This document shows positions 1 to 64,000 of a DNA stretch of 64,000 nt, piece after piece. The position numbers and the translations under genes were made by a program. Source of the stretch: Armatimonadota bacterium (GTDB lineage Bacteria; Armatimonadota; Fimbriimonadia; Fimbriimonadales; ATM1); NCBI GenBank assembly GCA_037446435.1, contig JBBIIO010000006.1, positions 1,633 through 65,632 of the forward strand, in the 5' to 3' direction. Under the pieces are notes generated by a model. It was not told where the DNA came from, searched no databases, and worked only from the letters and a program-made list of their open reading frames with translations. Positions within the stretch are counted from its first letter, which is position 1; every line of letters begins with the position of its first letter.

Positions 1-1166
1 ACATTGGAGGAGGTTGGCGCCTGAGGCCCCTCGCTGCGATCGCCCTCGCTTGCGCGGCGGGCGGTCTGGGCGCCGAGCCGCTCATCACCGCGAGCGCAGC
101 GGTCGTGCTTGATGCCGAGTCGGGCAGGGTGCTGTTCGCCCGCTCGGCGGACGCGCGCAGGTTCCCCGCCTCGACCACTAAGATTCTCACCGCGTTGCTG
201 CTGGCGGAGCATTGCGAGCCGCTGACTGAAATCCGCGCGCCGCTGGACGTGCAGCAGGTCGGAGGGTCTTCGCTGTACCTCGAGCCTGCGGAGCGCGTCC
301 GCGCCGAAGATCTTCTTCATGCGCTCCTCCTGCGCAGCGCGAACGATGCAGCGTACGCCGTGGCTGTTCACATCGCCGGCAGCCAAGAGGCGTTTGCTGA
401 CCTGATGAACGAGCGGGCAAAGCAGATTGGGTGTAGCGGCTCCAACTTCACCAATCCACATGGCCTGCACGACCCGCTGCACTACACGACGGCTCGAGAC
501 CTCGCGCTGATCACTCGCGAGGCGCTGCGCAACGAGCGCTTCCGCGAGGCAGCGAAGACGACCCGCACGAGCATCTGGCGATCAACAAACCTTGAAGACA
601 CGCTGCTCATCAATAAGAACCGCCTGCTCTCTGTTGACCCCGATGCCGTCGGTGTGAAGACGGGATACACGAACCCGGCGGGACACTGCTTCGTCGGCGC
701 GCGGTCTCGCGACGGATGGACGGCGATCGTGGTTGTGCTGAATAGCGCAGACTGGCTCGCCGACACGCGCTCGCTGCTCGACTGGGCGTTCGCGGAGCAT
801 CAGCTCACGACGATTGTCTCCGAGCGTGAAGCCATCGCGTCCGCGATCGTCGCTGGTGGAGAGCGCGAAGCCGTCTCGGCGGTGGCTGCGCACGACGTTC
901 GCACGGCGCTCGCGATGGGCGATGGTGTGATTGACACGCAGGTCGACCTCGCCAACCTCTCGGCGCCGGTCCGCGCGGGTCAACAGGTCGGGGAGTTACG
1001 CATAACGCTCTCCGGAGGCGACAAGTTGAGCGTCCCCCTGGTCGCCGCTGAGGCTGTCCGTGCCGCCGAACCGCGTCAGGTACCGTTCCAGTGGCTGTGG
1101 GCGACGCTTGGGATGACCCTCGTCGGCGCAGGCGTCGTTCTTCTGGCGCGAGCGCGAAATGGGTGA
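1..1166 (+). CDS. D-alanyl-D-alanine carboxypeptidase (peptidase S11, PBP5/6-like); true start upstream of 105 or off-window
   Basis: The frame of ORF 105..1166 stays open back to base 3. The upstream residues (RLRPLAAIALACAAGGLG) look like a signal peptide. SxxK (ASTTK), SxN (SAND) and KTG (VKTGYT) motifs are present, with a C-terminal hydrophobic anchor. Confidence 0.85.
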   Translation, partial: IGGGWRLRPLAAIALACAAGGLGAEPLITASAAVVLDAESGRVLFARSADARRFPASTTKILTALLLAEHCEPLTEIRAPLDVQQVGGSSLYLEPAERVRAEDLLHALLLRSANDAAYAVAVHIAGSQEAFADLMNERAKQIGCSGSNFTNPHGLHDPLHYTTARDLALITREALRNERFREAAKTTRTSIWRSTNLEDTLLINKNRLLSVDPDAVGVKTGYTNPAGHCFVGARSRDGWTAIVVVLNSADWLADTRSLLDWAFAEHQLTTIVSEREAIASAIVAGGEREAVSAVAAHDVRTALAMGDGVIDTQVDLANLSAPVRAGQQVGELRITLSGGDKLSVPLVAAEAVRAAEPRQVPFQWLWATLGMTLVGAGVVLLARARNG

Positions 1167-1908
1167 GCGGCTACACAAGTTCATGGCTGCGGCGGGCGTC
1201 GCCAGCCGCCGCAAGTGCGAGGAGATGATCGTTCAGGGCCGTGTAACCGTTGACGGGAAGGCGGTTCGCAAGTTAGGCGTTGTGATAGACCCGGAGGTCA
1301 ACGTCGTTCGAGTTGACGGCCGCCGCGTCGCCGCGCAAAGAAGCGTTGCGGTCGTGCTTTACAAGCCGAAGGGCGTTCTCGCGACGATGCGGGACGAGCG
1401 CGGTCGGCCGTGCGTTGCTGCCCTGCTTCCCGAGATGGATGTGGTGCTGAAACCCGCGGGCAGGCTCGACAAATCCGCCGAAGGTCTGATGCTCTTCTCA
1501 ACAGACGGCGAACTGATCCAACGCCTCACACATCCGCGGTTCGAAGTACCGCGAACGTACGTATGCGTGGTTCGCGGAGCGGCGCAAGACTCGGCGATCG
1601 AGCGCCTGCGGAAGGGCATTTACGTTCCGCCAGAGGGAGTAGAACCGGGCTTCCGAGCCAAGCCGGCCGAGGTGGAGGTCATCAGCCGCGACGCAGAGCG
1701 CAACCGCTCGACCGTACGCGTCACCGTGCGCGAGGGGCGAAAGCACCAGGTCAAGCGCATGCTGAAGGCGGTCGGCGCACCGGTGCTCGACCTGAAGCGC
1801 CTGTCTATCGGGCCGATTCGGCTTGGCAGCCTCAAACCGGGGCAGTCGCGCGTCCTATCGAAGGAGGACGTCCGCCGCTTGGCTAAGATGGTGGGGCTGA
1901 AGCGATAA
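1159..1908 (+). CDS. rluB: RluB/RsuA-family rRNA pseudouridine synthase
   Basis: N-terminal S4 RNA-binding domain (LHKFMAAAGVASRRKCEEMI) plus a pseudouridine synthase core (GRLDKSAEGLMLFSTDG). Overlaps the upstream stop by 8 nt. Confidence 0.85.
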   Translation: MGERLHKFMAAAGVASRRKCEEMIVQGRVTVDGKAVRKLGVVIDPEVNVVRVDGRRVAAQRSVAVVLYKPKGVLATMRDERGRPCVAALLPEMDVVLKPAGRLDKSAEGLMLFSTDGELIQRLTHPRFEVPRTYVCVVRGAAQDSAIERLRKGIYVPPEGVEPGFRAKPAEVEVISRDAERNRSTVRVTVREGRKHQVKRMLKAVGAPVLDLKRLSIGPIRLGSLKPGQSRVLSKEDVRRLAKMVGLKR

Positions 1909-1918
1909 AAGAACGGTT

Positions 1919-3640
1919 ATGATGCAACGAGTGGCAACCGAGCGATGGGTGGTGCGCGAGCCGCATCCGGCGGAAGAGACCCTGCAGAGCGAGCTGGGCA
2001 TCCAGAGGCTGCTTGCTGCTGCACTCGTTGACCGGGGCATCACCGACCCCAAGGGCGCAAGCGAGTTCCTCAACCCTAGCCTCGACTCGATGCACGACCC
2101 GCGGCTGCTTCCAAACTGTGAAGAGGCGGTGCGTATCCTCATGGGCGCCCGCGAGAAGAACCAGCGGGTGTTCGTGCACGGCGACTACGACGTAGACGGA
2201 GTGACGAGCACAGCCATCTGGGCGCGCACCCTGCGAAGGCTGGGATTCGACGTTCTGCCCCACGTTCCGCACCGCATCAAGCACGGGTTCGGCGTGCACG
2301 AGGACGCGGTCTTCGAAGCGATGCAGCAAGGAGCAAAGGTGCTGCTGACGTGCGACTGCGGTTCCTCGGCGATAGAGGCGGTAAAGCGCGCGAAGCAGTT
2401 CGGTATGCGCGTGGTGATCACCGACCACCACGAGTTCGGCAGTGAAATACCGGCTGCGGATGCCATAGTCAATCCTCACCTACCCGAGAACAAGTACCCA
2501 TTTCCTCACCTCAGCGGGGCGGGCGTTGCGTTCAAGGTCGCCCAGCGAGTCTCTGAAGAGTGCGGAGCGACTGCGCAGCAGTTCCAGCGCGCCTTTCTCG
2601 ATCTCGCATGCGTGGGCACCATCGCGGATGTTGTCCCCTTGCACGGAGAGAACCGCGTCATCGCCCACTTCGGCTTGAAGGTGCTCAGCCGCACGAGGAA
2701 GGTCGGTCTCGAAGCGCTGATGCGCGCCGCGCAGATCGAGCCGGGCGCGAAGGTGACGTCCTACGATGTTGGATGGCGTCTCGGCCCGCGCCTCAACGCC
2801 GCCGGTCGCGTGGACGACGCCGCCATCGCGCTACAGCTGATGCTCACCGAGGATCCGGAGGAAGCGCGGACGCTGGCGCAACGCCTCGACGAACTGAACG
2901 AAGAGCGACGCTCCGAGGAGATGCGCATCCTGGAGCAAGCTGAGGAGGCGATTCAGGAACTCAACCTCGCCGACGAGCCGCTCATCATGGTGTTCGCCGA
3001 GGAGTGGCACCGCGGAGTGGTCGGCATCGTGGCAAGCAGAATCTGTGAGAAGTACAACCGCCCAGCTCTACTCGCCGCCGTGGACCCGGAGACCGGTCTC
3101 GCGCACGGCTCGGCGCGCTCACCCGAGAGCTTCAACCTGCACTACGCGCTGATGCTGCACCGCGAACTGTTTCGCTCTTGCGGCGGTCATGCCCGGGCTG
3201 CGGGCTTCAGCGTAACAAGCGACGCACTCGAGGAGGTGCGGTCCGCCCTCGTGCGGCACGCTGGGGAGGTTCTGCGACCGGAAGACCTCATCCCAACGCG
3301 CCGCGCCATCGCAGCGGTAACACCCGCTGAAGTTGTGCATCGCTCCTTCATCGAGTTGGAGCGCTTGGAGCCGCTCGGCGAGGCGAACCCCAAGCCGCTG
3401 TTCTTCATGCCCCGAGTTCGCTTGTTGGAGGTGCAACCCACGTCGAACCCCGAGCACGTGCGCTTCCGCCTCGAGGCGCCGAAGCCGGTCTATGGCATCG
3501 GCTTCCGCTCGGCGCAACTGTTCGAAGGTGTGCGACCGGGCGGCACAGTTGACCTCCTGTTCCGCGCCGCGATCAATCGTTACAACGGCAACGAGTATCC
3601 GCAACTCATCCTCGAGGGACTGCGTCCGGCGGCGGAGTAG
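1919..3640 (+). CDS. recJ: single-stranded-DNA-specific exonuclease RecJ
   Basis: 573 aa with DHH-family motifs (VHGDYDVDG, ITDHHEF) and a DHHA1 motif (GGHARAAG). Confidence 0.9.
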   Translation: MMQRVATERWVVREPHPAEETLQSELGIQRLLAAALVDRGITDPKGASEFLNPSLDSMHDPRLLPNCEEAVRILMGAREKNQRVFVHGDYDVDGVTSTAIWARTLRRLGFDVLPHVPHRIKHGFGVHEDAVFEAMQQGAKVLLTCDCGSSAIEAVKRAKQFGMRVVITDHHEFGSEIPAADAIVNPHLPENKYPFPHLSGAGVAFKVAQRVSEECGATAQQFQRAFLDLACVGTIADVVPLHGENRVIAHFGLKVLSRTRKVGLEALMRAAQIEPGAKVTSYDVGWRLGPRLNAAGRVDDAAIALQLMLTEDPEEARTLAQRLDELNEERRSEEMRILEQAEEAIQELNLADEPLIMVFAEEWHRGVVGIVASRICEKYNRPALLAAVDPETGLAHGSARSPESFNLHYALMLHRELFRSCGGHARAAGFSVTSDALEEVRSALVRHAGEVLRPEDLIPTRRAIAAVTPAEVVHRSFIELERLEPLGEANPKPLFFMPRVRLLEVQPTSNPEHVRFRLEAPKPVYGIGFRSAQLFEGVRPGGTVDLLFRAAINRYNGNEYPQLILEGLRPAAE

Positions 3641-3827
3641 GTTCCAGGCTTCACCCAGCCGGGCTCCGCGCGGGCGCTTGACGGCTTTCCGCCCAGCAAG
3701 GACCACCGACCTTGGTTGCCAGCATTCCCGCCCCTTGCGTCCGGGTCCAGGGGTGAGTTTGGGCGGTCTTGCTTGGGGTAAACTTCCCGTTTTCGGGCGC
3801 GCTGCGGTGCGGCCGACAGGAGAACGA

Positions 3828-4475
3828 ATGACACGATTGAACATCCCCCTTTCCCTCCTCGCCGTCGCGCTGCTGGTTGCAGGCTGCGGCTCCTCGACCC
3901 CCGCTGCCGACGGCGAAGGCGCCAAGAAGCCCGACGCCGGCACCGGCGCTGAAACCGGCGGCGAAGCCACCGAGACCATCGGCACGCTCACCGGCCCCGG
4001 CGGCTCCGTCTCGCTTGGCGACGCGCCAGAGAAGTTCGAAGCCGCCTTCCCGCGGCCCGAAGGCGCGACCGACCCGCAGAACCCGCCCGTCGAGGGCGTG
4101 GCGTTCCTCGGTTGGCAAACGGATGCGGAGGTGGCAAGCGCCGCTGTGCGGGGCGACAAGATCGTCGCGCTGTTCCACGCCAAGATGGCCTCCGAGATGG
4201 GCTGGTTTGACACCGCTCGCTCCGACTTCGGAAAGCCCGAGCACGACGTGGCGAACGACCTCGGCGCATTCGCCAGCTGGAAGCAAGGTGAGAACGAGCA
4301 CATCGTGATGCTCGTCAAAGGCCCGACGGCTGTGACCATCAAGGCGACGGGCGACTCAGTGACCCTGAAGGCCCTTCAACTTGACTCCGCCACAGTCGCA
4401 AGCTATCTGAAGACGCAAGGCGAGGCAGCGGCAGCCGGAGAAGGCCACAGCCCTGACGACGGGCAAGGGCACTAA
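3828..4475 (+). CDS. hypothetical lipoprotein
   Basis: ATG at 3828 is preceded by an AGGAGA SD. Signal peptide plus lipobox LLVAG-C, followed by a Gly/Ala/Thr/Glu-rich linker. Family not recognised. Confidence 0.6.
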   Translation: MTRLNIPLSLLAVALLVAGCGSSTPAADGEGAKKPDAGTGAETGGEATETIGTLTGPGGSVSLGDAPEKFEAAFPRPEGATDPQNPPVEGVAFLGWQTDAEVASAAVRGDKIVALFHAKMASEMGWFDTARSDFGKPEHDVANDLGAFASWKQGENEHIVMLVKGPTAVTIKATGDSVTLKALQLDSATVASYLKTQGEAAAAGEGHSPDDGQGH

Positions 4476-4490
4476 CCCGCCGATGTTCAC

Positions 4491-4520
4491 GGCGTCCCGC
4501 GCCGTCGCGCGCGGGACGCC
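4491..4520 (+). terminator. GC-rich hairpin after the lipoprotein gene (12-bp perfect stem, no U-tract)
   Basis: ggcgtcccgcgc / cgtcgc loop / gcgcgggacgcc, read directly from the sequence. Confidence 0.4.
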
Positions 4521-4546
4521 GACACCGCCGACCGCCGAAGTATAAT
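4519..4546 (+). promoter_or_regulatory. putative promoter of ispG (leaderless)
   Basis: Perfect TATAAT at 4541-4546, 8 nt upstream of ATG 4555. -35-like CCGACA at 4519-4524 with a 16-nt spacer. No SD. Confidence 0.5.
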
Positions 4547-4554
4547 AACGGCGG

Positions 4555-5736
4555 ATGGAAGCGTTCCTTCTCCGTCGAAAAACGCGCCCGGTGCGCGTGG
4601 GCAATGTCGTCATTGGCGGCGGCGCACCGATTTCGGTGCAAAGCATGACCACCGAGGAGACGCACAACATCCCTGCAGTAGTTGAGCAGATCCACGCGCT
4701 TCACCGCGCGGGCGCGGAGATCATCCGCGTAACGACGCCGAACCTTCGCGAGGCTCAATGCCTTGAGGAGATACGCGCCAAGACTCCCGGCATTCCCCTT
4801 GTCGCCGACGTGCACCACCAGGGAACGAACATCGCGGTCGAGGCGGCGAAACACGTTGACAAGGTCCGCATCAACCCCGGGCTGTTCGTTTTCCGAAAGC
4901 GCGACGCCTCGAGGGTTGAATACACCGAGGCGGAGATTCGCGAAGAGTTGGAAGCGATCGAAGAGTCGCTCATTCCAGTCATCGAGGCGTGCAAACAACA
5001 TGGAACGGCGATGCGCATCGGCGTGAACCACGGCTCGCTGTCGAATCGCATGCTCGTTACCTTCGGCGACACACCCGAGGGCATGGTGGAGAGTGCGCTC
5101 GAATACATCCGCATCTGCGAGAAGCTCGACTTCGATCGCATTGTCGTGTCGCTTAAGGCTTCACGGGTGCCGATCATGCTCGCCGCCAACCGGCTGTTCG
5201 CGCAGCAGAGCGACTATCCGCTGCACCTGGGCGTAACCGAGGCGGGGGACGGCCAATACGCCCGCGTGAAAAGCGCCGCGGGCATCGCGACGCTGCTGAA
5301 CGAAGGGATCGGCGACACGATTCGCGTGTCGCTCGCTGAGGACCCACTCAATGAGATTCCGGTCTGCTACGACATTCTTCAGGCGACCGGCGTGCGCCGG
5401 ACGCAGACCGAGTTCATCGCCTGCCCGTCATGCGGCAGAACGAAGTTCGACCTACCGACCGTATTCCAGAAAGTCAAAGCTGCCACCGGCCACCTCACCG
5501 GGCTCGATATCGCCGTGATGGGATGCATCGTCAACGGGCCGGGCGAGATGGCGGACGCCGACTACGGCTACGTCGGCCAAGCGGGTGGCAAGATCGCACT
5601 CTATCGCGGACGCGAGTGCGTGAAAAGCAACATCCCGCAAGAGCGAGGTGTCGAAGAACTCATCGCGCTACTCAAGGCAGACGGTGTTTGGCAGGAGCCG
5701 AGCGCGAGTGCCGAGCGTGCTGAGACCAGGGTTTGA
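4555..5736 (+). CDS. ispG: 4-hydroxy-3-methylbut-2-en-1-yl diphosphate synthase (GcpE)
   Basis: 393 aa. N-terminus [20 protein letters not shown]. Fe-S cysteines CPSCGRT and GCIVNGPGE. Confidence 0.92.
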
Positions 5737-5814
5737 CGCTGCGGCCGTTCCGTCAGCGATTCTGCTCGCAGGAAAGAGTGACGCCTGCAGTCAGCCAACT
5801 CCCGGCGCGCAAAC

Positions 5815-6348
5815 CTAAGCGCCGATGAACTCGGCAAACGCTGCAAGGAACTTCTTCATCCTCTCCACGTCCGCCGCATCAAGAAGATTGCCTTCGTCGT
5901 CAATCTTCTCTCGATACTGGGGCAGGAAGTACTCGGCGCGCAACTGCTTCGCCTCCAAATAGAACAGCACCTGGCGGAGGTGGTATTGCGCGCGAGCGCC
6001 GCCGAGGAGTCCTGGCGCGGCGCTCATCAGCGCCACCGGCTTGCCGCAAATGGGCTGCTCGGATACAGGCCGTGAGATCCAGTCAATGGCATTCTTCAAC
6101 ACGCCGGAGTAGGAGTAGTTGTGCTCGGGCACCGCGATGAGCAGGCCGTCCGACTCGCGAATCCGATTCTTCAGTTCCGTAACTGCCGGCGGAGGGTCGT
6201 CCTCAATGTCCATGTTGTAGAGCGGAATCGGAGCAAGGTCGAAGTGCTCGATCTGCATTCCCTCGGGGGCGTGAGCCTGGGCTGCGTGCACCAACCGCTT
6301 GTGAACTGAACCCTGCCTCAAAGATCCGGCGATTGCAACCACTCGCAT
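5815..6348 (-). CDS. NAD(P)H-dependent FMN reductase family oxidoreductase
   Basis: 177 aa with a flavodoxin-like N-terminus MRVVAIAGSLRQGSVHK, typical of the FMN_red family. Confidence 0.8.
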   Translation of the reverse strand: MRVVAIAGSLRQGSVHKRLVHAAQAHAPEGMQIEHFDLAPIPLYNMDIEDDPPPAVTELKNRIRESDGLLIAVPEHNYSYSGVLKNAIDWISRPVSEQPICGKPVALMSAAPGLLGGARAQYHLRQVLFYLEAKQLRAEYFLPQYREKIDDEGNLLDAADVERMKKFLAAFAEFIGA

Positions 6349-6385
6349 ATCTATATAGCCTACCCAGACGGGCCGGAGACAGTTC

Positions 6386-7519
6386 TCAGATGACGACCGA
6401 CTCCACGGTTAGATCCCCTTCGGCGAAGCGGCTGGGGCGCAACGGACGAAGATCGAACGTTTCGCACTCACCGCGAAGAACCAACTCGGCCACCGCTTGA
6501 CCCGCCGCCGCTGAGTGCATGACTCCGTGCCCACCGAAACCTGTCGCAACAATCCAATGGCCCAGCTTGCCGACGATTGCGTGCTTGTCGGGCGTCTCCG
6601 CATACCAACCTGCCCAACTCCGCCGCGTGTCGAATCCGACCTCGGCGAGCAGCGGCAGGCGATGAAGAGCGATGTCCGCCAACTCCTCAAGGAACCTCGC
6701 GTCGAACGGCGGAGGCTGATCGAAGGTCACTGCGGGTTGCGGCAGGTGGTCGGTGTACCCCACCAGCAAACCGCGCCCCTCGGGGCGGAAGTGAAACGTT
6801 GTGTCCATGTCAACGACCATCGGCAGGCGGGCCGGCAAGCCTTCCACCTTGGCCGTTAGCGCGAGTTGGTGGCGCTCTGGGTGGACGGGCACTTCGACAC
6901 CGAGGCGCAGCGCCAACTCGCCCGACCAATGCCCGGTCGCCAGCACGGCGGCGCGGCAGGCGACATCGCCTGCGGTGGTCGAGACAGTCTCGCCGTCGAA
7001 CGCGAGCACCTCCGCGTTCGGCAGGAAGCGCGCACCTGCTGCCCTCGCTTCCCGCTCGTAGATCGAGCAGACCAGATGTGGGTCGAGGTAGCCGTCCGTC
7101 GCCGAAAAGGTCGCGCCGACAATGTCGGCGGTGTTGAGCATCGGCGCGAGGTCGCGCACCTCCGCGGGAGTCAGCCTCCGCACCGGCACGCCAAGCGACT
7201 GCTGCATCGGCGTCAGCGTATCCATCGCGCACAGCCCCGCTTCCGTGGCGGTAACGAAGAGGTAGCCATGCTGTCTGAAGGCGACCACCTCCGCGAAGCG
7301 CTCAAACTCGCGAATCGAGAAGAGCGAGAAGGCGATGTTGATCGGCGTGCCGAACTGCGCGCGCACTCCGCCGGCGGCGCGGCCCGTCGCCCCTGAGCCG
7401 CTCACCGTCGCCTTATCGGCGACGACAACTGACAAGCCCGGAGAGACGCGCAGCAAGTGCGCAGCCACGCTCCAGCCTATTACGCCTGCGCCTGCGACGA
7501 GTACGTCCGCCTTCTCCAT
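6386..7519 (-). CDS. FAD-dependent oxidoreductase (DAO family, sarcosine/glycine oxidase-like)
   Basis: 377 aa. N-terminal dinucleotide-binding motif VLVAGAGVIGWS and C-terminal GFGGHGVMHS. Confidence 0.8.
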   Translation of the reverse strand: MEKADVLVAGAGVIGWSVAAHLLRVSPGLSVVVADKATVSGSGATGRAAGGVRAQFGTPINIAFSLFSIREFERFAEVVAFRQHGYLFVTATEAGLCAMDTLTPMQQSLGVPVRRLTPAEVRDLAPMLNTADIVGATFSATDGYLDPHLVCSIYEREARAAGARFLPNAEVLAFDGETVSTTAGDVACRAAVLATGHWSGELALRLGVEVPVHPERHQLALTAKVEGLPARLPMVVDMDTTFHFRPEGRGLLVGYTDHLPQPAVTFDQPPPFDARFLEELADIALHRLPLLAEVGFDTRRSWAGWYAETPDKHAIVGKLGHWIVATGFGGHGVMHSAAAGQAVAELVLRGECETFDLRPLRPSRFAEGDLTVESVVI

Positions 7520-7527
7520 CGGCGGCG

Positions 7528-7533
7528 ATTATG
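7528..7533 (-). promoter_or_regulatory. -10 box CATAAT, 8 nt upstream of ATG 7519 (leaderless FAD-oxidoreductase gene)
   Basis: Plus strand reads attatg at 7528-7533. Only 31 nt separate this gene from the divergent VOC gene. Confidence 0.4.
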
Positions 7534-7538
7534 ATGGG

Positions 7539-7544
7539 TATCCT
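7539..7544 (+). promoter_or_regulatory. -10-like box TATCCT, 6 nt upstream of ATG 7551 (VOC gene)
   Basis: Read directly from the sequence. An alternative TATGAT at 7530-7535 would give a 15-nt leader. No SD. Confidence 0.35.
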
Positions 7545-7550
7545 TCCTCC

Positions 7551-7895
7551 ATGGCGATGCGCTGGTCGGTGGCATGGTGCCCGGTGTCGGACATGGAGCG
7601 AGCGTTGGCGTTCTATCGCGACGTGCTGGGCATCGAGGTCGTCAGCGAGAACCAGTTCTGGTCGGAACTCCGCGCCGGCGACGTGCGCCTGGCGCTCCAC
7701 GACGGCGGCGAGGACGCCCAGCGTGGCGGGTGGACGATTTGCCTGGAGACAGACGACTTGGACCTCCTCCGAACGAGGCTCATGGAGGCGGGGGTGGAGT
7801 GCGATTCGGAGTACCACGAGACGCCATCCGGGGCGACCCTCGCCTTCCGAGACCCGGACGGGAACCGCCTCCAGGGGCTCCAACCCCGCAAGTAG
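7551..7895 (+). CDS. VOC/glyoxalase-family protein
   Basis: 114 aa. The VSDMERALAFYRDVLG start and FRDPDGNRL end are typical of the glyoxalase/bleomycin-resistance fold. Confidence 0.75.
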   Translation: MAMRWSVAWCPVSDMERALAFYRDVLGIEVVSENQFWSELRAGDVRLALHDGGEDAQRGGWTICLETDDLDLLRTRLMEAGVECDSEYHETPSGATLAFRDPDGNRLQGLQPRK

Positions 7896-7935
7896 GCGAA
7901 CGAAACGCCGCGGAACAGGGTATCTATTGGATAGG

Positions 7936-8604
7936 ATGAATAGTCGCGGCATCAGCCTGGTCGAGGTTCTGGTGGTTATCGTCATCGTTGCGATTCTCGC
8001 CGCGATCATCTATCCGATTTATGGGAAGGCGAAGCGGGCGTCTCAGAAGAGCGCGTGCATCAACAACCTTAGACAGATCAGCGGCGCTTTTCAAATGTAC
8101 ATGCTCGACTACGACGACCGCTGGCCGCTCGGAGTGGACCCTGCGGACAAGTTCACGCCTCAGATTTGGGACGGCTTCCCCGAGTTTCGCGCGCGCCTCG
8201 TAACGCTGCCGCTCATGCACGAGTTGATGACGCCATATCTTCCCTCCCTCGCCGTCTGGAAGTGTCCATCCGACAAGGGGCAGGACGTGGACGACACCTC
8301 GTTCGAACTGTTGCCGGCAAGCCCGTCCAGTTATGAGACGTACGGCTCAAGCTACTACTACAGGACGGAGTTGACCCTGCGCAGCCTGATGGGAACGTCG
8401 CTCAGAGACCCGGCGTCAGTCAACGTGTACTTCGATGGTTCAGGCGCGTGGCACACGGGGGTGGACATCCTGCGCCGACGCGACGGGCTGCGCGAGATTC
8501 GCGAGAAGCTCCGCCAATACAGGTACAACGTGCTCTTCGCAGATATGCACGTCAAGAACATCAGTCGCGCACAGTACGACGAAGCCTGGGATCAGGAACT
8601 GTGA
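7936..8604 (+). CDS. prepilin-type N-terminal cleavage/methylation domain protein (H-X9-DG-like pseudopilin family)
   Basis: N-terminus RG-ISLVEVLVVIVIVAILAAII, with G at -1 and E at +5. C-terminal NVLFADMHVKN resembles the H-X9-DG family motif. Confidence 0.75.
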   Translation: MNSRGISLVEVLVVIVIVAILAAIIYPIYGKAKRASQKSACINNLRQISGAFQMYMLDYDDRWPLGVDPADKFTPQIWDGFPEFRARLVTLPLMHELMTPYLPSLAVWKCPSDKGQDVDDTSFELLPASPSSYETYGSSYYYRTELTLRSLMGTSLRDPASVNVYFDGSGAWHTGVDILRRRDGLREIREKLRQYRYNVLFADMHVKNISRAQYDEAWDQEL

Positions 8605-9776
8605 TCCTCCGCCCGGACGCGGTGGTGATGCCGGACTGCACGATCCGTCCGGGTTTCGAGGTGTGCATCGAGGGTGGGACGATCGCCGAAGTGCGTCCGT
8701 GGTCGCGCGCCGAGCGCGACGAGGTAGGGCTTCTTCTCTCGCCCGCGTTCGTGAACGCTCATTCGCACTTGGAGTACTTCGACCTCAAGGGCAAGCTCGA
8801 GAGCGGGGAGTACTGGCCTTGGATACGCGAAATCACGAAGGTCAAGCCCACGCGAACGATGGAGGAGGTGGCTGCTGGCGCCCTGGAGGCGGCGAGGCAG
8901 AACGCTGCAACCGGCGTCGCGGTCCTCGGCGAGATCAGCGATTGGCCTGTCAGCGGCGCGGCGATGGCGACCGCCGGCCTGGGGGGGCGCATCTTTCAGG
9001 AGGTCATTACGCTTGCCTTCTCTCACGCCACTATCGCGCAGCGGCTTGAGGCGTGCCGACTGAACGCCAAGGTCAACGCTGATGCGAGCGGTCTGCCGGT
9101 CACGCTCTCTCCTCACGCGCCCTACACCGTGGACCCGGAGACGCTCCGCCTGCTCGGCGCTTCCGGCGAGTTCATCTCGATTCACGCCGCCGAACATCCT
9201 GTCGAGCGCGAGTTCATCGAGCGCGGCGAGGGGCCGATCGCGGAGTTGTATCAGGAGTTGGGGCTTTCCTTCGAGCCGACCGGGACCTCGCCGATCGAGT
9301 ACCTCGATACGCTTGGGTGTCTACACGGGAACGTGCAGTTGGTTCATGTGTGCGACGTCAGCATGGAAGAGGTGGAGCGGATCGCGGCGTCCGGCGCGAG
9401 CGTCGCGCACTGCCCGCGCTCGAACGTCGAACTCGGATGCCCGGTCTCGCCCGTCGCGGAGATGCGCAGGCGCGGCGTGAAGGTTGGAATCGGACTGGAC
9501 AGCGCTGCCAGCAGCGGCGCGGTGAACTACTTTGCCGAGATGCGCGAGGCGCTCGGCGCGGCAGCAGGCGCTCTCTCCGCTGAACACGCCTGGCTGATGG
9601 CCACGACCGAGGGAGCGGACTCCCTGCGCCTCGGAAGGCGATGGGAGATCGCGCCGGGCGGCAATCCCGACCTGGTGCTGCTTGAGCCGGTCGGAGACAC
9701 GCTCGGCGCGCTCATCGGGATGGGCGGCCCGCCGTCGGTGGTTCGCTTGCTGCGGCTATGCGCTACACTGCCGTAG
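8601..9776 (+). CDS. amidohydrolase-superfamily deaminase (MtaD / aminofutalosine-deaminase-like)
   Basis: GTG 8601 overlaps the upstream stop (GTGA). Metal-binding FVNAHSHLE, plus later HAAEH and HCPRSN motifs. Confidence 0.7.
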   Translation: MILRPDAVVMPDCTIRPGFEVCIEGGTIAEVRPWSRAERDEVGLLLSPAFVNAHSHLEYFDLKGKLESGEYWPWIREITKVKPTRTMEEVAAGALEAARQNAATGVAVLGEISDWPVSGAAMATAGLGGRIFQEVITLAFSHATIAQRLEACRLNAKVNADASGLPVTLSPHAPYTVDPETLRLLGASGEFISIHAAEHPVEREFIERGEGPIAELYQELGLSFEPTGTSPIEYLDTLGCLHGNVQLVHVCDVSMEEVERIAASGASVAHCPRSNVELGCPVSPVAEMRRRGVKVGIGLDSAASSGAVNYFAEMREALGAAAGALSAEHAWLMATTEGADSLRLGRRWEIAPGGNPDLVLLEPVGDTLGALIGMGGPPSVVRLLRLCATLP

Positions 9777-10036
9777 TCGGTTCAATGATGCGCGTCACGC
9801 GGTTCACAATCTCGGCGGGGAATTCACCCTGACGAGCGTGCTCGCGCACCATCTCTTCGTTCGGCGCGATGTAGACGCAGTACACCTTGTCGCCGGTGAC
9901 GAAGCTCTGCGCCCACTGGATGTCGGGACCCATCGCCTTCAGCACGCTACGGGACTTCTGGGCGATGGCCTTGAACGCCTCGTCTTGAGAGGTTGCCGAC
10001 GCCCGGTATCGTTCATTCAATCACAAACTGTGGCAT
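9763..10036 (-). pseudogene. DUF4242-family gene with an in-frame TGA and a frameshift
   Basis: GGAGG SD lies 6 nt upstream of ATG 10036. The frame reads MPQFVIE-TGA(10015..10013)-TIPGVGNLS, then shifts by 1 nt near 9986-9988 into the 85-aa ORF frame (QDEAFKAIAQKS...VYCVYIAPNEEMVREHARQGEFPA...IIEPTTAV). The family N-terminus as I recall it is MPxxxIERxIPGxGxLS. Confidence 0.6.
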
Positions 10037-10100
10037 CGTCGACCTCCAGCCAGACGACACCACAACGGCGCGCCGAATGTCGAGGCGTGGGGTCCCCGAT

Positions 10101-12803
10101 TCAGCGCCCGATGTTCATCTTCGAGTCGAGCACGCGTCTGATCCTCCGAGCCATGTCTTGCAGATGCATTCTCGTGGTCTGGTCGGCGGAAGTTGCGGAG
10201 GAGAACCGCTTGTGCAGCCTATCGAGGGTGCTCCAGGCGATCATGCGTGCGTCCTCCTGGATGTCGCCTGCGGGGGCGAGCGCCTGCATGCTCAGCGCCT
10301 CAACCGCAAACCGCTGAAGGTCGCGGCGAAGGATGCCGATTGGGCGCCCCGTGCCGACTTCGCTGAACACCTTGCCCACAACCGTTCCGTATAGCTCGCC
10401 CAGCGTGAACCGGTTGGGGTCGGAACGGGTCTTGTACTCGTTGTTGGCGACCCGATCTACGGTGTCTGCGCCCCAAAGCATCGTAAGCAGCATCAACTGT
10501 GCCGTTGAGATGATGTCCTTGACGGGCATGGAGTCGTAGTTCGGCGAGTTCGGGTCGGTCGACATGCGAATGAGCACGTCCTCGGGAATCGGAAACGCGC
10601 TCTCTGAGAACACCTCGCGCGCAATGAGCGCGATCGCCTGGCGTTGCATATTGGGGTCAACCGGCTTCAGGGTCGGCTGCTCGCCGGGGTCTCCCTTGAA
10701 GTTGCGCCGCCCGGCGACACCGCCGACAAAGCGCGCCGCGTTCATGCACTGCCGCACGGTGAAGTTGACTCCGAGCATCACGCCGCGAGTCAGCTCGCTG
10801 TACGGCTTGCCCTCTGCGGGCAGGCGCTTGGGAGCGGACTCCATCATTCGCTTGGCGAGGCGGGTGCCGAGCTCGCCCGCTTCGATCGGATTGCTGCTGA
10901 GGTCGAAGCGTGTTACATAGGGATCCCACAAATCGGCGTTTTCGTCGGTCATGAAGAGATGCCCCGGGACGGCGGCTTGCGCTGCCATGCGCATCAGGTA
11001 GGAGCGCTGCTCGATCGGGTCGACGCCGGTAACGTCCGCGTAGCCGTACTTGATTGCAAGCATGTCGTACGCGCCGATCGTGCGGGAGTAGTAGTGGCCG
11101 CCGCCGTTGGCGATCGCCGCAAGGTTCACCGGAACATAGTCCATCACGGACGAGCTGATGCCCTTCTCGGCTGTTAGGTTCGTGTTGGAGAGTTGCTTCA
11201 CCGACAGCTCCGTTGAGGCGATGAAGTTGTGCCTCAAGCCGAGGCAGTGCCCCATCTCGTGCGACACGATGTCGCGAAGGAACTCGGCGATGTACTCATC
11301 CCGGTTGATCGAAACGTTGGGGCCAAACAGCGTGGTCAGCGCCGTCCAGCCGAAGGCTGCGTTCTCGACGGCAAGCGGCGCGAACTCGCAGTTGACCCTG
11401 CCGCCGAGCAGCGGCCGGAAGGCCGGCTGCGACTCGTCTTCCGAACGCACGAGCCGGCTGAATGCGGCAGCGGCGGTCTGCTTCCCCGGCTGCGTCAGCC
11501 ACTTCCACTCCAAACCGCCGAGCGAGACGATGCTCGAGTCCACGGTGATCGAGGCGTTCACGATCTGACCGGTGAACGGGTTGGTGCGCAGCAAAGCGAT
11601 GGCGTACCCCGCCCCTTCCGACTGGGCAAACCGGAGCACGTTGTATCGCATGTCCGCGTGATCCCAATCTGCATCCTTGGGTTTGAAGCGGACCTCGATC
11701 GCATTCTTGATGCCGATCGCCTCAAACGCCTTGTTCCAGCGGAGGATGCCGTCGGCGCATGCCTGTCGCCACTTCTCCGGCACGCTGTCGTCAATGTACC
11801 AAACGAGCGGTGCGACCGGCTCGCTCATCTGCGCGTCGGGGTCCTTCTTGCGGATGTCCCAGCGGGCGATCAGGCGCTCCGTCTTGTCCTCGTTCATGAA
11901 GCGTTCGAGCGAGTGATAGTCGGTCGTGAAGTAGCCGATGCGCGGGTCGGCGAGCCTCGGCATGTATCCCGTCTCCTCGACCATGAAGATGTTGTACGTC
12001 ACGCCAAGCGGAAGGCTGCGACCATCGGCGAGGTGGTCTCCACCGCCGAGGCCGAGCAGCGCCATGAGCGCGCTCATCCCCTGCGACGGGCCACCAGCGG
12101 AGTTGAAATACAGCTGCGTGCGGAAGACGAGGTTCTCGGGATATGCCTTGATCTCCGCCACCTTCGACTTCTTTCGGTCGAGCATGTACGGCCTGCCGAG
12201 CGCTATCGCGATGAGTTGCTGCAGTTGGAACAGTTCGCCGCGGAACATGTCCGAGACGTCAATCAGCATCGTCTTCGTCTCCGGGTGCTCGGCGACGATC
12301 TTATAGGCATCGAGAACCGCCTCGGGGAACGACCGCTCCGCTGCAACGGCGAATGGGTCATTCTCCGACCAACGGAATCGGTAGTTCGGATAGAACAACC
12401 AGACTTCGTCATCCAGCCGCTTCTCGAACCGGAACGCGTCCACGCCAAAGTCCATGTTGCCGAGCGGCATGCCCGCTTGGACAATCATCGGGTCGGCGCC
12501 GGTGCGCAACGCCGCCTGAAGGAAGAAGTACTCGCCGAGTTGGTCAGGCTTCAGCTCGAACAGCACCTGGTCCTCCTTCTGATAGACCGTGAACGGTCCA
12601 TCGTACTTCTCGGCGTCCTTGATCGCCTCTTCGTACTTCTTGATCTTCTCTTGAATCTCCTTCTGCGGGTCGTCTTGCTCTTGCTCGACCTTCTGACCCG
12701 GGTCGGGGATGAACTCGTCTTGCGCCGTCAGACGCGGGGCGACAGCAACCCCGAGGAGCAGGGCGGCGACACCGAAGGACACGAATCTCGTAAACTGCTT
12801 CAT
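10101..12803 (-). CDS. secreted zinc-dependent metalloprotease (DUF5117/DUF4953-type, HExxHxxGxxH)
   Basis: 900 aa from ATG 12803, with a GGAG SD upstream. Signal peptide MKQFTRFVSFGVAALLLGVAVAP and catalytic HEMGHCLGLRHNF. The ORF-track extension up to 13844 is a shadow ORF across galE. Confidence 0.85.
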   Translation of the reverse strand: MKQFTRFVSFGVAALLLGVAVAPRLTAQDEFIPDPGQKVEQEQDDPQKEIQEKIKKYEEAIKDAEKYDGPFTVYQKEDQVLFELKPDQLGEYFFLQAALRTGADPMIVQAGMPLGNMDFGVDAFRFEKRLDDEVWLFYPNYRFRWSENDPFAVAAERSFPEAVLDAYKIVAEHPETKTMLIDVSDMFRGELFQLQQLIAIALGRPYMLDRKKSKVAEIKAYPENLVFRTQLYFNSAGGPSQGMSALMALLGLGGGDHLADGRSLPLGVTYNIFMVEETGYMPRLADPRIGYFTTDYHSLERFMNEDKTERLIARWDIRKKDPDAQMSEPVAPLVWYIDDSVPEKWRQACADGILRWNKAFEAIGIKNAIEVRFKPKDADWDHADMRYNVLRFAQSEGAGYAIALLRTNPFTGQIVNASITVDSSIVSLGGLEWKWLTQPGKQTAAAAFSRLVRSEDESQPAFRPLLGGRVNCEFAPLAVENAAFGWTALTTLFGPNVSINRDEYIAEFLRDIVSHEMGHCLGLRHNFIASTELSVKQLSNTNLTAEKGISSSVMDYVPVNLAAIANGGGHYYSRTIGAYDMLAIKYGYADVTGVDPIEQRSYLMRMAAQAAVPGHLFMTDENADLWDPYVTRFDLSSNPIEAGELGTRLAKRMMESAPKRLPAEGKPYSELTRGVMLGVNFTVRQCMNAARFVGGVAGRRNFKGDPGEQPTLKPVDPNMQRQAIALIAREVFSESAFPIPEDVLIRMSTDPNSPNYDSMPVKDIISTAQLMLLTMLWGADTVDRVANNEYKTRSDPNRFTLGELYGTVVGKVFSEVGTGRPIGILRRDLQRFAVEALSMQALAPAGDIQEDARMIAWSTLDRLHKRFSSATSADQTTRMHLQDMARRIRRVLDSKMNIGR

Positions 12804-12875
12804 TCTGATGGACTCCACTTGGGTGCATACTATACTCGGAGCGGCGGCTGCGCGTTTCGCCGGGCGTCCCGGGCG

Positions 12876-13868
12876 ATGATTCTCGTAACCGGGGGGGCTG
12901 GGTTCATCGGCTCCCACATGGCGAAGTTGCTCCGCCTGCGGGGGCTGGAGCACGTCGTCCTCGACAACCTCTCGGGCGGGCACCGGGACGCCTGCGGGGG
13001 CAGCACCCTCGTCGAGGGAGACGTCGAAAGCCGCGAGGAGATGTACTCGCTCTTCCAGCGAATCCAAGCCTCTGCCGTCATCCACTTCGCCGCCCGAATC
13101 AACGTCGGCGAGAGCATGACCGCCCCGCTTCCCTACTACCGGACGAACCTGTTCGGGTCGGCGAACCTGGTCGAGGCGGCGATTGAGGCGGGCGTGCGGT
13201 CGTTCGTCTTTTCCAGCACAGCAGCGGTTTACGGAACGCCCACGCGCACGCCGATTCGTGAAACCGCTTCGAAGCGACCCATCAACGTGTACGGAGAGAC
13301 GAAGCTGTCCGTCGAGCGCCTGCTGCAGAGCGTGTCCCGCGCTCACGGCCTGCGGGTCGCGTGCCTGCGGTACTTCAACGCGGCAGGGGCGGACCCTGAC
13401 GGCGAACTGGGCGAAGACCATCGCCCCGAGACGCACCTCATCCCCCTCGCGATTGACGCCGCACTTGGGCGGCGAGAGCCGCTGACCGTTTTCGGGGACG
13501 ACTACGACACCCCCGACGGTACGTGCATCCGGGACTACGTTCACGTCGGCGACCTGTGTGATGCTCATCTCCTCGCCCTCGATGCGCTCAATGCCGCGGA
13601 GGGTGGGCACTTCCGCGCCTACAACGTCGGCACCGGCATCGGGCACTCGGTGCGCGAGGTGCTGGACACCGTTGGAGAGGTTGTCGGCGCCGAAGTGCCC
13701 CACGCGGTCGGCGCTCGCCGAGCGGGCGACCCACCGCTGCTTGTGGCGTCGAACGAGCGGATTGTCAAGGAGTTGGGCTGGCGCCCGCAGTTCGAAGACC
13801 TTCGGGCGATGGTCTCGCACGCCCTCGCCTGGCGCAGGCGCCACCCCGACGGATACGGGAAGTCGTGA
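12876..13868 (+). CDS. galE: UDP-glucose 4-epimerase
   Basis: 330 aa. MILVTGGAGFIGSH Rossmann motif, YGETK catalytic motif and DGTCIRDYVHV. Confidence 0.9.
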   Translation: MILVTGGAGFIGSHMAKLLRLRGLEHVVLDNLSGGHRDACGGSTLVEGDVESREEMYSLFQRIQASAVIHFAARINVGESMTAPLPYYRTNLFGSANLVEAAIEAGVRSFVFSSTAAVYGTPTRTPIRETASKRPINVYGETKLSVERLLQSVSRAHGLRVACLRYFNAAGADPDGELGEDHRPETHLIPLAIDAALGRREPLTVFGDDYDTPDGTCIRDYVHVGDLCDAHLLALDALNAAEGGHFRAYNVGTGIGHSVREVLDTVGEVVGAEVPHAVGARRAGDPPLLVASNERIVKELGWRPQFEDLRAMVSHALAWRRRHPDGYGKS

Positions 13869-14179
13869 AGCGGAGCGTCGCGGCTACCGACTCCGGACCG
13901 TAACCGCTACGCGATACGTCTCGCCCCGGTCGGAGACCTCGACCTCGCAGCGGCGAGGCGGGCGGGTTCCGGCGCGAGCCTCCACCAGCAGGCTGAGTGA
14001 CGACCAAGCATGGCGACAGAGCGACCAGCATCACAACTGTGCCGACCCAGCGCGGCCGCTGCGTGAGGGTGGAGTCACGATCCAGCATCTGGTGTTCGCT
14101 CGTTCGGTCGGATCTACCGTCCACTATGCCCCATAGCGTTGCGACGAGGCCGGGAGTTCATGCCTCACGGTGCCCAGGG

Positions 14180-14185
14180 TACAAT
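14180..14185 (+). promoter_or_regulatory. -10 box TACAAT, 12 nt upstream of the tRNA-Cys 5' end
   Basis: Read directly from the sequence. A weak -35-like TTCATG lies 17 nt upstream. Confidence 0.45.
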
Positions 14186-14197
14186 ACTTGCCTGCGC

Positions 14198-14273
14198 GGC
14201 GCCGTACCCAAGTGGCTAAGGGAAGGGTCTGCAAAACCCTCATTCGGCGGTTCGATTCCGCCCGGCGCCTCCA
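14198..14273 (+). tRNA. tRNA-Cys (anticodon GCA), CCA encoded
   Basis: Manual cloverleaf: acceptor GGCGCCG/CGGCGCC, anticodon arm AGGGT-CTGCAAA-ACCCT, T arm GGCGG-TTCGATT-CCGCC, discriminator U73. Confidence 0.9.
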
Positions 14274-14335
14274 AGAACCCCGCCTTAGGTGCAGGCGAGC
14301 GCGAGAGGCGCGAACAGAAGGAGTCGCCGACGCCG

Positions 14336-14713
14336 TTAGCCGTTGGGCTTGTACAGGATCGAGTTGTCTGCCGGGTTGACGATGAGCGTCCCCTCGGGAA
14401 TGAGCCAGCCTCCGCTGGAGATGCCGCCTTGCCCTTGCGGTGCGCCGAACAGGCCGAGCGTGCTGATCTCAGGATGGGGAGGGCTTTCGCCTTGAAGCAG
14501 CATCACGATAACCCACGGATCCGCGTGCCGAACCTCGACTCGGATCCAGCCGCCCGGAGCGAACGATGCGTCGCCGAACTGGGACAGTTGCCCAAAAGCG
14601 AACGCGTTCACCACAACCGACAGAGCGGTTACGACTGAGCCAATCATCGAACGGTTAGATGCCTCGACCGAGCAGAACGTTACGACTTGCGCGGCTGTGG
14701 AGGGAGGCGCCAT
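14336..14713 (-). CDS. hypothetical small membrane-anchored/exported protein
   Basis: ATG 14713 has a GGAGGGGG SD 7 nt upstream. Codon usage is genome-typical. One hydrophobic helix (MIGSVVTALSVVVNAFAF). Lies 38 nt downstream of the DUF1111 gene. Confidence 0.55.
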   Translation of the reverse strand: MAPPSTAAQVVTFCSVEASNRSMIGSVVTALSVVVNAFAFGQLSQFGDASFAPGGWIRVEVRHADPWVIVMLLQGESPPHPEISTLGLFGAPQGQGGISSGGWLIPEGTLIVNPADNSILYKPNG

Positions 14714-14751
14714 GACGGCGCCCCCTCCGATTTCACGCCCCGTGGTCCGGT

Positions 14752-16203
14752 CTACCGGAACCCGATGGAGCTCCGAGGCGGCGGGACCACCTGCAGCGTC
14801 TTCAGGAAGTCCACCAGCGCGAGTTGATCCTGCGGTGGCAGGTTCAGGAAGCGGGTTCTCTCCGGACGCGCTTCGCCTGCGTGGTGCATGATCGCCTCGC
14901 CGATGGTCGAGAGGTCTCCCCGGTGGCCATACGGCGCTGAGTTGCCGACGTCCCACAGCTTGCGGGTCATGAACACGTCCGTCGGCACGCCGCCCTGGAT
15001 GACACGCTCGTTGTTGAAGAACGGGTCGTCCTCGTCGGCGATTCGGTGCCGCTTGAGGTCGGTAAACGCCCGCACGATCGCCTTGCCGTCACGCGTCCGC
15101 TCGAGGTGCGGCCCTGGCCCGTCTCGCGTCAGGTCGAACGCGAACGGCCGCGGCACGTCCTGAATTCGCAGGTTGCCTGGCGGGTTGTACGGGTTCGGCT
15201 CGGTAAAGATCGGATTGTCGAGGATGAGCGCTGGGATGTGGCAGCGGGCGCAGCCGATCTCGTTGAACAGCTGCTCGCCCCGCAACACGCGCGATCGCGC
15301 GGCGAGGTCACTCGGCATCACCTGAATCGGATTGCCGAGCGCGACTTGGAAGAGCGTAGCCGCAGTGATATCGCCTGCGGTCAGCTCGTCCTGGACGCCG
15401 TCACCGTCGAAGTCCCGCGTGCCGGTGCGCTCGACGCCGAACCGCTCAACCGCCTGGAGGCCGTGGTGGTGATTGAAGGCGTTCACCGTGAACTGCCGCA
15501 CCGACACGACCACTCCCTTCTGGTGGAACGGCCTGATGATGAGGTCCCGATCCACGCCTTCGACCTGCGATGTATCCACGTCGCCGCTGGGCGAGCAAGT
15601 GATCCGCCCGAAGTGGACCCCCTTGGCAACGAGGTCGCGTGTGACGAATCGCCCTGTTTCCACCGCTTGTCTGCGCGTCTCCTCGCGGATGCGGTGCAGT
15701 TCCGCCGTCATCTCGCGGGCGAGCATCTCAATCGCGCCGGAACCGTGCATGCCGAGCGTGTTGCGCTCGTTGCTGAACTGCGCGTCGATGCTCGTCTGCA
15801 CGGGGTCGGCGAGTTGCGCCAGCACGAATACGTTGGCGACAAAGTCTCCGCTCCCGCCGACCTCAGGCTGGTTGTGACACCCCGCGCAGTTGTTCGCATC
15901 CGGGCCCGAGACCCTCGTCATGAACGGCTGGTCGGGTGTCCGACGCGTCGGGTTACCGTCGCCGGTGGAGCCTGGACGGCCGAAGCCGTCGAGCCGGTTG
16001 AAAGACGTCGCAAACAGGAACTTGCCCGCAAAGAAGAGGTCCGCGAGCGAGTACCGCCCCGCGTCAATGTCTGCCTGGTTGATGTGTTGAGTCAGTCTCG
16101 GTCGCTCGCCTGGAATCTGGGCGGTTGGCCTCGCGGTCAGCAATGCTACCGACACGAGGATGACCGCCCCGGCGATCACCGGGACCTTGCCGAATCGATT
16201 CAT
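14752..16203 (-). CDS. di-haem oxidoreductase/peroxidase-like protein (DUF1111 family)
   Basis: 483 aa with a signal peptide. Two CxxCH haem-binding motifs (CAGCH, CARCH). AGGAGA SD upstream. Confidence 0.8.
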   Translation of the reverse strand: MNRFGKVPVIAGAVILVSVALLTARPTAQIPGERPRLTQHINQADIDAGRYSLADLFFAGKFLFATSFNRLDGFGRPGSTGDGNPTRRTPDQPFMTRVSGPDANNCAGCHNQPEVGGSGDFVANVFVLAQLADPVQTSIDAQFSNERNTLGMHGSGAIEMLAREMTAELHRIREETRRQAVETGRFVTRDLVAKGVHFGRITCSPSGDVDTSQVEGVDRDLIIRPFHQKGVVVSVRQFTVNAFNHHHGLQAVERFGVERTGTRDFDGDGVQDELTAGDITAATLFQVALGNPIQVMPSDLAARSRVLRGEQLFNEIGCARCHIPALILDNPIFTEPNPYNPPGNLRIQDVPRPFAFDLTRDGPGPHLERTRDGKAIVRAFTDLKRHRIADEDDPFFNNERVIQGGVPTDVFMTRKLWDVGNSAPYGHRGDLSTIGEAIMHHAGEARPERTRFLNLPPQDQLALVDFLKTLQVVPPPRSSIGFR

Positions 16204-16343
16204 AATTGCCGTCTCCTATCGTTCCCCGGGGCGCTCCAGACGGGCGCCCACGCGGTCCGATGACCCAGTTTATCCGATGTCAAGTGGTGACGATACCATA
16301 AAAACTAACGGTTTCGCCTCTCACAGGACCCTGGCCCAGCGGC

Positions 16344-16349
16344 TATCAT
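16344..16349 (+). promoter_or_regulatory. -10-like box TATCAT, 6 nt upstream of GTG 16356
   Basis: Read directly from the sequence. No SD. Confidence 0.35.
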
Positions 16350-16355
16350 CGGCTC

Positions 16356-19313
16356 GTGGATGGCGGAAGGTTGTCCCGGCGCGCTGCGCTGAAAGGCTCT
16401 CTGGCGGGGCTGGCGGGCGGGTTCCTGGCGCCGGCGGTGAAGGCGACCGCAGGACCGTTCTCGGCGCAGGACTACCGGAATCTGGTCTCCGAGGACAAGA
16501 AACTGACGCCCGAGTGGCTGGCTTCCCTCTTCGACCGAGGGGAGGAGCCCTGGGTCGGACGCGAGGGCGTCAGGACAATCGGCATGCCGGTCGGCGGACT
16601 GTTCGCAGGGACGGTGTACCTGGGAGGGGACGGGCGCCTGTGGAATTGGGACATCTTCAATCAGCACCACCTCGGCGCGGTCATCCGCACCCAGCCCGTC
16701 GAGTTCCGGGGCAGACGCCTGAACGAGATCGAGGGCGCGAACTACGTTAGCCCGCCCGCGCCGCAGTCGCCCTTCCAACTCGAGTTCCTTCTTGAAAGCG
16801 ACGGCAAGCGGCGGTTGATGGATTCGCGGGGCTGGGAGAGCGTGCGCTTCCTGGGCCGATACCCCGTCGGAACGGTCGAGTACGCGGACGGAGACCTCGC
16901 GGTGAGGCTTGACGCGTTCTCGCCGTTCGTTCCGCTCAACGTGGAGGACTCGTCGTTCCCCGCCGCCGTCATGCGGTTCACGGTGCGAAACGACGGACGC
17001 GAGCCGAGGCGCGTCCGCCTAATGTGCAACTTCGAGAACCCCGTTTTGCTCTACTCCCGGCGCAACGCGCCGGACGCACTCCTGCACGCCGAGACGATGC
17101 GCGCTGAGGACTTTGCGGGAGTGCTGTGCTCGGCAAGGCACACACCCATCGAAAGCGAGCGACAGGACCTTCCCTTCGACGACTTCGAGTCGGGCGAGTA
17201 CCGGCGTTGGACACCCGAAGGGTCAGCCTTCGGCACGCGCCCCACGCTTACGAGTGAGATGCCCGGCTATCAGGGCGACGTGAACGCTCAAGGGCGCTTC
17301 GTGGTCAACACGCACAACGCCCGCCAGGGTGAAGATGTGCGCCGAGCCGACGAGCACATCGGCACGCTCACGAGCGAGCCGTTTGTGATCGAGCGAGGGT
17401 TCATCAACTTCCGCATCGGCGGCGGGAACCACGCCGGCAAGACGGAGTTGCAGCTGCTGGTCGGCGACAAGGTCGTGCGCTCGGCGACCGGCTCGAACAG
17501 CAACCGCATGACATTCGACTTCTTCGACGTCCGCGACCTTCAGGGGCAGACGGCACACCTTCGCGGCGTTGACAAGGAGTCCGGTGGATGGGGGCACATC
17601 GCGTTCGACGACATTGTTTTCAGCGACACGCCGCGACGGGATGGTTCGCTCGAAGACCTGCCCGACTTCGGCACGTTCGCCGTTTGCTCGCTGGGTGGAG
17701 ACGGGGACGCGGTAGTAACCGACCGGAGGTGCCGCACGTGGGTTGCCCTCGAGGTTCCGCCCGGCGGCGAGGTTGCCGCGCGATTCCTCGTCGCCTGGCA
17801 CTTCCCCAACTGCTCCATCCCCGGACTGGAAGGCCAGAAGAGGTGGTATGGGGCGCGCTGGCGCAACGCAAAGCACGTTGCGGAGGACCTCGCGAGCCGC
17901 CTTCCAGAATTGGAGGCGCTCACGATGCGTTGGGTGAAGACGTGGTATGACGACTCCACGCTCCCCTGGTACCTGCTCGTGCGAACCTTCGCGAGCGTCA
18001 GCACCCTTGCGACGAACACCTGCTATCGCTTTGCCGACGGACGCTTCTGGTTCTGGGAGGGCGTCGGTTGCTGCCACGGGACGTGCACGCACGTGTGGGG
18101 CTATGCGCAGGGCATCGCACGCGTGTTCCCCGAGGTCGAGCGTTATCTCCGCGAGGAGATTGACTTCGGCGTGTCGTTCCACGAAGACACGGGGGCGATT
18201 GACTACCGCGGCGAGTTCGGTAGGCAGGTGGCGCACGATGGTCAGTGCAACTGTGTGCTTCGCGCCTATCGAGAGCACACGATGCAGCGGGACGACCGGT
18301 TCCTGCGCCGACGCTGGCCACGCATCAAGCGCGCGCTGCAGCACCTCATCAACGAGGACCGCGACCGCGACGGCTTGCTCGAGGGGAGGCAGTACAACAC
18401 GCTCGACGCCGACTGGTACGGGCCGATGGCGTGGATATCGTCGCTCTACCTCGCCGCGCTGCGCGCCGGAGAAGCGATGGCGCAGGAGATGGGAGACGAG
18501 GAGTTCGCGTCAGAGTGTGCGTCGCTCATCGAGGCAGGCTCGAAGCGGATGGTTGAGGCGCTGTTCAACGGCGAGTACTTCGTTCACAAGCCCGACCCAC
18601 AGCATCCGGAAGCCAACGCAACCGGCGACGGCTGCCACGCCGATCAACTGTTCGGGCAGTCGTATCTTCACCAATTGGGTTTGCCGCGGGTTGTGCCCGA
18701 GCGGGAGACGCTCCTTGCGCTGCGGTCCCTGTACCGCTACAACTTCACGCCCGACGTTGGTCCCTATCGCGACGGTATGCGCCTGGTAGAGGGCGGACGC
18801 TGGTACGCGATGCCCGGCGAGGGCGGGCTCATCATCTGCACGTTCCCGAAGGGGGGAGCGGAGCGGGCGACGGGAACAGGCCCGAGCGCTTGGGCGGCGC
18901 AATACTTCAATGAGGTCTGGACAGGCTTCGAGTATCAGGTGGCGTCGCACATGATCGCCGAGGGGCTGCTTGCGGAAGGGCTGGCGCTGGTGAAGATGGC
19001 ACACGAGCGCTACGCGCCTGAGCGACGCAATCCATACAACGAAATCGAGTGCAGCGACCACTACGGGCGCGCGTTGGCGGCCTTCGGAGTGTATACGTCG
19101 CTCATCGGTCTTCAGCACCACGGCCCAAGTGGGCGTCTCGACTTCAAGCCGGCGCTGAGCGGCAGCCGGCGCTTCGCCTTCATCGCTGCCGACGGCTGGG
19201 GAACCGTGGAGATGCGGGATGGGCAGCCACGCGTCAGATACGCGTATCGGGTGGGTGCGTCCCCGCAGGAACCTGCGGTCGGGCACGAAACCACCGAGAA
19301 TCGCGTAGAATGA
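16356..19313 (+). CDS. Tat-exported glycoside hydrolase family 116 (GBA2-type beta-glucosidase/glucosylceramidase-like) with an inserted beta-sandwich module
   Basis: Twin-arginine signal LSRRAALKGSLAGLAG. GH116 N-domain motif GMPVGGLFAGTVYLGGDGRLWNWDIFN. Catalytic-domain motifs HADQLFGQSYLHQLGL and EVWTGFEYQVASHMIAEG. About 150 extra residues lie at roughly 17170-17630. Confidence 0.8.
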   Translation: MDGGRLSRRAALKGSLAGLAGGFLAPAVKATAGPFSAQDYRNLVSEDKKLTPEWLASLFDRGEEPWVGREGVRTIGMPVGGLFAGTVYLGGDGRLWNWDIFNQHHLGAVIRTQPVEFRGRRLNEIEGANYVSPPAPQSPFQLEFLLESDGKRRLMDSRGWESVRFLGRYPVGTVEYADGDLAVRLDAFSPFVPLNVEDSSFPAAVMRFTVRNDGREPRRVRLMCNFENPVLLYSRRNAPDALLHAETMRAEDFAGVLCSARHTPIESERQDLPFDDFESGEYRRWTPEGSAFGTRPTLTSEMPGYQGDVNAQGRFVVNTHNARQGEDVRRADEHIGTLTSEPFVIERGFINFRIGGGNHAGKTELQLLVGDKVVRSATGSNSNRMTFDFFDVRDLQGQTAHLRGVDKESGGWGHIAFDDIVFSDTPRRDGSLEDLPDFGTFAVCSLGGDGDAVVTDRRCRTWVALEVPPGGEVAARFLVAWHFPNCSIPGLEGQKRWYGARWRNAKHVAEDLASRLPELEALTMRWVKTWYDDSTLPWYLLVRTFASVSTLATNTCYRFADGRFWFWEGVGCCHGTCTHVWGYAQGIARVFPEVERYLREEIDFGVSFHEDTGAIDYRGEFGRQVAHDGQCNCVLRAYREHTMQRDDRFLRRRWPRIKRALQHLINEDRDRDGLLEGRQYNTLDADWYGPMAWISSLYLAALRAGEAMAQEMGDEEFASECASLIEAGSKRMVEALFNGEYFVHKPDPQHPEANATGDGCHADQLFGQSYLHQLGLPRVVPERETLLALRSLYRYNFTPDVGPYRDGMRLVEGGRWYAMPGEGGLIICTFPKGGAERATGTGPSAWAAQYFNEVWTGFEYQVASHMIAEGLLAEGLALVKMAHERYAPERRNPYNEIECSDHYGRALAAFGVYTSLIGLQHHGPSGRLDFKPALSGSRRFAFIAADGWGTVEMRDGQPRVRYAYRVGASPQEPAVGHETTENRVE

Positions 19314-19339
19314 GCAATCCTCAACACGGAGAAGAAACC

Positions 19340-20413
19340 ATGAAACGAACAATTCTGCTCGCGGCGGCGGTGGCCGTCGGTGCGAGCGCGCAAGCACAAT
19401 CCCTCAAAATCGGCGACCCCGCCCCCAAACTCGACATCGCCAAGTGGGTGAAGGGCAGCCCGGTCAAGGAGTTCGCCACCGATAAGGTTTACGTCATCGA
19501 GTTCTGGGCGACCTGGTGCGGCCCGTGCCGCCAAACCATCCCGCACCTGACTGACCTGGCGAAGCAATACAAGGAGAAGGTAACGATCATCGGCGTCAAC
19601 TCGTTCGAAGTGCCGCCGGGCACGACCGGAACGGAGCACTTCGCGATGGTCGAAGCGTTCGTCAAGGAGATGGGCGCCCAAATGGAATACAACGTCGCGC
19701 TGGACGGCCCGGAGGGCAAGATGGCGAAGACATGGATGGAGGCAGCCGCCCAGAACGGCATCCCGACGGCGTTCGTCGTAGGTGGCCAGAAGCAGATTCT
19801 CTGGATCGGGCACCCCATGGAGCTGAAGTCCGTGCTCGATGATGTCATTGCGGGCAAATGGGATGTGAAGGCAGCCCGCGCCAAGGCGGAAGAGGACGCC
19901 AGGCTCGCCGCCGAACTTGACGAAATGATGGGCAAACTGATGAGCGCCCTCGAAGTGGGCGACAGCAAGACTGCCCTCAAGGAGATTGACACCGTCATCG
20001 CAAAGCGGCCTGAACTGAAGCCCCTACTCATCGGGCTGAAGGTGGACATCCTGTTCGAAACAGATCCGAAAGCGGCTGTGGTCCTTGCGAAGGAGCTGGC
20101 CAACGGCGAGTTCAAGGACGACCCGATGTTCCTGAACAACATTGCCTGGCGGATGGTGGAAGAGGACGAGCCGAAGCTGCCGATGGACTACTCGGCGGCG
20201 CTCGAGTTCGCCAAGAAGGCTGTGGAGCTAACTAAGGGCGAAGACGCAACGGTGCTCGACACCTTGGCTCTAGCGCAGTTCCGCAACGGCATGAAGGCTG
20301 AGGCGATTGCAACTCAGAAGAAGGCGATCGCGCTGCTGGAGAAAGACGCCGAGGCGGACCCGGACCTCCTGGAAGAACTGAGGGGCAGGCTGAAGAAGTT
20401 CGAAGGGGGCTAA
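19340..20413 (+). CDS. TlpA/ResA-like thiol:disulfide oxidoreductase fused to a C-terminal helical (TPR-like) domain
   Basis: GGAGAAG SD, signal peptide MKRTILLAAAVAVGASAQA and redox motif WCGPC. Confidence 0.8.
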   Translation: MKRTILLAAAVAVGASAQAQSLKIGDPAPKLDIAKWVKGSPVKEFATDKVYVIEFWATWCGPCRQTIPHLTDLAKQYKEKVTIIGVNSFEVPPGTTGTEHFAMVEAFVKEMGAQMEYNVALDGPEGKMAKTWMEAAAQNGIPTAFVVGGQKQILWIGHPMELKSVLDDVIAGKWDVKAARAKAEEDARLAAELDEMMGKLMSALEVGDSKTALKEIDTVIAKRPELKPLLIGLKVDILFETDPKAAVVLAKELANGEFKDDPMFLNNIAWRMVEEDEPKLPMDYSAALEFAKKAVELTKGEDATVLDTLALAQFRNGMKAEAIATQKKAIALLEKDAEADPDLLEELRGRLKKFEGG

Positions 20414-20436
20414 GCCCCGCGGCTTCTGTCTGGCAC

Positions 20437-20469
20437 GAGGGTTCGGGGCGGCATCCGCCCCGAACCCTC
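20437..20469. terminator. bidirectional hairpin terminator between convergent genes (15-bp perfect stem)
   Basis: gagggttcggggcgg-cat-ccgccccgaaccctc, read directly from the sequence. Confidence 0.6.
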
Positions 20470-20494
20470 TGTGCTTCGTTGGTCGGTTCGCCTC

Positions 20495-21826
20495 TTAGTT
20501 CTCGTGCGCGGTCCGGCTGTCCGTTGGCGTCGCCTCATCCCCCTCGACCGGCGGTGGCGGGGTGGTGCGGGACTCAGCCCGGACTGATCGCCTCGGCGGC
20601 TCCCAGGAGCGCAGCTTCTCCACCACGTCAACGCCGAAGATCTGCTTGATCTGCTCCGTCAGCGAGAGCGCGTTCATCGGCGCGCTGCCCCCGCTCGAGG
20701 CTGTGTCAATCATCGTGATCTGCTCAATCTTACTGGAGGCAATGGCGTCGGTAAGGATTTCGACGATGCGATCCAGTTTCTGCACAAGGAACACCTCGCG
20801 CGCGTTCGGGCCTGCAGCATGCCACGCCTTCGCGAGGATGCGAAGCGCGTCTGCGCGCGCGGCGCCGTCCTGGATGATCGGCGCAGCATCCGCCTTGGCC
20901 TGCGCCTCAGCCGCCTCGCAAGCAGCCTTCGCTGGTGCGACGACATCCGCTTCGAGTCGCCGCCGGACTTGCTCGACTCTCGCCGTCTGCACGTCCACCT
21001 CTGCCGTTGCATGAGCGACCGCCGCAGCGACGGCGGCGTTCTCTTCTGCAACGACCGCATCGCGCCTGGTGATTGCGTCCGCCAAGCGCTTCTCCGCCTC
21101 GGCGCGGGCGACGTCAATGGACGCCTTCACCTGCGCCTCGACCTCCTTCAGGCGGTTCTCGGCTGCTGCCACTGCCGCATCCGCTTGGGCGATCGCCTCG
21201 GCGATACGCGCCTCGCGGACGATTTCGGCGCTCTTGATGCGCCCGATCGAATCGAGGTACTTCACGTCGTCCGTAACCTGCTGGATCTTGAGGGTGTCAA
21301 CCACCAACCCGAGCGCGGTCATGTCGTGTTCGACCTCTTGCACCAGTTTTTCGGCGAAGAGAATCCGGTCTTCGTTGACCTCTTCCGGCGTGAGCGTCGC
21401 CAGGACCCCGCGGAGGCTGCCCTCCAGCGTAGCCTTGGCAATCTGCATGATCTCGACGCGCGACTTGCCGAGGAACCGCTCGATGGCGTTGTTGAGCACC
21501 GGCTCGTGCCCGGCGACCTTAACGTTCGCAACGCCTGCGACGCTCAGCGGCACGCCGCCCTTCGAGTAGGCGTTGTGCGCCGACACGTCAATGACCATGT
21601 TGGTGAGGTCGAGGCGGTCAACGCGCTCCACGATTGGGCGCCTGAAGCCCATGCCGCCCTTTACGATACGATAGCCGAAGCTCCTGTTCCCAATGCGCCG
21701 TCGGCGTCCACTGAAGATGAGCACTTCGTTCGGCTCGCAGATGTAGACGAGCGTTCGCAAGTTGAACAGCAACAGCAGCCCAACGAAGATGAGCGTGCCG
21801 AGTATGATTCCGAGGGCGATCATCAT
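20495..21826 (-). CDS. flotillin-family SPFH/band-7 protein (YqiK/FloT-like), copy 2
   Basis: 443 aa. N-terminal TM helix, SPFH domain (PNEVLIFSGRRRR...SKGGVPLSV) and a long Ala/Glu-rich coiled coil. ATGA overlap with the upstream paralog. Confidence 0.85.
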   Translation of the reverse strand: MMIALGIILGTLIFVGLLLLFNLRTLVYICEPNEVLIFSGRRRRIGNRSFGYRIVKGGMGFRRPIVERVDRLDLTNMVIDVSAHNAYSKGGVPLSVAGVANVKVAGHEPVLNNAIERFLGKSRVEIMQIAKATLEGSLRGVLATLTPEEVNEDRILFAEKLVQEVEHDMTALGLVVDTLKIQQVTDDVKYLDSIGRIKSAEIVREARIAEAIAQADAAVAAAENRLKEVEAQVKASIDVARAEAEKRLADAITRRDAVVAEENAAVAAAVAHATAEVDVQTARVEQVRRRLEADVVAPAKAACEAAEAQAKADAAPIIQDGAARADALRILAKAWHAAGPNAREVFLVQKLDRIVEILTDAIASSKIEQITMIDTASSGGSAPMNALSLTEQIKQIFGVDVVEKLRSWEPPRRSVRAESRTTPPPPVEGDEATPTDSRTAHEN

Positions 21827-23172
21827 CGCGACAGCTCCTCCTTCTCGGGGGTGTGGTTCGTGCCGGATATCTCGCCGGCGATGTCGATGCCGGTTGTGCG
21901 CTTCACCGCGTCGAAGACGGTTTCCATCATCGCGGGATAGGCAGCGACATAGGCGCTGAGCGTCTTTCCTTCACCGCTGTCAATCACGTTGAGGTTTTCG
22001 ACCTGCACGCGCGCGATGCCGTCGGCGGCTCGCTTGAGCAGTTTGTCTATGTCCTCGATCAGGTACACGCTGAGAGCGTTGCTACCCGCCTCGCGCCACG
22101 CTTCATGGAGGCGAGTGAAGGCTTCCGCCATCGCCGAGCCCTGCTCGCGGATCGATGCCGCCTCGCCACGCGCAACAAACTCCTGCGCGACCTTGTTCGC
22201 TTCGGCGGGAAGCACGGCGTCTGCTTGCAGGCGAATCGTTTCCAACTCCGCCCGGATGCGCTGCAGTTCCTGCTCGGCGGTCGCGCGCGCTTCGCGGGCG
22301 GCGGCGGTGGTGCGCTCCTCTTCGGACTGAACCCTCGCCTCGAGGTCCGCCTGGATGCGCCGAAGGTCGTTCTGCAGTCGGGCGATGGCAGCCTCGGCGT
22401 TGGCACGCGTTACGTTGGCGCGGCCCATGTTCTCGGCTTCGGTTTGCTCCGCGGCGCGCTTGGCGTCGCTCTCGGCGATCTCGGCATCGCGGATGACTTT
22501 CGCAATCGCCTTCCGGCCGATGGAGTCGAGGTAGTCCACGTCGTCCGACACGTGCTGAATCTTCAGCGTGTCGAGTTGGATGCCGAGTTTCACCAGGTCC
22601 TCCTCCGATTCATGGGAGAGTTCGCCGGCGAACTTGAGGCGGTCCTCGTTCACCTCCTCCGGCGTAAGCGTAGCAAGCACGCCGCGCAGGTGCCCTTCGA
22701 GAGTCTCTTTCGCCACGCGGCGTATCTCCTCCGGGTCCCTCCCCAGGAAGCGCTCGATCGCGTTGCCGATGAGGATCGGGTCGCTTGAGATCTTCACGTT
22801 GGCGATCGCGTCCACGTTCAACGGGATGCCGCCCTTTGAGTACGCGCCGCGAATCGAGATCGGCACCTCCATCGTGTTCAGGCTCATGCGCGACACGCTC
22901 TCTATGAGCGGCCTTTTGAGTCGCCCGCCGCCGAAGACGGTTGTGTATCCTCGGATCGAGCCGTCCTCCATGCGCCTGCGCCGACCGGAGAAGATGAGCA
23001 CCTCGTTCGGCGGGCAGATGTGAAGCAGGTGCTTGATCACGAGAGTTACGCCGACCAAGAACCCAAAGGCGAGGATTGACCAAAGCAGCACCGTACCGCC
23101 TTGCTGGAACAGCTCCTGCAGCCGGTCAGACTGCAACTGGGCGATCGACTTCCATGAAAATGAGTTCATCAA
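21823..23172 (-). CDS. flotillin-family SPFH/band-7 protein (YqiK/FloT-like), copy 1
   Basis: 449 aa with the same architecture as copy 2. AAGGGAG SD. Confidence 0.85.
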   Translation of the reverse strand: MMNSFSWKSIAQLQSDRLQELFQQGGTVLLWSILAFGFLVGVTLVIKHLLHICPPNEVLIFSGRRRRMEDGSIRGYTTVFGGGRLKRPLIESVSRMSLNTMEVPISIRGAYSKGGIPLNVDAIANVKISSDPILIGNAIERFLGRDPEEIRRVAKETLEGHLRGVLATLTPEEVNEDRLKFAGELSHESEEDLVKLGIQLDTLKIQHVSDDVDYLDSIGRKAIAKVIRDAEIAESDAKRAAEQTEAENMGRANVTRANAEAAIARLQNDLRRIQADLEARVQSEEERTTAAAREARATAEQELQRIRAELETIRLQADAVLPAEANKVAQEFVARGEAASIREQGSAMAEAFTRLHEAWREAGSNALSVYLIEDIDKLLKRAADGIARVQVENLNVIDSGEGKTLSAYVAAYPAMMETVFDAVKRTTGIDIAGEISGTNHTPEKEELSR

Positions 23173-23182
23173 CTGTGCTCCC

Positions 23183-23764
23183 TTACCACACTTGGCTCTT
23201 CGGTTCCACTCGCGCGTGGCTTCCCTCGATGCTGACGACCATCACGTCGCTGCCCGCCGGAATCGTGTGCTCACCATCGAACACGGCGAGGATATCAATC
23301 GTTTCACCCCTTACGCGGCATCGCACCTTTCCCTCCTCGCCGGGATGGATGGTAACAACCACGCGGCCATCCACGCCGACGAGGTCCTCGACGCCCACAC
23401 TGCTGCCACCCTCCGACCGTTGCAGGAAGCGCACCGCGAGCGCGACGAACAGCCCGCCGAGAAGCCCCGTCGTGAACGACGTCCCCGCGATGAAGGTCGA
23501 GGAGAGCTCGGTGAACAGCGTGAGAAGCAGGCCCAGAAGTCCGGTTATCGTGGCGAAGTACGTCCAGAACCGAAGGCTCAAGAACGCAATCCACACATCC
23601 GAGGCGGGCACGTCTCCGTGATGCGCAACCTCGATGTGGGCGTCGTGGTCGGCGCCCAAGTCGAGGTCACCGCTGTGGTCAACGTGGTGCTCGTGCCCGC
23701 CGAAGGCGGAGAGCAGAACCAGCCCACCGCCGACCAGCGCCATCACAGCATACAAGAGCAACAT
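23183..23764 (-). CDS. NfeD/YqiJ-like membrane protein with a C-terminal OB-fold
   Basis: ATG 23764 has a GGGGAGG SD; the ORF-track TTG at 23803 is less likely. His-rich loop GGHEHHVDHSGDLDLGADHDAHIEVAHHGD, TM helices and a C-terminal NfeD-like beta domain. Sits directly upstream of the flotillins, as in yqiJK. Confidence 0.7.
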   Translation of the reverse strand: MLLLYAVMALVGGGLVLLSAFGGHEHHVDHSGDLDLGADHDAHIEVAHHGDVPASDVWIAFLSLRFWTYFATITGLLGLLLTLFTELSSTFIAGTSFTTGLLGGLFVALAVRFLQRSEGGSSVGVEDLVGVDGRVVVTIHPGEEGKVRCRVRGETIDILAVFDGEHTIPAGSDVMVVSIEGSHARVEPKSQVW

Positions 23765-23815
23765 CTTTGGGAGCCTCCCCACGCGAGTGGTTCGATTCAC
23801 CAAGAAGAGTACCTG

Positions 23816-23843
23816 TTGCCGGCGCCGTCGGTTGCGGTATCGT
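23816..23843 (+). promoter_or_regulatory. putative promoter of folB (leaderless)
   Basis: TTGCCG (23816-21), 16-nt spacer, TATCGT (23838-43), then 7 nt to ATG 23851. Confidence 0.4.
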
Positions 23844-23850
23844 GCGCAGA

Positions 23851-24234
23851 ATGACGCAACCCGAAGAGACCAAGTGCGTGTTCGTCGAGGGGGTGGAGGT
23901 TTTCGCCCACCACGGCTTTACCGCTGAGGAGCAGCAGCTCGGGCACCGGTTTCGCTTCGACCTCGAGGTGGAGGTTGTGGCCGGGCGCTCTTGGGGAGGC
24001 GACTCCCTCACCGACACGGTGGACTACGGCGACCTGGTCGCCATCGTGCAGGAGGTAACCGCCGGGGAGCGTGTGCGGCTGGTGGAGACTTTGGCGGCGC
24101 GAGTCCTCCACCTCATTGAGGAGCGCCTGCCGAGCGCGACGCGGGCACGGGTTCGGGTCGCGAAGTTGCAGCCGCCGGTTCCAGGCGTCGTCGCTGCCGC
24201 CGGCGCGGTTCTCGAGCGGCGATGGGAGCGGTGA
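23851..24234 (+). CDS. folB: dihydroneopterin aldolase
   Basis: 127 aa. FolB-like VFVEGVEVFAHHGFTAEEQQLGHRFRFDLEV and VDYGDLV. Confidence 0.8.
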   Translation: MTQPEETKCVFVEGVEVFAHHGFTAEEQQLGHRFRFDLEVEVVAGRSWGGDSLTDTVDYGDLVAIVQEVTAGERVRLVETLAARVLHLIEERLPSATRARVRVAKLQPPVPGVVAAAGAVLERRWER

Positions 24235-24254
24235 TGGAAGCGACCCCTCCCCAG

Positions 24255-24276
24255 CCCTCCCCGCAAGCGGGGAGGG
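24255..24276. terminator. hairpin between convergent folB and the E2 gene (9-bp stem, 4-nt loop)
   Basis: ccctccccg-caag-cggggaggg, read directly from the sequence. Confidence 0.5.
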
Positions 24277-24279
24277 GGG

Positions 24280-25638
24280 TTAGCGGAAGAAGTCGAATCG
24301 CTCGAGGCGCTCGCGCAACGCCTTGAGGAACATACCCGCGAGCATCCCGTCAACCAGCCGGTGGTCGTAGGACAAGACCAGATACATCATCGGGCGGACA
24401 GCAATCATGCCGTTTTCCGCCACGGGGGTTTGCTTGATGGCGTAGGTTCCAAGGATTCCCGCCTGACCCGGCGGGATCATGGGTGTGCCGAATAGCGCGC
24501 CATAGGAGCCTGCGTTGGTGAGCGAGAACGTCCCGCCCTGCATGTCGGAGAGTTCGAGCGAGCCCGAGCGCGCCTTCTCCGCGATCGTCTCGAGGTCTCG
24601 CGCAATCTCGACAAGCGTCTTCTTGTGGCAATCTCGAATGACCGGCACGACAAGCCCCTCGCTGCCGTCGCCCAGCGCGACCGCAACGCCCATGTTCACG
24701 CCGTGGTTCACCGTTACGCTGTAGTCCTCGTGGAAGGAGCTGTTGAGCATCGGGTACTCGAGCAGCGCTTCGGTTGCCGCCTTGATGAAGAACGGCGTGT
24801 ACGTCAGGCGCACGCCGTACATCTCCTGGAACGATTCCTTGTTCGCGTTTCGGAACTCGACGAGCCGCGACACGTTGACCTCGGCGATCGTCGAGACGGA
24901 AGGGATCGCGTGTGCGCGAGTCATCGCTTCCGCAATGGCACGGCGAAGCCCGGTGAGCTTGATGACCTCCTGCCCTTCGGCTGCCGCGACGGGCGCGGGT
25001 TTCGGTTTCGGCGCTGCCGCGGGGGTGGGCGTGGGCTTTTCGGGCGCAGGTTCCGCGACCGTCGCTGCTCTCTCGGGCTCGCGCTTTGCGGTGGCTGCCG
25101 CACCAGTTCGCGTTTCGATGTACGCCTCGAGGTCCTTCTTCGTAACTCTGCCCCCCTCGCCGGAACCTCGGATGTCGGAGACCTCGCGCTCAGAGAGGTC
25201 GTGCTCCTTCATCATCGCGCGCACGACGGGGGAGAACCAGCGCTTCTCACCTTCGCCGCCCTCTTCGGCTCGCGGAGCGGCTTGGACTCCCGCGTCGCCG
25301 TCTTCCTCGGCTCGCGAGGCGACTTGCCCCCCAGCATCGGGTTGGGCTTCGGGGAGCGGCGCGGGTTTGCCGCTGCCGTTGCCTTCTTCGACGACTTCGC
25401 CTTCCTCGCCGATGAGGCCAAGCGGTTTGAACACCTCGACGTTCTCGCCTTCGGGCACGAGAATCTTGAGCAGGACGCCGGCTGCGGGCGCACCGAGTTC
25501 GGTGTTCACCTTGTCGGTCATGATTTCGACGACCGGCTCGTCCTCTTCGACGCGGTCGCCTACCTGCTTAAGCCAGCGGCTGACCGTCCCTTCGTGGACG
25601 CTCTCGCCGAGTTCGGGCATGAGAATCGGTTCAGCCAT
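24280..25638 (-). CDS. dihydrolipoamide acyltransferase, E2 component of a 2-oxoacid dehydrogenase complex
   Basis: 452 aa. Lipoyl domain (VVEIMTDKVNTEL), Ala/Pro/Glu linkers, an E3-binding domain and a catalytic domain ending in SYDHRLVDG. Confidence 0.9.
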   Translation of the reverse strand: MAEPILMPELGESVHEGTVSRWLKQVGDRVEEDEPVVEIMTDKVNTELGAPAAGVLLKILVPEGENVEVFKPLGLIGEEGEVVEEGNGSGKPAPLPEAQPDAGGQVASRAEEDGDAGVQAAPRAEEGGEGEKRWFSPVVRAMMKEHDLSEREVSDIRGSGEGGRVTKKDLEAYIETRTGAAATAKREPERAATVAEPAPEKPTPTPAAAPKPKPAPVAAAEGQEVIKLTGLRRAIAEAMTRAHAIPSVSTIAEVNVSRLVEFRNANKESFQEMYGVRLTYTPFFIKAATEALLEYPMLNSSFHEDYSVTVNHGVNMGVAVALGDGSEGLVVPVIRDCHKKTLVEIARDLETIAEKARSGSLELSDMQGGTFSLTNAGSYGALFGTPMIPPGQAGILGTYAIKQTPVAENGMIAVRPMMYLVLSYDHRLVDGMLAGMFLKALRERLERFDFFR

Positions 25639-25644
25639 AAACCT

Positions 25645-26655
25645 TCAGAAGCGAGCCACCTTCAAGGCGGTCTCGTACACCTGCTCTTCGGACGGCAGCA
25701 CCGCGAGTTCCAGCGGCTGCACCCACGGTACGGGCGTGTCGGCGCGGGTAACGCGCAGCGGCGGCGCGTCGAGGTACTCGAAGCAGTTCTCGTTGACTCG
25801 GGCGATGACTTCGCCGGCGAAACCGCACGTCTTGCTCGCCTCATTCACGACGAGCACACGGCCGGTCTTCTTGACGGAGCGGTAGATGGTCTCCTCGTCG
25901 AGCGGAACCAAGGTGCGGAGATCTATCAGTTCGGCGTCAACGCCGTCATCCGCCAGCATCCCGGCAACCTTGATGGACATGTGCATTGGGTTACCGTAAC
26001 TGATGATCGTAAGGTCGGTGCCGGGTCGGACGATGCTCGCGGAGCCGAGCGGGATGATCGTGTCGTCCGGTATCTCCTCTTCGATCTCGCGCTTGCGGTA
26101 GAGGTCCTTGACCTCATAGAAAATGACCGGGTTGGGGTCCCGCAGCGACGACACCATCAGGCCGTACGCATCGCGGGGCGTGGATGGGCAGACCACTTTC
26201 AAGCCCGGCGAGTGCGCGAACCACGCTTCGTTCTGCTGACTGTGGTAAGGCCCCCCTCCCCCGTAGCCGCCGCTCGGACCGCGGATGACGATCGGGACCC
26301 TCGCCTTGGCTGCGGTGCGGTACGCCATGGTCGCGGCGTTGTTGACAATCTGATCAAAGCCGCAAGAGATGAAATCGATGAACTGCATCTCCACCATCAC
26401 CGGGCGGCCGCGGAGCGCCATTCCTATGGCTGCCCCGACGATGGCTGCCTCGCTGATGGGCGCGTCAATCACGCGGTCGGCGCCGAACTCTTCCTGCAGC
26501 CCCTCGGTTACGCCGAACGCGCCACCAAGCAGGCCGATGTCCTCGCCGATGCAGACCATTTCGGGGTTCCGCAGCATCTCGAAGCGAATGGCGTCCCTCA
26601 GCGCCGTGAGGTAGTTCTTCTGTTCTACGGGAGGGGCGGAGATGGTTGTGCTCAT
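25645..26655 (-). CDS. 2-oxoacid dehydrogenase E1 component, beta subunit
   Basis: 336 aa from ATG 26655. GEDIGLLGGAFGVTEGLQEEFG, typical of the transketolase-like pyrimidine-binding domain. Confidence 0.9.
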   Translation of the reverse strand: MSTTISAPPVEQKNYLTALRDAIRFEMLRNPEMVCIGEDIGLLGGAFGVTEGLQEEFGADRVIDAPISEAAIVGAAIGMALRGRPVMVEMQFIDFISCGFDQIVNNAATMAYRTAAKARVPIVIRGPSGGYGGGGPYHSQQNEAWFAHSPGLKVVCPSTPRDAYGLMVSSLRDPNPVIFYEVKDLYRKREIEEEIPDDTIIPLGSASIVRPGTDLTIISYGNPMHMSIKVAGMLADDGVDAELIDLRTLVPLDEETIYRSVKKTGRVLVVNEASKTCGFAGEVIARVNENCFEYLDAPPLRVTRADTPVPWVQPLELAVLPSEEQVYETALKVARF

Positions 26656-27866
26656 GACTCGTCCCCTTCTGCAAACACCCACCGGAACGCCTCGTCCGGC
26701 TCCGGCATTGGGGCTTTGATGGCGAACTCGACGCCCCGCTTCAAGTAGGCGACTACCTCCGGCGGGAAGTCTGAATCGGTTGTGCTGGGCGCGTCCTTCC
26801 CTTCGGGCGCGAACCGGGCTGCGTCCTCTTCGCTCAGAAGTCCACCCTCGACGAGGTGCCGCTTGAAAACGGCAATCGGGTCGCGGCTCCGGCCGTTCGT
26901 GACCTCCTCCTCGGGACGGTACCGCGCCGCGCGGTCGTCGTCGTGGTCGCCGTGGCCGTAGGCACGGAACGTCTTGCACTCTATCAGCGCCGGGCCGAGG
27001 CCCTTTCGCGCGCGGTCAACAGCCCACATCGTCTTGTCGTACACGTCGAGAACGTCCTGTCCGTCGGCAATCAGGCCGGGGATGCCGTAGCCCTTGGCAC
27101 GGTCGGCAACGTCCTTCGTCGGCACCTCGAGGTGGACCGGCGTGCCGTACGCCCACTGGTTGTTCTCGATGATGACGATGACCGCCAACTTGTGAATGGC
27201 TGCAAGGTTTACCGCCTCGTGGAACACGCCCTGCGCGGTCGAGCCTTCGCCGTTGTAGGTGAGAACGACGTTGTCGAGCCCCTTCAGTTTGAAATCGTAC
27301 GCAACGCCGCACGCGACCGGTATGGTGCCCGCCAGCATGCTGGTGCTGGGGATGATGCCGCGCTTCACGTCGCCGATGTGAGACCAGTTGTCCCTTGCCC
27401 TGCCGGGAGCGGTCGCCTTGCCCCAGACCTGCGAGCAGACCTCCTCGATGGTCATCCCCTTGCGGTCCGCATTGTCCCAGCCGGAGCGAATGTCCTTGAG
27501 GAAGAACGCGGGCATGTCCCGGTGGATGGGCGAGGTCCAGTCGTCGGGCTTGAGTCCAAAAAGGGTCCCGACCAGGATTGCCTCTTGATTATGAGAGGAG
27601 TAGAGAGTTCCGCGCAGGCGCCCTCGCCGCTTCTCCTTAATCAGCCGCACATCGAAGTATCGGGCGAGATACAGTTGGCGCAGCAACTCGAGGTGATCCT
27701 CGGGAGTTAGGGCATCCCGGGGTCGTACGGCTACCGCCGCATCCTCTTGGCGATTATCCTCCGTCGGCTCTGACGGAGTCGAAACGGTCTTAGTCTTCAA
27801 TCTGAACGGCTCCTGACGCTCTATGGACACCAATTCCTGCCTGGACTGCCGAGTATACCCGTCCAA
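26652..27866 (-). CDS. 2-oxoacid dehydrogenase E1 component, alpha subunit (TPP-dependent)
   Basis: TPP-binding GEGSTAQGVFHEAVNLAA...IIENNQWAY. ATGA overlap with the beta subunit. The start is uncertain: TTG 27866 or the GTG 12 codons downstream. The first ~60 codons have atypical codon usage. Confidence 0.85.
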   Translation of the reverse strand: MDGYTRQSRQELVSIERQEPFRLKTKTVSTPSEPTEDNRQEDAAVAVRPRDALTPEDHLELLRQLYLARYFDVRLIKEKRRGRLRGTLYSSHNQEAILVGTLFGLKPDDWTSPIHRDMPAFFLKDIRSGWDNADRKGMTIEEVCSQVWGKATAPGRARDNWSHIGDVKRGIIPSTSMLAGTIPVACGVAYDFKLKGLDNVVLTYNGEGSTAQGVFHEAVNLAAIHKLAVIVIIENNQWAYGTPVHLEVPTKDVADRAKGYGIPGLIADGQDVLDVYDKTMWAVDRARKGLGPALIECKTFRAYGHGDHDDDRAARYRPEEEVTNGRSRDPIAVFKRHLVEGGLLSEEDAARFAPEGKDAPSTTDSDFPPEVVAYLKRGVEFAIKAPMPEPDEAFRWVFAEGDES

Positions 27867-27920
27867 TCCCGCGCAAGTGGTGGGTTTCTCCAGAACATTA
27901 TCGGCAGGCCGGGCGTCTAA

Positions 27921-28667
27921 ATGACCGTGAACGCAGTTGTCACGCTATTGCTGTTGTCGGCTACCAGCCCTCAGGGCCAGGTCGGCGGGTTCCAGGGCGC
28001 GCTCGACCCACAGGTCGTCATTGGCGCAGCGGTTTCCAACAGCCTCTCCCAGAGCCACCTGTTCGCCGAGCAGGTCGGTTGGGAGGATGAGCGCGGGCGG
28101 CGGGTTAGCGACGTGCTGACGAGGCTGTGGTACAAAAGCCCAAATCTCTTCTACCTCGAGTCGTACCTTGGCAGCACGATGGTTTTGCGCATCGTCGCCG
28201 ATGGCAGCAAGGTTTGGAGATATAACGCCGTTCGGAACGAATACTCGTTCTCACAGCAGCCGGGTGGCATTCAGCAAACGCTCCAAGTCATGGCTTCTTG
28301 GGCTCGACGAGAAGACCAGTGGCTGTTACGTCTCCTGGCAGGAAGTAGCAACTGGCTTGTCCTGCCAGCTGTGCAATACAACCCAAGCCCGGCAACGATC
28401 CAAGAGGTCGTGCAGGAGAAGATCACCTGGACAGGCGTGGATTGGCGCGGCGAAAGGCACACGTTCCGCTTCGACGACTTCTACCCAACCGGCAAGATGT
28501 CCCGCCTCGTGCTTGAGTCGAAGACGGATACGCGAAACGGCTTGCGCCACTCGCTGTACGACACGACGTTCGCCTACCCGGCGCAGTTCAGTTTCCAGAT
28601 CACTTTCGCCCCGCCGCCGGGCGCTAAGCCGGCGGCTGACCTTCCTGGTCGCATCGGCGGAGGTTAG
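27921..28667 (+). CDS. hypothetical exported protein, possibly LolA-like fold
   Basis: 248 aa with a hydrophobic N-terminus. The segment RLWYKSPNLFYLES...LRIVADGSKVWRYNAVRNEY resembles LolA/DUF2092-type proteins. Weak call. Confidence 0.5.
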   Translation: MTVNAVVTLLLLSATSPQGQVGGFQGALDPQVVIGAAVSNSLSQSHLFAEQVGWEDERGRRVSDVLTRLWYKSPNLFYLESYLGSTMVLRIVADGSKVWRYNAVRNEYSFSQQPGGIQQTLQVMASWARREDQWLLRLLAGSSNWLVLPAVQYNPSPATIQEVVQEKITWTGVDWRGERHTFRFDDFYPTGKMSRLVLESKTDTRNGLRHSLYDTTFAYPAQFSFQITFAPPPGAKPAADLPGRIGGG

Positions 28668-29587
28668 AGCAATCGCTTGCGGACGCTTAGGGGCGCAAAC
28701 GTGAGCAGCCACCGCAGCGCGGACTTGAACCGTTTCGGGTTGAGCCTCAACGACCGAACGTAGGCTGCCCTCGCGTCGCTCGGTCGCCCGGTGATGGAGT
28801 AAAGCGATCCTAAGCACGCCAGCGTGTGCGCCAGCGCCTCGCGTATCTCGCTCCCCCCTCGCGGCTGAGCAAGCAGTTCGTCGGCTCGCGCGGCATACTT
28901 CTCGCGAATGCGAATCTCCTCGCGGTACTTCGGCTCGAGGTGGTAGATGGTGTTCGTTTGGTGGACGCGGTAGAGAGTCAGCTCTTCCGGAATGAACGCC
29001 ACACTTCCCTCCTCGGCAAGCCTTAGCCACATCTCCCAATCGCCGAGAATCTTAAACGAGGCGTCGAAGCCTCCCAGACTGCGCGCCAGTTCCGTTCGAA
29101 ACATCACCGACGATGCGATGGCTCGGTTGTTCGCGATGAAGGTCGCCAAGTGGTCCCCGCTCTCCATCCAGGGGAAGTCGAATCCCATCGGGCGACCGGG
29201 AAGTGTGTTGCCCTCGTCGTCTATGAACCTACCGAACGTGTGGCAGAGGCTGCGCGCCGAGTCCTCGTCCATCGCCTCGACTTGGAGGCGCAGTTTGTCG
29301 GGAAGCCAAACGTCGTCGCTGTTCAGCACCGCCGAGTACTCGCCCCGCGCGGCTTGCAGAGCCTGGTTGAGCGCGGCGTAGGTTCCGACGTTCGCATCGT
29401 TCAGCATGAGCGTAACGCGGTCGGCGTACTCTTGGAGAATCTCTCGCGAGCGGTCGGTCGAGTTGTCGTCAACGACGATGACCTCGACGTCCTGGAGCGT
29501 CTGGTTGAGCGTACTCTCGATGCACTCACGCAGCCACCGCTCGTGGTTGTAACTCGTGAGCAGCACGCTGACCCTAGGGCTACTCAT
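28664..29587 (-). CDS. family-2 glycosyltransferase
   Basis: 307 aa from ATG 29587. VSVLLTSYNHERWL, VVDDNSTD and NSDD (DxD) motifs. Overlaps the hpt stop by 8 nt. Confidence 0.8.
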   Translation of the reverse strand: MSSPRVSVLLTSYNHERWLRECIESTLNQTLQDVEVIVVDDNSTDRSREILQEYADRVTLMLNDANVGTYAALNQALQAARGEYSAVLNSDDVWLPDKLRLQVEAMDEDSARSLCHTFGRFIDDEGNTLPGRPMGFDFPWMESGDHLATFIANNRAIASSVMFRTELARSLGGFDASFKILGDWEMWLRLAEEGSVAFIPEELTLYRVHQTNTIYHLEPKYREEIRIREKYAARADELLAQPRGGSEIREALAHTLACLGSLYSITGRPSDARAAYVRSLRLNPKRFKSALRWLLTFAPLSVRKRLL

Positions 29588-30095
29588 CTCGCCACTCGAC
29601 CACCTCGGGAAGTCCGCGGAAGCGCTCGTCAACGTCCATCCCGTAGCCGACGACGAACGTCGAGGGTATCTCGAAGCCGACCCAGTCCGGTTTGGACCGC
29701 CCCTCGTGCGCCTCTGCCTTGAAGAACAACGCGACGACGCAGAGCGATGCCGGGCCTCGGGCATGGAGCAGCCGCACAAGGTAGTCGAGCGTCAGCCCCG
29801 TGTCCACGATGTCTTCGACGATCAGCACGTCCCTGCCCGTGATGTCTGTGGCGAGATCAAGCGTTATCTCGACTGCGCCCGACGACTCCGTACCCTGGTA
29901 ACTCCTCACGCCGAGGAAGTCCACCGCGAACGTCGGGGGAAGGCGGCGCACAAGGTCGGCAAGAAACAGGAACGACCCCTTCAGGACGCCGACCAGCAAG
30001 GCGCCGTCCGGGTAGGCGAGCTCGAGTTCCTGTGCCAGTTGCGCCACGCGCTCGGAAATCTGCGCCTCGGTTACTACGGTTTTCCCTACTCCCAT
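29580..30095 (-). CDS. hpt: hypoxanthine phosphoribosyltransferase
   Basis: 171 aa. PRPP-binding loop VLIVEDIVDTGLTL and GYGMD. Confidence 0.9.
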   Translation of the reverse strand: MGVGKTVVTEAQISERVAQLAQELELAYPDGALLVGVLKGSFLFLADLVRRLPPTFAVDFLGVRSYQGTESSGAVEITLDLATDITGRDVLIVEDIVDTGLTLDYLVRLLHARGPASLCVVALFFKAEAHEGRSKPDWVGFEIPSTFVVGYGMDVDERFRGLPEVVEWRDE

Positions 30096-31657
30096 TCGAT
30101 CGTTGCGGGCGGTTTCGACGTGAGGTCATACACGACGCGATTGACGCCTTCAACCTCGTTGACGATGCGGCGAGCGACGCGCTCCAGGACCGGGAACGGT
30201 ATCTCGGCGGCGCGAGCGGTCATTGCATCCTCGCTCACCACGGCGCGCAGCACAATCGGATGCTCATAGGTGCGGGCGTCGCCCATCACGCCGACGCTGC
30301 GCACGTCGAGCAGCGCGGCGTAGCATTGCCAAATACCCTGCTCCAAGCCCGCTTCTCGAAGTTCGGTCCGAAAGATGTGATCAGCCAGTTGCACGAGTCG
30401 CACACGCTCTGCGGTTACCTCGCCCAAGATTCGTACCGCAAGCCCAGGGCCGGGGAACGGCTGGCGGTTGATCATAGACTCGGGCAGTCCCAATTGTCTG
30501 CCCACGTTGCGCACCTCGTCTTTGAACAGCCACCGCAGCGGCTCTACCAACTCCATCCTCATCCACTCCGGCAATCCGCCGACGTTGTGATGGGATTTGA
30601 TGGTCGCCGCGGTCGGCGAGCCGCTCTCGATAACGTCTGGATACAGAGTGCCCTGCGCGAGGAAGTCGCACCCTTCCAGGTCGGCGGCGTGCGCCTCGAA
30701 CACGCGGATGAACTCGGCGCCGGTGATCTTGCGCTTCTGCTCCGGGTCGCTGACGCCCCTTAGGGCGGTCAAGAACTGCTCGCTCGCGTCAATCCGGATG
30801 AACTCCGCGGGAATGTGCTCCTGGAACGCGGCGCTGACTTCATCCGCCTCGTTGTAGCGTAGCAGGCCGTGATCAACGAACACGCAGCGCAAGCGCTCGC
30901 CGATTGCGCGGGCTACCAGCCCTGCGCAAACGGTGCTGTCTACACCGCCTGAGACCGCGCACATCACGCGTCCGCTTCCTACCTGCTCGCGGATCTGCTC
31001 CGTGCTCTCCTCGATGAAGTTCGCCGTGGTCCAATCTCCACTGAAGTCGGCTACATCGTAAAGGAACTGCCGAAGAATCTCCTTCCCCCCTTCGGTATGG
31101 CTCACCTCAGGATGGAACTGCACGCCGAAGAGCTTCCGCTCCCGGTCTTCCACCGCCGCGATGGCGGCGCTCTCCGTTTCAGCGGCGACGCAAAATCCGG
31201 GCGGCGGCTGCACCACAGTATCGCCGTGGCTCATCCACGCCACAAACTCGCCCTGGAGCAACGCTGCCCCCTCGACCGCCTGGACCCTCTGCTCGCCATA
31301 CTCGCGAGCCGCCCCGGGTCGCACGACGCCCCCCAGCGCGGACGCGAGGAACTGCAGCCCATAGCAGATGCCGAGCAGCGGCTTGCCCGCTTCCAGCAGG
31401 GCGCGAGGCACGGCGGGGCTGTCCTTCTCAGTTACGCTTCGCGGTCCTCCGCTCAGGATGATCGCCTTCGCGCCGCTCCACTCCGCGTGGAGGTTCTCCG
31501 CGTTCCAAGGGACGATTCGGGCAAACACACCCAACTCCCGCGCCTTCCGAGCGATGAGTTGCGTATACTGCCCTCCGAAGTCAACGACGACGAGTGTCTC
31601 GTGGTGCGCGGTCAGGTCCACATGCGCAGTTTCGCACCACAGACGCGCTCGGGTCAA
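30086..31657 (-). CDS. guaA: glutamine-hydrolysing GMP synthase
   Basis: GATase (GICYGLQ), ATP-PPase loop SGGVDS and C-terminal EWE. The true start may be GTG 31621, giving M-DLTAHHETLVVVDFG. That start is preceded by TTGACC, an 18-nt spacer, GAAACT and 6 nt. Confidence 0.9.
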   Translation of the reverse strand: MTRARLWCETAHVDLTAHHETLVVVDFGGQYTQLIARKARELGVFARIVPWNAENLHAEWSGAKAIILSGGPRSVTEKDSPAVPRALLEAGKPLLGICYGLQFLASALGGVVRPGAAREYGEQRVQAVEGAALLQGEFVAWMSHGDTVVQPPPGFCVAAETESAAIAAVEDRERKLFGVQFHPEVSHTEGGKEILRQFLYDVADFSGDWTTANFIEESTEQIREQVGSGRVMCAVSGGVDSTVCAGLVARAIGERLRCVFVDHGLLRYNEADEVSAAFQEHIPAEFIRIDASEQFLTALRGVSDPEQKRKITGAEFIRVFEAHAADLEGCDFLAQGTLYPDVIESGSPTAATIKSHHNVGGLPEWMRMELVEPLRWLFKDEVRNVGRQLGLPESMINRQPFPGPGLAVRILGEVTAERVRLVQLADHIFRTELREAGLEQGIWQCYAALLDVRSVGVMGDARTYEHPIVLRAVVSEDAMTARAAEIPFPVLERVARRIVNEVEGVNRVVYDLTSKPPATIEWE

Positions 31658-31673
31658 TAGGGGGCTAAATTCC

Positions 31674-32294
31674 GTGTCTCTACGGTTGAGGGCAATCGGC
31701 TTCCCCGAGGGAGGGGACCAAGAGGGGGCGAAGCGTGCGCTTTGGGAAGTCGCGCGCTCCGGTGAGCGGAGCGGCGACTCGGTCCGGGCAACGCCGTTCT
31801 ACGGCTGTGACGTTCTCCTCGATGTGGACGCCGACCTCAAGGCGCGCAGCCTTGCGGTCGCCCTGGACGGACAGCGCCAACCGATGCTGGTCGGGCGCGT
31901 GGACACTGAAGCCGGCCTCGTCGTTGTGGACGGATTTACCTGCCTGGATGGCCACCCAATCACGCCGATCCGGTGTTACCCCCAGGGGCGATGCCCAGAT
32001 TTGGAGCCGGGGGCAGCGTATGCGGTCGAATATGCTGGATTCTGCGAGCAAATCGAAAGCGGGGACGGAGTCTATGGCTCGCAACTTGAAGGGGACTCGC
32101 TGGTTGTCGGCGGGGTGCTGTTCCGGTGCGGCCGGAGGCGCAACAGCCTCACGGGAGCTGATGTGTACGTGGCCACGCTGTGGATTCCAGGCGCCCTCAT
32201 TCCGGTCTGCTGCCCGAGCGACGGCGCACCCGAGCCGGGCATGGACGTTCGGGCGCGGATGGAGCTGTACGTGACGGTCTGCCAGCGGCTCTGA
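31674..32294 (+). CDS. hypothetical Cys-rich protein; start and even coding strand uncertain
   Basis: The open frame has genome-like codon usage. The in-register antisense frame (31680..32306, minus) is also open and scores similarly. No start signal was recognised. Confidence 0.3.
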   Translation: MSLRLRAIGFPEGGDQEGAKRALWEVARSGERSGDSVRATPFYGCDVLLDVDADLKARSLAVALDGQRQPMLVGRVDTEAGLVVVDGFTCLDGHPITPIRCYPQGRCPDLEPGAAYAVEYAGFCEQIESGDGVYGSQLEGDSLVVGGVLFRCGRRRNSLTGADVYVATLWIPGALIPVCCPSDGAPEPGMDVRARMELYVTVCQRL

Positions 32295-32336
32295 GCGGCT
32301 CGGCACGGTTGCTCTGCCGAACAGTTGGGCCTCTGG

Positions 32337-32342
32337 TAGACT
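32337..32342 (+). promoter_or_regulatory. -10-like box TAGACT, 6 nt upstream of GTG 32349 (mqnC)
   Basis: Read directly from the sequence. No SD. Confidence 0.35.
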
Positions 32343-32348
32343 TCGCTC

Positions 32349-33473
32349 GTGGCATCCTCACCCACCCAAGCCCCGGCGAGAGGAAAGGTCAGCGAGATTC
32401 GCGGGCGCGTGCTCGCAGGGGAAAGAATCAGCGCCGACGACGCCTTGGCGCTTTTTCACCACACGAACCTGCCCGAGTTGGCTGAGATGGCGAACTTCCG
32501 GCGTCAGTCGCTGGCGCCTGGCCGCGTCGTGACCTACGTCATTGGCCGCATTCTGAATTATACCAACGTGTGCTGGGTTCGGTGCCGCTTCTGCGCTTTT
32601 TATCGGGTGCCGGGTCACGACGAGGGTTATCTCCTCACGGACGACGAGATTCTGCAGAAGGTGGAGGACACCGTGCGGCAGGGTGGCGTGGAGATTCTTT
32701 TCCAGGGCGGCCTGAATCCCTCGCTGAAGGTGGAATACTACGAGCGCGTTTTCCGAAAGATCCGCGAGCGCTTTCCCGCCGTTATCCTTCACGCGCTCAG
32801 CCCGGCGGAGATCATCTACGTTGCGCATCGCAGCAAGTTGACGCTGCGGGAATGCTTGATTCGCCTGCACGAATCCGGCTTGCACAGCATTCCGGGCGCG
32901 GGTGGCGAGATTCTCGTCGACCGCGTTCGCAAGATCATCGCGCCTTACAAGGACACCACCGACGAGTGGTTGCACTGCATGCGAACCGCGGCGGAACTCG
33001 GCATCCGCTCGACCGCCAGCATGATGTTCGGTCACGTTGAGACGGTCGAGGACCGCGTGGAGCACCTGCAGCGCATTCGTGACCTGCAGGACGAGTGCGG
33101 GCCCTTCCGCGCGTTCATCACTTGGAGCTTCCAACCGGAGGAGACCGCTCTGCCGATTGAGCGCAAAGCGTCCGCGTTCGACTATCTTCGCACGCTTGCG
33201 GTGTCGCGGATCTTCTTAGACAACATCCCAAACATCCAGGTTTCGTTCCTCACGCAAGGCCCGCGCGTAGCGCAGGTTGCGCTGGGCTATGGAGCAAATG
33301 ACTTCGGCTCCGTGATGATCGAGGAGAACGTCGTATCCGCTGCGGGGAACAAGTTTATCGTAGACGCGAACGAATTCGAGCGTTTGATTCGCGACGCAGG
33401 GTATATCCCTCGGCGCCGAAACACCCGGTATGAAATAATCGATGACCGCGGAGTCGTTGATGCCAACACTTAG
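32349..33473 (+). CDS. mqnC: radical-SAM cyclic dehypoxanthinyl futalosine synthase (futalosine menaquinone pathway)
   Basis: NYTNVCWVRCRFCAF cluster motif. The LFQGGLNP, HALSPAEI, MMFGHVET and FITWSFQP patterns fit MqnC better than MqnE, judged from memory of family consensus. Confidence 0.75.
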   Translation: MASSPTQAPARGKVSEIRGRVLAGERISADDALALFHHTNLPELAEMANFRRQSLAPGRVVTYVIGRILNYTNVCWVRCRFCAFYRVPGHDEGYLLTDDEILQKVEDTVRQGGVEILFQGGLNPSLKVEYYERVFRKIRERFPAVILHALSPAEIIYVAHRSKLTLRECLIRLHESGLHSIPGAGGEILVDRVRKIIAPYKDTTDEWLHCMRTAAELGIRSTASMMFGHVETVEDRVEHLQRIRDLQDECGPFRAFITWSFQPEETALPIERKASAFDYLRTLAVSRIFLDNIPNIQVSFLTQGPRVAQVALGYGANDFGSVMIEENVVSAAGNKFIVDANEFERLIRDAGYIPRRRNTRYEIIDDRGVVDANT

Positions 33474-34048
33474 TTCGCCAACCCTCGCGCAGGAGTTCCT
33501 GGCCTGATAGCATTCACAAATTCGTAGAGAGCTTGGCGCAACTCAGCTGAACTCATCCCTTTGGAGCGAATCGTAAACCTGAGCCGCCACAGTTCGCTGC
33601 CGACGTAACTCTCGAAGGCGACATAGCGCTGCCCGTCCAACTCACCCTCGACGATCCCTCCAAAAAAGACCCCCAGCGCCACGCCGTCACTCCCTGAGGC
33701 GTCGGCAAGGACGCGGACTTCTGCCTCCGGCTCAGGCAGCGCATCGACCCTCAGGATGGCGTCGGGATAACTGGGGCTACTCAGCTCCGCCGGGAGCGTG
33801 TACGACATGCCGCTGCTTACCGGCTCGTCGGTCATGACGCACCACCCACGTGGCAGCATTCCCCAGCACCCTCGCCCGGCTATGCCGGAATCCAGAATCA
33901 CGAGCGAGCTGCTCCCGGGATCGACAGGTCGCGACTCCAGTGCTTCCTCCGAGAGGGGCGATGAGCCGCCTCGAGCGCCCGTGCAGCCGCCACTAAGCAA
34001 GTGCACGAGCATCAAGAAGGACACGGCGTGCCTCGCAACGGCCTTCAT
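33470..34048 (-). CDS. hypothetical lipoprotein
   Basis: 192 aa with signal peptide plus lipobox LLSGG-C. Family not recognised. Confidence 0.6.
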   Translation of the reverse strand: MKAVARHAVSFLMLVHLLSGGCTGARGGSSPLSEEALESRPVDPGSSSLVILDSGIAGRGCWGMLPRGWCVMTDEPVSSGMSYTLPAELSSPSYPDAILRVDALPEPEAEVRVLADASGSDGVALGVFFGGIVEGELDGQRYVAFESYVGSELWRLRFTIRSKGMSSAELRQALYEFVNAIRPGTPARGLAN

Positions 34049-34055
34049 GCCGAGT

Positions 34056-34061
34056 ATTCTA
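34056..34061 (-). promoter_or_regulatory. -10 box TAGAAT, 7 nt upstream of ATG 34048
   Basis: Plus strand reads attcta at 34056-34061. No SD. Confidence 0.45.
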
Positions 34062-34082
34062 TCCTGCCGCCGTCGCTTCGGT

Positions 34083-34088
34083 CATAAT
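34083..34088 (+). promoter_or_regulatory. -10 box CATAAT, 8 nt upstream of GTG 34097 (trpS)
   Basis: Read directly from the sequence. No SD. Confidence 0.4.
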
Positions 34089-34096
34089 GCGCCCCC

Positions 34097-35083
34097 GTGT
34101 CACGTAAGAGGCTTCTTAGCGGCATGCAGCCCACCCAGCCCCAACTCCACCTCGGCAATCTTGAGGGGGCGCTACGGAACTGGGTCCGACTTCAAGAGGA
34201 TTACGACCTCTACTGCTGCATCGTAGATTGGCACGCGCTCACAACAATGATCGAGCGAACCGGGGAGATCTACGAGAACTCCATCGGCATCGCGACTGAC
34301 TACCTCGCTGCCGGGATAGACCCTGACCGAAGCGTCATCTTCATCCAGTCGCAAGTGAAGGAGCACGCGGAGTTGTATCTCTTGCTCAGCATGGTTACGC
34401 CTCTTGGGTGGCTTGAGCGCGTGCCCACCTACAAGGAGAAGCGCGATTCGTTGGAAGGCAAGGCGGAGGCAAGCCACGGCCTGCTGGGCTATCCCGTGCT
34501 CCAGGCGGCGGACATCCTGCTGTACAAGCCGTACGGCGTGCCCGTGGGCAAAGATCAGGTTCCCCACCTTGAACTAACGCGCGAAATAGCCCGAAGATTC
34601 AACCATCTGTACGGCGACACCTTCCCGATCATCGAGAACGTGCTGAGCGATGTTCCTATCATGATGGGAATTGACGGCAGGAAGATGAGCAAGAGTTACG
34701 ACAACGCCATCTACATCGCCGACGACGAGGACACGACCGCGAAGAAGATGATGGGGGCGTTCACCGACCCGCAGAAGATTCGCAAAGACGACCCCGGGTA
34801 CCCGGAGGGCTGCGCGATCTTCCACCTCCACGCCGTCTACAACAAGTCGAACGTCGCGACCGTCGAAGCTGAGTGCCGCGCCGGGCAGAGGGGCTGCGTT
34901 CAGTGCAAGAAGGAGGCCATTGAAGCGGTAAACGCAGCTCTCCGCCCAATTCGAGAGCGAAGGAAGGAGTGGGAACGGAACCGTGAGGGCGTTTTGACAG
35001 TCCTCAAGGAAGGCGCAGAGCGCGCCCGAGTCGTAGCCTCCGAAACGATGAAGGAGGCGCGAAGAGCGATGGGTTTGCCATGA
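34097..35083 (+). CDS. trpS: tryptophan--tRNA ligase
   Basis: 328 aa. HIGH-like LHLGNLEG, KMSKS and GYPVLQAADIL. Confidence 0.92.
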   Translation: MSRKRLLSGMQPTQPQLHLGNLEGALRNWVRLQEDYDLYCCIVDWHALTTMIERTGEIYENSIGIATDYLAAGIDPDRSVIFIQSQVKEHAELYLLLSMVTPLGWLERVPTYKEKRDSLEGKAEASHGLLGYPVLQAADILLYKPYGVPVGKDQVPHLELTREIARRFNHLYGDTFPIIENVLSDVPIMMGIDGRKMSKSYDNAIYIADDEDTTAKKMMGAFTDPQKIRKDDPGYPEGCAIFHLHAVYNKSNVATVEAECRAGQRGCVQCKKEAIEAVNAALRPIRERRKEWERNREGVLTVLKEGAERARVVASETMKEARRAMGLP

Positions 35084-35826
35084 GCAAGATTCGAGCGGTT
35101 TACTTCGACCTGGACGACACGCTTTGCGCGTACTGGAGGGCGTCGCGCCAAGCGTTGCGAGAGGCGTTCTCCGAGGCGCGCCTCTCTGCATCCGTGGACG
35201 AGGCGATGGACGCGTGGCGGCGGGTGTTCGCAACGTTCTCCGAGGAAGTCAAACGCGACCCATGGTATCAGCACTACCTCGAATCGGGCGAACCGACACG
35301 CACCGAGCACTTGCGCCGAACGCTCGCCCTGCTGAACGAGAGCGACGCCCTTGCGGAGCAGATCAGCCGCCGGTATGCCCGCCTTCGCAACGAGTACCTC
35401 ACGCTCTTCCCTGAGGCAAAGCCGGTGCTTTCCGCGCTGCGAGGCGCGTATCGACTCGGGCTCATCACAAACGGGCCTGCGGACGTGCAGCGCAGCGAAA
35501 TCGAATCGCTCTCCATCGAGGGGTACTTCGACCACATCCTCATCGAGGGCGAGATGCGCATCGGCAAGCCCGCGCGCGACATCTTCGACCTCGCCGCCAA
35601 GAAGTGGTCGTACGATCCATCCGAGATGCTTTTCGTCGGCAACTCCTTCGGCCACGACGTTGTCGGCGCAAAGAACGCGGGCTGGCAGGCGATCTGGATG
35701 AATCAAGAGGGCGAGGAGATGCCCGAAGACGCACCTGCCCAACCAGACAAGGTGATTACGAACCTGCTTGAGGTGCTCGACTACTTGGGCGTGCCGAGGC
35801 CCGAAGAGTCGAGCAAGGGCGCGTAA
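35080..35826 (+). CDS. HAD-superfamily hydrolase
   Basis: DxDxT motif (VYFDLDDTL), ITNG and VGNSFGHDV. ATGA overlap with trpS. Confidence 0.8.
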   Translation: MSKIRAVYFDLDDTLCAYWRASRQALREAFSEARLSASVDEAMDAWRRVFATFSEEVKRDPWYQHYLESGEPTRTEHLRRTLALLNESDALAEQISRRYARLRNEYLTLFPEAKPVLSALRGAYRLGLITNGPADVQRSEIESLSIEGYFDHILIEGEMRIGKPARDIFDLAAKKWSYDPSEMLFVGNSFGHDVVGAKNAGWQAIWMNQEGEEMPEDAPAQPDKVITNLLEVLDYLGVPRPEESSKGA

Positions 35827-36626
35827 AGTTCGGGCCTCCGCCCGGAGAAGAGCGGCAACTCATACTCTCCAGCGCGGATGACGGGATCCTTGACCCTCGC
35901 GAGTGAGATGTCAATCTCCGCCATGAGAATCTCCTCATCCTGATGGTCGGCGGCGGCGATGACCGCGCCGCCGGGCGCGATGATCTTGCTGTATCCCAAA
36001 AAGCGTACGCCATTCTCCTCGCCGACGCGATCTGCAGCGATCACAAACGTCTGGTTTTCGCTTGCCCTGGCGGGGCAAACACAGTTGCTCGTGAGTATCG
36101 CTCGCTCTGGCCAGTTCGTGGGTACGCAAAGGATGTCGGCGCCCTTCAATGCCAGCGTTCTCGCCGCTTCAGGTATCCGCACGTCGAAGCAGATAAGGAT
36201 GCCGATGCGGGCGCCCGGAATCTCGAAGACATCGAGAGCGTCTCCTACCTCTGCAAAGCGATCCATGCCGAGATACGGAAGGTGGGTCTTGCGATAGAAC
36301 TGCGGCTGGCTTTTCGGTACGAAGACTGCGGCAGAGTTGAACAGCGCGTCCCCCTCACGCTCCGCGAAGCCGACGACCGCGCAGATGCCCCTCTCATCGC
36401 ACGCTTGCGCGAGAGAACGAATCTCGTCGGAGTCTCGATGCAGCGCAACCGAGAGCGCCTCGTCCTTCGAGTCGAAGCAGTACCCGGTGAGCATCGCCTC
36501 GGGGAACACGACGAACTCCACCCGCTGCGACGCCAGCGAGTCGAGCAACTCCCTCACGCGGCTGACGTTTGCCGGAACGTCCGCGAACTTCGGACTGATT
36601 TGAACGGCGGCCACTTTCATCGTCAT
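35781..36626 (-). CDS. carbon-nitrogen hydrolase (nitrilase-superfamily amidase)
   Basis: Glu-Lys-Cys triad contexts VVFPEAML, YRKTHLPY and ILICFD. Confidence 0.85.
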   Translation of the reverse strand: MTMKVAAVQISPKFADVPANVSRVRELLDSLASQRVEFVVFPEAMLTGYCFDSKDEALSVALHRDSDEIRSLAQACDERGICAVVGFAEREGDALFNSAAVFVPKSQPQFYRKTHLPYLGMDRFAEVGDALDVFEIPGARIGILICFDVRIPEAARTLALKGADILCVPTNWPERAILTSNCVCPARASENQTFVIAADRVGEENGVRFLGYSKIIAPGGAVIAAADHQDEEILMAEIDISLARVKDPVIRAGEYELPLFSGRRPELYAPLLDSSGLGTPK

Positions 36627-37900
36627 ACTTCGATACGGAGCCAGTTCTCGATGCGCTCAATCATCGGCAGGTACTCGATGAGCGCGAGCGCCCTCTTTAG
36701 GTTCCCTTCCCTCGCAGGGTGCGTGAGGAAAACCAGCTCTGAGCGATTGTTCGGGAGTTCGTGCATCTCGAGGGCGGCGAGCGAGACGTCATAGTCGCCG
36801 AACGCCGAGGCAATCTGCCCCAGCGCCTTTGGCCGATCCTGCGAGGTCATCCGCACGTAGAAGCGCGCGACGGTGTCTTCGATGGCCTGCACCCCGATGG
36901 CCGGCCTCGTGGCGCCTCCCTCTGCGACGCTGGTCTCCCTACCGGCGGCGGCCGCGAGTTCCTCCAGGTCCCCGATTACGGCGCTCGCTGTCGGCCCTGC
37001 GCCTGCGCCCTTGCCGAGAAGCATCAGGTCTCCGACGAAGTCTCCCCGAATGAGCACCGCGTTGTCGGCGCCGTCCACCTTTGAAAGGGGGTTGGAGAGC
37101 GCAACCAGCGCCGGGTGTACGCGCGCCTCGATTCCGTTGCTGCCGACGCCGGCCACGGCGATCGGCTTGATTCTGTAACCCAGGATCTCGGCGAACTCGA
37201 CGTCGCGCGGCGTGACGTGCGCGATGCCCTCGCGGTGCACTTGGTCGGGCGTTACCTTTTCACCAAACGCGATGGTAACCAGAATGGCGAGCTTGCTCTG
37301 CGCGTCGAAGTTCTCAACATCGGCGGTCGGATCCGCCTCGGCGTATCCTCTCTCTTGCGCCTCTTGCAAAGCCTGCTCATATGGCGCGGCGTCGTCCGAC
37401 ATACGCGTAAGCAGGTAGTTCGTGGTTCCGTTCACGATACCGGCGATGCGCTCGATCTGATTCGCGACCAAGCGATGGCGGAGAACGGGCAGAACGGGGA
37501 TGCCTCCGCACACGGCGGCATCGTAGAGAACCTGTACTCCGCGCTCCCGCGCGAGCGCTTCGAGTTCCCTTCCGTGCCGCGCGATGAGTTCCTTGTTCGC
37601 CGTTACCACGTGCTTGCCGGACTGCAGCGCCTCTTCGATCCAAGCCTTCGCCGGCTCGATGCCGCCCATCACCTCGACGACGATGTCCACCTCCGGGTTA
37701 CAAACTACGGAGCGATGGTCTGTCGTAACCGTCGGCGGGGCAAAACTTCGATCCTTGTCGGCGTCTCGCACACACGCCACAAGCGGATGGAGCGCCCTCG
37801 TCCCGCGCGCGGCGAGGGTTTCACCGTTCTCCGCAAGCACCTGGCACACCCCCTGGCCGACCGTCCCCAAGCCGAGGAACCCGAGGTTAAGCGGCTTCAT
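36623..37900 (-). CDS. hom: homoserine dehydrogenase with C-terminal ACT domain
   Basis: 425 aa. N-terminal GLGTVGQGV NAD(P) motif. ATGA overlaps at both ends. Confidence 0.9.
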   Translation of the reverse strand: MKPLNLGFLGLGTVGQGVCQVLAENGETLAARGTRALHPLVACVRDADKDRSFAPPTVTTDHRSVVCNPEVDIVVEVMGGIEPAKAWIEEALQSGKHVVTANKELIARHGRELEALARERGVQVLYDAAVCGGIPVLPVLRHRLVANQIERIAGIVNGTTNYLLTRMSDDAAPYEQALQEAQERGYAEADPTADVENFDAQSKLAILVTIAFGEKVTPDQVHREGIAHVTPRDVEFAEILGYRIKPIAVAGVGSNGIEARVHPALVALSNPLSKVDGADNAVLIRGDFVGDLMLLGKGAGAGPTASAVIGDLEELAAAAGRETSVAEGGATRPAIGVQAIEDTVARFYVRMTSQDRPKALGQIASAFGDYDVSLAALEMHELPNNRSELVFLTHPAREGNLKRALALIEYLPMIERIENWLRIEV

Positions 37901-38310
37901 CCAGTCGTCCTAACCAGTATGATCGGATCACCCTCCTGGACGAGCGCGCCCGACTCGGCAAGCACGGCGGTGACGATACCGGCGACCGGCGACTCGACGT
38001 CGTTGAAGACTTTCATCGCCTCAATCAGCCCTATAACCTGGCCGCGCTCGATGCGGTCTCCGACCTCGACGTAGTACGGTTCGTCTGGTGAGCGTTGACG
38101 ATAGAACACACCCACCATCGGACTTGGAACGGCGACGCCGTCCGGCTCCGATTCCGCCGCCGGGGATTGCCCCACCGCGGGGGCGCCGGCGTGCGCGAGG
38201 TCGCGCCGCACCTCGATGATGCGGTCGCCATCGCGCACCCTCAGGCCCGTCAAGCCGTGCTCGTCGAGGAGGCGGACAAGGCGCTCAATCTGTTTTTTAG
38301 TGTCCGACAT
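37897..38310 (-). CDS. accB: biotin carboxyl carrier protein-like (biotinyl domain) protein
   Basis: 137 aa. The N-terminus MSDTKKQIERLVRLLDEHGLTGLRV parallels E. coli BCCP. Biotinylation motif EAMKV. No accC is adjacent. Confidence 0.8.
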   Translation of the reverse strand: MSDTKKQIERLVRLLDEHGLTGLRVRDGDRIIEVRRDLAHAGAPAVGQSPAAESEPDGVAVPSPMVGVFYRQRSPDEPYYVEVGDRIERGQVIGLIEAMKVFNDVESPVAGIVTAVLAESGALVQEGDPIILVRTTG

Positions 38311-38319
38311 AAGTAAGAG

Positions 38320-38395
38320 TGGCGCGGACGGAGGGATTCGAACCCCCGACACCCAGTTCCGAAGACTGGTGCTCTATCCACTGAGCTACGTCCGC
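38320..38395 (-). tRNA. tRNA-Arg (anticodon TCG), CCA encoded
   Basis: Manual cloverleaf: GCGGACG acceptor, GCTC-AGTGGATA-GAGC D arm, CCAGT-CTTCGGA-ACTGG anticodon arm, GGGGG-TTCGAAT-CCCTC T arm. Confidence 0.9.
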
Positions 38396-38404
38396 TTATG
38401 AGCG

Positions 38405-38410
38405 ATTCTA
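38405..38410 (-). promoter_or_regulatory. -10 box TAGAAT, 9 nt upstream of the tRNA-Arg 5' end
   Basis: Plus strand reads attcta at 38405-38410. Confidence 0.45.
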
Positions 38411-38449
38411 CCCGCCCAGAAGAGGAGGCGGAGCGGGTCGGGAATCGGA

Positions 38450-38455
38450 TATGAT
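38450..38455 (+). promoter_or_regulatory. -10 box TATGAT, 6 nt upstream of ATG 38462
   Basis: Read directly from the sequence. Geometry matches the other putative leaderless genes in this window. Confidence 0.4.
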
Positions 38456-38461
38456 TATGCC

Positions 38462-38614
38462 ATGCCTCGGAGACGCCGCTACGTGCCGCGCCCCTACTTC
38501 GGTCTGCGCCTCACTCGGAGGGGCTTCCGACCTTTTGCAGGCATCGGTTGCTGGGTATCGGCGCTGCTGGTCGGTGCGACCGCCACCGTTGCTGCATGGC
38601 TATGGGCGATTTGA
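38462..38614 (+). CDS. candidate 50-aa small membrane protein (below the ORF-track size cutoff)
   Basis: Manual translation: MPRRRRYVPRPYFGLRLTRRGFRPFAGIGCWVSALLVGATATVAAWLWAI. It has an Arg-rich N-terminal half and one C-terminal TM helix, with a leaderless-type -10 box upstream. Confidence 0.4.
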   Translation: MPRRRRYVPRPYFGLRLTRRGFRPFAGIGCWVSALLVGATATVAAWLWAI

Positions 38615-38615
38615 G

Positions 38616-38621
38616 TAGAAT
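38616..38621 (+). promoter_or_regulatory. -10 box TAGAAT, 10 nt upstream of the tRNA-Pro 5' end
   Basis: Read directly from the sequence. Confidence 0.45.
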
Positions 38622-38631
38622 CAGGCGGCGT

Positions 38632-38709
38632 CGGGGCGTGGCGCAGCCTGGATAGCGCGCTTGCATGGGGTGCAAGAGGTCGCTGGTTCGAATCCAGTCG
38701 CCCCGACCA
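38632..38709 (+). tRNA. tRNA-Pro (anticodon GGG), CCA encoded
   Basis: Manual cloverleaf: CGGGGCG acceptor, GCGC-AGCCTGGATA-GCGC D arm, CTTGC-ATGGGGT-GCAAG anticodon arm, GCTGG-TTCGAAT-CCAGT T arm. Confidence 0.9.
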
Positions 38710-38712
38710 TTC

Positions 38713-39405
38713 TTATTGGAGGGTTCTCACCTCGATGCTCCAGTCCACGATGTCGAGTCGAGGGTCGTCCACATCCCCCTCCGGCTCGATGTTCGTGTCG
38801 CTGTTGCGATAGATGCGGTCGGGCGTCATCAGAATGGTGAGGTAACTCGATATCTCGTTGATGTCCCGAGAGTTCCCCAGTGCATCCCAAGCCTTCGGGT
38901 CGCGGTCGTTTGGGTCGGTCGGAACGCGATCCATCGTCAACAGGTTCACCTGGAGCGCCTGGATGTTCATGGCGTCCACCGGATTGGGGCGCAACTGGGT
39001 GAGGTCGATCTCGAAGCGGAGCATCGTCTCGCCCGGACCGGGGGTCTGGAAACTAATCGGCAAGCCGACGAGAATCCAGGACGAGAGGTTCTCAAGGTCG
39101 GTGAACCGATAGAGCGCGTAGCCGCCGTTGGGCTGATCTCCGTCGTAGCGCACGAAGTGCGTCGCCTTGCCCGCCACGAACCCGTTGCCCCACGGCGGTG
39201 CGATTACCGGGATCGGGCCTTCCTGACCCGTCAGGTCGTCCCCGTCGCGAATCGCGAAGATGTACACGTAGTCCGGGTTCACTTCGGAGGCGAGCGTGAT
39301 GGTGAAAACGAGCCGGCGCGTTCCCTGCTGCGAGCCGCTGTCAGGGAACTTCGCACAGCCGACCGTGAGCAGCAGGACACAAGCGGCGACGGCTCGGAAG
39401 AGCAT
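38713..39405 (-). CDS. hypothetical lipoprotein
   Basis: 230 aa with signal peptide plus lipobox LLTVG-C. Family not recognised. Confidence 0.65.
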   Translation of the reverse strand: MLFRAVAACVLLLTVGCAKFPDSGSQQGTRRLVFTITLASEVNPDYVYIFAIRDGDDLTGQEGPIPVIAPPWGNGFVAGKATHFVRYDGDQPNGGYALYRFTDLENLSSWILVGLPISFQTPGPGETMLRFEIDLTQLRPNPVDAMNIQALQVNLLTMDRVPTDPNDRDPKAWDALGNSRDINEISSYLTILMTPDRIYRNSDTNIEPEGDVDDPRLDIVDWSIEVRTLQ

Positions 39406-39413
39406 CGCCTTGC

Positions 39414-39419
39414 AGCATA
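39414..39419 (-). promoter_or_regulatory. -10 box TATGCT, 8 nt upstream of ATG 39405
   Basis: Plus strand reads agcata at 39414-39419. No SD. Confidence 0.4.
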
Positions 39420-39443
39420 CCCCCGACGCGGTGCCGGGTCGTG

Positions 39444-39449
39444 TACAAT
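39444..39449 (+). promoter_or_regulatory. -10 box TACAAT, 6 nt upstream of ATG 39456
   Basis: Read directly from the sequence. This argues for ATG 39456 rather than the ORF-track GTG 39441. Confidence 0.45.
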
Positions 39450-39455
39450 CTTCCT

Positions 39456-41384
39456 ATGCCGGCTGCAATCGGCCTCGTTGCTGTTCTCGCGCCTTATGGC
39501 GGCGTATCGTACGTAGAGCGCTCGGCAGGGCTGGAGCAACCCCGAATGGAGAGAGGGAACACGGAGTTCGAGTTCGCCGACGTGAACAGCGACGGTTGGC
39601 TTGACATCCTGTCGGTTGGCGACCACGGCTCGCCTCGCATCAACTCAGAACAGCAGGGCATCATGGTCTGGTTCGGAGCGTCGGACGGGAGATGGACCCT
39701 GTTCCAAACCGGGAACTTCGGCTACGGGGGAATCGCCATCGGAGACGTCAACAACGACGGACTGCCCGATGTGGCATTCGGCGTGCACCACAACTACTCG
39801 TCGAACGACTTCGGCAACCAGGTGCTGGAGGTCGTGCTCGGCGACGGCACCGGGATGAGCTGGACGCCGTGGGACGACGGCCTCGGCCTCGACGGGCAGG
39901 ACTGGGGCATGTTCGGCACGGACTTCGCCGACGTTGACAACGATGGGTTCCTTGACGTCGGCTCGATCTCCTTCGGCTGCTGCGACGGGCTGCACGTCTA
40001 TCGCAACAATGGCGACGGAACATGGTCGCGACCCTTTGGGTTCCTCGGTGGGAACTCCTCGCTACTCTTCACCTTCGCCGAGGTGAACGGCGACGGCCAC
40101 GCGGACTTCGTGTGCGCGCACCAGAGCGGGACCGTGTGGTTCGGAGACGGCGCAGGCAACTTCATCAGGCAGGACAGCGGGCTGCCTGGCGTCCCGCAGC
40201 GACCGGGCGTCGCCGCCGGTGACGTGAACAACGACGGTCGAGACGATATCAGTTTCGTAAACGCCTCCGGCGGAGTCTCCGTTTACACATGGGATGACGC
40301 AGCGGGCACGTGGGTAGACCTCTCCGGCGCGCTTCCCTCCTCCGGAACCTTTCGCTTCACCCAGATCGCCGACATGGACGTGGACGGGGCCGCGGACATC
40401 GTTGCCATCAACACCGCAGGCGCGACCATCTACTTTGGCGACGGCGCGGGCGGCTGGACGCAAGGCCCGCGCGTCGTCCTGCCCACGAACTGCCGCCTGC
40501 TTGCGTTTCGTGCTGGATGGGACGCGGACCACAACGGTTTCCCTGATTTCGTCTACGTGGCGGAGGAGAACTGCCAGCCGTTCACCGGCGGGAGGAATCG
40601 CCCACGTTTCTTCGCTGAAGCCTCGCAGCCCAAGGCGCCGCTCCTCTTCCCCGTGTCTCCCCGTGGGGGCGAGACCTTTCGCGCGGGCGGAGTGCGGTTC
40701 TTGCGCTGGCACGCAGCGTTGACGGGGCAGCCGCCGCCTGTAGAGGTGGCCCTATCTCTCGAGGGGATCAACGGTCCCTGGATTCCCGTAAGCGCAGCCG
40801 CCGTCAACTCCGGTGTCTTCCAGTGGCGGCTGCCGCGCTTCCTTCCGTCGACGACGAACGCCGTGCTTCGCTACCGAATGGCGGGTGCCGAGGCGTTCAC
40901 GCCCGCGCCCTTCCGCATCAGCGGTAACCGAGGCGAACGCGTTCGCCCGTCGTCGTTTCAGGTAACGCGAGGGGTACTCACGACCGGCGGACTGAGTGCC
41001 GTCCTGGAGAGCGACGACTCGACGCTCCTGGTCGAGGCTCGGCGACCAACCGACGTTGCCGCTGCTTCGGCTGAGGTCGTGGTTGAGGGGGCGGCAAACG
41101 GCGGCGGCTCCCGGGTGTCTCTCGCTGTCGAAGTCGCGTCCACCGGTAGCCCGGCTGAGGTCTTGGTCGAGATGTTCGACTGGCAGGCGGGGGCGTATGT
41201 AGTGGTTGGGCGCCGCCCTGCGCCGCGGGCGGATGCCATCCTGGAGTTCACCGACCTGCCCGCGTCCCGATTCTTGCGTGGGAGCGATCGCCTCCTCCGG
41301 GCGCGGGTCGGCCTGCACGACCGCGGCGTAACCTTTCTCCAGTGGCACATGCGGTTAGACTTGGCGACGTGGGTCGTTGAGTAG
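39456..41384 (+). CDS. FG-GAP/VCBS-repeat (integrin-alpha-like beta-propeller) protein
   Basis: Repeated FADVNSDGWLD, GDVNNDGLPD, FADVDNDGFLD, FAEVNGDGHAD, GDVNNDGRDD and ADMDVDGAAD motifs, followed by a C-terminal beta-rich domain. Confidence 0.8.
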   Translation: MPAAIGLVAVLAPYGGVSYVERSAGLEQPRMERGNTEFEFADVNSDGWLDILSVGDHGSPRINSEQQGIMVWFGASDGRWTLFQTGNFGYGGIAIGDVNNDGLPDVAFGVHHNYSSNDFGNQVLEVVLGDGTGMSWTPWDDGLGLDGQDWGMFGTDFADVDNDGFLDVGSISFGCCDGLHVYRNNGDGTWSRPFGFLGGNSSLLFTFAEVNGDGHADFVCAHQSGTVWFGDGAGNFIRQDSGLPGVPQRPGVAAGDVNNDGRDDISFVNASGGVSVYTWDDAAGTWVDLSGALPSSGTFRFTQIADMDVDGAADIVAINTAGATIYFGDGAGGWTQGPRVVLPTNCRLLAFRAGWDADHNGFPDFVYVAEENCQPFTGGRNRPRFFAEASQPKAPLLFPVSPRGGETFRAGGVRFLRWHAALTGQPPPVEVALSLEGINGPWIPVSAAAVNSGVFQWRLPRFLPSTTNAVLRYRMAGAEAFTPAPFRISGNRGERVRPSSFQVTRGVLTTGGLSAVLESDDSTLLVEARRPTDVAAASAEVVVEGAANGGGSRVSLAVEVASTGSPAEVLVEMFDWQAGAYVVVGRRPAPRADAILEFTDLPASRFLRGSDRLLRARVGLHDRGVTFLQWHMRLDLATWVVE

Positions 41385-41407
41385 CCCTCCGGCACAGCGC
41401 GAGGGCG

Positions 41408-41413
41408 TAAACT
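41408..41413 (+). promoter_or_regulatory. -10-like box TAAACT, 9 nt upstream of ATG 41423 (alr)
   Basis: Read directly from the sequence. The box abuts the ORF-track GTG 41414, which makes that start unlikely. Confidence 0.35.
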
Positions 41414-41422
41414 GTGCCCCGG

Positions 41423-42520
41423 ATGAGCGAGTACCCCCGAACGTGGGCGGAAATTGACTTGAGCGCGATTCAGCACAACGTGCGCGTGCTCCGCGAGCGC
41501 TTAGGGGGAGCGCGACTCGCCGTCGTCGTGAAGGCGGACGCCTACGGGCACGGCCTCGTTCCGGCTTCGAGAGCCGCCTCAGCCGCCGGGGCGGACTGGC
41601 TTGCCGTCGCCACGGTGCACGAAGGCGCCGCCCTGCGCGAGGCGGACATCGAGGCGCCCATTCTGGTGCTGTCTCCCTTCCTCTCGATGGAAGCGGAGCA
41701 GGCGGTGTTCTATGGGCTGCGGGCTTCGGTTCAGGGCCTCGAGTCGGCGGAAGCGCTGTCGCGAGCGGCTGCGCACGTCGGTCGAGAGGTGGCGATTCAC
41801 CTGAAGGTGGACACCGGGATGCATCGCTTCGGCGCGCCGCCACAAGAAGCCGCATCGCTCGCGATCTCCATCGCAAAACTTCCTCACGTTCGACTCGAGG
41901 GCATCTGGACACACTTTGCATGGTCTGCCGGCGCGCCGGAGTTCACCGCAGAGCAGTTCGGAGCGTTCCAAGCGGCGATTGCGGCGATTCAGGACGCGGG
42001 CGTGCACGTTCCGATTCGTCACTGCAGCAACAGCGGCGCGCTGCTGAAGCACCCAGATATGACGATGGACCTCGCACGCGTCGGTATCCTCGCCTACGGC
42101 GTTAGTCACGTCCGAGGCGCCGAGCTGCCGCTTCGTCGCGCACTCACCTGGAAGAGTCGCATCATGGCGATCCGCCGCGTTCCAAAAGGAGATACGGTTG
42201 GCTACAACATGACCTGGCGAGCAGACCGCGACTCGAGCATCGCAACGGTGGGCATCGGCTACGGCGACGGCTACCATCGCCTGTTGAGCAACCAGGGATG
42301 GATGATGATCAAGGGGAGTCCCGCGCCGGTACGCGGCTTGGTGTGCATGGATCAGGTGATGGTAGACGTAACGGAGATTCCGGACTCGCAAGTCGGAGAC
42401 GAGGTCACGCTCATCGGCGAAGGAGTTGCGGCGGAGCAGATCGCAGAACTCGTAGGCACGACGCCGCATGAGATCACCACGCGCATCATGTCTCGCGTTC
42501 CAAGACAATATATCTACTGA
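41423..42520 (+). CDS. alr: alanine racemase
   Basis: PLP-lysine motif VVKADAYGHG and the usual C-terminal domain. An alternative start is GTG 41414. Confidence 0.9.
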   Translation: MSEYPRTWAEIDLSAIQHNVRVLRERLGGARLAVVVKADAYGHGLVPASRAASAAGADWLAVATVHEGAALREADIEAPILVLSPFLSMEAEQAVFYGLRASVQGLESAEALSRAAAHVGREVAIHLKVDTGMHRFGAPPQEAASLAISIAKLPHVRLEGIWTHFAWSAGAPEFTAEQFGAFQAAIAAIQDAGVHVPIRHCSNSGALLKHPDMTMDLARVGILAYGVSHVRGAELPLRRALTWKSRIMAIRRVPKGDTVGYNMTWRADRDSSIATVGIGYGDGYHRLLSNQGWMMIKGSPAPVRGLVCMDQVMVDVTEIPDSQVGDEVTLIGEGVAAEQIAELVGTTPHEITTRIMSRVPRQYIY

Positions 42521-44412
42521 AGCGGAATAGTATATAGAATGCCGGCAACGCGCCCGGATCCGGTACTTTGAGTCGAAAGCAGGGTTAAATCTCCCTCGCG
42601 AACGGCTTCGATGAGCAACCGGCGGAATCGCTCCTCCTCCTCGATGGGGGCTGCTGGGTCGGTGAAGGCGAGCGAGAGGCGGGCGGCACGTTCCTTGCCG
42701 AGAATGACGGGACTGAGGTGCACGTACACGTGCGTCGCACCCAGCACGCGCAACCGCTCCACCAACTCCGCACCGCTGCCGATCGACTCGTACGGAATCA
42801 TGGTGCTGTGCTGGGGGTTCGCCCAGAAGTAGTCGCGCGTAAGATAGAACCCGCGCACTTCATCATAGAGGGCAACCTTCGCGCCCTCATCCAAGGAGTT
42901 GATCGCCTGAACGCCGGGCCAGAAGTCGAACCGCACGCTCAGGTACTCCTCTTGCGTCACCTCTCCCGTTGAAACCGCAACCTGCTCCGTGAGTTCCTCG
43001 CGATTGAAGTAGCCAAACAGCGCGAAGCACCACACCACCTGCAGAGAGATGGCCGCAATCATCAGCGGGCGATAGCGGAGCTTTACCACCCCGCCGGCAA
43101 GCACCGACGACACCAGCACCAGCCCCGTGAGGTACCTCGACTGCTGCGTCATGATGAACCATGCCGCGAGGGACAGCAGCAGCACGAGCAGCAGCGCGCG
43201 CTCGAACCGCCTGCCTCGACCCGAGAACGCCCACAGGAGCGGAGCCAGAAGGAACACCGGGCCGGTCGCTCCGAACGGCGATGCGCGATTGATTTGCAGG
43301 TCGGGCTGAAGAGCCAGGCCCGTGATCGCGCCTGGGAGCGCAGCGGGGTTCACACCGCCGCCTGGCTGCACGCCGATGCCGAACTGCGACTGCTCGGCGC
43401 GGAAGGCGGCGGCGTTCTCGTCGCTCCAGTTGCGACCATCGAACACGGAGTAGAGGAACGGATAGAACGGGTTGCCCGTGTTCACCGCGTTGCGCGCATA
43501 CCACGGGAGCGCGACGAGCGTCGCCAGCACAGTCGCGACGGCTACCTGCCTCACGAGCGTCCTTCGCCGCGCCGCGAGCCAGAGTATGCCCACGAGCAGG
43601 ACGCCTGCAATCGGAAGAGCGACGTACTTGGAGGCAAGCGCGAAGCCCATCGCCCACCCGCCCAAAAGCAGCCACGGCTGCGCATCCTGGTCTTCGTCTG
43701 CTGCGTAGGCAGAAGCGAAGGCGAGCACCGCGAGCCCCGTCCACAAGCCGTGCGGGATATCTACATAGGCGGTGCCTGCCTCCCACAGCAGAACCGGGGA
43801 GGCGAGCGTCGCCAAACCCGCCCAGGCTGCAGCCGCCCGTCCGTAACGCGCGCCGGCGATGCCCGCGACCGCCAAAGCCGCCAGCGCGAGGAACAGCACA
43901 GTCAGCATCTTGGCGGCGGATTGACCGCCCGCCCACAAGCCCCACAGATACAGCATGTTCACCGCGCCGGGCACGTTGCTGTGCGGCATGAACGGAATGT
44001 AGTCGAGGCGGCCCGAGTCCAGCCAGATGCGCGCCATCGCGAGCTGATGGCTGAGCGTGTCCCAATCGTTAGCATCTGATGGCGCTAGCGCAGCGGGCAC
44101 CCGAAGCAGAAGTAGCGCTGCGCACACGACGGCCACGATGGGCACGGCGTCCGCGACCTTCGGCAGCCCGCTCCGTCGCCATCCGATCGCCGCGACGGCT
44201 ATGAGCACGACTGCAAGAATCGGCAACCGCTCGAATCCGCCCGCCCAGCCGACGAGCATCGTAACCGAGCCGATGGCGCCGAAGCCCAGCACCGCGCGCA
44301 CCGCAAGCATCGATGCGGCCGACAAGCCCGGAATCGCGCGTGGAGACAGCGCGCTTCCAACGCCGCAAGCCACGACGCCCGCAGCGAGAGCAAAGCCAAT
44401 TGCGCTAATCAC
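42514..44412 (-). CDS. polytopic membrane glycosyltransferase, GT-C fold (ArnT/PMT_2-like), putative
   Basis: 632 aa with about 12 hydrophobic helices, then a soluble C-terminal domain of about 130 aa. This is a family-level call only. Confidence 0.7.
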   Translation of the reverse strand: MISAIGFALAAGVVACGVGSALSPRAIPGLSAASMLAVRAVLGFGAIGSVTMLVGWAGGFERLPILAVVLIAVAAIGWRRSGLPKVADAVPIVAVVCAALLLLRVPAALAPSDANDWDTLSHQLAMARIWLDSGRLDYIPFMPHSNVPGAVNMLYLWGLWAGGQSAAKMLTVLFLALAALAVAGIAGARYGRAAAAWAGLATLASPVLLWEAGTAYVDIPHGLWTGLAVLAFASAYAADEDQDAQPWLLLGGWAMGFALASKYVALPIAGVLLVGILWLAARRRTLVRQVAVATVLATLVALPWYARNAVNTGNPFYPFLYSVFDGRNWSDENAAAFRAEQSQFGIGVQPGGGVNPAALPGAITGLALQPDLQINRASPFGATGPVFLLAPLLWAFSGRGRRFERALLLVLLLSLAAWFIMTQQSRYLTGLVLVSSVLAGGVVKLRYRPLMIAAISLQVVWCFALFGYFNREELTEQVAVSTGEVTQEEYLSVRFDFWPGVQAINSLDEGAKVALYDEVRGFYLTRDYFWANPQHSTMIPYESIGSGAELVERLRVLGATHVYVHLSPVILGKERAARLSLAFTDPAAPIEEEERFRRLLIEAVREGDLTLLSTQSTGSGRVAGILYTIPLQ

Positions 44413-44420
44413 CTGGGCGC

Positions 44421-44426
44421 ATTATG
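44421..44426 (-). promoter_or_regulatory. -10 box CATAAT, 8 nt upstream of GTG 44412
   Basis: Plus strand reads attatg at 44421-44426. No SD. Confidence 0.4.
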
Positions 44427-44480
44427 CGAGACGCATGCATCCCCGCGACTCTGCCGGGGCGAGAGCGCCCGGCCTGCGGG

Positions 44481-44486
44481 TATGAT
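44481..44486 (+). promoter_or_regulatory. -10 box TATGAT, 6 nt upstream of GTG 44493
   Basis: Read directly from the sequence. Supports GTG 44493, which gives the signal peptide VRRLLLSLACLPLLHASAQ, over the ORF-track start 44424. Confidence 0.4.
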
Positions 44487-44492
44487 GCGCCC

Positions 44493-46475
44493 GTGCGCCG
44501 GCTGCTCCTCTCCCTTGCCTGCCTGCCGCTCTTGCACGCCTCTGCGCAGCGAACCCGCGAACTTCCCGCCGTGCGGCTCGAGCCGCCGCCCACCGTTGAC
44601 GGTGTTGTGGAGGCGGAAGAGTGGTCGTCCGCCGCTCGGTCGGAAGGCTTCGTTGACCGCTTTAGCGAACGCCCCATCGAGGGTTTCAATACGGTCGTGT
44701 ACTCCGGCTACACCGACGAGGGAGCGTACTTTGCCATCGTCGCCTTCGACCCCAGCCCTGCGCTGATTCGCGCCACCGAGTACCGTCGAGAGGGGAACCT
44801 GTCCGCCGACGATACGCTCAGCATTGACCTGAACCCATTCGGGACGTTTGACGACGAGGACTTTAACACCTTCACGGTCAATCCGCTTGGCGCAACCAAT
44901 TCACAGTTCGCAGGCGGGCGCGCCGCCAAACGCGAGTGGCAGGGCGAGTGGGTCGCGCTCGCACGCGTGACTGAACAGGGATGGGAGGCAGAGATCTTTA
45001 TCCCGTGGCGCATCTTGAGGGTACCCGAGGAAGGCACGCACACGATGACGCTCAACTTCGAGCGGCGCGTTCCGCGGGCGCAACTCGAACTGCACTGGTC
45101 GAGCCTCGGCCCGGAGCGGCTTTCAGAGAACACCGGAAGGTGGGTCGGTGTGGAACTGCCCCATGTCCCTCAGCCGCGCATCCTTCAACTGCTTCCCTTC
45201 ATCGTCGCCGGCGTGGATGACGACAAGGGCACGTCTATTCATAGCGGCGTGGACGGCAGGATGCAGTTCGGCCGAGGGCTAACCGGCTTGTTGACCATCA
45301 ACCCGGACTTCGAAAATGTCGAGAATGCCGTGGTGGGCATTGACTTCTCTCGCTTCGAGCGCCTGGCCGATGAGACACGGCCGTTCTTCACCGAGGGCGA
45401 GGACTTTTTCCGCTTTGGTGGCATGTCGGTGAGAATGTTCGCCCCCCAACGGATCGAGCAGATTGACACCGGCTTGAAGGCGTTCGGCAAGTTCGGTGCC
45501 GAGTCGAGCATCAGCGCGCTGCTAACGCAGCGCTTCGGACGAGAAAAGGCAGCGGTGCTTCGGTACCAACGAGTTTGGGGGGCGAACGCGGACCTGACGT
45601 TCGGCTATGTCTTGTCTGACGACGAGGACATCACGAACCACGCCTTCGGCGTTGACGGTCGGTATCGCCTCTCCGAGCAATGGACGGCCACCGGCCGCTT
45701 CGGCGCCACCGATGACAGCGACGAGGGCAGCGGTTACCGCTCCGACGTCAGCGTCTCCTATCGTTCGGGCGCGATGACCGTCGGAGCAGGGTGGCAACGA
45801 ATTGACCCCCAGTTCCTGCCGCGTCTGGGCTTCGCGCCTCGGCGCGGGTTCCAGGGCGGCGAGGCGTTCGGCTTCTACCGCCGCTCGTACGACTCGGGCG
45901 CGCTCGCGGAGGTCGAGGCCAACCTGTTCGCAAACTCGCGCAGCGACGTGGAGACGGGCGGGCTGTTCGAACAGTCGGTCTCCGCAGGGTTCGAAGCGTC
46001 CTTCCGCAAAGGTCCGCGCGTTGAGGTTAGGCACAACAACAGCACCTTCCCCGACCTGGCAGACATCCGGACAAACGTTGAAGTCGGCTACCCAAGCGAC
46101 GACCCGATTCGCAACGGCGAACTCGAATATACATTCGGAACCATTGGCGGCGAGCGGTATGAGGAAGTTGGCGTGTCGGCGAGGTGGCGCTTCCTATGGG
46201 GACTGAGCGCGTCGGCTTCTCTGCAGTTCGTGTCCTTCGAGGGTGAGCGCGAAGCGCAACACGTGTTCAACCTGAGTTATGAATTGAGCGAGTTCCAGTC
46301 CGTTTTGGCGCGGGCGATCTTCCGCGATGATGAGTGGAACGTCTATGCCGCTTACCGCTTGTCCGGCGACTTCGGGCCGGAGTACTTCGTCATCATCGGC
46401 GACCCTAACGCGCGCACGTTCCGTTCTCGCGTTGCGCTGAAGGTCGTCGTGCCGTTCGATCTCATCCTGGACTAG
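44493..46475 (+). CDS. exported CBM9-like / DUF5916-family protein, putative
   Basis: Signal peptide, then an N-terminal PPTVDGVVEAEEWSSAA motif typical of CBM9-like domains, then a long beta-rich region. Family recalled from memory. Confidence 0.65.
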   Translation: MRRLLLSLACLPLLHASAQRTRELPAVRLEPPPTVDGVVEAEEWSSAARSEGFVDRFSERPIEGFNTVVYSGYTDEGAYFAIVAFDPSPALIRATEYRREGNLSADDTLSIDLNPFGTFDDEDFNTFTVNPLGATNSQFAGGRAAKREWQGEWVALARVTEQGWEAEIFIPWRILRVPEEGTHTMTLNFERRVPRAQLELHWSSLGPERLSENTGRWVGVELPHVPQPRILQLLPFIVAGVDDDKGTSIHSGVDGRMQFGRGLTGLLTINPDFENVENAVVGIDFSRFERLADETRPFFTEGEDFFRFGGMSVRMFAPQRIEQIDTGLKAFGKFGAESSISALLTQRFGREKAAVLRYQRVWGANADLTFGYVLSDDEDITNHAFGVDGRYRLSEQWTATGRFGATDDSDEGSGYRSDVSVSYRSGAMTVGAGWQRIDPQFLPRLGFAPRRGFQGGEAFGFYRRSYDSGALAEVEANLFANSRSDVETGGLFEQSVSAGFEASFRKGPRVEVRHNNSTFPDLADIRTNVEVGYPSDDPIRNGELEYTFGTIGGERYEEVGVSARWRFLWGLSASASLQFVSFEGEREAQHVFNLSYELSEFQSVLARAIFRDDEWNVYAAYRLSGDFGPEYFVIIGDPNARTFRSRVALKVVVPFDLILD

Positions 46476-47697
46476 CGTCGGGCGACCGGCGCGCCGCGAA
46501 GTGCGAGAGGATGAACCCGACGGTAATGGCCATCGCGGCGCCGATGCCTGGATAAAACGGATCGTTCTCATACAGCCGCGAGCCGACCAGCGTGCCGAGA
46601 ATCGCCCCGAATCCCTGCACGGCCATCACCGCGCCGATATAGAGCCCTGACCGAGCAGGGTTGATCCGGCTGACGAACGCGTACCACGCCGGCAGCGCCA
46701 GCAGGAATCCGACGCCGACGGTGCCTGCCGCGAGCGCCGTGGTCGCAAGGCTGCGCGCCCACTCCAACCAGTTGCCCGCCGAGACCATCCACAATCCTAC
46801 GGCACAGAGCCACAACCCAAGCCTCACCGCCCGCGCATGGCCGATCCTCTCGCCGAGCGTGCCCATCGGCAGGCTGAGCATCCCCATCAGGAAGCCCGCA
46901 GGCAGGACGAGCGTCCTGCCGAACTCGTTGACCGGCACGCCGTACACGTCTTGCGCGAAGAACATCACAATCGGCGCCGGCAGTCCCACCCCGAAGAACG
47001 TGATGAACCCAACCGTCAAGGTCAGTGGAACCTGTCGGAAGCACATCAGGATGTCGCGCAGGCGGTGCTCTTCGTCGTGGCCCTCGCCGTGTGCGCGATC
47101 GTCAGGCACAGTGGCTACAATGAGTACCGCCGTTAGACCAAAGAGGACGGACGCTGCGACGAATGCGGCAGAATAAGAGTGGAAGGCCGCGTTCGCCTCG
47201 CCCCCGGCGAGGAATCCCAGAGCCAGGCCGGCCATGAAGCAGAGGTTCAGCAGGCTCATCCCTTGGCTGCTCTGGCTGTCGGTTGTTGCGTCTCCCATCA
47301 TCGCGTAGGCGGACGTCCACACCATCGCTGCAGCAAGACCGTCGAGCACGCGCAACAGGACGATTGCGACAACTACGCCGTTGCCCCACCCGGAGGGGAT
47401 CATCACCGTCAACAAGGGGGTGACGAACCAGATCATCGGTCCCATGAGGAGGAAGCGCTTGCGCCCGAAGCGATCGGCGCAGTGCCCTACGACGCCCTTG
47501 AACAGCGCCTCGCTGACCAGATAGGCAGCGATGACAATTCCAACCACGCGCTCGGGCAAGCCGAGCTCCTCGCGCAGGTATGCGGGCACCGCGAAGAAGT
47601 TGAGCGCCACCGTGGCAAGTTCCGCCAGCAGAGCGACCGGGAGCAGCCTGAGGACCGCCCATTGCTTCCAGACGGGGGTCAGGTTGCTCGGTTGCAT
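46462..47697 (-). CDS. MFS transporter
   Basis: 411 aa with about 12 TM helices. MFS loop motif GHCADRFGRKR. Confidence 0.85.
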   Translation of the reverse strand: MQPSNLTPVWKQWAVLRLLPVALLAELATVALNFFAVPAYLREELGLPERVVGIVIAAYLVSEALFKGVVGHCADRFGRKRFLLMGPMIWFVTPLLTVMIPSGWGNGVVVAIVLLRVLDGLAAAMVWTSAYAMMGDATTDSQSSQGMSLLNLCFMAGLALGFLAGGEANAAFHSYSAAFVAASVLFGLTAVLIVATVPDDRAHGEGHDEEHRLRDILMCFRQVPLTLTVGFITFFGVGLPAPIVMFFAQDVYGVPVNEFGRTLVLPAGFLMGMLSLPMGTLGERIGHARAVRLGLWLCAVGLWMVSAGNWLEWARSLATTALAAGTVGVGFLLALPAWYAFVSRINPARSGLYIGAVMAVQGFGAILGTLVGSRLYENDPFYPGIGAAMAITVGFILSHFAARRSPDASPG

Positions 47698-47713
47698 GGT
47701 GGTTTGAAGACGT

Positions 47714-47745
47714 GAGGCGCGTCCGGCTCAAGTCCGGCGCGCCTC
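47714..47745. terminator. hairpin downstream of rpsI (12 bp with one bulge)
   Basis: gaggcgcg-t-ccgg / 7-nt loop / ccgg-cgcgcctc. On the gene strand no U-tract follows. Confidence 0.4.
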
Positions 47746-47773
47746 GATTGCTGTTTTTCAGTGTCCGCGCGGG

Positions 47774-48166
47774 TTAGCGCTTGACGTACTGGAAGCCGCG
47801 GCGCGCCCGCTTCCGCCCGTACTTCTTTCTTTCCTTGACGCGCGGGTCGCGCGTGAGGAAACCGTCTCTTCGCAGCGGCGGGCGCAACGCCGGGTCCATC
47901 TCGATGATCGCCTTGGCGATTCCATGCCGGATGGCGCCGGCTTGACCTGAGATGCCCCCGCCCTGCGCGTCGGCGATTACGTCAATCTTGCCGTCAAGCC
48001 CGACGTGTCTCAGCGGGCTGAGCACAATCATCTCGAGCACGCGCCGACCGAGGTATTCGTTCATCGGGCGCTCGTTGATGGTCACGTTGCCGGAGCCGGG
48101 CTGCAGCCAAACCCGCGCGATGGCGTTTTTTCGTCTACCGGTTGCGTAGTATCGCACATCTGCCAT
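47774..48166 (-). CDS. rpsI: 30S ribosomal protein S9
   Basis: 130 aa with C-terminal [17 protein letters not shown]. Confidence 0.95.
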
Positions 48167-48167
48167 G

Positions 48168-48596
48168 CTATTTCACCTCCAGCGGTTCCGGATTGTGGTT
48201 AGCGTGTGGGTGATCCGGGCCGCGATACACTTTCAGTTTGCGGTAAATCTTCCGTCCGAGGCGGTGCTTGGGCAACATGCCCCACACAGCGCGCTCGATG
48301 AGCGCCTCTGGGTTCTCCTTCAGCAGCTTGCCGCGCGAGACGCTCTTGATGCCGCCCGGGTAACCCGAGTGCCGGTAGACGAGTTCGTCGGGCTTCGAGT
48401 TGCCCTTCAGCACGGCGCGCTCAGCGTTGATGACCACGACATGGTCGCCGCAGTCCTCGCTGTAGGAGAACGTGGGTTTGTGCTTCCCACGCAACACCTG
48501 TGCGACAACAGCGGCGACGCGACCGATTGGCTTGTTTGCCGCGTCCACCACATACCATTTGTGTTCATTCGATTCCGTCATCTCAGTCTTCCTCAA
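48168..48596 (-). CDS. rplM: 50S ribosomal protein L13
   Basis: 142 aa. [16 protein letters not shown]. Confidence 0.95.
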
Positions 48597-49383
48597 ATGT
48601 CTGTTCCTGTCTCAAATCTCGATAGGGCCACCCATAGTCCACTCTCAGCAACGTTAGGCCGCGAGCAGGCAGCACCACGGGCCAGGGAATGCTCGCTCGC
48701 CGCTCCGTGTCCAGCAGTGAGGCGAACTCGTCTCGGCTTCTCCTACCGACGCCCACTTCAAACAGGCCGCCTGCGATGCGCCGAACCATTCCCCGGATGA
48801 AAGCGTTTGCCCGAATCGTAATTCGAATCTCCCGACCATACTTGAACACAGAACAGGTGAATACTTCGCGTACGGTGTTACAGCCTTCCGCAAGCTCTTC
48901 ACCGAACGCCAAGAAGTCATGGCGGCCCACAAGCAGGCGCGCTGCTTCGGCCATCCTGAACTCGTCCATCTTGCGGGACGAGGCGTGCACGAAGCGAGCC
49001 AGCAGCGGCGAAGTCTTCTCCTCCTCCGAGATGCGATAGCGGTAGGTTCGGCTCCTTGCAAAGAACCGACTGTGGAACTCGCTTGGCACCTCCTTCGACC
49101 TGGTCACCCTCACGTCGAGAGGCAGGCGATCGTTGAGCGCCTTCGCCCATCGCTCCGCAGGCATCGGGCTATCGGTTTCGAAGTCAGCGAACTGACCGAG
49201 GGCATGCGCCCCCGCGTCGGTTCGGCTTGCGCCACGGAGTTCTACCGCGTGGTTGCAAACGCTTTCGATACAAGTTTTCAAGGTTCCCTGCACGGTTCTT
49301 TGGCCTGCTTGTGCTGCCCAGCCGCAGAAGTCCGTGCCGTCATATTCAATTGCCAGGCCGATCCTGGTTCTCACATTGCTCAA
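48583..49383 (-). CDS. truA: tRNA pseudouridine(38-40) synthase
   Basis: 266 aa. YDGTDFCGWAAQ and the catalytic RTDAGAHA. Confidence 0.9.
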   Translation of the reverse strand: MSNVRTRIGLAIEYDGTDFCGWAAQAGQRTVQGTLKTCIESVCNHAVELRGASRTDAGAHALGQFADFETDSPMPAERWAKALNDRLPLDVRVTRSKEVPSEFHSRFFARSRTYRYRISEEEKTSPLLARFVHASSRKMDEFRMAEAARLLVGRHDFLAFGEELAEGCNTVREVFTCSVFKYGREIRITIRANAFIRGMVRRIAGGLFEVGVGRRSRDEFASLLDTERRASIPWPVVLPARGLTLLRVDYGWPYRDLRQEQTFEED

Positions 49384-49817
49384 TCAACAAACTCGATAAC
49401 GGCGGTCGGCGCTCCGTCGCCCCTCCGCCTTCCGGTTCGAACGATGCGCGTGTATCCCCCGTTCCGGTTCGCAAAGCGAGGCGCAAGGTTACCGAAGAGG
49501 TGCTTGACGAGGTCTTCCCCGTTGATGAGGCCGGCTTCGCACTGCTCCGCGTGCGAAAGCCCGAGGCGCCGAGGGTCGCTTGCAGGGATGCTCTTGCTGT
49601 GCCCGACGAGGATGCGCCGCGCGCGACGCCGCGCCGCCAGCGTGTCCTGCTTGCCAAGCGTGATCAGTGGTTCGACGATGCGGCGCAACTCCTTCGCTCG
49701 CGTCACGGTCGTGCGAACGTAGCCGTGTCGAATCAGTTGCCGGGCGAGGTTAGTGAGCAACGCCCGCCGTTGATCCGACGGCAATCCCAGCTTCCTTCGA
49801 TCTACCTTATGTCGCAT
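49380..49817 (-). CDS. rplQ: 50S ribosomal protein L17
   Basis: 145 aa. MRHKVDRRKLGLPSDQRRALL and GGYTRIV. Carries an internal insertion of about 25 aa relative to E. coli. Confidence 0.93.
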   Translation of the reverse strand: MRHKVDRRKLGLPSDQRRALLTNLARQLIRHGYVRTTVTRAKELRRIVEPLITLGKQDTLAARRRARRILVGHSKSIPASDPRRLGLSHAEQCEAGLINGEDLVKHLFGNLAPRFANRNGGYTRIVRTGRRRGDGAPTAVIEFVD

Positions 49818-49829
49818 CGTACTACTCCG

Positions 49830-50804
49830 TTAAAACGTCTCCCCCAGAGGCGAGCGAACGACGGCGGCGCCTGATCTTAGGGACAGGCCGCGCTCGTCGA
49901 GTTTCTGCTGCACCTCTTCCATCGCCTTCTTACCGAAGCCGGGGATGCACTCGAGGTCGTCTTCGGTCTTACGGACGAGGTCCCGCAGGCTTTCGATCTC
50001 GGCGCGCTTGAGGCAGTTCAGCGTTCGCTGGCTAAAGTCCATCTCCTCAACGCGGATGTCGGGCACGGAGAGGTCTTCGTCGCTGATCTCCTCGAGCGCG
50101 CCCATTGTAACGTCCATCGAGCCTTCACCCAACTCGAAGAAGAGGCGGACAAAGTTGTCGAGGAATGAAGCTGCTTGCTTGATGGCGACGTCAGGGCTGA
50201 CCGAGCCGTTGGTCCACACCTCAAGCGTCAGTCGGTCGTAGTCGGTGCGCTGCCCCACGCGGGTCGCCTCGACGATGTAGTTCACCTTGCGAACCGGCGT
50301 GAACTGGCTGCCCATCGGCATGACGCCGATACGACCGCGATAGTTCTCCTGCCTCTCGGGGGGCGTGTACCCGGTGCCCCAGCTCACGAACAGTTCCGCG
50401 TAGAGGCTTGATCCCTTGTCGCTCAGCGTGCAGAGGTAGCAGTCCGGGTTGACGATCTCGATGTTGTCCGGCGTCTGGATGTCGGCGGCGGTTACGCGGC
50501 CAGGGCCTTTCACATCGAGCAGCATCTGAAAGTCCTCCTCCGGCGGCCGGTCGCTGTTCACCCGTATCGCCACATCGCGAAGGTTGAGCATGAATTCAGT
50601 CATGTCCTCCTTCGCGCCGGGAATCGGTGCAAACTCATGGAGGACCTTCTCCACTCGGACGGCGACGACGGCTGCTCCTGGGATGGAGCTCAGCAGCATG
50701 CGCCGCATGGCGTTGCCGATCGTCTGCCCGTAGCCGCGTTCAAGCGGCGTGACAACAAACTTGCCGTAATTCTGCGTCAGTTCGATCGTTTGGATGTCTG
50801 TCAT
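49830..50804 (-). CDS. rpoA: DNA-directed RNA polymerase subunit alpha
   Basis: 324 aa. NTD motif GYGQTIGNAMRRMLLSSIPG and CTD motif LNCLKRAEIESLRDL. Confidence 0.95.
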   Translation of the reverse strand: MTDIQTIELTQNYGKFVVTPLERGYGQTIGNAMRRMLLSSIPGAAVVAVRVEKVLHEFAPIPGAKEDMTEFMLNLRDVAIRVNSDRPPEEDFQMLLDVKGPGRVTAADIQTPDNIEIVNPDCYLCTLSDKGSSLYAELFVSWGTGYTPPERQENYRGRIGVMPMGSQFTPVRKVNYIVEATRVGQRTDYDRLTLEVWTNGSVSPDVAIKQAASFLDNFVRLFFELGEGSMDVTMGALEEISDEDLSVPDIRVEEMDFSQRTLNCLKRAEIESLRDLVRKTEDDLECIPGFGKKAMEEVQQKLDERGLSLRSGAAVVRSPLGETF

Positions 50805-50807
50805 GGC

Positions 50808-51446
50808 TTACCTTGTGTAGAACTCGACGATCAACTGCTCGTTGATGTCGTTCTGCACCTCTCCGCGCTCGGGTAGGCGCAGCACCTTGCCGTCGAAGCT
50901 CTCAGGGTCGAGCGAGAGCCAACTTGGGATGTTCGCCGTGGCGACCGCTTTGGTTGCCTCCTCGACGAGCTTTGTCTCTCGCTTGGACGGATGCAACCCA
51001 ACGACGTCGCCGGGTCGGGTCTGGAAAGAAGCGACGTTCGTTCGCCCGCCGTTTACGTTGAAGAAACCGTGGGAAACCATCTGCCTCGCCTGCCCACGCG
51101 AAGACGCCCAGCCGAGGCGGAAGACGACGTTGTCCAGGCGCGTCTCGAGCAGTTGAATCAGGTTCTCGCCCGTTACGCCACGCCGTCGAGACGCCTCTTC
51201 CATGTACGACGAGAACTGCTTCTCGCGAAGGAGGTATTGCCGCTTCAGCTTCTGTTTCTCAAGGAGTTGCTGCCCGTACTCGGTGGGGCGGCGGCGCGAT
51301 GCCTCGTCGCCGTGCTGGCCGGGCGGCTTCTTCCGCGCTTCGCGCTCCATAGCGCACTTGCGCGTTTGGCAACGCGCGCCCTTGAGCATCAGTTTCTGCC
51401 CGGCGCGGCGGCAATAGCGGCACTTCGATGTCCAGATGACTGACAT
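50808..51446 (-). CDS. rpsD: 30S ribosomal protein S4
   Basis: 212 aa. N-terminal Cys cluster CRYCRR...CQTRKC and an S4 domain. Confidence 0.95.
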   Translation of the reverse strand: MSVIWTSKCRYCRRAGQKLMLKGARCQTRKCAMEREARKKPPGQHGDEASRRRPTEYGQQLLEKQKLKRQYLLREKQFSSYMEEASRRRGVTGENLIQLLETRLDNVVFRLGWASSRGQARQMVSHGFFNVNGGRTNVASFQTRPGDVVGLHPSKRETKLVEEATKAVATANIPSWLSLDPESFDGKVLRLPERGEVQNDINEQLIVEFYTR

Positions 51447-51455
51447 GGCTGTTGA

Positions 51456-51866
51456 CTACACTCTCCTCTTCTTCGGCGGGCGGCAGCCGTTGTGCGGCAT
51501 CGGCGTAACGTCGCGAATGCTGTTGATGGTTAGCCCACTGGCTTGAATCGCGCGGATTGCCGTCTCGCGACCGCCGCCGGGGCCTCGCACCCAGATATGC
51601 ACTCGCTTCACGCCGTGCTCGGCAGCGCGTCGCGCTGCGTCTTCCGCGGCTACCTGAGCGGCAAACGGAGTCCCCTTCCGGCTTCCTTTGAAGTTCACAC
51701 GCCCTGCGCTGGACCAAGCGATGACGTTTCCCTGAGGGTCGGTGAAGGTTACGATGGTGTTGTTGAATGAGGCTTTGATGTGGGCGACTGCCTCAAGGAC
51801 GTTCTTTGTGGCCTTTGTCTTCGTCTTGGTGGTCTTGCTCGCGCTCTTTGTCGGTTTTCTTGCCAT
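51456..51866 (-). CDS. rpsK: 30S ribosomal protein S11
   Basis: 136 aa. [16 protein letters not shown]. Confidence 0.95.
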
Positions 51867-51884
51867 GCTACGCTGCTCCTCGCC

Positions 51885-52262
51885 TTACTTGGTTACCTTC
51901 TTCTTGCCGGCGACGGTCTTCTTCGGTCCCTTGCGCGCTCGCGCGTTGCTTCGCGTTCTTTGTCCTCGTGTCGGCAGGCCTCGGCGATGCCGCAGTCCCC
52001 GGTAGCAGCCGATTTCGATGAGGCGGCGGATGTTCTGCTGCACCTCGCGCCGCAGGTCGCCCTCGACGCGGTACTCGCTTTCGATAATCTCTCTGAGTTT
52101 GGCGACCTCTTGATCGCTCAGGTCACCCATCCGGCGGGTTGCGTCCACGCCCGCCTTCTCGCAGATCTCGCGAGCCGTTGTGTGCCCGATGCCGTAGATG
52201 TAAGGAAGAGCGTACACAACGCTCTTGTTTCGAGGGAGGTCAACACCTGCGATACGCGCCAT
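51885..52262 (-). CDS. rpsM: 30S ribosomal protein S13
   Basis: 125 aa. [13 protein letters not shown]. Confidence 0.95.
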
Positions 52263-52277
52263 TCGTTCTCGTTCCCC

Positions 52278-52391
52278 CTATCCTTGCCGCTGCTTGTGCT
52301 TCGGGTTGGAGCACAGCACGCGCACGACACCATTCCGCCGCACAATCTTGCAGCGGTCGCACATCTTCTTCACGCTCGTTCGAACCTTCAT
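52278..52391 (-). CDS. rpmJ: 50S ribosomal protein L36
   Basis: Manual translation gives [37 protein letters not shown] (37 aa). GGAGAA SD. Below the ORF-track size cutoff. Confidence 0.9.
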
Positions 52392-52438
52392 TCTCAGGTA
52401 TTCTCCGTCAGGTCAATACAGCCCAAACGCAACGGATG

Positions 52439-52468
52439 AGTTTACCCGCCCGCGCTCCAGCCGGTCAA
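52439..52468 (-). promoter_or_regulatory. putative sigma70-type internal promoter upstream of rpmJ-rpsM (alpha operon)
   Basis: On the minus strand: TTGACC (52468..52463), 18-nt spacer, TAAACT (52444..52439). This gives a leader of about 40 nt to ATG 52391. Confidence 0.4.
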
Positions 52469-52474
52469 GGGCTG

Positions 52475-52723
52475 CTATCCTTTATCCCGGTACACAATCC
52501 GGCCGCGCGTCATGTCGTAGGGGGACATCTCGACCTTGACACGGTCACCCGGAAGAATACGGATCCAGTGCAGCCGCATCTTCCCGCTGATATGCGCCAG
52601 GATCTCGTGCCCGGTATCCAGCTTCACGCGGAAGTTCGTGCTGGGAAGCTTCTCCAGCACGGTGCCATCTACGATCAGGCCGCGCTCTTTGTCGCTCGTC
52701 TTTACTTTTCTTTGCCTTGGCAT
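52475..52723 (-). CDS. infA: translation initiation factor IF-1
   Basis: 82 aa from ATG 52723. [20 protein letters not shown]...[15 protein letters not shown]. About 10 extra N-terminal residues. Confidence 0.93.
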
Positions 52724-52736
52724 GATTCTCTTAGAA

Positions 52737-53498
52737 TTATGGCACATCCAGCGCAGTTAGGATGACGGGGCCGCCCTCCGTTACCGCGATGGAGTGCTCG
52801 AAGTGGGCGGACAGCGAGCCATCTGCCGTTACGACCGTCCACTCGTCCTCCAACGTCCGCACTTTCCAGGTGCCGGCGTTGATCATCGGCTCGATGCAGA
52901 ACGTCATCCCCGCCACCAGGGCGGGGCCGGAAGAGCGCTTGCCGAAGTTCGGAATCGAGGGGTCCTCGTGCAACTTCTGCCCGATTCCGTGCCCGGTCAG
53001 GTCGCGAACGACGCTGTAGCCGTTCGACTCGACGTACTGCTGCACCGCGTGCGAGATGTGCCCAACCCGATTCCCCACTTTTGCCTGCGCGATGCCCTGG
53101 AAGAGGCTCTCGCGCGCGATGTTGAGAAGGCGCTTCGCATCCTCCGCCACTTCGCCGACCGGGTAAGTCCATGCGGCGTCGGCATGGAAGCCGTCCTTGA
53201 ACGCGCCGACGTCGAGCGACACGATGTCGCCCGGGGCAAGCACACGGTCTGGGCGAGGGATTCCATGAACCACTTCGTCGTTCACCGAGATGCACACGGC
53301 GCACGGGTAGCCTCGGTAGTTCTTGAACGACGGCGTCGCTCCGCGGTCGAGAATCAACTGCTCGCCGATGGCGTCCAACTCAGCGGTGGTCGTTTTTCCG
53401 GGAACGATTGCCTCTGCCATTGCTTGAAGCGCTTCGGCGACGACTCTTCCCGACACGCGCATTCGCTCGATGTCGCTTTCGCTCTTCGTGAGGATCAC
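52737..53498 (-). CDS. map: type I methionine aminopeptidase
   Basis: 253 aa. The GTG start overlaps the adk stop (GTGA). Metal ligands lie in [16 protein letters not shown] and EPM contexts. Confidence 0.93.
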
Positions 53499-54139
53499 GA
53501 ATCAAGCACCTTCTCGATGAGCGCGTACACCTCTTCCACCTCGCCCGAGGCGTCCACATCACGCAGGAGTCCCTGCGAGCGATAGTAATCGAGAAGCGGC
53601 GCGCTGCGCTCTGCGTAAACCTGGAGTCGAGTCCGCACGGCTTCGGGGTCGTCGTCCGAGCGTATCTGCAGGCGACCGCCACACACGTCGCACGTGCCGA
53701 AGTTTCTGGGCTGGCGATTGGTCTCGTGATACGTCCCGCCGCAGTTGTTGCACGTCAGCCGACCGCTCAGTCTGTGCACTACAACCTCATCCGGCGCGGA
53801 CAAGGCAATGACGTGATCCAGCGACTTGCCGGTCGAAACGAGGTACTGATCCAGCGCCCTCGCCTGCTCGACGGTTCGCGGGAAGCCGTCGAGCAAGAAG
53901 CCTCCCACCTCGTCGGCGGCCTGAAGGTGCGTCTGCATCATGTTGATGATGATCTCGTCCGGCACGAGGTCTCCCCGATCCATGTACTCTTGGGCGAGGA
54001 GCCCGAGTTCGGTGCCTTGCTCCACCTCTTGGCGGAGGATGTCGCCCGTTGCAATCTGGCGCACGCCTTTGCGGAGTGCGATGAGTTTCGCCTGAGTCCC
54101 CTTGCCAACTCCGGGGCATCCGAGGAGGACGATCCTCAC
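53495..54139 (-). CDS. adk: adenylate kinase (Cys4 zinc lid)
   Basis: P-loop GCPGVGKGT. Lid CNNCGG...CDVCGG. Confidence 0.95.
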   Translation of the reverse strand: MRIVLLGCPGVGKGTQAKLIALRKGVRQIATGDILRQEVEQGTELGLLAQEYMDRGDLVPDEIIINMMQTHLQAADEVGGFLLDGFPRTVEQARALDQYLVSTGKSLDHVIALSAPDEVVVHRLSGRLTCNNCGGTYHETNRQPRNFGTCDVCGGRLQIRSDDDPEAVRTRLQVYAERSAPLLDYYRSQGLLRDVDASGEVEEVYALIEKVLDS

Positions 54140-54149
54140 GGCGCGCGCC

Positions 54150-55451
54150 TCACTTCACGTAGCCTCGCATCAGCAGGTTTGCTTCGATTTGCCGCATCAA
54201 GTCGAGCACCACGCTCACGATGATGAGCAGCGACGTGCCGCCGACCATCTGGACGCTCTGGATGCGCGTAATCGGCGGAATCCAATACGGCACCAGCGCA
54301 ATGAACGCGAGGAACAGTGCGCCGACCACCGTCACCCGCGTGATGACCTCGTCCAGGAACCGCTCGGTCTGCTTCCCTTGTCGCACGCCTGGAATGTACG
54401 CCCCGCTCTGCTTGAGGTTGCGAGCGATATCCTCAACGTTGTATTGAATCGCAGTCCAGAAGTAGGTGAAGAAGAAAATGAGCGCGCCGTATGCGAGTGT
54501 GCCCGTAACCCAGTGGTACCAGAACGCGCCCGGCGTCGGACTGAGGAACGCGCCGACCTCAACCCAGAAGTTGTGCCACCCCGTTCCCGGCTGGCCGAAC
54601 GAGGCGAACTGTTGCGGCAAGAAGATGAGCGCGACCGCAAAGATAATCGGAATCACGCCCGCGGCGTTCACGGGTATCGGAAGATACGACGTCTGCCCCC
54701 TCAGAACGCCAGTGCCGGTATGCCGCCGCATATGCTGGATTGTAATTCGCCTTTGCGCTTGGGTGAAGTACACGATGAGGGCTGTCACGGCGACGAAGAT
54801 GAGCAGCAGAAGCCCGACCTGCCACAACTGAACGATGCCGTTCCGCACTTCCGACACCAGCAGCTCGGTTTGGAACGGCAAGCCGACGACGATGCCGGCG
54901 AAGATCATCAGGCTGACGCCCTGTCCAATCGCCTTCTCCTGAATCTGCTCGCCGAGCCACAGCACGAATTGCGCGCCCGCGGTCCAGAACACGACGATCA
55001 TAACCTTGTCCCACATTGACAGTTCCGCCAATCCGGCTCGCAGCATGCTCATGAAGCCGATGCTTTGGAAGACGCAAAGGACGATGGTGAGCAGTTTCGT
55101 GCGCTGTGCCTGCCGCTGTCTCGCGTATTGACCGCCCTCCTGGTCCTCTCGCTTGAGCGCCGGGATGGCGACCTTCATCAACTGCATGATGATGGAGGCG
55201 GTAATGTACGGGTTCAGACCCAGCGAGAAGATGCTGAGGCGATAGATGCCTCGACCGCCGAAAAGGCCCAGCATCTGAAGCAACGGACTGTTCTTGACGA
55301 GTTCCTCGATGGTACCTGCGTCAAATCCGCGAATCGGTACGGACACTTGCAGCCCAACCGCGTAGATGCCAAAGATGGCAAAGATGAAGAGGACTCTCTG
55401 CCGGAGTTCCGGCTCATCCCAAGCCAACCGGAACGTGTCGGCGAGCCTCAC
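54150..55451 (-). CDS. secY: preprotein translocase subunit SecY
   Basis: 433 aa with 10 TM helices, in the expected position after rplO. Confidence 0.95.
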   Translation of the reverse strand: MRLADTFRLAWDEPELRQRVLFIFAIFGIYAVGLQVSVPIRGFDAGTIEELVKNSPLLQMLGLFGGRGIYRLSIFSLGLNPYITASIIMQLMKVAIPALKREDQEGGQYARQRQAQRTKLLTIVLCVFQSIGFMSMLRAGLAELSMWDKVMIVVFWTAGAQFVLWLGEQIQEKAIGQGVSLMIFAGIVVGLPFQTELLVSEVRNGIVQLWQVGLLLLIFVAVTALIVYFTQAQRRITIQHMRRHTGTGVLRGQTSYLPIPVNAAGVIPIIFAVALIFLPQQFASFGQPGTGWHNFWVEVGAFLSPTPGAFWYHWVTGTLAYGALIFFFTYFWTAIQYNVEDIARNLKQSGAYIPGVRQGKQTERFLDEVITRVTVVGALFLAFIALVPYWIPPITRIQSVQMVGGTSLLIIVSVVLDLMRQIEANLLMRGYVK

Positions 55452-55891
55452 AGACGGACGACCTCTCCTCCAGCCTTCTCAATCTTCTCGACGGCGGTAC
55501 GGCTGAACGCGTGCGCCTTCACCGTCAACTTCTTGGTCAACTCGCCGTGCCCGAGGATCTTCAATCCGTCCTTCATGTTGCCGACCAAGCCGAGTTGCCG
55601 CGCGCTCTCGGGCGTCAACTCCGCGCCGCTCTCGAGGTTCTCCTCCAACACGCCGACGTTGAGCACCGCGTACTCGATGTGATTCGGATTGCGGAAGCCC
55701 TTCTTGACCGGAAGGCGCCGGTGAATCGGAGTCTGGCCGCCTTCGAAGCGAGGGTTGATGGTGCTGCGAGACTTCTGCCCTTTCGTTCCGCGACCGGCTG
55801 TCTTGCCGATGCCGGAGCCGATACCCCGACCGACGCGCCGTTTCTTCCGCCGCGCAGCTCCGGGGCTTTTCAATTCGTGCAACTTACTCAT
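55448..55891 (-). CDS. rplO: 50S ribosomal protein L15
   Basis: 147 aa. RVGRGIGSGIGKTAGRGTKGQ. Confidence 0.95.
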   Translation of the reverse strand: MSKLHELKSPGAARRKKRRVGRGIGSGIGKTAGRGTKGQKSRSTINPRFEGGQTPIHRRLPVKKGFRNPNHIEYAVLNVGVLEENLESGAELTPESARQLGLVGNMKDGLKILGHGELTKKLTVKAHAFSRTAVEKIEKAGGEVVRL

Positions 55892-56066
55892 GGATCGCTT
55901 GGACCTCCACCATGTGGCGCACGTTGTGCAGCATCCCGCGCAACGAAGGAGAGTCTTCGTGCACGACGACTTGGTTCACCCTACGCAACCCCAGCGCTTC
56001 GATGGTTTTTCGGTTGCGCGGCTTACTGCCAATCGGACTCCGAATCAACTTGACTTGGACTTTCAT
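55884..56066 (-). CDS. rpmD: 50S ribosomal protein L30
   Basis: 60 aa. MKVQVKLIRSPIG. AAGAGG SD 6 nt upstream. Confidence 0.93.
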   Translation of the reverse strand: MKVQVKLIRSPIGSKPRNRKTIEALGLRRVNQVVVHEDSPSLRGMLHNVRHMVEVQAIHE

Positions 56067-56613
56067 TTTGAGCCTCTTCTTCTCGCACCTTCGCGAGCCA
56101 CGGCGTCACCTCTTCCGGGGTCAGCCCTCGGACGGAGGCGCGCTCTTCAGGGACCACCAACTGCTGCAAGGCGTCAATCGTCGCGTAGGCACAGTTGACC
56201 GCCGTGCGGCTACCTAACGTCTTAGCGAGCACGTCAGAGACGCCGGCGAGTTCGAGCACGACGCGAACCGCGCCGCCCGCGACGACTCCGGTACCAGGGC
56301 TGGCGGGCTTGAGCAGCACGGTCGTTGCGCCCATCTTGCCAATCGTTTGGTGTGGAATCGTTCGCCCGACGAGCGGCACGCCAATCATGTTCTTGACCGC
56401 TGCGTCTTCGCCCTTGCGGATGGCATCCGGCACACCGCGTGCCTTGCCGATGGCGACGCCGACCTTGCCGGCGTTGTCGCCGACCACAACCAGGCAGGAC
56501 CAGGACGGCGTCTTTCCGCCCTTGTGGGTCTTGCTGACGCGTCGGGTGTTGGCGACTTGCGAGTGGACACCGTTGCCCAGGTCGCGTCGCGAGCCTTGCA
56601 TTGAGAATCTCAT
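56023..56613 (-). CDS. rpsE: 30S ribosomal protein S5 with a C-terminal extension
   Basis: 196 aa from ATG 56613. VVVGDNAGKVGVAIGKARGVPDAIRKG. The reading frame runs 44 nt into rpmD. Confidence 0.9.
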   Translation of the reverse strand: MRFSMQGSRRDLGNGVHSQVANTRRVSKTHKGGKTPSWSCLVVVGDNAGKVGVAIGKARGVPDAIRKGEDAAVKNMIGVPLVGRTIPHQTIGKMGATTVLLKPASPGTGVVAGGAVRVVLELAGVSDVLAKTLGSRTAVNCAYATIDALQQLVVPEERASVRGLTPEEVTPWLAKVREEEAQNESPSQVDSESDWQ

Positions 56614-56614
56614 C

Positions 56615-56968
56615 TTAGAATCGTAGCCCTCCCTCTCGTGCGCTGTCGGCGAGTGCCGCAACACGACCGGCGTACCGATAGCCGCCTCGGTCGAACACCA
56701 CTTGAGTGATGCCCTTCTCCTTCAGCCGCTCAGCGATGCGCTTCCCGACCTCCTTCGCGCCGATGACGGCGCCGCCCCCGTTCACATCCCTTTCGAGGCT
56801 GCTGGCGTAGGCGAGCGTAACGCCCATGGCGTCGTCGATCGCCTGCACGATGATGTGGCGCAAGCTGCGATACACGCAGAGGCGTGGTCGCTCGGCGGTA
56901 CCGGCGACGCCCTTGCGCACGCGCTTGTGCCGAATCTTTCGCATCTGTTCTCGACCGTTTTGAGCCAT
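56615..56968 (-). CDS. rplR: 50S ribosomal protein L18
   Basis: 117 aa. [20 protein letters not shown] and GGYRYAGRV. Confidence 0.95.
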
Positions 56969-56969
56969 C

Positions 56970-57527
56970 TTAAGCAGTCGCCCTCTTTCCTTGCTTGAGT
57001 TTCACCACTTCGCCTTCGTATCGAATGCCCTTGCCCTTGTAGGGGTCGGGCTTGCGAATCCGTCGGATGTCGGCTGCAATCTGGCCGACCTTCTGCTTGT
57101 CAATTCCCGCGACGTAGATGCGGTTTACGCGCCCCCGCTCCTCTTGCGTCACTTCGAAGGAGATTCCATCGGGTGGCGTGATGGTTACGGGGTGGCTGAA
57201 CCCGAGGTTCAGAACCAGGTCGCGCCCCGTAACCTGAGCGCGGTATCCGACGCCGTGGATCTCGAGGCCCTTGCGGTAGCCCTCGGAGACGCCGGTAACC
57301 ATGTTCTGGATGAGCGTCCGAGCCAGGCCGTGCTGGCTTCGGTGTCGCGCCTGCTCGGTTGGCCGCTCGATGCGCACCGCACCGTCTTCGATGATCACCT
57401 TCAAATCGCCATGCACCGGCTGCGAGAGTTCGCCCTTCGGCCCCTTGACGGTTACGGAGTTGCCGTCCGACACGGTTACGGTTACGCCGCTCGGAATCGA
57501 AATCGGTTTCTGTCCAATCCGTGACAT
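56970..57527 (-). CDS. rplF: 50S ribosomal protein L6
   Basis: 185 aa from ATG 57527. [17 protein letters not shown]. Confidence 0.95.
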
Positions 57528-57531
57528 TTCT

Positions 57532-57927
57532 CTACCAGACCTCGCAGATGACCTCGCCGCCAAGACGCTGCTTGCGGGCGTCTCGGTCGGTCATCACTCC
57601 CCTATTCGTCGTTAGAATCTGAGTTGCCAGGCCGCTGCGGCGCGGCGCGAGTTCGCCGGCGCTCTTGTACACCCGCAGTCCCGGCTTGCTGACGCGGCGG
57701 ATCTCGCGCAAGATCGGTCGCCGCCTGCCGTCGTATCGCAAGTGAACGCGGATCAGGCGGAACTTGGCGTCAGACGTCGCCTCGAAGTCGGAGATGAAGC
57801 CTTCGGCCTTGAGAATCTTGACGATCTCGAGTTTGAGGCTGCTGAACGGCACGTCCACGGTCGCCAGCTTTGCGTGGCAACCGTTCCGTATTCTCGTCAA
57901 AAGGTCTGCGATCGGATCGCTGTGCAT
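57532..57927 (-). CDS. rpsH: 30S ribosomal protein S8
   Basis: 131 aa from ATG 57927. DPIADLLTRIRNG. Confidence 0.95.
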   Translation of the reverse strand: MHSDPIADLLTRIRNGCHAKLATVDVPFSSLKLEIVKILKAEGFISDFEATSDAKFRLIRVHLRYDGRRRPILREIRRVSKPGLRVYKSAGELAPRRSGLATQILTTNRGVMTDRDARKQRLGGEVICEVW

Positions 57928-57932
57928 CGTTC

Positions 57933-58118
57933 TCACCAACTCGACTTTGTAACGCCGGGCAGTTTGCCCCATGACGCAAGTTCGCGCAGGCAGATCCTGC
58001 AGATGCCGAAGTATCGGAAGTAGCCCTTCGACCGCCCGCAGATGTTGCAGCGGGTATAGGACCGAACCTTGAACTTCGGCTTCCTCTTCTGTTTCGCTTT
58101 CAAGCACTCTTTCGCCAT
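57933..58118 (-). CDS. rpsN: 30S ribosomal protein S14, zinc-ribbon type Z
   Basis: 61 aa. CNICGR...CRICLR. Confidence 0.95.
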
Positions 58119-58158
58119 AGTTTCCTACTCTTCGACGCAAACGGTCAGTATACCCAAA

Positions 58159-60228
58159 TCACCCATCGCTCTCCGCCTGGCGCTTCTTCTGGTACACCTG
58201 AATCAGCGCCTGTTGCTCGTTCATGGGCATCTCTTCGTAGTGAGAGAATTGCGCGCTGAACCGGCCTCGACCTTTAGTGATGGAGCGCAGGTCGAGCGCG
58301 TACTTCGCCATTGCAGCCATCGGTACCTGGGCACGGATTTGCTGTACCCCCGGGCTAACCATATCCATGCCCACCGGTCGGCCGCGCCGTGTGTTCAGAT
58401 CGCCCATCACGTCGCCTGTAAACTCTTCCGGGACGGTAATCTCCACGTTCAGGATCGGTTCGAGGATGGTAACGCCCGCCTGGTCGGCGGCGGAGCGGAA
58501 CGCGAGCGCGCCCGCCATTTTGAACGACTGCTCGCTCGAATCTACGTCGTGGTAGCTCCCGTCGTATACGGTGGCCTTGAAGTCCACAACAGGATGCCCG
58601 GAGACAAGGCCCTTGGTTACTACCTCGCGGATTCCCTTCTCGATCGCCGGGATGTAGTTCTTCGGAATCGCGCCGCCCACGATGCGGTCGCCGAACTCGA
58701 AGCCCGACCCACGAGGTAGCGGCTCCAACTCAAGCCAGCAGTCGCCGTATTGACCGCGCCCGCCGGTCTGCTTCTTGTACTTCCCTTGCGCCTTCGCCTG
58801 TCGTGTTATCGTCTCGCGATACGGGATCTGCGCCTCTTCGGTCGTAACGTTCACGCCGAACTTCTCCCGCAGTTTCTCGATGGCGACATCGAGGTGGATG
58901 TCCCCCATCCCTTCGATGATGTCCTGTGCGCTCTCGACGTTCCGGGTGTGTCGGAACGTCGGATCTTCGTCAACGATGCGCGCCACCGCTTGCCCCAACT
59001 TGTCCTCGTCAGCCTTAGTTTTCGGCACGATGGCGATGCGATAGATCGGTTCGGGAAACTCGATCGGCTCCAGAGAGCGCATCGCCTTGGCGTCGCAGAG
59101 CGAATCTCCGGTGCGGGTGTGCTGCAGTTTCGCCACGGCGCAGATATCTCCGGCGATGACTTTCGTCGTCGGCACCTGCTCTTTGCCTCGGGGGAAGAAG
59201 AGCGTGCCCATTCGCTCGCTTTCGCCTGTGCGCGCGTTCTTAACCGCGAGCTCCGGGGTCAGCGTGCCCTGCATGACACGCAGGTAGTTGATCTTGCCCA
59301 CGTACGGGTCCGCGGTCGTCTTGAACACAAAACCGAGGAACGGAGCGCTCGCGTCGGCGACGATGCTCTCTTCGCCGGCGACTTTCGCCTTCTCCGCCGG
59401 GCTTGGGATCGCGCCGACGATGCGGTCGAGCAGCAGTGTAACGCCCGCGCCGGTGGCGGCGCTTCCGCATAAGACCGGAATGACCTTGCCCGACGCAACG
59501 CCAACTTCAAGCCCGTGGATGACCTCTTCCTCGGTAAGCCGCTCGCCTTCAAGGTACTTCATCATCAGATCGTCGTCGCCCTCGGCGGCGGCGTCCATCA
59601 TGCGAGAGGCAGCGGCTTCAAGTTCCGACGCCATCTCCGCGGGCGGTTCGCTAATCTTCTCATCTTTCGCGCCGCCTTCGTGGACCTTCTTGTCCACCAG
59701 GTCGAGAACCCCTCGGAAGTTCAATTGGGCGCCGACCGGCAGCACCAGCGGCACGGCGCGAACGCCGAACCGCTCGTCAATCACCTTCATCGCGCCGCTG
59801 TAGTCCGCGTTCTCCCGCTCCATCTTGTTGATGAAGATGATCTTCGAAAGGCCGTGCTTCTCTGCGATGTCCCACGCGTTGTCGAAGCCCACCTCGAGCG
59901 CTGCCTGCGCGGGTGCGACGAGAATCATCGCCTCCACCACGCGGGCGACTCCGTACAGGTCACCGATGAAGTCCGGATATCCGGGGACATCAATGACGTT
60001 GATCTTGTGTCCCTTCCACTCGATCGGTATCACGGAAGCGTTGAGGCTAATCTTGCGCTGAATCTCCTGCTGGTCGAAGTCGGACACCGTCGTGCCCTGC
60101 TCGACGGAGCCAAGCCGGTTCGTAACGCCCGCGGCGTTGAGCATCTGCTCCACCAGCGTTGTTTTGCCGGCGCCGCCGTGACCGACGATCGCGACGTTTC
60201 GAATCTTGTCAGCGCTGTATTCGTTCAC
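58159..60228 (-). CDS. EF-G-family translational GTPase paralog (EF-G2/EF-G II-like), embedded in the spc operon
   Basis: 689 aa. G1 AIVGHGGAGKTT, G3 DVPGYPDF, G4 NKME, domain IV HDVDSSE. GTG start with an AAGGAG SD 12 nt upstream. Confidence 0.85.
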   Translation of the reverse strand: MNEYSADKIRNVAIVGHGGAGKTTLVEQMLNAAGVTNRLGSVEQGTTVSDFDQQEIQRKISLNASVIPIEWKGHKINVIDVPGYPDFIGDLYGVARVVEAMILVAPAQAALEVGFDNAWDIAEKHGLSKIIFINKMERENADYSGAMKVIDERFGVRAVPLVLPVGAQLNFRGVLDLVDKKVHEGGAKDEKISEPPAEMASELEAAASRMMDAAAEGDDDLMMKYLEGERLTEEEVIHGLEVGVASGKVIPVLCGSAATGAGVTLLLDRIVGAIPSPAEKAKVAGEESIVADASAPFLGFVFKTTADPYVGKINYLRVMQGTLTPELAVKNARTGESERMGTLFFPRGKEQVPTTKVIAGDICAVAKLQHTRTGDSLCDAKAMRSLEPIEFPEPIYRIAIVPKTKADEDKLGQAVARIVDEDPTFRHTRNVESAQDIIEGMGDIHLDVAIEKLREKFGVNVTTEEAQIPYRETITRQAKAQGKYKKQTGGRGQYGDCWLELEPLPRGSGFEFGDRIVGGAIPKNYIPAIEKGIREVVTKGLVSGHPVVDFKATVYDGSYHDVDSSEQSFKMAGALAFRSAADQAGVTILEPILNVEITVPEEFTGDVMGDLNTRRGRPVGMDMVSPGVQQIRAQVPMAAMAKYALDLRSITKGRGRFSAQFSHYEEMPMNEQQALIQVYQKKRQAESDG

Positions 60229-60247
60229 TTGGATCTATCGCTCCTTG

Positions 60248-60865
60248 CTACTTGTCCCTCAGCGGCATCCCCATCTTCTTCAGGAAGGCGCGGCCCTCGT
60301 CGTCCGACCGAGCCGACGTGCAGATGGTGATGTCCATACCTCTAATCTTATCGAATGTGTCGTAGTTGATCTCCGGGAAAACCAGTTGCTCCTTGAGGCC
60401 AAGCGAGTAGTTCCCTCTGCCATCGAACGACTTCGGGCTCAGCCCGCGGAAGTCGCGAAGGCGCGGAAGAACGATCGTTATCAGTTTGTCGAGGAAGTGA
60501 TACATCCGCTCGCCGCGGAGCGTTACCTTGCAGCCGATCTTGTATCCCTCGCGGATGCGGAAGTTCGAGATCGCCTTGCGCGCCGTAGTTATGACCGGCT
60601 TTTGACCTGTGATTGCGGTCATGTCGCGGACCGAGTTCTCAAGCGCCTTCGAGTCCGACTGCCCGGTGCCCACGCCCATGTTCACCACAATCTTAAGCAG
60701 CCGAGGCGCTTGCATCGGCGTGGTGTATCCGAACTCCTTTACCAGTTCCGGCAGCACAACCTGCTCGAAGTGGTCACGCAGGCGGCTGCGCGGAACCGGC
60801 GCAGGCTTGCCTGCGGCCGTCTGCTCCGTTGCTTCCTCTTGCGACTTCGTCTTTGTTTTCGCCAT
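60248..60865 (-). CDS. rplE: 50S ribosomal protein L5 with an N-terminal extension
   Basis: 205 aa. Core motif [16 protein letters not shown]. About 25 extra N-terminal residues rich in K/T/E. Confidence 0.95.
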
Positions 60866-60886
60866 AGTTCCTGTCCTTCGCTACGG

Positions 60887-61249
60887 TCAGTCTCGGTCCA
60901 CTGTCTCGCCGCTCTTCTTCGCGTAGCGCTTCAGTTTGCCTTGCTCTATCCGACGGCCGACGCGCGTGGGCTCATTGTTCATCGGGTCGACCAGCATCAC
61001 GTTGCTGATATGGATGGGGGCGGGCACGCGCATCTTCTCGCCTTGCTCGCCGACTCGCTGCGCTTTGCGATGCTTCGTTACGGCGTTGAGCGGAATCGCC
61101 TTGCCCTCTTTGTCCTTGGTGAGGCCCTCCACGACGACCTTCATCTTGTCGGGCAGGACGCGGATGACGAGCCCTCGCTCGCCCTTGTCCTTCCCCGCGA
61201 TGATCTCAACGGTATCGCCCTTCTTGATCTTCAGTTTAGGTGTCGGCAT
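60887..61249 (-). CDS. rplX: 50S ribosomal protein L24
   Basis: 120 aa. KOW motif IKKGDTVEIIAGKDKG. Confidence 0.95.
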   Translation of the reverse strand: MPTPKLKIKKGDTVEIIAGKDKGERGLVIRVLPDKMKVVVEGLTKDKEGKAIPLNAVTKHRKAQRVGEQGEKMRVPAPIHISNVMLVDPMNNEPTRVGRRIEQGKLKRYAKKSGETVDRD

Positions 61250-61252
61250 CTT

Positions 61253-61624
61253 CTAAAGCACCTCCGGCGCGAGGGAGACGATCTTCATGAACTCCTTCTC
61301 GCGCAATTCACGTGCGACGGGGCCGAAGATTCGCGTGCCGCGCGGCTCCCTGGTCTGAGGGTTGATGAGCACGCACGCGTTGTCGTCGAAGCGCAGCGTG
61401 CTGCCGTCGGCGCGCCGAATATCGCGGCGCGTGCGCACGATAACCGCACGCACCACGTCGCCCTTCTTCACCGGCATGTTCGGTGTGGCCGACTTCACCG
61501 CGCCGACGATGACGTCTCCGACTCCGCCGTAGCGTGGCTGCGAACCCTTCAGCACGCGGATGCACTGAATCTCGCGCGCCCCCGAGTTGTCGGCAACCTT
61601 CAGTCTCGAATACGCTTGAACCAT
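61253..61624 (-). CDS. rplN: 50S ribosomal protein L14
   Basis: 123 aa. [17 protein letters not shown]. Confidence 0.95.
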
Positions 61625-61888
61625 TTACTTCGCCTTCTCGATAATTCTGCTGACCCGCCAGCGTTTCTCTTTGCTGATCGGGCGTGTCTCCATAATCTCG
61701 ACCGTGTCGCCAACGCCACAGCCGAGAGCGTCGTGCGCCTTGAATCGCTTCGCCCGCAGAACCGTCTTCTTGTAGATTGGGTGCTGTACCTGGCGAAGAA
61801 CGCGCACGACGACGGTCTTCTCCATCTTGTCGGAGACGACCAAACCTTGTCGAGCCTTTCTTCTTCCGCGCTCCTGCGTTTCGTTCAT
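61625..61888 (-). CDS. rpsQ: 30S ribosomal protein S17
   Basis: 87 aa. [16 protein letters not shown]. Confidence 0.95.
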
Positions 61889-62097
61889 TGCTTCGCTTCC
61901 TCTCGCTTCTTCTCAGTCAGTACGGTAAGGATACGCCCGATGTTGTGGCGCGTTGTCTTCACCGCGGACGTGTCCTGCGTCTCGCGCAGCGCGAGACGGC
62001 GACGAAGGTCATACAGCGCGGCGCGCTCCTTCTCGACCATCTCCTCCAACTCGCGGCTGGTCTTCTCTCGCAGGTCTCGCGTCTTCAGAGCCTTCAT
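61885..62097 (-). CDS. rpmC: 50S ribosomal protein L29
   Basis: 70 aa. [13 protein letters not shown]. Found by position and motif. Confidence 0.93.
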
Positions 62098-62636
62098 TCC
62101 GTCTCCTCCGTCGTCGGCTCGGCGCTCGGCGATTCGGTCTGCTGCGCCTTGCGCTCAACGATGAACTTCGGCGGGTGCGCTTCCACGGCGGCTTCGGTCA
62201 GTCCCGAGACCTCGGCGTGATCCGGGAAGTCGTGCCGCGTTACGAACTTCACCTTGATCGGCAGTTTGTGGCTGGCACGTCGCATCGCCTCGCGCGCGAC
62301 GTCTACCGGCACGCCAGCCATCTCGAACAGGATGCGCCCGGGCTTCACCACAGCGACCCAACCTTCAGGGCTGCCCTTGCCCGAGCCCATGCGCGTCTCG
62401 GCGGGCTTCTTGGTGAACGGCTTGTCGGGGAAGACGCGAATCCACACCTTGCCGCCCCTCTTCACGTAGCGCGTCATCGCCACGCGTGCGGCTTCGATCT
62501 GCCGGTTTGTGATCCAAGCCGGCTCGAGCGCCTGAATCCCGAAGTCGCCGAAATCAATCTTCGTGCCACCCTTCGCCATTCCTTTCCTGCGGCCGCGGGC
62601 GACCTTTCTATGCTTAACTCGTTTAGGCATCAACAT
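62094..62636 (-). CDS. rplP: 50S ribosomal protein L16 with a C-terminal acidic extension
   Basis: 180 aa from ATG 62636. [11 protein letters not shown]...[12 protein letters not shown]. About 43 residues follow the conserved [10 protein letters not shown] end. Confidence 0.93.
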
Positions 62637-63432
62637 CGGCTGATTCCTCCTTCGTTTCGGTTGCGGGCGCCTCGGCCACGGGTTCGGGTGTCGGCTCGGG
62701 GGCGCGCTCCGGTTCCAGCGACGCACCGTCGGTGACGCTGCCGCCCTCGAGCTCGAAGCCGGTCGCCTGCTGCCCCTGGCGGATGCGATCGCGCAGCACC
62801 TCGCCGCGATACACCCAAACCTTCACGCCTACAACGCCGTAAGTCGTGAACGCTTCCGCCAAACCGTAATCAATGTCTGCGCGAAGGGTATGCAGCGGAA
62901 TCTTGCCCACCTTCTCCGCCTCGTTCCGCGCAATCTCCGCTCCGCCCAGGCGGCCGGAGCACATCACCTTCATTCCCCGTCCGTTGTTGCGCAGGTGTCG
63001 GCCGATTGCCTGGCGCATCGCCCTGCGGTGGCTGATGCGGCGCTCGAGTTGGATTGCAATGTTGTCGGCGATGAGTTGCGCGTCCAGTTCCGGCTGCGGG
63101 CACTCCTTCACGTCCACATGGACGACCGCCTCGGCGCCCAACTTCCGGACCATCTCCTGCAGGTTCCGACTGAGTAGCGTGATGCCCTGGCCCTGGCGAC
63201 CGATGACCGCGCCGGGGCGCGCCGCAAAGATGGTAACGCGGATGTTGTTCATCGCCCGCATGATGTCCACCTTGCTTACCAGCCCCTTGCCCAACTCCTT
63301 GCGAATGAACTCGCGAATCCGAAAGTCTACGTACAGGTGCTTCCGGTACGACTTCTTGTCCGCATACCACCGGCTGTCCGGCTCGCGGATGACTCCGATT
63401 CTAAACCCTACAGGATTGATCTTCTGACCCAA
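62623..63432 (-). CDS. rpsC: 30S ribosomal protein S3 with a C-terminal Pro/Glu-rich extension
   Basis: 269 aa. [13 protein letters not shown] and a KH domain. Confidence 0.95.
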
Positions 63433-63435
63433 TGT

Positions 63436-63978
63436 CTACTCCTTGTTTTCCTCCGGCGCGCCTTCAGCCTTCGGTTCCTCGGAGGCCTGTGCCTCCTCGG
63501 CCGGCTCGGCTTCGGCTTCGGCTTCGACTTTCGCCTCGTCGCTTACCGCCGCGTCCTCTTTCTTAGCCTTCTTCTTAGAGGGCTTCGGTGATTCGAACTT
63601 CGGCCGCGGCTTCGGCTTCGCGTTAGAGCGAGGCATCTGGAACGGCTCTCCGTCTTCGAGCACCACGGTTACGTGACTCGTGCGTCGCACGATGATGTTG
63701 CCTCTGCCCTGAGCGCGCGCCCTCATTCGCTTGAGGCGCCACCCTTCGTCCACGAGGATGTTTCGCACGATCAGGCTGTCCGGTTCGAGACTGTGGTTCT
63801 CGACTGCATTGCCCACCGCGCTGCGCAGCACCTCGCGAATGAGGCGCGCCCCCTTCGACGGGTGGTGGCGCAGTTCGGCAAGCGCGACGATCGCGTGCTT
63901 GCCCTTTACCTCGTCCGCAACCAGCCGCGCCTTGCGCGGCGGAACTCGAAGTCGCTTACCAACGGCACGTACTTCCAT
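63436..63978 (-). CDS. rplV: 50S ribosomal protein L22 with a C-terminal extension of about 70 aa
   Basis: ATG 63978 gives MEVRAVGKRLRVPPRKARLVADEVKGK. AAGGAG SD 7 nt upstream. The tail is Lys-rich, then Glu/Ala-rich. Confidence 0.93.
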   Translation of the reverse strand: MEVRAVGKRLRVPPRKARLVADEVKGKHAIVALAELRHHPSKGARLIREVLRSAVGNAVENHSLEPDSLIVRNILVDEGWRLKRMRARAQGRGNIIVRRTSHVTVVLEDGEPFQMPRSNAKPKPRPKFESPKPSKKKAKKEDAAVSDEAKVEAEAEAEPAEEAQASEEPKAEGAPEENKE

Positions 63979-64000
63979 CACTGACTCCTTTCCTTTTCTG
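63978..64000 (-). CDS. rpsS: probable 3' end of the rpsS (S19) gene, running off-window
   Basis: A frame open to the window edge ends ...EKERSQ-TGA. The TGA overlaps the rplV ATG (TGATG). Called from S10-operon synteny only. Confidence 0.3.

What the first reader, a model, noticed from the sequence alone, without database searches (positions are those of the whole stretch)
34049..34096. Recurrent TAnnnT box 6-9 nt upstream of start codons: many first genes appear to be leaderless
At the first gene of at least 14 apparent transcription units, a -10-like hexamer sits 6-9 nt before the start codon and no Shine-Dalgarno is present. Format below is hexamer, spacer length, start codon and coordinate. 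ispG: TATAAT-8-ATG 4555. FAD oxidoreductase: CATAAT-8-ATG 7519 (minus). VOC: TATCCT-6-ATG 7551. GH116: TATCAT-6-GTG 16356. folB: TATCGT-7-ATG 23851. mqnC: TAGACT-6-GTG 32349. Lipoprotein: TAGAAT-7-ATG 34048 (minus). trpS: CATAAT-8-GTG 34097. 50-aa sORF: TATGAT-6-ATG 38462. Lipoprotein: TATGCT-8-ATG 39405 (minus). FG-GAP: TACAAT-6-ATG 39456. alr: TAAACT-9-ATG 41423. GT-C: CATAAT-8-GTG 44412 (minus). DUF5916: TATGAT-6-GTG 44493. All three tRNAs carry TACAAT or TAGAAT 9-12 nt before the mature 5' end. Four divergent pairs share very short intergenic regions (31, 48, 50 and 80 nt) holding two back-to-back boxes. The 48-nt region given here is the cleanest example. Operon-internal genes and a minority of first genes instead carry GGAG/AAGGAG SDs. 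Several putative leaderless starts are GTG, which is unusual because leaderless translation is normally thought to need AUG.
Basis: seen in the sequence. Interest (0 to 1): 0.6.

Follow-up and report, generated by a model that had tools for sequence, protein, structure and literature searches.

The report
Promoter boxes directly before start codons
In this uncultured Armatimonadota (Fimbriimonadales) bacterium roughly one gene in seven has a promoter -10 box only 6-10 bases before its ATG or GTG and no ribosome-binding site; this is the known signature of leaderless mRNAs, supported here by sequence statistics and conservation but not by RNA data.

Summary
All 14 hexamer-spacer-start triples, the three tRNA boxes and the four short divergent spacers (31, 48, 50, 80 nt) are in the sequence as stated.

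It is far more than chance. Genome-wide (2.23 Mb, my own gene calls), TANNNT lies 6-10 nt before 260 of 1790 starts, against about 56 at control spacings. With a flexible choice of start, the excess is about 246 genes (about 14%).

The excess is ATG (about 175) and GTG (about 68), not TTG (about 2). The box is GG-TAnAMT (also CATAAT), with no -35 signal. It excludes Shine-Dalgarno motifs and shows no excess before overlapping operon-internal genes.

The same box precedes 34 of 49 tRNA genes, so it is a promoter element and not a translation signal. Box-plus-start pairs at trpS, ispG, mqnC and alr are conserved across related genomes while the flanking DNA is not.

This is the known leaderless organisation of Actinobacteria and Deinococcus-Thermus (GeneMarkS-2 "group C"), where GTG leaderless starts are already documented. 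New is only the lineage, and a patchy spread within the phylum.

This scan has already reported the same thing in five other Armatimonadota genomes.

The parts
34056..34061 (-). -10 box TAGAAT (prefix gga), 7 nt before ATG 34048 of the 192-aa lipoprotein gene (33470-34048)
   Evidence: The N-terminus MKAVARHAVSFLMLVHLLSGGC forms a signal peptide only if translation starts at this ATG (read from the sequence).
34083..34088 (+). -10 box CATAAT (prefix ggt), 8 nt before GTG 34097 of trpS (34097-35083)
   Evidence: CATAAT-8-GTG is conserved in six Fimbriimonadales orthologue loci while the rest of the upstream DNA cannot be aligned. TrpS residues 1-177 match NCBIfam profile positions 1-176.
4541..4546 (+). 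TATAAT, 8 nt before ATG 4555 (ispG)
   Evidence: AGTAnAnT lies 7-10 nt before the ATG in 10 of 14 same-family genomes. The TIGR00612 profile begins at residue 7.
6357..6362 (-). TAGGCT (prefix ggg), 8 nt before ATG 6348 (FMN reductase).
   Evidence: Pfam FMN_red matches residues 1-144 to profile positions 1-149.
7528..7533 (-). CATAAT, 8 nt before ATG 7519 (FAD-dependent oxidoreductase)
   Evidence: Profile matches begin at residues 2-6.
7539..7544 (+). TATCCT (prefix ggg), 6 nt before ATG 7551 (glyoxalase/VOC protein, 7551-7895). It lies back to back with the box at 7528-7533 in a 31-nt spacer.
   Evidence: Pfam Glyoxalase matches residues 11-108 to profile positions 8-120.
14180..14185 (+). 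TACAAT (prefix ggg), 12 nt before tRNA-Cys
16344..16349 (+). TATCAT, 6 nt before GTG 16356 (GH116 glycoside hydrolase)
   Evidence: The start was not tested independently.
23838..23843 (+). TATCGT (prefix cgg), 7 nt before ATG 23851 (folB)
   Evidence: TIGR00525 matches residues 10-122 to profile positions 3-115.
32337..32342 (+). TAGACT (prefix tgg), 6 nt before GTG 32349 (mqnC)
   Evidence: GGTAGACT-6/7-GTG is present in all three genomes of the genus (G000 and its two same-genus relatives). A box lies 5-12 nt before the first usable start in 12 of 14 same-family genomes.
38405..38410 (-). TAGAAT (prefix ggg), 9 nt before tRNA-Arg
38450..38455 (+). TATGAT, 6 nt before ATG 38462 (hypothetical 50-aa ORF)
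   Evidence: The ORF has no family match and was not tested further.
38616..38621 (+). TAGAAT, 10 nt before tRNA-Pro
39414..39419 (-). TATGCT (prefix ggg), 8 nt before ATG 39405 (230-aa lipoprotein)
39444..39449 (+). TACAAT, 6 nt before ATG 39456 (FG-GAP repeat protein). It lies back to back with the box at 39414-39419 in a 50-nt spacer.
41408..41413 (+). TAAACT, 9 nt before ATG 41423 (alr)
   Evidence: TAAACT or TAAAAT lies 8-12 nt before the ATG in 9 of 14 same-family genomes, and a tenth has GGTACACT-6-GTG. The alternative start GTG 41414 is missing in the nearest relative.
44421..44426 (-). CATAAT, 8 nt before GTG 44412 (GT-C/PMT-like glycosyltransferase)
44481..44486 (+). TATGAT (prefix ggg), 6 nt before GTG 44493 (DUF5916 protein)
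   Evidence: GGTATnAT-6..8-GTG is present in all three genomes of the genus (G000 and its two same-genus relatives).

Best explanation
The recurrent box is the -10 element of this organism's housekeeping promoter. Its consensus is GG-TAnAMT, with CATAAT as an accepted variant, and most copies have no recognisable -35 partner. Where the box ends 6-7 nt before an ATG or GTG, RNA polymerase should initiate on the purine of the start codon itself. With spacers of 8-10 nt it should initiate 1-4 nt upstream. The resulting mRNA has no Shine-Dalgarno sequence, so a ribosome carrying initiator tRNA must recognise the 5'-terminal AUG or GUG directly.

The 48-nt region at 34049-34096 holds two such promoters back to back. 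One drives the lipoprotein gene leftwards and one drives trpS rightwards. The upstream part of each promoter lies over the other's box and start codon.

Shown here: the motif, its positional enrichment, its exclusivity with Shine-Dalgarno motifs, its presence before tRNA genes, its conservation, and the start-codon rule. Inferred: the transcription start sites and translation from the 5' end.
For: (1) Position. TANNNT peaks at spacers 6-10: 69, 67, 43, 46 and 35 of 1790 starts, against about 10 per position elsewhere. With a flexible choice of start, 393 genes have a box against about 147 at control spacings.

(2) The box is a promoter, not a ribosome-binding site. 34 of 49 tRNA genes carry the same GG-prefixed box 8-15 nt before the mature 5' end, where about 1 would be expected. 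tmRNA, SRP RNA and rnpB have one too. The 16S promoter is TTGACA-17-CATAAT.

(3) Overlapping co-directional genes show no excess (2.4% against 3.4% at control spacings). Divergent genes show an excess of 18.6%.

(4) Box-bearing starts carry a Shine-Dalgarno 4-mer in 3% of cases, against 36% for other genes. The 16S rRNA keeps a canonical CACCUCCUUU tail, so both initiation modes coexist.

(5) The excess over control spacings is ATG about 175, GTG about 68 and TTG about 2. This is the rule measured in D. deserti (PMC4007540) and mycobacteria (PMC4633059).

(6) Conservation. CATAAT-8-GTG of trpS is kept in six related loci inside otherwise unalignable DNA, whereas Chthonomonadales orthologues have AGGAG Shine-Dalgarno sequences instead. 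The ispG, mqnC, alr and DUF5916 boxes track their start codons across same-family genomes.

(7) N-termini from the box-adjacent starts fit family profiles for IspG, TrpS, FolB, VOC, the FAD oxidoreductase, Alr and the FMN reductase.

(8) 29 divergent pairs have boxes on both sides. In 17 of them the spacer is only 26-56 nt, which leaves no room for 5' UTRs.
Against: My gene and start calls are home-made. They mis-set several starts, for example trpS and ispG, so the percentages are rough.

Some individual sites are untested: the GH116 start, the 50-aa ORF and the two lipoprotein genes.

A few orthologues place the same box 12-17 nt before the start (ispG in three genomes). Short leaders therefore do occur, and a spacer of 9-10 nt may give 2-4 nt leaders rather than none.
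Confidence: 0.85

Rival explanations
1. The boxes are real promoters, but the start codons are mis-assigned. Translation would begin at a downstream codon, so the mRNAs would be leadered and initiate without a Shine-Dalgarno sequence.
For: My coding-potential start caller often preferred a downstream start: trpS 34124, ispG 4591, mqnC 32409. MqnC has 24 residues ahead of the TIGR03699 profile.
Against: The enrichment is tied to a fixed distance from an in-frame ATG or GTG, and TTG shows none. Profile matches reach residues 1-7 for TrpS, IspG, Alr, the FAD oxidoreductase and the FMN reductase. In orthologues the box moves together with the first usable start codon, even where the N-terminal peptide is not conserved (mqnC, 12 of 14 genomes).
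Confidence: 0.07
2. The TA-rich box is a translation signal, that is, a non-Shine-Dalgarno ribosome-binding or unstructured element, inside longer leaders transcribed from promoters further upstream.
For: It occupies the same distance from the start codon as a Shine-Dalgarno sequence would, and it excludes Shine-Dalgarno motifs.
Against: The same GG-TAnAMT box precedes 34 of 49 tRNA genes and the tmRNA gene, which are not translated. CATAAT is the -10 of a classical TTGACA-17-CATAAT rRNA promoter. The near-invariant T, A and final T are the positions read by sigma-70-type factors (established knowledge). There is no excess before overlapping operon-internal genes. Divergent spacers of 26-56 nt leave no intergenic room for other promoters.
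Confidence: 0.04
3. It is a compositional or definitional artefact. AT-rich hexamers, or the in-frame TAA/TAG stop that defines the beginning of an ORF, simply pile up before first start codons.
For: In-frame TAA/TAG stops do add about 20 counts each at spacers 6 and 9.
Against: Spacers 7, 8 and 10 cannot hold an in-frame stop, yet they are enriched 4-7 fold. Stop-linked counts peak at spacers 6 and 9, not at 0 and 3 as a simple decay would give. The GG prefix occurs in 43% of start-proximal boxes, against 10.7% of all genomic TANNNT. Two other Armatimonadota sampled from different families, with GC contents of 53% and 47%, show no peak under the same pipeline (G022 and G030).
Confidence: 0.02

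Closest known systems
The '-10 motif adjacent to ORFs' and leaderless mRNAs of Deinococcus-Thermus (D. deserti dRNA-seq and proteogenomics, PMC4007540; D. radiodurans and the wider phylum, PMC12340547)
   Same: TANNNT lies about 6-7 nt before the ORF. There is no conserved -35. A separate GGAG class of genes exists. Start codons are ATG and GTG but almost never TTG (D. deserti: 83%, 17% and 0.3%). Gene starts are often mis-annotated. The signal is conserved across the clade.
   Different: The phylum is different (Armatimonadota). The share of genes is lower here (about 14% of genes, against about a third in D. radiodurans and 60% of TSSs in D. deserti). There is a strong GG at -14/-13. No stand-alone CarD was found in this genome. 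There is no experimental support here.
Leaderless transcriptome of mycobacteria and other Actinobacteria (M. tuberculosis TSS map, PMC3898074; M. smegmatis reporters and ribosome profiling, PMC4633059)
   Same: The promoters have TANNNT and no -35. A 5'-terminal ATG or GTG, but not TTG or CTG, is sufficient. Leaderless and Shine-Dalgarno-led genes coexist.
   Different: The three bases ahead of the box are [G/C][A/G]N in M. tuberculosis but (G)GG here. The lineage is different. The status here is inferred only.
GeneMarkS-2 'group C' genomes (PMC6028130) and the TA-led leaderless genes of Zheng et al. 2011 (PMC3160421)
   Same: The computational definition is met: a Pribnow-type motif localised about 6-10 nt from the starts of first genes in operons, and Shine-Dalgarno sequences at the other genes.
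   Different: Those surveys name Actinobacteria and Deinococcus-Thermus as the main carriers. In the text available to me Armatimonadota are not mentioned, and the supplementary tables were not held. A 2024 survey lists only 25% Shine-Dalgarno use for Fimbriimonadia against 70% for Chthonomonadetes (PMC10783764), which fits my result.
Extended -10 (TGn) promoters
   Same: The promoters are independent of a -35 element, and a conserved G at -14 sits just upstream of the hexamer.
   Different: The upstream bases are GG at -14/-13, often GGG, and not T-15 G-14. TGnTANNNT accounts for only 18 of 260 boxes.

Membership tests
Bacterial genomes with frequent leaderless transcription (GeneMarkS-2 group C; Zheng 2011 TA-led genes) | A -10/Pribnow-like motif localised about 6-10 nt upstream of the start codons of many genes, above background | tested here: met
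   260 of 1790 starts, against 56.3 at control spacers. The peak is at spacers 6-7.
Bacterial genomes with frequent leaderless transcription (GeneMarkS-2 group C; Zheng 2011 TA-led genes) | These genes lack a Shine-Dalgarno motif, while other genes (operon-internal and leadered) carry one that matches the 16S tail | tested here: met
   A Shine-Dalgarno 4-mer is present at 3% of box-bearing starts, against 36% of other genes. A G-rich peak lies at -14 to -8 for internal genes. The 16S rRNA ends in CACCUCCUUU.
Bacterial genomes with frequent leaderless transcription (GeneMarkS-2 group C; Zheng 2011 TA-led genes) | The motif marks first genes of transcription units, not tightly coupled internal genes | tested here: met
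   There is no excess before overlapping co-directional genes (2.4% against 3.4%). The excess is 13-22% in the other contexts.
Leaderless mRNAs in the experimental sense (D. deserti, M. tuberculosis) | The transcription start site lies at the start codon or within 5 nt upstream of it | not testable with these tools
The only indirect calibration is that the rnpB model begins 6 nt after its box.
Leaderless mRNAs in the experimental sense (D. deserti, M. tuberculosis) | The start codon is restricted to ATG or GTG | tested here: met
   The excess over control spacings is ATG about 175, GTG about 68 and TTG about 2.
Leaderless mRNAs in the experimental sense (D. deserti, M. tuberculosis) | The protein N-terminus corresponds to the 5'-terminal codon (proteomics or ribosome profiling) | not testable with these tools
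   Only indirect support is available: family profiles reach residues 1-7 of seven of the proteins, and the start codons are conserved in orthologues.
Extended -10 (TGn) promoter class | A TG dinucleotide at -15/-14, one base upstream of the hexamer | tested here: not met
   TGnTANNNT accounts for 18 of 260 boxes. The prevailing prefix is GG at -14/-13: 61-66% at protein genes and 80-88% at tRNA genes.
Extended -10 (TGn) promoter class | No need for a -35 hexamer | tested here: inconclusive
   There is no information content at -35 in 393 protein-gene sites or 38 tRNA sites. That is a statistical absence, not a functional test. The 16S promoter does have TTGACA.

The most novel reading that the evidence does not exclude
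Several Armatimonadota lineages (this family, and the f2 and f13 families sampled here) would be a further major bacterial group with pervasive leaderless gene expression. It would be driven by a GG-extended -10 promoter that works without a -35 and without a stand-alone CarD or RbpA-type helper. Other sampled families of the same phylum (the Chthonomonas-like f8, and f17) keep the same sigma motif at one of two tRNA genes sampled in the Chthonomonas-like genome but use Shine-Dalgarno-led starts. The phylum would then be a natural comparative system for how leaderless initiation is gained or lost gene by gene; trpS, for example, has CATAAT-8-GTG in one clade and an AGGAG-led start in the other.
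Probability: 0.55. Interest if true: 0.45.

Novelty: new member of a known kind. Interest (0 to 1): 0.3.

Why it matters
For this genome and its relatives, the practical consequence is annotation. Gene finders tuned to Shine-Dalgarno sites will misplace many starts. My own coding-potential caller misplaced trpS, ispG and mqnC.

For biology, it extends the known range of leaderless-rich bacteria to a poorly studied phylum. It also shows clade-to-clade switching between leaderless and Shine-Dalgarno-led starts for the same housekeeping genes.

It does not reveal a new mechanism. The motif, the missing -35, the spacing and the use of GTG have all been demonstrated experimentally in Deinococcus and mycobacteria.

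Tried and rejected

(2) The in-frame stop artefact was examined and found to be real but minor.

(3) A PWM refinement of the box collapsed back to TANNNT and added nothing beyond a lower bound of about 190 genes.

(4) CarD as a helper for promoters without a -35. Only Mfd carries the CarD_TRCF_RID domain in this 100%-complete genome, so that idea has no support here.

(5) Codon-bias score as a proxy for expression. Box-bearing genes score 0.239 per codon, Shine-Dalgarno genes 0.226 and the remaining genes 0.221. I draw no conclusion from this difference.

(6) GeneMarkS-2 supplementary tables, to see whether any Armatimonadota genome was already classed as group C. They were not held.

(7) The contigs of G028 were too short to give a usable sample (53 kb).

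(8) DUF5916 orthologues outside the genus. The N-termini are signal peptides that are too divergent to align, so no conclusion was possible.

Full report
**What is there**

The window is C6:1633-65632 of a 2.23-Mb, 78-contig genome with 63.5% GC. Its TrpS is closest to MAGs labelled Armatimonadota/Fimbriimonadales, at 70-94% identity.

I re-read all 14 sites.

In the 48-nt region 34049-34096, the minus-strand box TAGAAT lies at 34056-34061, 7 nt from ATG 34048. The plus-strand box CATAAT lies at 34083-34088, 8 nt from GTG 34097. The two boxes are 21 nt apart.

The three tRNA genes carry TACAAT-12, TAGAAT-9 and TAGAAT-10. The four divergent spacers measure 31, 48, 50 and 80 nt.

NCBIfam and Pfam confirm the gene names: ispG, an FAD oxidoreductase, a glyoxalase/VOC protein, GH116, folB, mqnC, trpS, alr, an FG-GAP protein, a PMT-like GT-C and a DUF5916 protein.

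**Is it more than chance?**

No gene finder was installed, so I wrote one. It scores stop-to-stop ORFs by codon usage, selects them greedily, and picks starts by maximal downstream coding score.

- Relative to 1790 starts, TANNNT counts at spacers 6-10 are 69, 67, 43, 46 and 35. Elsewhere the count is about 10 per position.
- The total is 260, against a mean of 56.3 in six control spacer windows (Poisson tail 1.6e-86).
- In-frame ATG/GTG/TTG codons deep inside genes show no peak.
- One artefact is real. The in-frame TAA/TAG that opens an ORF adds about 20 counts at spacers 6 and 9. Spacers 7, 8 and 10 cannot contain such a stop and are still enriched 4-7 fold.
- If any early candidate start is allowed, 393 genes have a box, against about 147 at control spacings. 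The excess is about 246 genes, or about 14% of all genes.

**What the motif is**

Aligned on the hexamer, the sites show G at -14 (61%) and G at -13 (66%). Only 10.7% of all genomic TANNNT have a GG prefix. Inside the hexamer there is A at position 4 and A or C at position 5. There is no information at -35.

The decisive point is that the same box stands before non-coding genes.

- 34 of 49 tRNA genes have it 8-15 nt (mode 10-12) before the mature 5' end. The GG prefix is present in 80-88% of them, and again there is no -35. About one such tRNA gene would be expected by chance.
- tmRNA has GGGTATCCT-12, SRP RNA has TGCTATCAT-9, and the rnpB model begins 6 nt after GGGGTTTAAT.
- The 16S promoter is a classical TTGACA-17-CATAAT. 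This shows that CATAAT is a genuine -10 variant and that the sigma factor still reads a -35 where one exists.

The box is therefore a promoter element, not a ribosome-binding signal.

**Does its placement behave like leaderless genes?**

- Box-bearing starts carry a GGAG/GAGG/AGGA 4-mer at Shine-Dalgarno distance in 3% of cases, against 36% for other genes.
- The 16S tail is a normal CACCUCCUUU, and operon-internal genes show the expected G-rich peak.
- By context, overlapping co-directional genes show no excess (2.4% against 3.4% at control spacings). The excess is 15% for co-directional spacers of 1-20 nt, 22% for 21-50 nt, and 18.6% for divergent genes.
- 29 divergent pairs have boxes on both sides.
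- The excess by start codon is ATG about 175, GTG about 68 (P = 3.5e-16) and TTG about 2 (not significant).

**Are the starts right?**

Family profiles reach the N-termini implied by the box-adjacent starts:

| Protein | Residues matched | Profile positions |
|---|---|---|
| TrpS | 1-177 | 1-176 |
| IspG | from 7 | from 1 |
| Alr | from 7 | from 3 |
| FAD oxidoreductase | from 2 | from 3 |
| FolB | from 10 | from 3 |
| VOC | from 11 | from 8 |

The lipoprotein at 34048 has a proper signal peptide only if translation begins at that ATG (read from the sequence).

Two sites looked ambiguous: mqnC (alternative GTG 32409) and alr (alternative GTG 41414 with a GAGG 9 nt upstream). Orthologues settle both.

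- For mqnC, all three genomes of the genus (G000 and its two same-genus relatives) have GGTAGACT-6/7-GTG. 12 of 14 same-family genomes have a box 5-12 nt before their first usable start, although the N-terminal 20 residues and the upstream DNA are not conserved.
- For alr, 9 of 14 have TAAACT or TAAAAT 8-12 nt before the ATG, and a tenth has GGTACACT-6-GTG. The GTG alternative is absent in the nearest relative.
- ispG keeps AGTAnAnT 7-10 nt before the ATG in 10 of 14 genomes and 12-17 nt before it in three more.
- trpS keeps CATAAT-8-GTG in six Fimbriimonadales loci whose upstream DNA is otherwise unalignable. Chthonomonadales orthologues carry AGGAG-type Shine-Dalgarno sequences instead.
- The GH116 start, the 50-aa ORF and the two lipoprotein genes were not tested in this way.

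**Spread in the phylum**

I ran the same pipeline on 200-400 kb from other genomes.

| Genome | Relationship | Box at spacer 6-10 | Control spacers | Shine-Dalgarno 4-mer |
|---|---|---|---|---|
| G071 | same family | 12.5% | 4.6% | not compared |
| G051 | same order, f2 | 20.2% | 5.8% | 17% |
| G026 | f13 | 15.9% | 4.8% | not compared |
| G078 | f31 | 6.2% | 5.3% | not compared |
| G045 | f5 | 6.8% | 4.4% | not compared |
| G022 | single 3,437,861-bp contig, f8, Chthonomonas-like | 4.7% | 8.3% | 69% |
| G030 | f17 | 14.5% | 13.0% | 76% |

G078 and G045 give weak signals, and G022 and G030 give none. The GG prefix recurs in the genomes that show the signal.

This agrees with a published table that gives 25% Shine-Dalgarno use for Fimbriimonadia and 70% for Chthonomonadetes (PMC10783764). 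These are single samples per family. I do not claim absence beyond those searched.

**Comparison with what is known**

This is the organisation described computationally by Zheng et al. 2011 (TANNNT about 12 nt before the start codon; PMC3160421) and by GeneMarkS-2 as group C (Pribnow box 6-8 nt from the start; 1028 of 4769 bacteria, mostly Actinobacteria and Deinococcus-Thermus).

It has been shown experimentally in three systems.

- D. deserti: 60% of TSSs are leaderless, there is no -35, and leaderless starts are 83% ATG, 17% GTG and 0.3% TTG (PMC4007540).
- D. radiodurans: the -10 motif lies 6-7 bp before ORFs in about a third of genes (PMC12340547).
- Mycobacteria: promoters have TANNNT and no -35 (PMC3898074), and an ATG or GTG at the 5' end is necessary and sufficient while TTG and CTG are not (PMC4633059).

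Full-text searches for "leaderless" together with "Armatimonadetes" or "Armatimonadota" found no paper on the subject. Only the lineage appears to be new.

Lineage-specific details are the GG at -14/-13, rather than the TGn of extended -10 promoters or the [G/C][A/G]N of M. tuberculosis, and the lack of a stand-alone CarD.

This scan has already reported the same GG-TAnnnT leaderless pattern in five other Armatimonadota genomes. My analysis of this genome is independent of those notes and agrees with them.

**Limits**

- The percentages depend on a home-made gene caller that misplaces some starts.
- Spacers of 8-10 nt may give leaders of 1-4 nt.

**Verdict**

It is a new member of a well-known kind, of modest interest.

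Noticed in passing
whole genome G000; in the window 14180-14185, 38405-38410 and 38616-38621: 34 of 49 tRNA genes have their own GGTAnAMT box 8-15 nt (mode 10-12) before the mature 5' end. Nearly every tRNA would then be its own transcription unit with a predicted 5' leader of only about 2-6 nt. RNase P RNA is present (C31:24511-24841).
   Followed up: partly
window 6357-6362 (-), start codon at 6348: GGTAGGCT-8-ATG stands before an FMN reductase gene (5815-6348). It lies inside a 37-nt spacer after the co-directional FAD oxidoreductase gene.
   Followed up: partly
window 27830-27866 (-): GGTATACT lies 22 nt before GTG 27830, with an AGGA at Shine-Dalgarno distance. It looks like the same promoter box used with a short Shine-Dalgarno-bearing leader. 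The alternative TTG 27866 start was not resolved.
   Followed up: no
window 58141-58152 (-): GGTATACT sits 6 nt before TTG 58140, inside the ribosomal-protein cluster and just downstream of the EF-G paralogue gene. It could be an internal promoter. A TTG leaderless start would go against the genome-wide rule, so the true start is probably elsewhere.
   Followed up: no
G000 contig C30, about 200 nt upstream of the 16S 5' end (16S at C30:11851-13368, minus strand): The rRNA promoter is a classical TTGACA-17-CATAAT. It is the one clear -35 hexamer I noted during this work, and it shows that CATAAT is a functional -10 variant.
   Followed up: partly
G000 whole genome: There is no stand-alone CarD. 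The only CarD_TRCF_RID domain lies in a 1201-aa Mfd-like ORF (C28:5983-6153). Six sigma-70-family genes with a region 3 are present.
   Followed up: partly
L010, L013, L016, L017 and L018 (Chthonomonadales trpS loci), compared with L001-L007: The same housekeeping gene, trpS, switches between a leaderless-type CATAAT-8-GTG start (Fimbriimonadales) and AGGAG/GGAGG Shine-Dalgarno-led starts (Chthonomonadales).
   Followed up: partly

Follow-up and report, generated by a model that had tools for sequence, protein, structure and literature searches.

An EFG II-subfamily EF-G paralog within the spc ribosomal-protein operon of Armatimonadota

An EF-G homologue between rplE and rpsN

Few gene orders in bacteria are as well conserved as that of the spc operon. 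The window analysed here is a 64,000-nucleotide stretch of DNA from an Armatimonadota bacterium, in which the order is rplN-rplX-rplE-X-rpsN-rpsH-rplF-rplR-rpsE-rpmD-rplO-secY-adk-map-infA-rpmJ, where X encodes a homologue of elongation factor G (EF-G) (Table 1). An earlier reading made from the sequence only had proposed this order, the length and strand of X, the two gaps that flank it and a Shine-Dalgarno sequence (SD) of its own. The coordinates proved exact, the SD was found, and the order agrees with the list of open reading frames (ORFs) and with the Pfam labels of an independent contig that is 99.99% identical to the window. On that contig (L170) the gene identified here as rplE is labelled Ribosomal_L5, and the rplE of the window is 91.7% identical to a gene of a relative (L086) with Ribosomal_L5 Pfam matches. 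The start of X is backed by homologues, which begin at the same N-terminal position, some of them with ATG. The spacing between AAGGAG and the GTG of X is 12 nt, and with such a start codon and spacing the output of X could lie below that of the ribosomal proteins.

Table 1. Features of the rplE-X-rpsN region, in coordinates of the window
Feature	Coordinates	Strand	Remarks
X, 689-aa EFG II-subfamily EF-G paralog	58159..60228	minus	GTG start, TGA stop
rplE (ribosomal protein L5, 205 aa)	60248..60865	minus	directly upstream of X; ORF list
rpsN (S14, 61-aa four-Cys zinc-finger form)	57933..58118	minus	directly downstream of X; ORF list
rplE-X gap, 19 nt	60229..60247	minus	holds SD AAGGAG (60241-60246)
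X-rpsN gap, 40 nt	58119..58158	minus	
G1/P-loop AIVGHGGAGKTT, residues 13-24	60157..60192	minus	Gly16 and Leu25 are EFG II type-I residues
G2/switch I RKISL, residues 58-62	60043..60057	minus	Ser61 for Thr of RGITI
G3/switch II DVPGYPDF, residues 80-87	59968..59991	minus	Tyr84 at the catalytic His position
G4 NKME, residues 134-137	59818..59829	minus	Glu137 for the guanine-specifying Asp
Domain IV loop-2 tip YHDVDSSE, residues 559-566	58531..58554	minus	retained
GGGTATACT, -10-like box, candidate internal promoter	58147..58155	minus	conservation in relatives

Assignment of X to the EFG II subfamily

X has the five-domain architecture of EF-G, with GTP_EFTU including G', domain II, EFG_III, EFG_IV and EFG_C in that order, and all of its EF-G Pfam matches exceed their cut-offs; for the fold, the sequence by itself is decisive. 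Residues 3-677 align with Thermus EF-G chains (E = 3e-177 to Thermus EF-G). The NCBIfam model NF009381 matches X with 893 bits (E = 1e-268). The housekeeping EF-G equivalog model TIGR00484 gives 646.4 bits, under its cut-off of 659.4, as against 1085-1091 bits for the fusA products of relatives. The residues that distinguish EFG II were tabulated by Margus, Remm & Tenson 2011 (PMC3150367) as type-I and type-II positions. At the type-I positions (Gly19, Leu28, Ser64, Thr316, Gly360 and Lys/Arg379 in Thermus EF-G-1 numbering) X has G, L, S, T, G and K, six EFG II residues out of six, while the canonical fusA products of two relatives (L085 and L086) have A, T, T, I, A and G. At the type-II positions, which are under stronger selection (D224, V258, L272, K498, K499, E543 and G633), X matches in seven of seven, so that all 13 diagnostic residues are those of EFG II.

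In a neighbor-joining (NJ) analysis of 102 sequences and 686 columns, the X-like family is set apart from Thermus EF-G-1 and two Armatimonadota fusA products with a bootstrap of 100/100. A search with just the G domain finds Thermus EF-G-2 (1wdt) as its best match among solved structures; at full length, X reaches 594 bits against Thermus EF-G-1 and a lower 454 bits against EF-G-2. Two narrower models fall short of their cut-offs, NF009377 (EF-G2) with 653 against 890 and NF058620 (Bacteroidota EFG2) with 559 against 1000. These scores place X in EFG II in the broad sense and outside the narrower NF009377 and NF058620 orthologue groups. The view that X is of EF-G2 type and distinct from a housekeeping fusA, advanced from the sequence together with the suggestion of an EF-G phylogeny, is thus upheld by the diagnostic residues, by the TIGR00484 score and by the NJ tree. 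Judged on its residues and their conservation, X is a true and strongly constrained member of EFG II, ordinary by sequence, and its spc context leaves this classification unchanged.

Motifs of the nucleotide centre and of domain IV

The G1, DVPGYPDF, NKME and YHDVDSSE motifs quoted in the sequence-only reading are all present. The catalytic set of a canonical translational GTPase consists of the His of DxPGH, the P-loop Asp of AHxDxGKT, the Thr of RGITI and the Asp of NKxD; in X these are replaced by Tyr84, Gly19, Ser61 and Glu137, Gly19 standing where canonical EF-G has the P-loop Asp. X shares the five domains and the domain IV tips with canonical EF-G (fusA, EFG I), with which it aligns end to end, but it is without AHID, RGITI, DTPGH and NKMD. 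Both domain IV tips of X are intact (QTGGRGQYG and YHDVDSSE), and none of 120 close homologue clusters deviates in these tips. The switch I pattern R[KR]IS[LIV] was found in 117 of the 120, the other three giving no match to the regular expression.

Several of the departures from the canonical set have counterparts in other EFG II proteins. The G2 consensus of EFG II is relaxed from RGITI to xxxSx (Margus et al. 2011, PMC3150367), and the RKISL of X likewise conforms to RxxS[ILV]. The G1 and G3 signature of X is also that of EFG II proteins from Clostridia, Geobacter-type Deltaproteobacteria, Chloroflexi and Actinobacteria. Thermus thermophilus EF-G-2 (PDB 1WDT/2DY1) has GHAGSGKTTL as G1 and DAPGYGDF as G3, and its catalytic position is Tyr as in X, in agreement with the earlier statement that the His-to-Tyr exchange is common to Thermus EF-G-2 and EFG II; it differs from X in its shorter, 665-aa chain and in having TKLD as G4, and it is not known to lie in a ribosomal-protein operon. 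The His-to-Tyr change in G3 and the P-loop change in G1 are, on this comparison, family-wide EFG II traits that are not peculiar to X. In G4, NKxD is reported to be conserved in EFG II (PMC3150367), whereas X has NKxE. By the same comparison, NKxE is the sole lineage-specific motif change of X. NKxE is not known to us from any characterised translational GTPase, and one search of the literature on GTPases turned up no relevant case. X is a naturally occurring example of Asp replaced by Glu in the motif for guanine specificity, fixed in a large clade.

Other second EF-G proteins resemble X to varying degrees. Mycobacterium smegmatis EF-G2 (PDB 9K0Z/9K10) also has Tyr for the catalytic His and likewise coexists with a canonical EF-G. 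Bacteroides thetaiotaomicron EF-G2 (PDB 7UVP/8DMF; NF058620) is, like X, a paralog with a non-canonical GTPase centre, but its G1 (GSSGSGKT) and G3 (DCPGS) are unlike those of X. Paralogs specialised for recycling, such as spdEFG2 and the mitochondrial EF-G2 (RRF2mt), keep canonical G motifs and pair functionally with RRF; the chains of RRF2mt have AHIDAGKTT and DTPGH, again unlike X.

A canonical fusA accompanies X in related genomes

X is not in an rpsL-rpsG-fusA-tuf context but sits between rplE and rpsN. No second EF-G homologue was found in the window, which ends in rplV within the S10 operon, before the str operon. A canonical fusA near rpsL, rpsG and tuf, which the sequence-only reading had suggested looking for, was found in three relatives (L085, L086 and L089), where rpsL-rpsG-fusA-tuf-...-rplE-X-rpsN lies on a single contig, so that EFG II coexists there with a str-operon EFG I. 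The fusA products of 703-704 aa have the canonical motifs AHIDAGKTT, RGITI, DTPGH and NKMD, and X is 40% identical to them. In these relatives the canonical fusA lies about 9.6 kb upstream of X in the same fused cluster. The closest relative with a canonical fusA has 83% nucleotide identity to the window. Since close relatives also carry a canonical fusA in rpsL-rpsG-fusA-tuf, X appears to be a paralog and not the housekeeping factor, the three relatives pointing to a canonical fusA in the source genome as well. The window by itself, with its lack of another EF-G homologue and its end before the str operon, would also fit a sole housekeeping EF-G that has moved away from the str operon. We regard this as having practically no chance of being correct: an upstream canonical fusA is present in the three relatives, the X of one of them sharing 95% identity with that of the window, X is without the catalytic His and below the EF-G equivalog cut-off, and genomes with a single copy always carry EFG I (Margus et al. 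2011, PMC3150367).

Conservation and evolution of the rplE-X-rpsN arrangement

The arrangement rplE-X-rpsN, whose conservation in related genomes the earlier reading had left to be checked, was found in 25 distinct Armatimonadota/Abditibacteriota loci, with 49-95% protein identity. Before X the gap measures 3-26 nt in each of the 24 in-operon relatives with this junction on their contig; after X it ranges from -1 to 42 nt in the majority of loci. In one relative (L082) the spacing of X to rplE is kept though the cluster is rearranged elsewhere. The dN/dS of X against L086 is 0.022, equal to that of rplN, rplX and secY; identity between orthologues is 69-70% for X as against 76% for fusA. In this setting X is a slowly evolving gene, which distinguishes it from EFG II as described (PMC3150367).

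The junctions themselves are genuine. An independent Logan assembly (run SRR11582161) matches window positions 52515-61406 with 1 mismatch in 8892 nt, both junctions included, and the junctions recur in NCBI, JGI, ENA and Logan assemblies. The contig is metagenome-assembled, and X has weak NCBIfam matches to tet_protect models, which might suggest that the junctions are assembly chimeras or that X is a ribosomal protection protein of the Tet(M)/Tet(O) kind. Given the agreement among assemblies, a score of 307.5 against a cut-off of 775 for NF012153 tet_protect, and a domain IV that has the tip of EF-G and not one of Tet type, either would be very surprising.

The distribution of these loci indicates that X has been embedded in the fused S10-spc cluster since early in Armatimonadota/Abditibacteriota evolution. 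A single ancestral insertion would be the parsimonious explanation but is not proven; monophyly of all Armatimonadota X genes has an NJ bootstrap of just 28%. In Fimbriimonadaceae X stands alone with its own upstream region, which suggests that embedding in the operon is not obligatory for its function. In Fimbriimonadaceae (L088), as in Chthonomonas (L087), the break in the cluster falls right behind rplE. Insertion into the conserved str-S10-spc-alpha cluster, followed in some lineages by disconnection at the same point, is the usual pattern described by Brandis 2021 (PMC8046335), where the inserts are mostly unrelated metabolic genes between operons. X differs from these in being a translation factor inside the spc operon that has been retained for long. 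Its position could nevertheless be a neutral accident at a permissive junction, an intermediate in operon break-up by insertion and disconnection, as the breaks after rplE, the standalone X of Fimbriimonadaceae and the pattern of Brandis 2021 would allow; a promoter-like box after X (see below) would also let the junction tolerate insertions. We consider this improbable, because the arrangement lasts across the 25 divergent loci, the spacing to rplE is of a size compatible with coupling even in the rearranged cluster of L082, and dN/dS is as low as in ribosomal proteins.

No conserved genome context is reported for EFG II (PMC3150367), whereas X is fixed inside the spc operon. We searched the literature for any EF-G paralog placed in the spc operon, and for EF-G of Armatimonadetes, and found nothing; a conserved spc-operon context of an EFG II gene has apparently not been described.

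Transcription of X and of the genes downstream

A scan of the minus strand found neither a terminator-like hairpin nor a promoter of sigma-70 consensus in either gap of X. Folds of the two gaps are no better than those of shuffled sequences (z = -0.7 and +0.8), which gives no sign of a structured RNA or attenuator, and Rfam has no matches there; the gaps are thus as free of hairpins as they had seemed at first reading. Since the 19-nt gap has an SD and no promoter motif or terminator, X is probably transcribed only by read-through, which would reach it from the upstream ribosomal-protein genes. This suggests that X is co-produced with the ribosomal proteins, which does not imply a 1:1 ratio; the GTG start, the 12-nt SD spacing and a probable promoter behind X all bear on the stoichiometric co-expression suggested at first reading.

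In the gap after X a TATACT box had been noted as a possible internal promoter. The box is real and conserved in relatives, but it lies at 58147-58152, 3 nt off the 58144-58149 given at the time. The longer motif, GGGTATACT, begins 3 nt past the stop codon of X and 28 nt ahead of the ATG of rpsN. It is kept as GGGTATACT, GGGTATAAT or GGGTATGAT in five relatives (L001, L002, L086, L089 and L085), with the consensus GGGTATAnT, and is the only intergenic occurrence within the 15-20 kb clusters of L085, L086 and L089. The window as a whole has six occurrences of this motif class where 1.35 are expected, two of them 6-8 nt before start codons. An internal promoter is probable, comparative conservation of the -10-like box being the one argument for it. 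With no terminator past X, the box would in the clade of the window probably re-initiate transcription for rpsN and the genes downstream.

Possible function

Since EFG II was defined as a subfamily in 2011, a few of its members have been studied; they differ in behaviour, and their roles have been tied to stress or starvation. For Thermus EF-G-2, GTPase and poly(Phe)/translocation activity have been reported, the translocation being weaker. M. smegmatis EF-G2 is a stress factor with minimal ribosome-dependent GTPase activity that binds the non-ratcheted 70S ribosome, and H88Y in mycobacterial EF-G1 nearly abolishes GTPase activity. The Bacteroides EF-G2 is described as a slow or weak translocase associated with starvation, not with a ribosomal operon. 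Because characterised EFG II proteins differ in activity, transfer of a function from any of them to X is unsafe.

Our preferred reading, to which we give a probability of about 0.8, is that X is an EFG II paralog in the spc operon, transcribed by read-through, that acts as a constitutive second translocase-like factor with an altered GTPase centre. X would be made constitutively, in step with ribosome synthesis, and would occupy the factor site of the ribosome. Binding to this site is suggested by the five-domain architecture, the intact domain IV tips and the extra Lys residues of EFG II type in loop I. The elements for binding of GTP and Mg (GK[TS], Ser61 and DxPG) appear to be kept, while those for hydrolysis and specificity (Tyr84, Gly19 and Glu for the Asp of NKxD) would be changed. 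With the catalytic His and the P-loop Asp absent and NKxE in G4, GTP hydrolysis triggered by the sarcin-ricin loop presumably cannot run unchanged. X is therefore most likely a slow or weakly hydrolysing translocase, and its nucleotide affinity or specificity may be altered.

The same GTPase centre could also belong to a factor that does not translocate but occupies the ribosome in a regulatory or protective role (on idle ribosomes, in hibernation or as an assembly checkpoint), staying GTP-bound and barely hydrolysing. The His-to-Tyr exchange is that of the M. smegmatis stress factor, and the missing P-loop Asp and the Glu in G4 take X still further from a functional GTPase centre. We nevertheless find a non-translocating role unlikely, since no close homologue cluster departs from the domain IV tips on which translocation depends, Thermus EF-G-2 with the same G1 and G3 signature does translocate, and X lies among ribosomal-protein genes under growth-rate control without a promoter of its own, the opposite of stress-specific expression.

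Unlike M. smegmatis EF-G2, X is tied to growth-related ribosomal-protein genes, and its place in the spc operon speaks against a role induced purely by stress. The placement across Armatimonadota hints that X is made along with ribosomes and not under stress alone. Phylum-wide retention in the spc operon, together with purifying selection like that on ribosomal proteins, makes this placement informative, and X offers the clearest genomic hint yet that an EFG II protein can join the growth-coupled translation apparatus. We speculate further, giving it only a slim chance, that X is no stress back-up but a constitutive second translocase, hydrolysing little GTP or none as it works or having an altered nucleotide preference. 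If true, this would mean an energy-saving mode of elongation inside the core ribosome regulon of an oligotrophic phylum.

Codon usage and base composition

The codon adaptation index of X is 0.70, compared with 0.615 +/- 0.066 for the other ORFs, and lies within the range of the ribosomal proteins, a weak signal of adaptation in a source genome whose codon bias is too weak to discriminate. GC content is even across X and its neighbours, and the codon usage of X is like theirs. Given this uniformity, we reject a foreign island acquired by horizontal transfer.

The rplE-X-rpsN locus

ORF analysis of the window places X, the EF-G paralog, where the sequence-only reading had put it, with the same gaps, and ORFs and the Pfam labels of a near-identical contig confirm the order rplN-rplX-rplE-X-rpsN-rpsH-rplF-rplR-rpsE-rpmD-rplO-secY-adk-map-infA-rpmJ. 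All motifs named in that reading were found (AIVGHGGAGKTT, RKISL, DVPGYPDF, NKME, YHDVDSSE). A Shine-Dalgarno-type AAGGAG lies 12 nt ahead of the GTG, and the start is backed by homologues, whose N-termini open at the same residue, with ATG in some. GC content is flat throughout the region. The Logan assembly of run SRR11582161, made independently, agrees with window positions 52515-61406 except for 1 mismatch in 8892 nt and spans both X junctions; an assembly chimera, a possibility raised earlier, is therefore excluded. Three ribosomal proteins of the window are unusually long: L22 (181 aa, its C-terminal tail rich in Lys/Glu/Ala/Pro), S3 (269 aa, acidic Pro-rich tail) and L5 (205 aa, N-terminal extension).

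Coordinates of features in the window and in homologous loci (L) of other genomes
Feature	Source	Position	Strand	Remarks
X ORF	window	58159-60228	minus	689 aa, GTG start
rplE (L5)	window	60248-60865	minus	X starts 19 nt past rplE stop
rpsN	window	57933-58118	minus	61-aa four-cysteine form; ATG 40 nt beyond X end
rpsC (S3)	window	62623-63432		
rplV (L22)	window	63436-63981		
rpsS-rplV tandem ORF region	window	63982-64000		final ~16 nt only
GGGTATNNT sites	window	7536-7544(+), 24329-24337(-), 27852-27860(-), 39414-39422(-), 44478-44486(+), 58147-58155(-)		
rpsS-rplV tandem ORFs	L085	8551-9998		
rpsS-rplV tandem ORFs	L086	8596-10001		
rpsS-rplV tandem ORFs	L089	5576-7011		
rpsS-rplV tandem ORFs	L082	4751-6141		
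X-rpsN spacer	L082	12071-12810		740 nt
Cluster end, Chthonomonas sp.	L087	10839-10975		DsbD-like gene next after rplE
Cluster end, Fimbriimonadaceae GCA_026129715.1	L088	10918-11031		nusA-ylxR-infB next after rplE
Region upstream of standalone X, Fimbriimonadaceae	L003	5830-6000		
Region upstream of standalone X, Fimbriimonadaceae	L004	3967-4150		
Region upstream of standalone X, Fimbriimonadaceae	L005	5816-6000		
~627-aa GTPase, Vulcanimicrobiota MAG	L028	3631-5517		
~627-aa GTPase, Bacillota MAG	L050	3213-5096		

The window terminates within rplV, its own str operon lies beyond it, and no second EF-G homologue was found across the 64 kb. In the close relative L086 (JGI contig; 83% identical to the window at the nucleotide level across 10 kb, X 95% identical) a single stretch carries rpsL-rpsG-fusA(704 aa)-tuf-rpsJ-...-rplE-X-rpsN, and the arrangement is identical in L085 (GCA_035559795.1) and L089 (GCA_013112795.1). 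The canonical fusA that the sequence-only reading proposed to look for is thus present in the relatives, the window's own str operon being outside the stretch. The relatives' fusA has AHIDAGKTT, RGITI, DTPGH and NKMD, scores 1085-1091 bits against the housekeeping equivalog TIGR00484 and is only 40% identical to X. At the sequence level, the relatives show X to be paralogous to canonical fusA.

Family membership and motif deviations

X contains all five EF-G Pfam domains and matches Thermus thermophilus EF-G from end to end (E = 3e-177). Among NCBIfam models X scores best on NF009381, the broad 'elongation factor G' subfamily (893 bits), and misses the cut-offs of TIGR00484 (646 vs 659) and of the narrower EF-G2 and Tet protection models. 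EFG II has been defined by a relaxed G2 motif, xxxSx replacing RGITI, by six positions with a conservation pattern different from EFG I and by seven positions under stronger selection (Margus et al. 2011, PMC3150367). Read in Thermus EF-G-1 numbering, X matches 13 of 13 EFG II states (G19, L28, S64, T316, G360, K379; D224, V258, L272, K498, K499, E543, G633), and in the canonical fusA of two related genomes those positions show the states of EFG I. The solved structure that best matches the G domain of X, searched by itself, is that of Thermus EF-G-2 (1WDT), which reads GHAGSGKTTL and DAPGYGDF and so has the G3 Tyr that the sequence-only reading ascribed to it. In a neighbour-joining (NJ) tree of 102 sequences the X-like family is split from canonical EF-G with 100% bootstrap. 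The diagnostic states, the structural match and the bootstrap together place X, judged by sequence, in EFG II, and its description as EF-G2-type rather than housekeeping fusA is upheld by the TIGR00484 shortfall, the 13 states and the NJ split. By sequence X is an ordinary member of a known family; the NCBI pipeline would label it 'elongation factor G', to judge by the database names.

The 80 genome loci recovered with X as query span many phyla, including Clostridia, Geobacter relatives, Thermodesulfovibrionia, Omnitrophota, Chloroflexi and Actinomycetota. Among those having the N-terminal part, nearly all share the P-loop xHGGxGK[TS], in which X has Gly for the canonical Asp, and the catalytic position is Tyr, Phe, Asp or Ser, never His. 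On this comparison the G1 and G3 deviations pointed out earlier are family traits; the single lineage-specific change is that of G4. NKxE was found in 118 of the 119 close homologue clusters where the motif was found and in many Armatimonadota/Abditibacteriota loci, whereas the other in-operon loci of Armatimonadota, and almost all other phyla, keep NKxD, which is listed as conserved in EFG II (Margus et al. 2011, PMC3150367). The domain IV tip is unchanged in 120/120 close homologue clusters.

Between the window and L086 (dS ~1) the dN/dS of X is 0.022, equal to rplN, rplX and secY and below most neighbouring ribosomal proteins, so X is neither decaying nor relaxed. Measured against the ribosomal-protein set, its codon adaptation (0.70) falls inside the ribosomal-protein range and ~1.2 SD over other ORFs, a weak signal.

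Conservation and origin of the placement

The rplE-X-rpsN arrangement is kept in 25 distinct loci with 49-95% protein identity to X, seven from the genome collection (L001, L002, L008-L011, L013), four from look-ups (L082, L085, L086, L089; L083 and L084 are the same organism as L085) and 14 from metagenomes (L092-L104, L151); among the 25 is a MAG labelled Abditibacteriota. The rplE-X gap is 3-26 nt wherever the contig spans the junction, and the X-rpsN gap mostly measures -1 to 42 nt, with 55-113 nt in six loci. The 740-nt spacer of one locus, L082, has repeated segments with the same peptide-like strings in several frames and resembles a small inserted repeat or MITE-like element; the ribosomal cluster of this locus begins at rplC, right behind a glycosyltransferase gene. 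No EFG II gene examined from other phyla adjoins a ribosomal-protein gene. In two MAGs a ~627-aa GTPase, 29-31% identical to EF-Tu over the G domain, lies directly ahead of the EFG II gene, possibly a second conserved EFG II neighbourhood.

In the nearest sister clade, of Fimbriimonadaceae type (58-60% identity), X is standalone with its own 170-220-nt upstream region. A conserved segment ~40-75 nt before its start, TTTTGTTA(A/C)(G/C)(C/T)T ... GGTTAGGG(T/A)(T/A)CGACGC, may be a promoter plus 5' leader element. The ribosomal cluster breaks exactly past rplE in Fimbriimonadaceae and Chthonomonas, so rpsN and the remaining spc genes must be sited elsewhere in these genomes; the break point is the junction that houses X in other lineages. 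NJ bootstraps are 100 for each of the two in-operon clades (the window's and the deeper one), for the standalone clade and for its pairing as sister to the window's clade, and monophyly of all Armatimonadota X has only 28. The parsimonious reading is a single old insertion of X, excised later, which fits the 'insert, then disconnect' pattern known for this gene cluster (Brandis 2021, PMC8046335).

The cluster has another non-ribosomal insertion besides X, a tandem ORF pair (~225-241 aa each) between rpsS and rplV of the S10 operon in 4/4 relatives examined. The two have signal-peptide-like N-termini and weak mutual paralogy (27% identity, E = 3e-5), and a Pfam search gave zero matches.

The EFG II survey reported conserved gene context for EFG I only (Margus et al. 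2011, PMC3150367). Our search of the literature on EF-G paralogs in the spc operon and on Armatimonadetes EF-G found no paper on rplE-X-rpsN, in agreement with the sequence-only reading, which knew of no EF-G paralog at the L5/S14 junction. Three features appear to be undescribed: the phylum-wide spc-operon placement, the fixed NKxE and the slow rate at which this EFG II lineage evolves. The conserved context of X is notable.

Transcription

The reading frames of rpsQ and rplN adjoin, which joins the S10 and spc units into one, and the rplE-X gap is too short for a promoter; X must be transcribed by read-through. No terminator-like hairpin or sigma-70-consensus promoter was found on the coding strand of either flanking gap, predicted folds of the gaps are not better than shuffled sequence, and an Rfam search of window positions 49000-64000 gave zero matches, so the earlier statement that neither gap has a hairpin holds.

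The TATACT for which an internal promoter had been suggested sits within GGGTATACT (58147-58155, minus strand). The box after X is GGGTATACT in L001, L002 and L086, GGGTATAAT in L089 and GGGTATGAT in L085, in all five 3-8 nt past the X stop despite the diverged remainder of the spacer, and it is the sole intergenic occurrence within the 15-20 kb clusters of L085, L086 and L089. GGGTATNNT occurs six times in the window against 1.35 expected (0/100 shuffles reach six). Two sites precede start codons that open a lipoprotein or signal peptide, one 8 nt ahead of the ATG at 39405 (minus) and one 6 nt ahead of the GTG at 44493 (plus), the latter implying that the true start of the long ORF called at 44424..46475 is 23 codons further in. 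The -10 box of a leaderless transcript is expected at such a distance, which suggests that GGGTATNNT serves as the -10 box in this organism and that many of its mRNAs are leaderless. Given the conserved box and this enrichment and spacing, it is likely that in the window's clade rpsN and the genes after it are fed by an internal promoter; in the deeper in-operon clade X-rpsN gaps of 0-18 nt leave no space for one.

Possible function

The comparisons establish for X its identity, its paralogy in relatives, a conserved position, tight coupling to rplE, strong constraint and altered catalytic residues. X is probably produced in step with ribosome synthesis and probably occupies the ribosomal factor site, acting as a second factor of translocase-like type. 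It retains GK[TS], Ser61 and DxPG, which bind GTP/Mg. It departs from canonical EF-G at the catalytic His, at the P-loop Asp and at the Asp that specifies guanine, so canonical sarcin-ricin-loop-activated hydrolysis cannot run unchanged. The precedents for EF-G paralogs diverge in activity: Thermus EF-G-2 is still a GTPase, its poly(Phe) activity being somewhat reduced, Bacteroides EF-G2 translocates slowly, and mycobacterial EF-G2, with Tyr for His, has minimal GTPase activity on the ribosome, just as the mutation H88Y in EF-G1 nearly abolishes it. Changing the Asp of NKxD to Asn switches specificity to XTP, and the Obg-family YchF/OLA1 proteins, with NxxE, prefer ATP; the fixed Asp-to-Glu change in X may therefore bear on nucleotide specificity. 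The placement in a ribosomal-protein operon argues against a purely stress-induced role.
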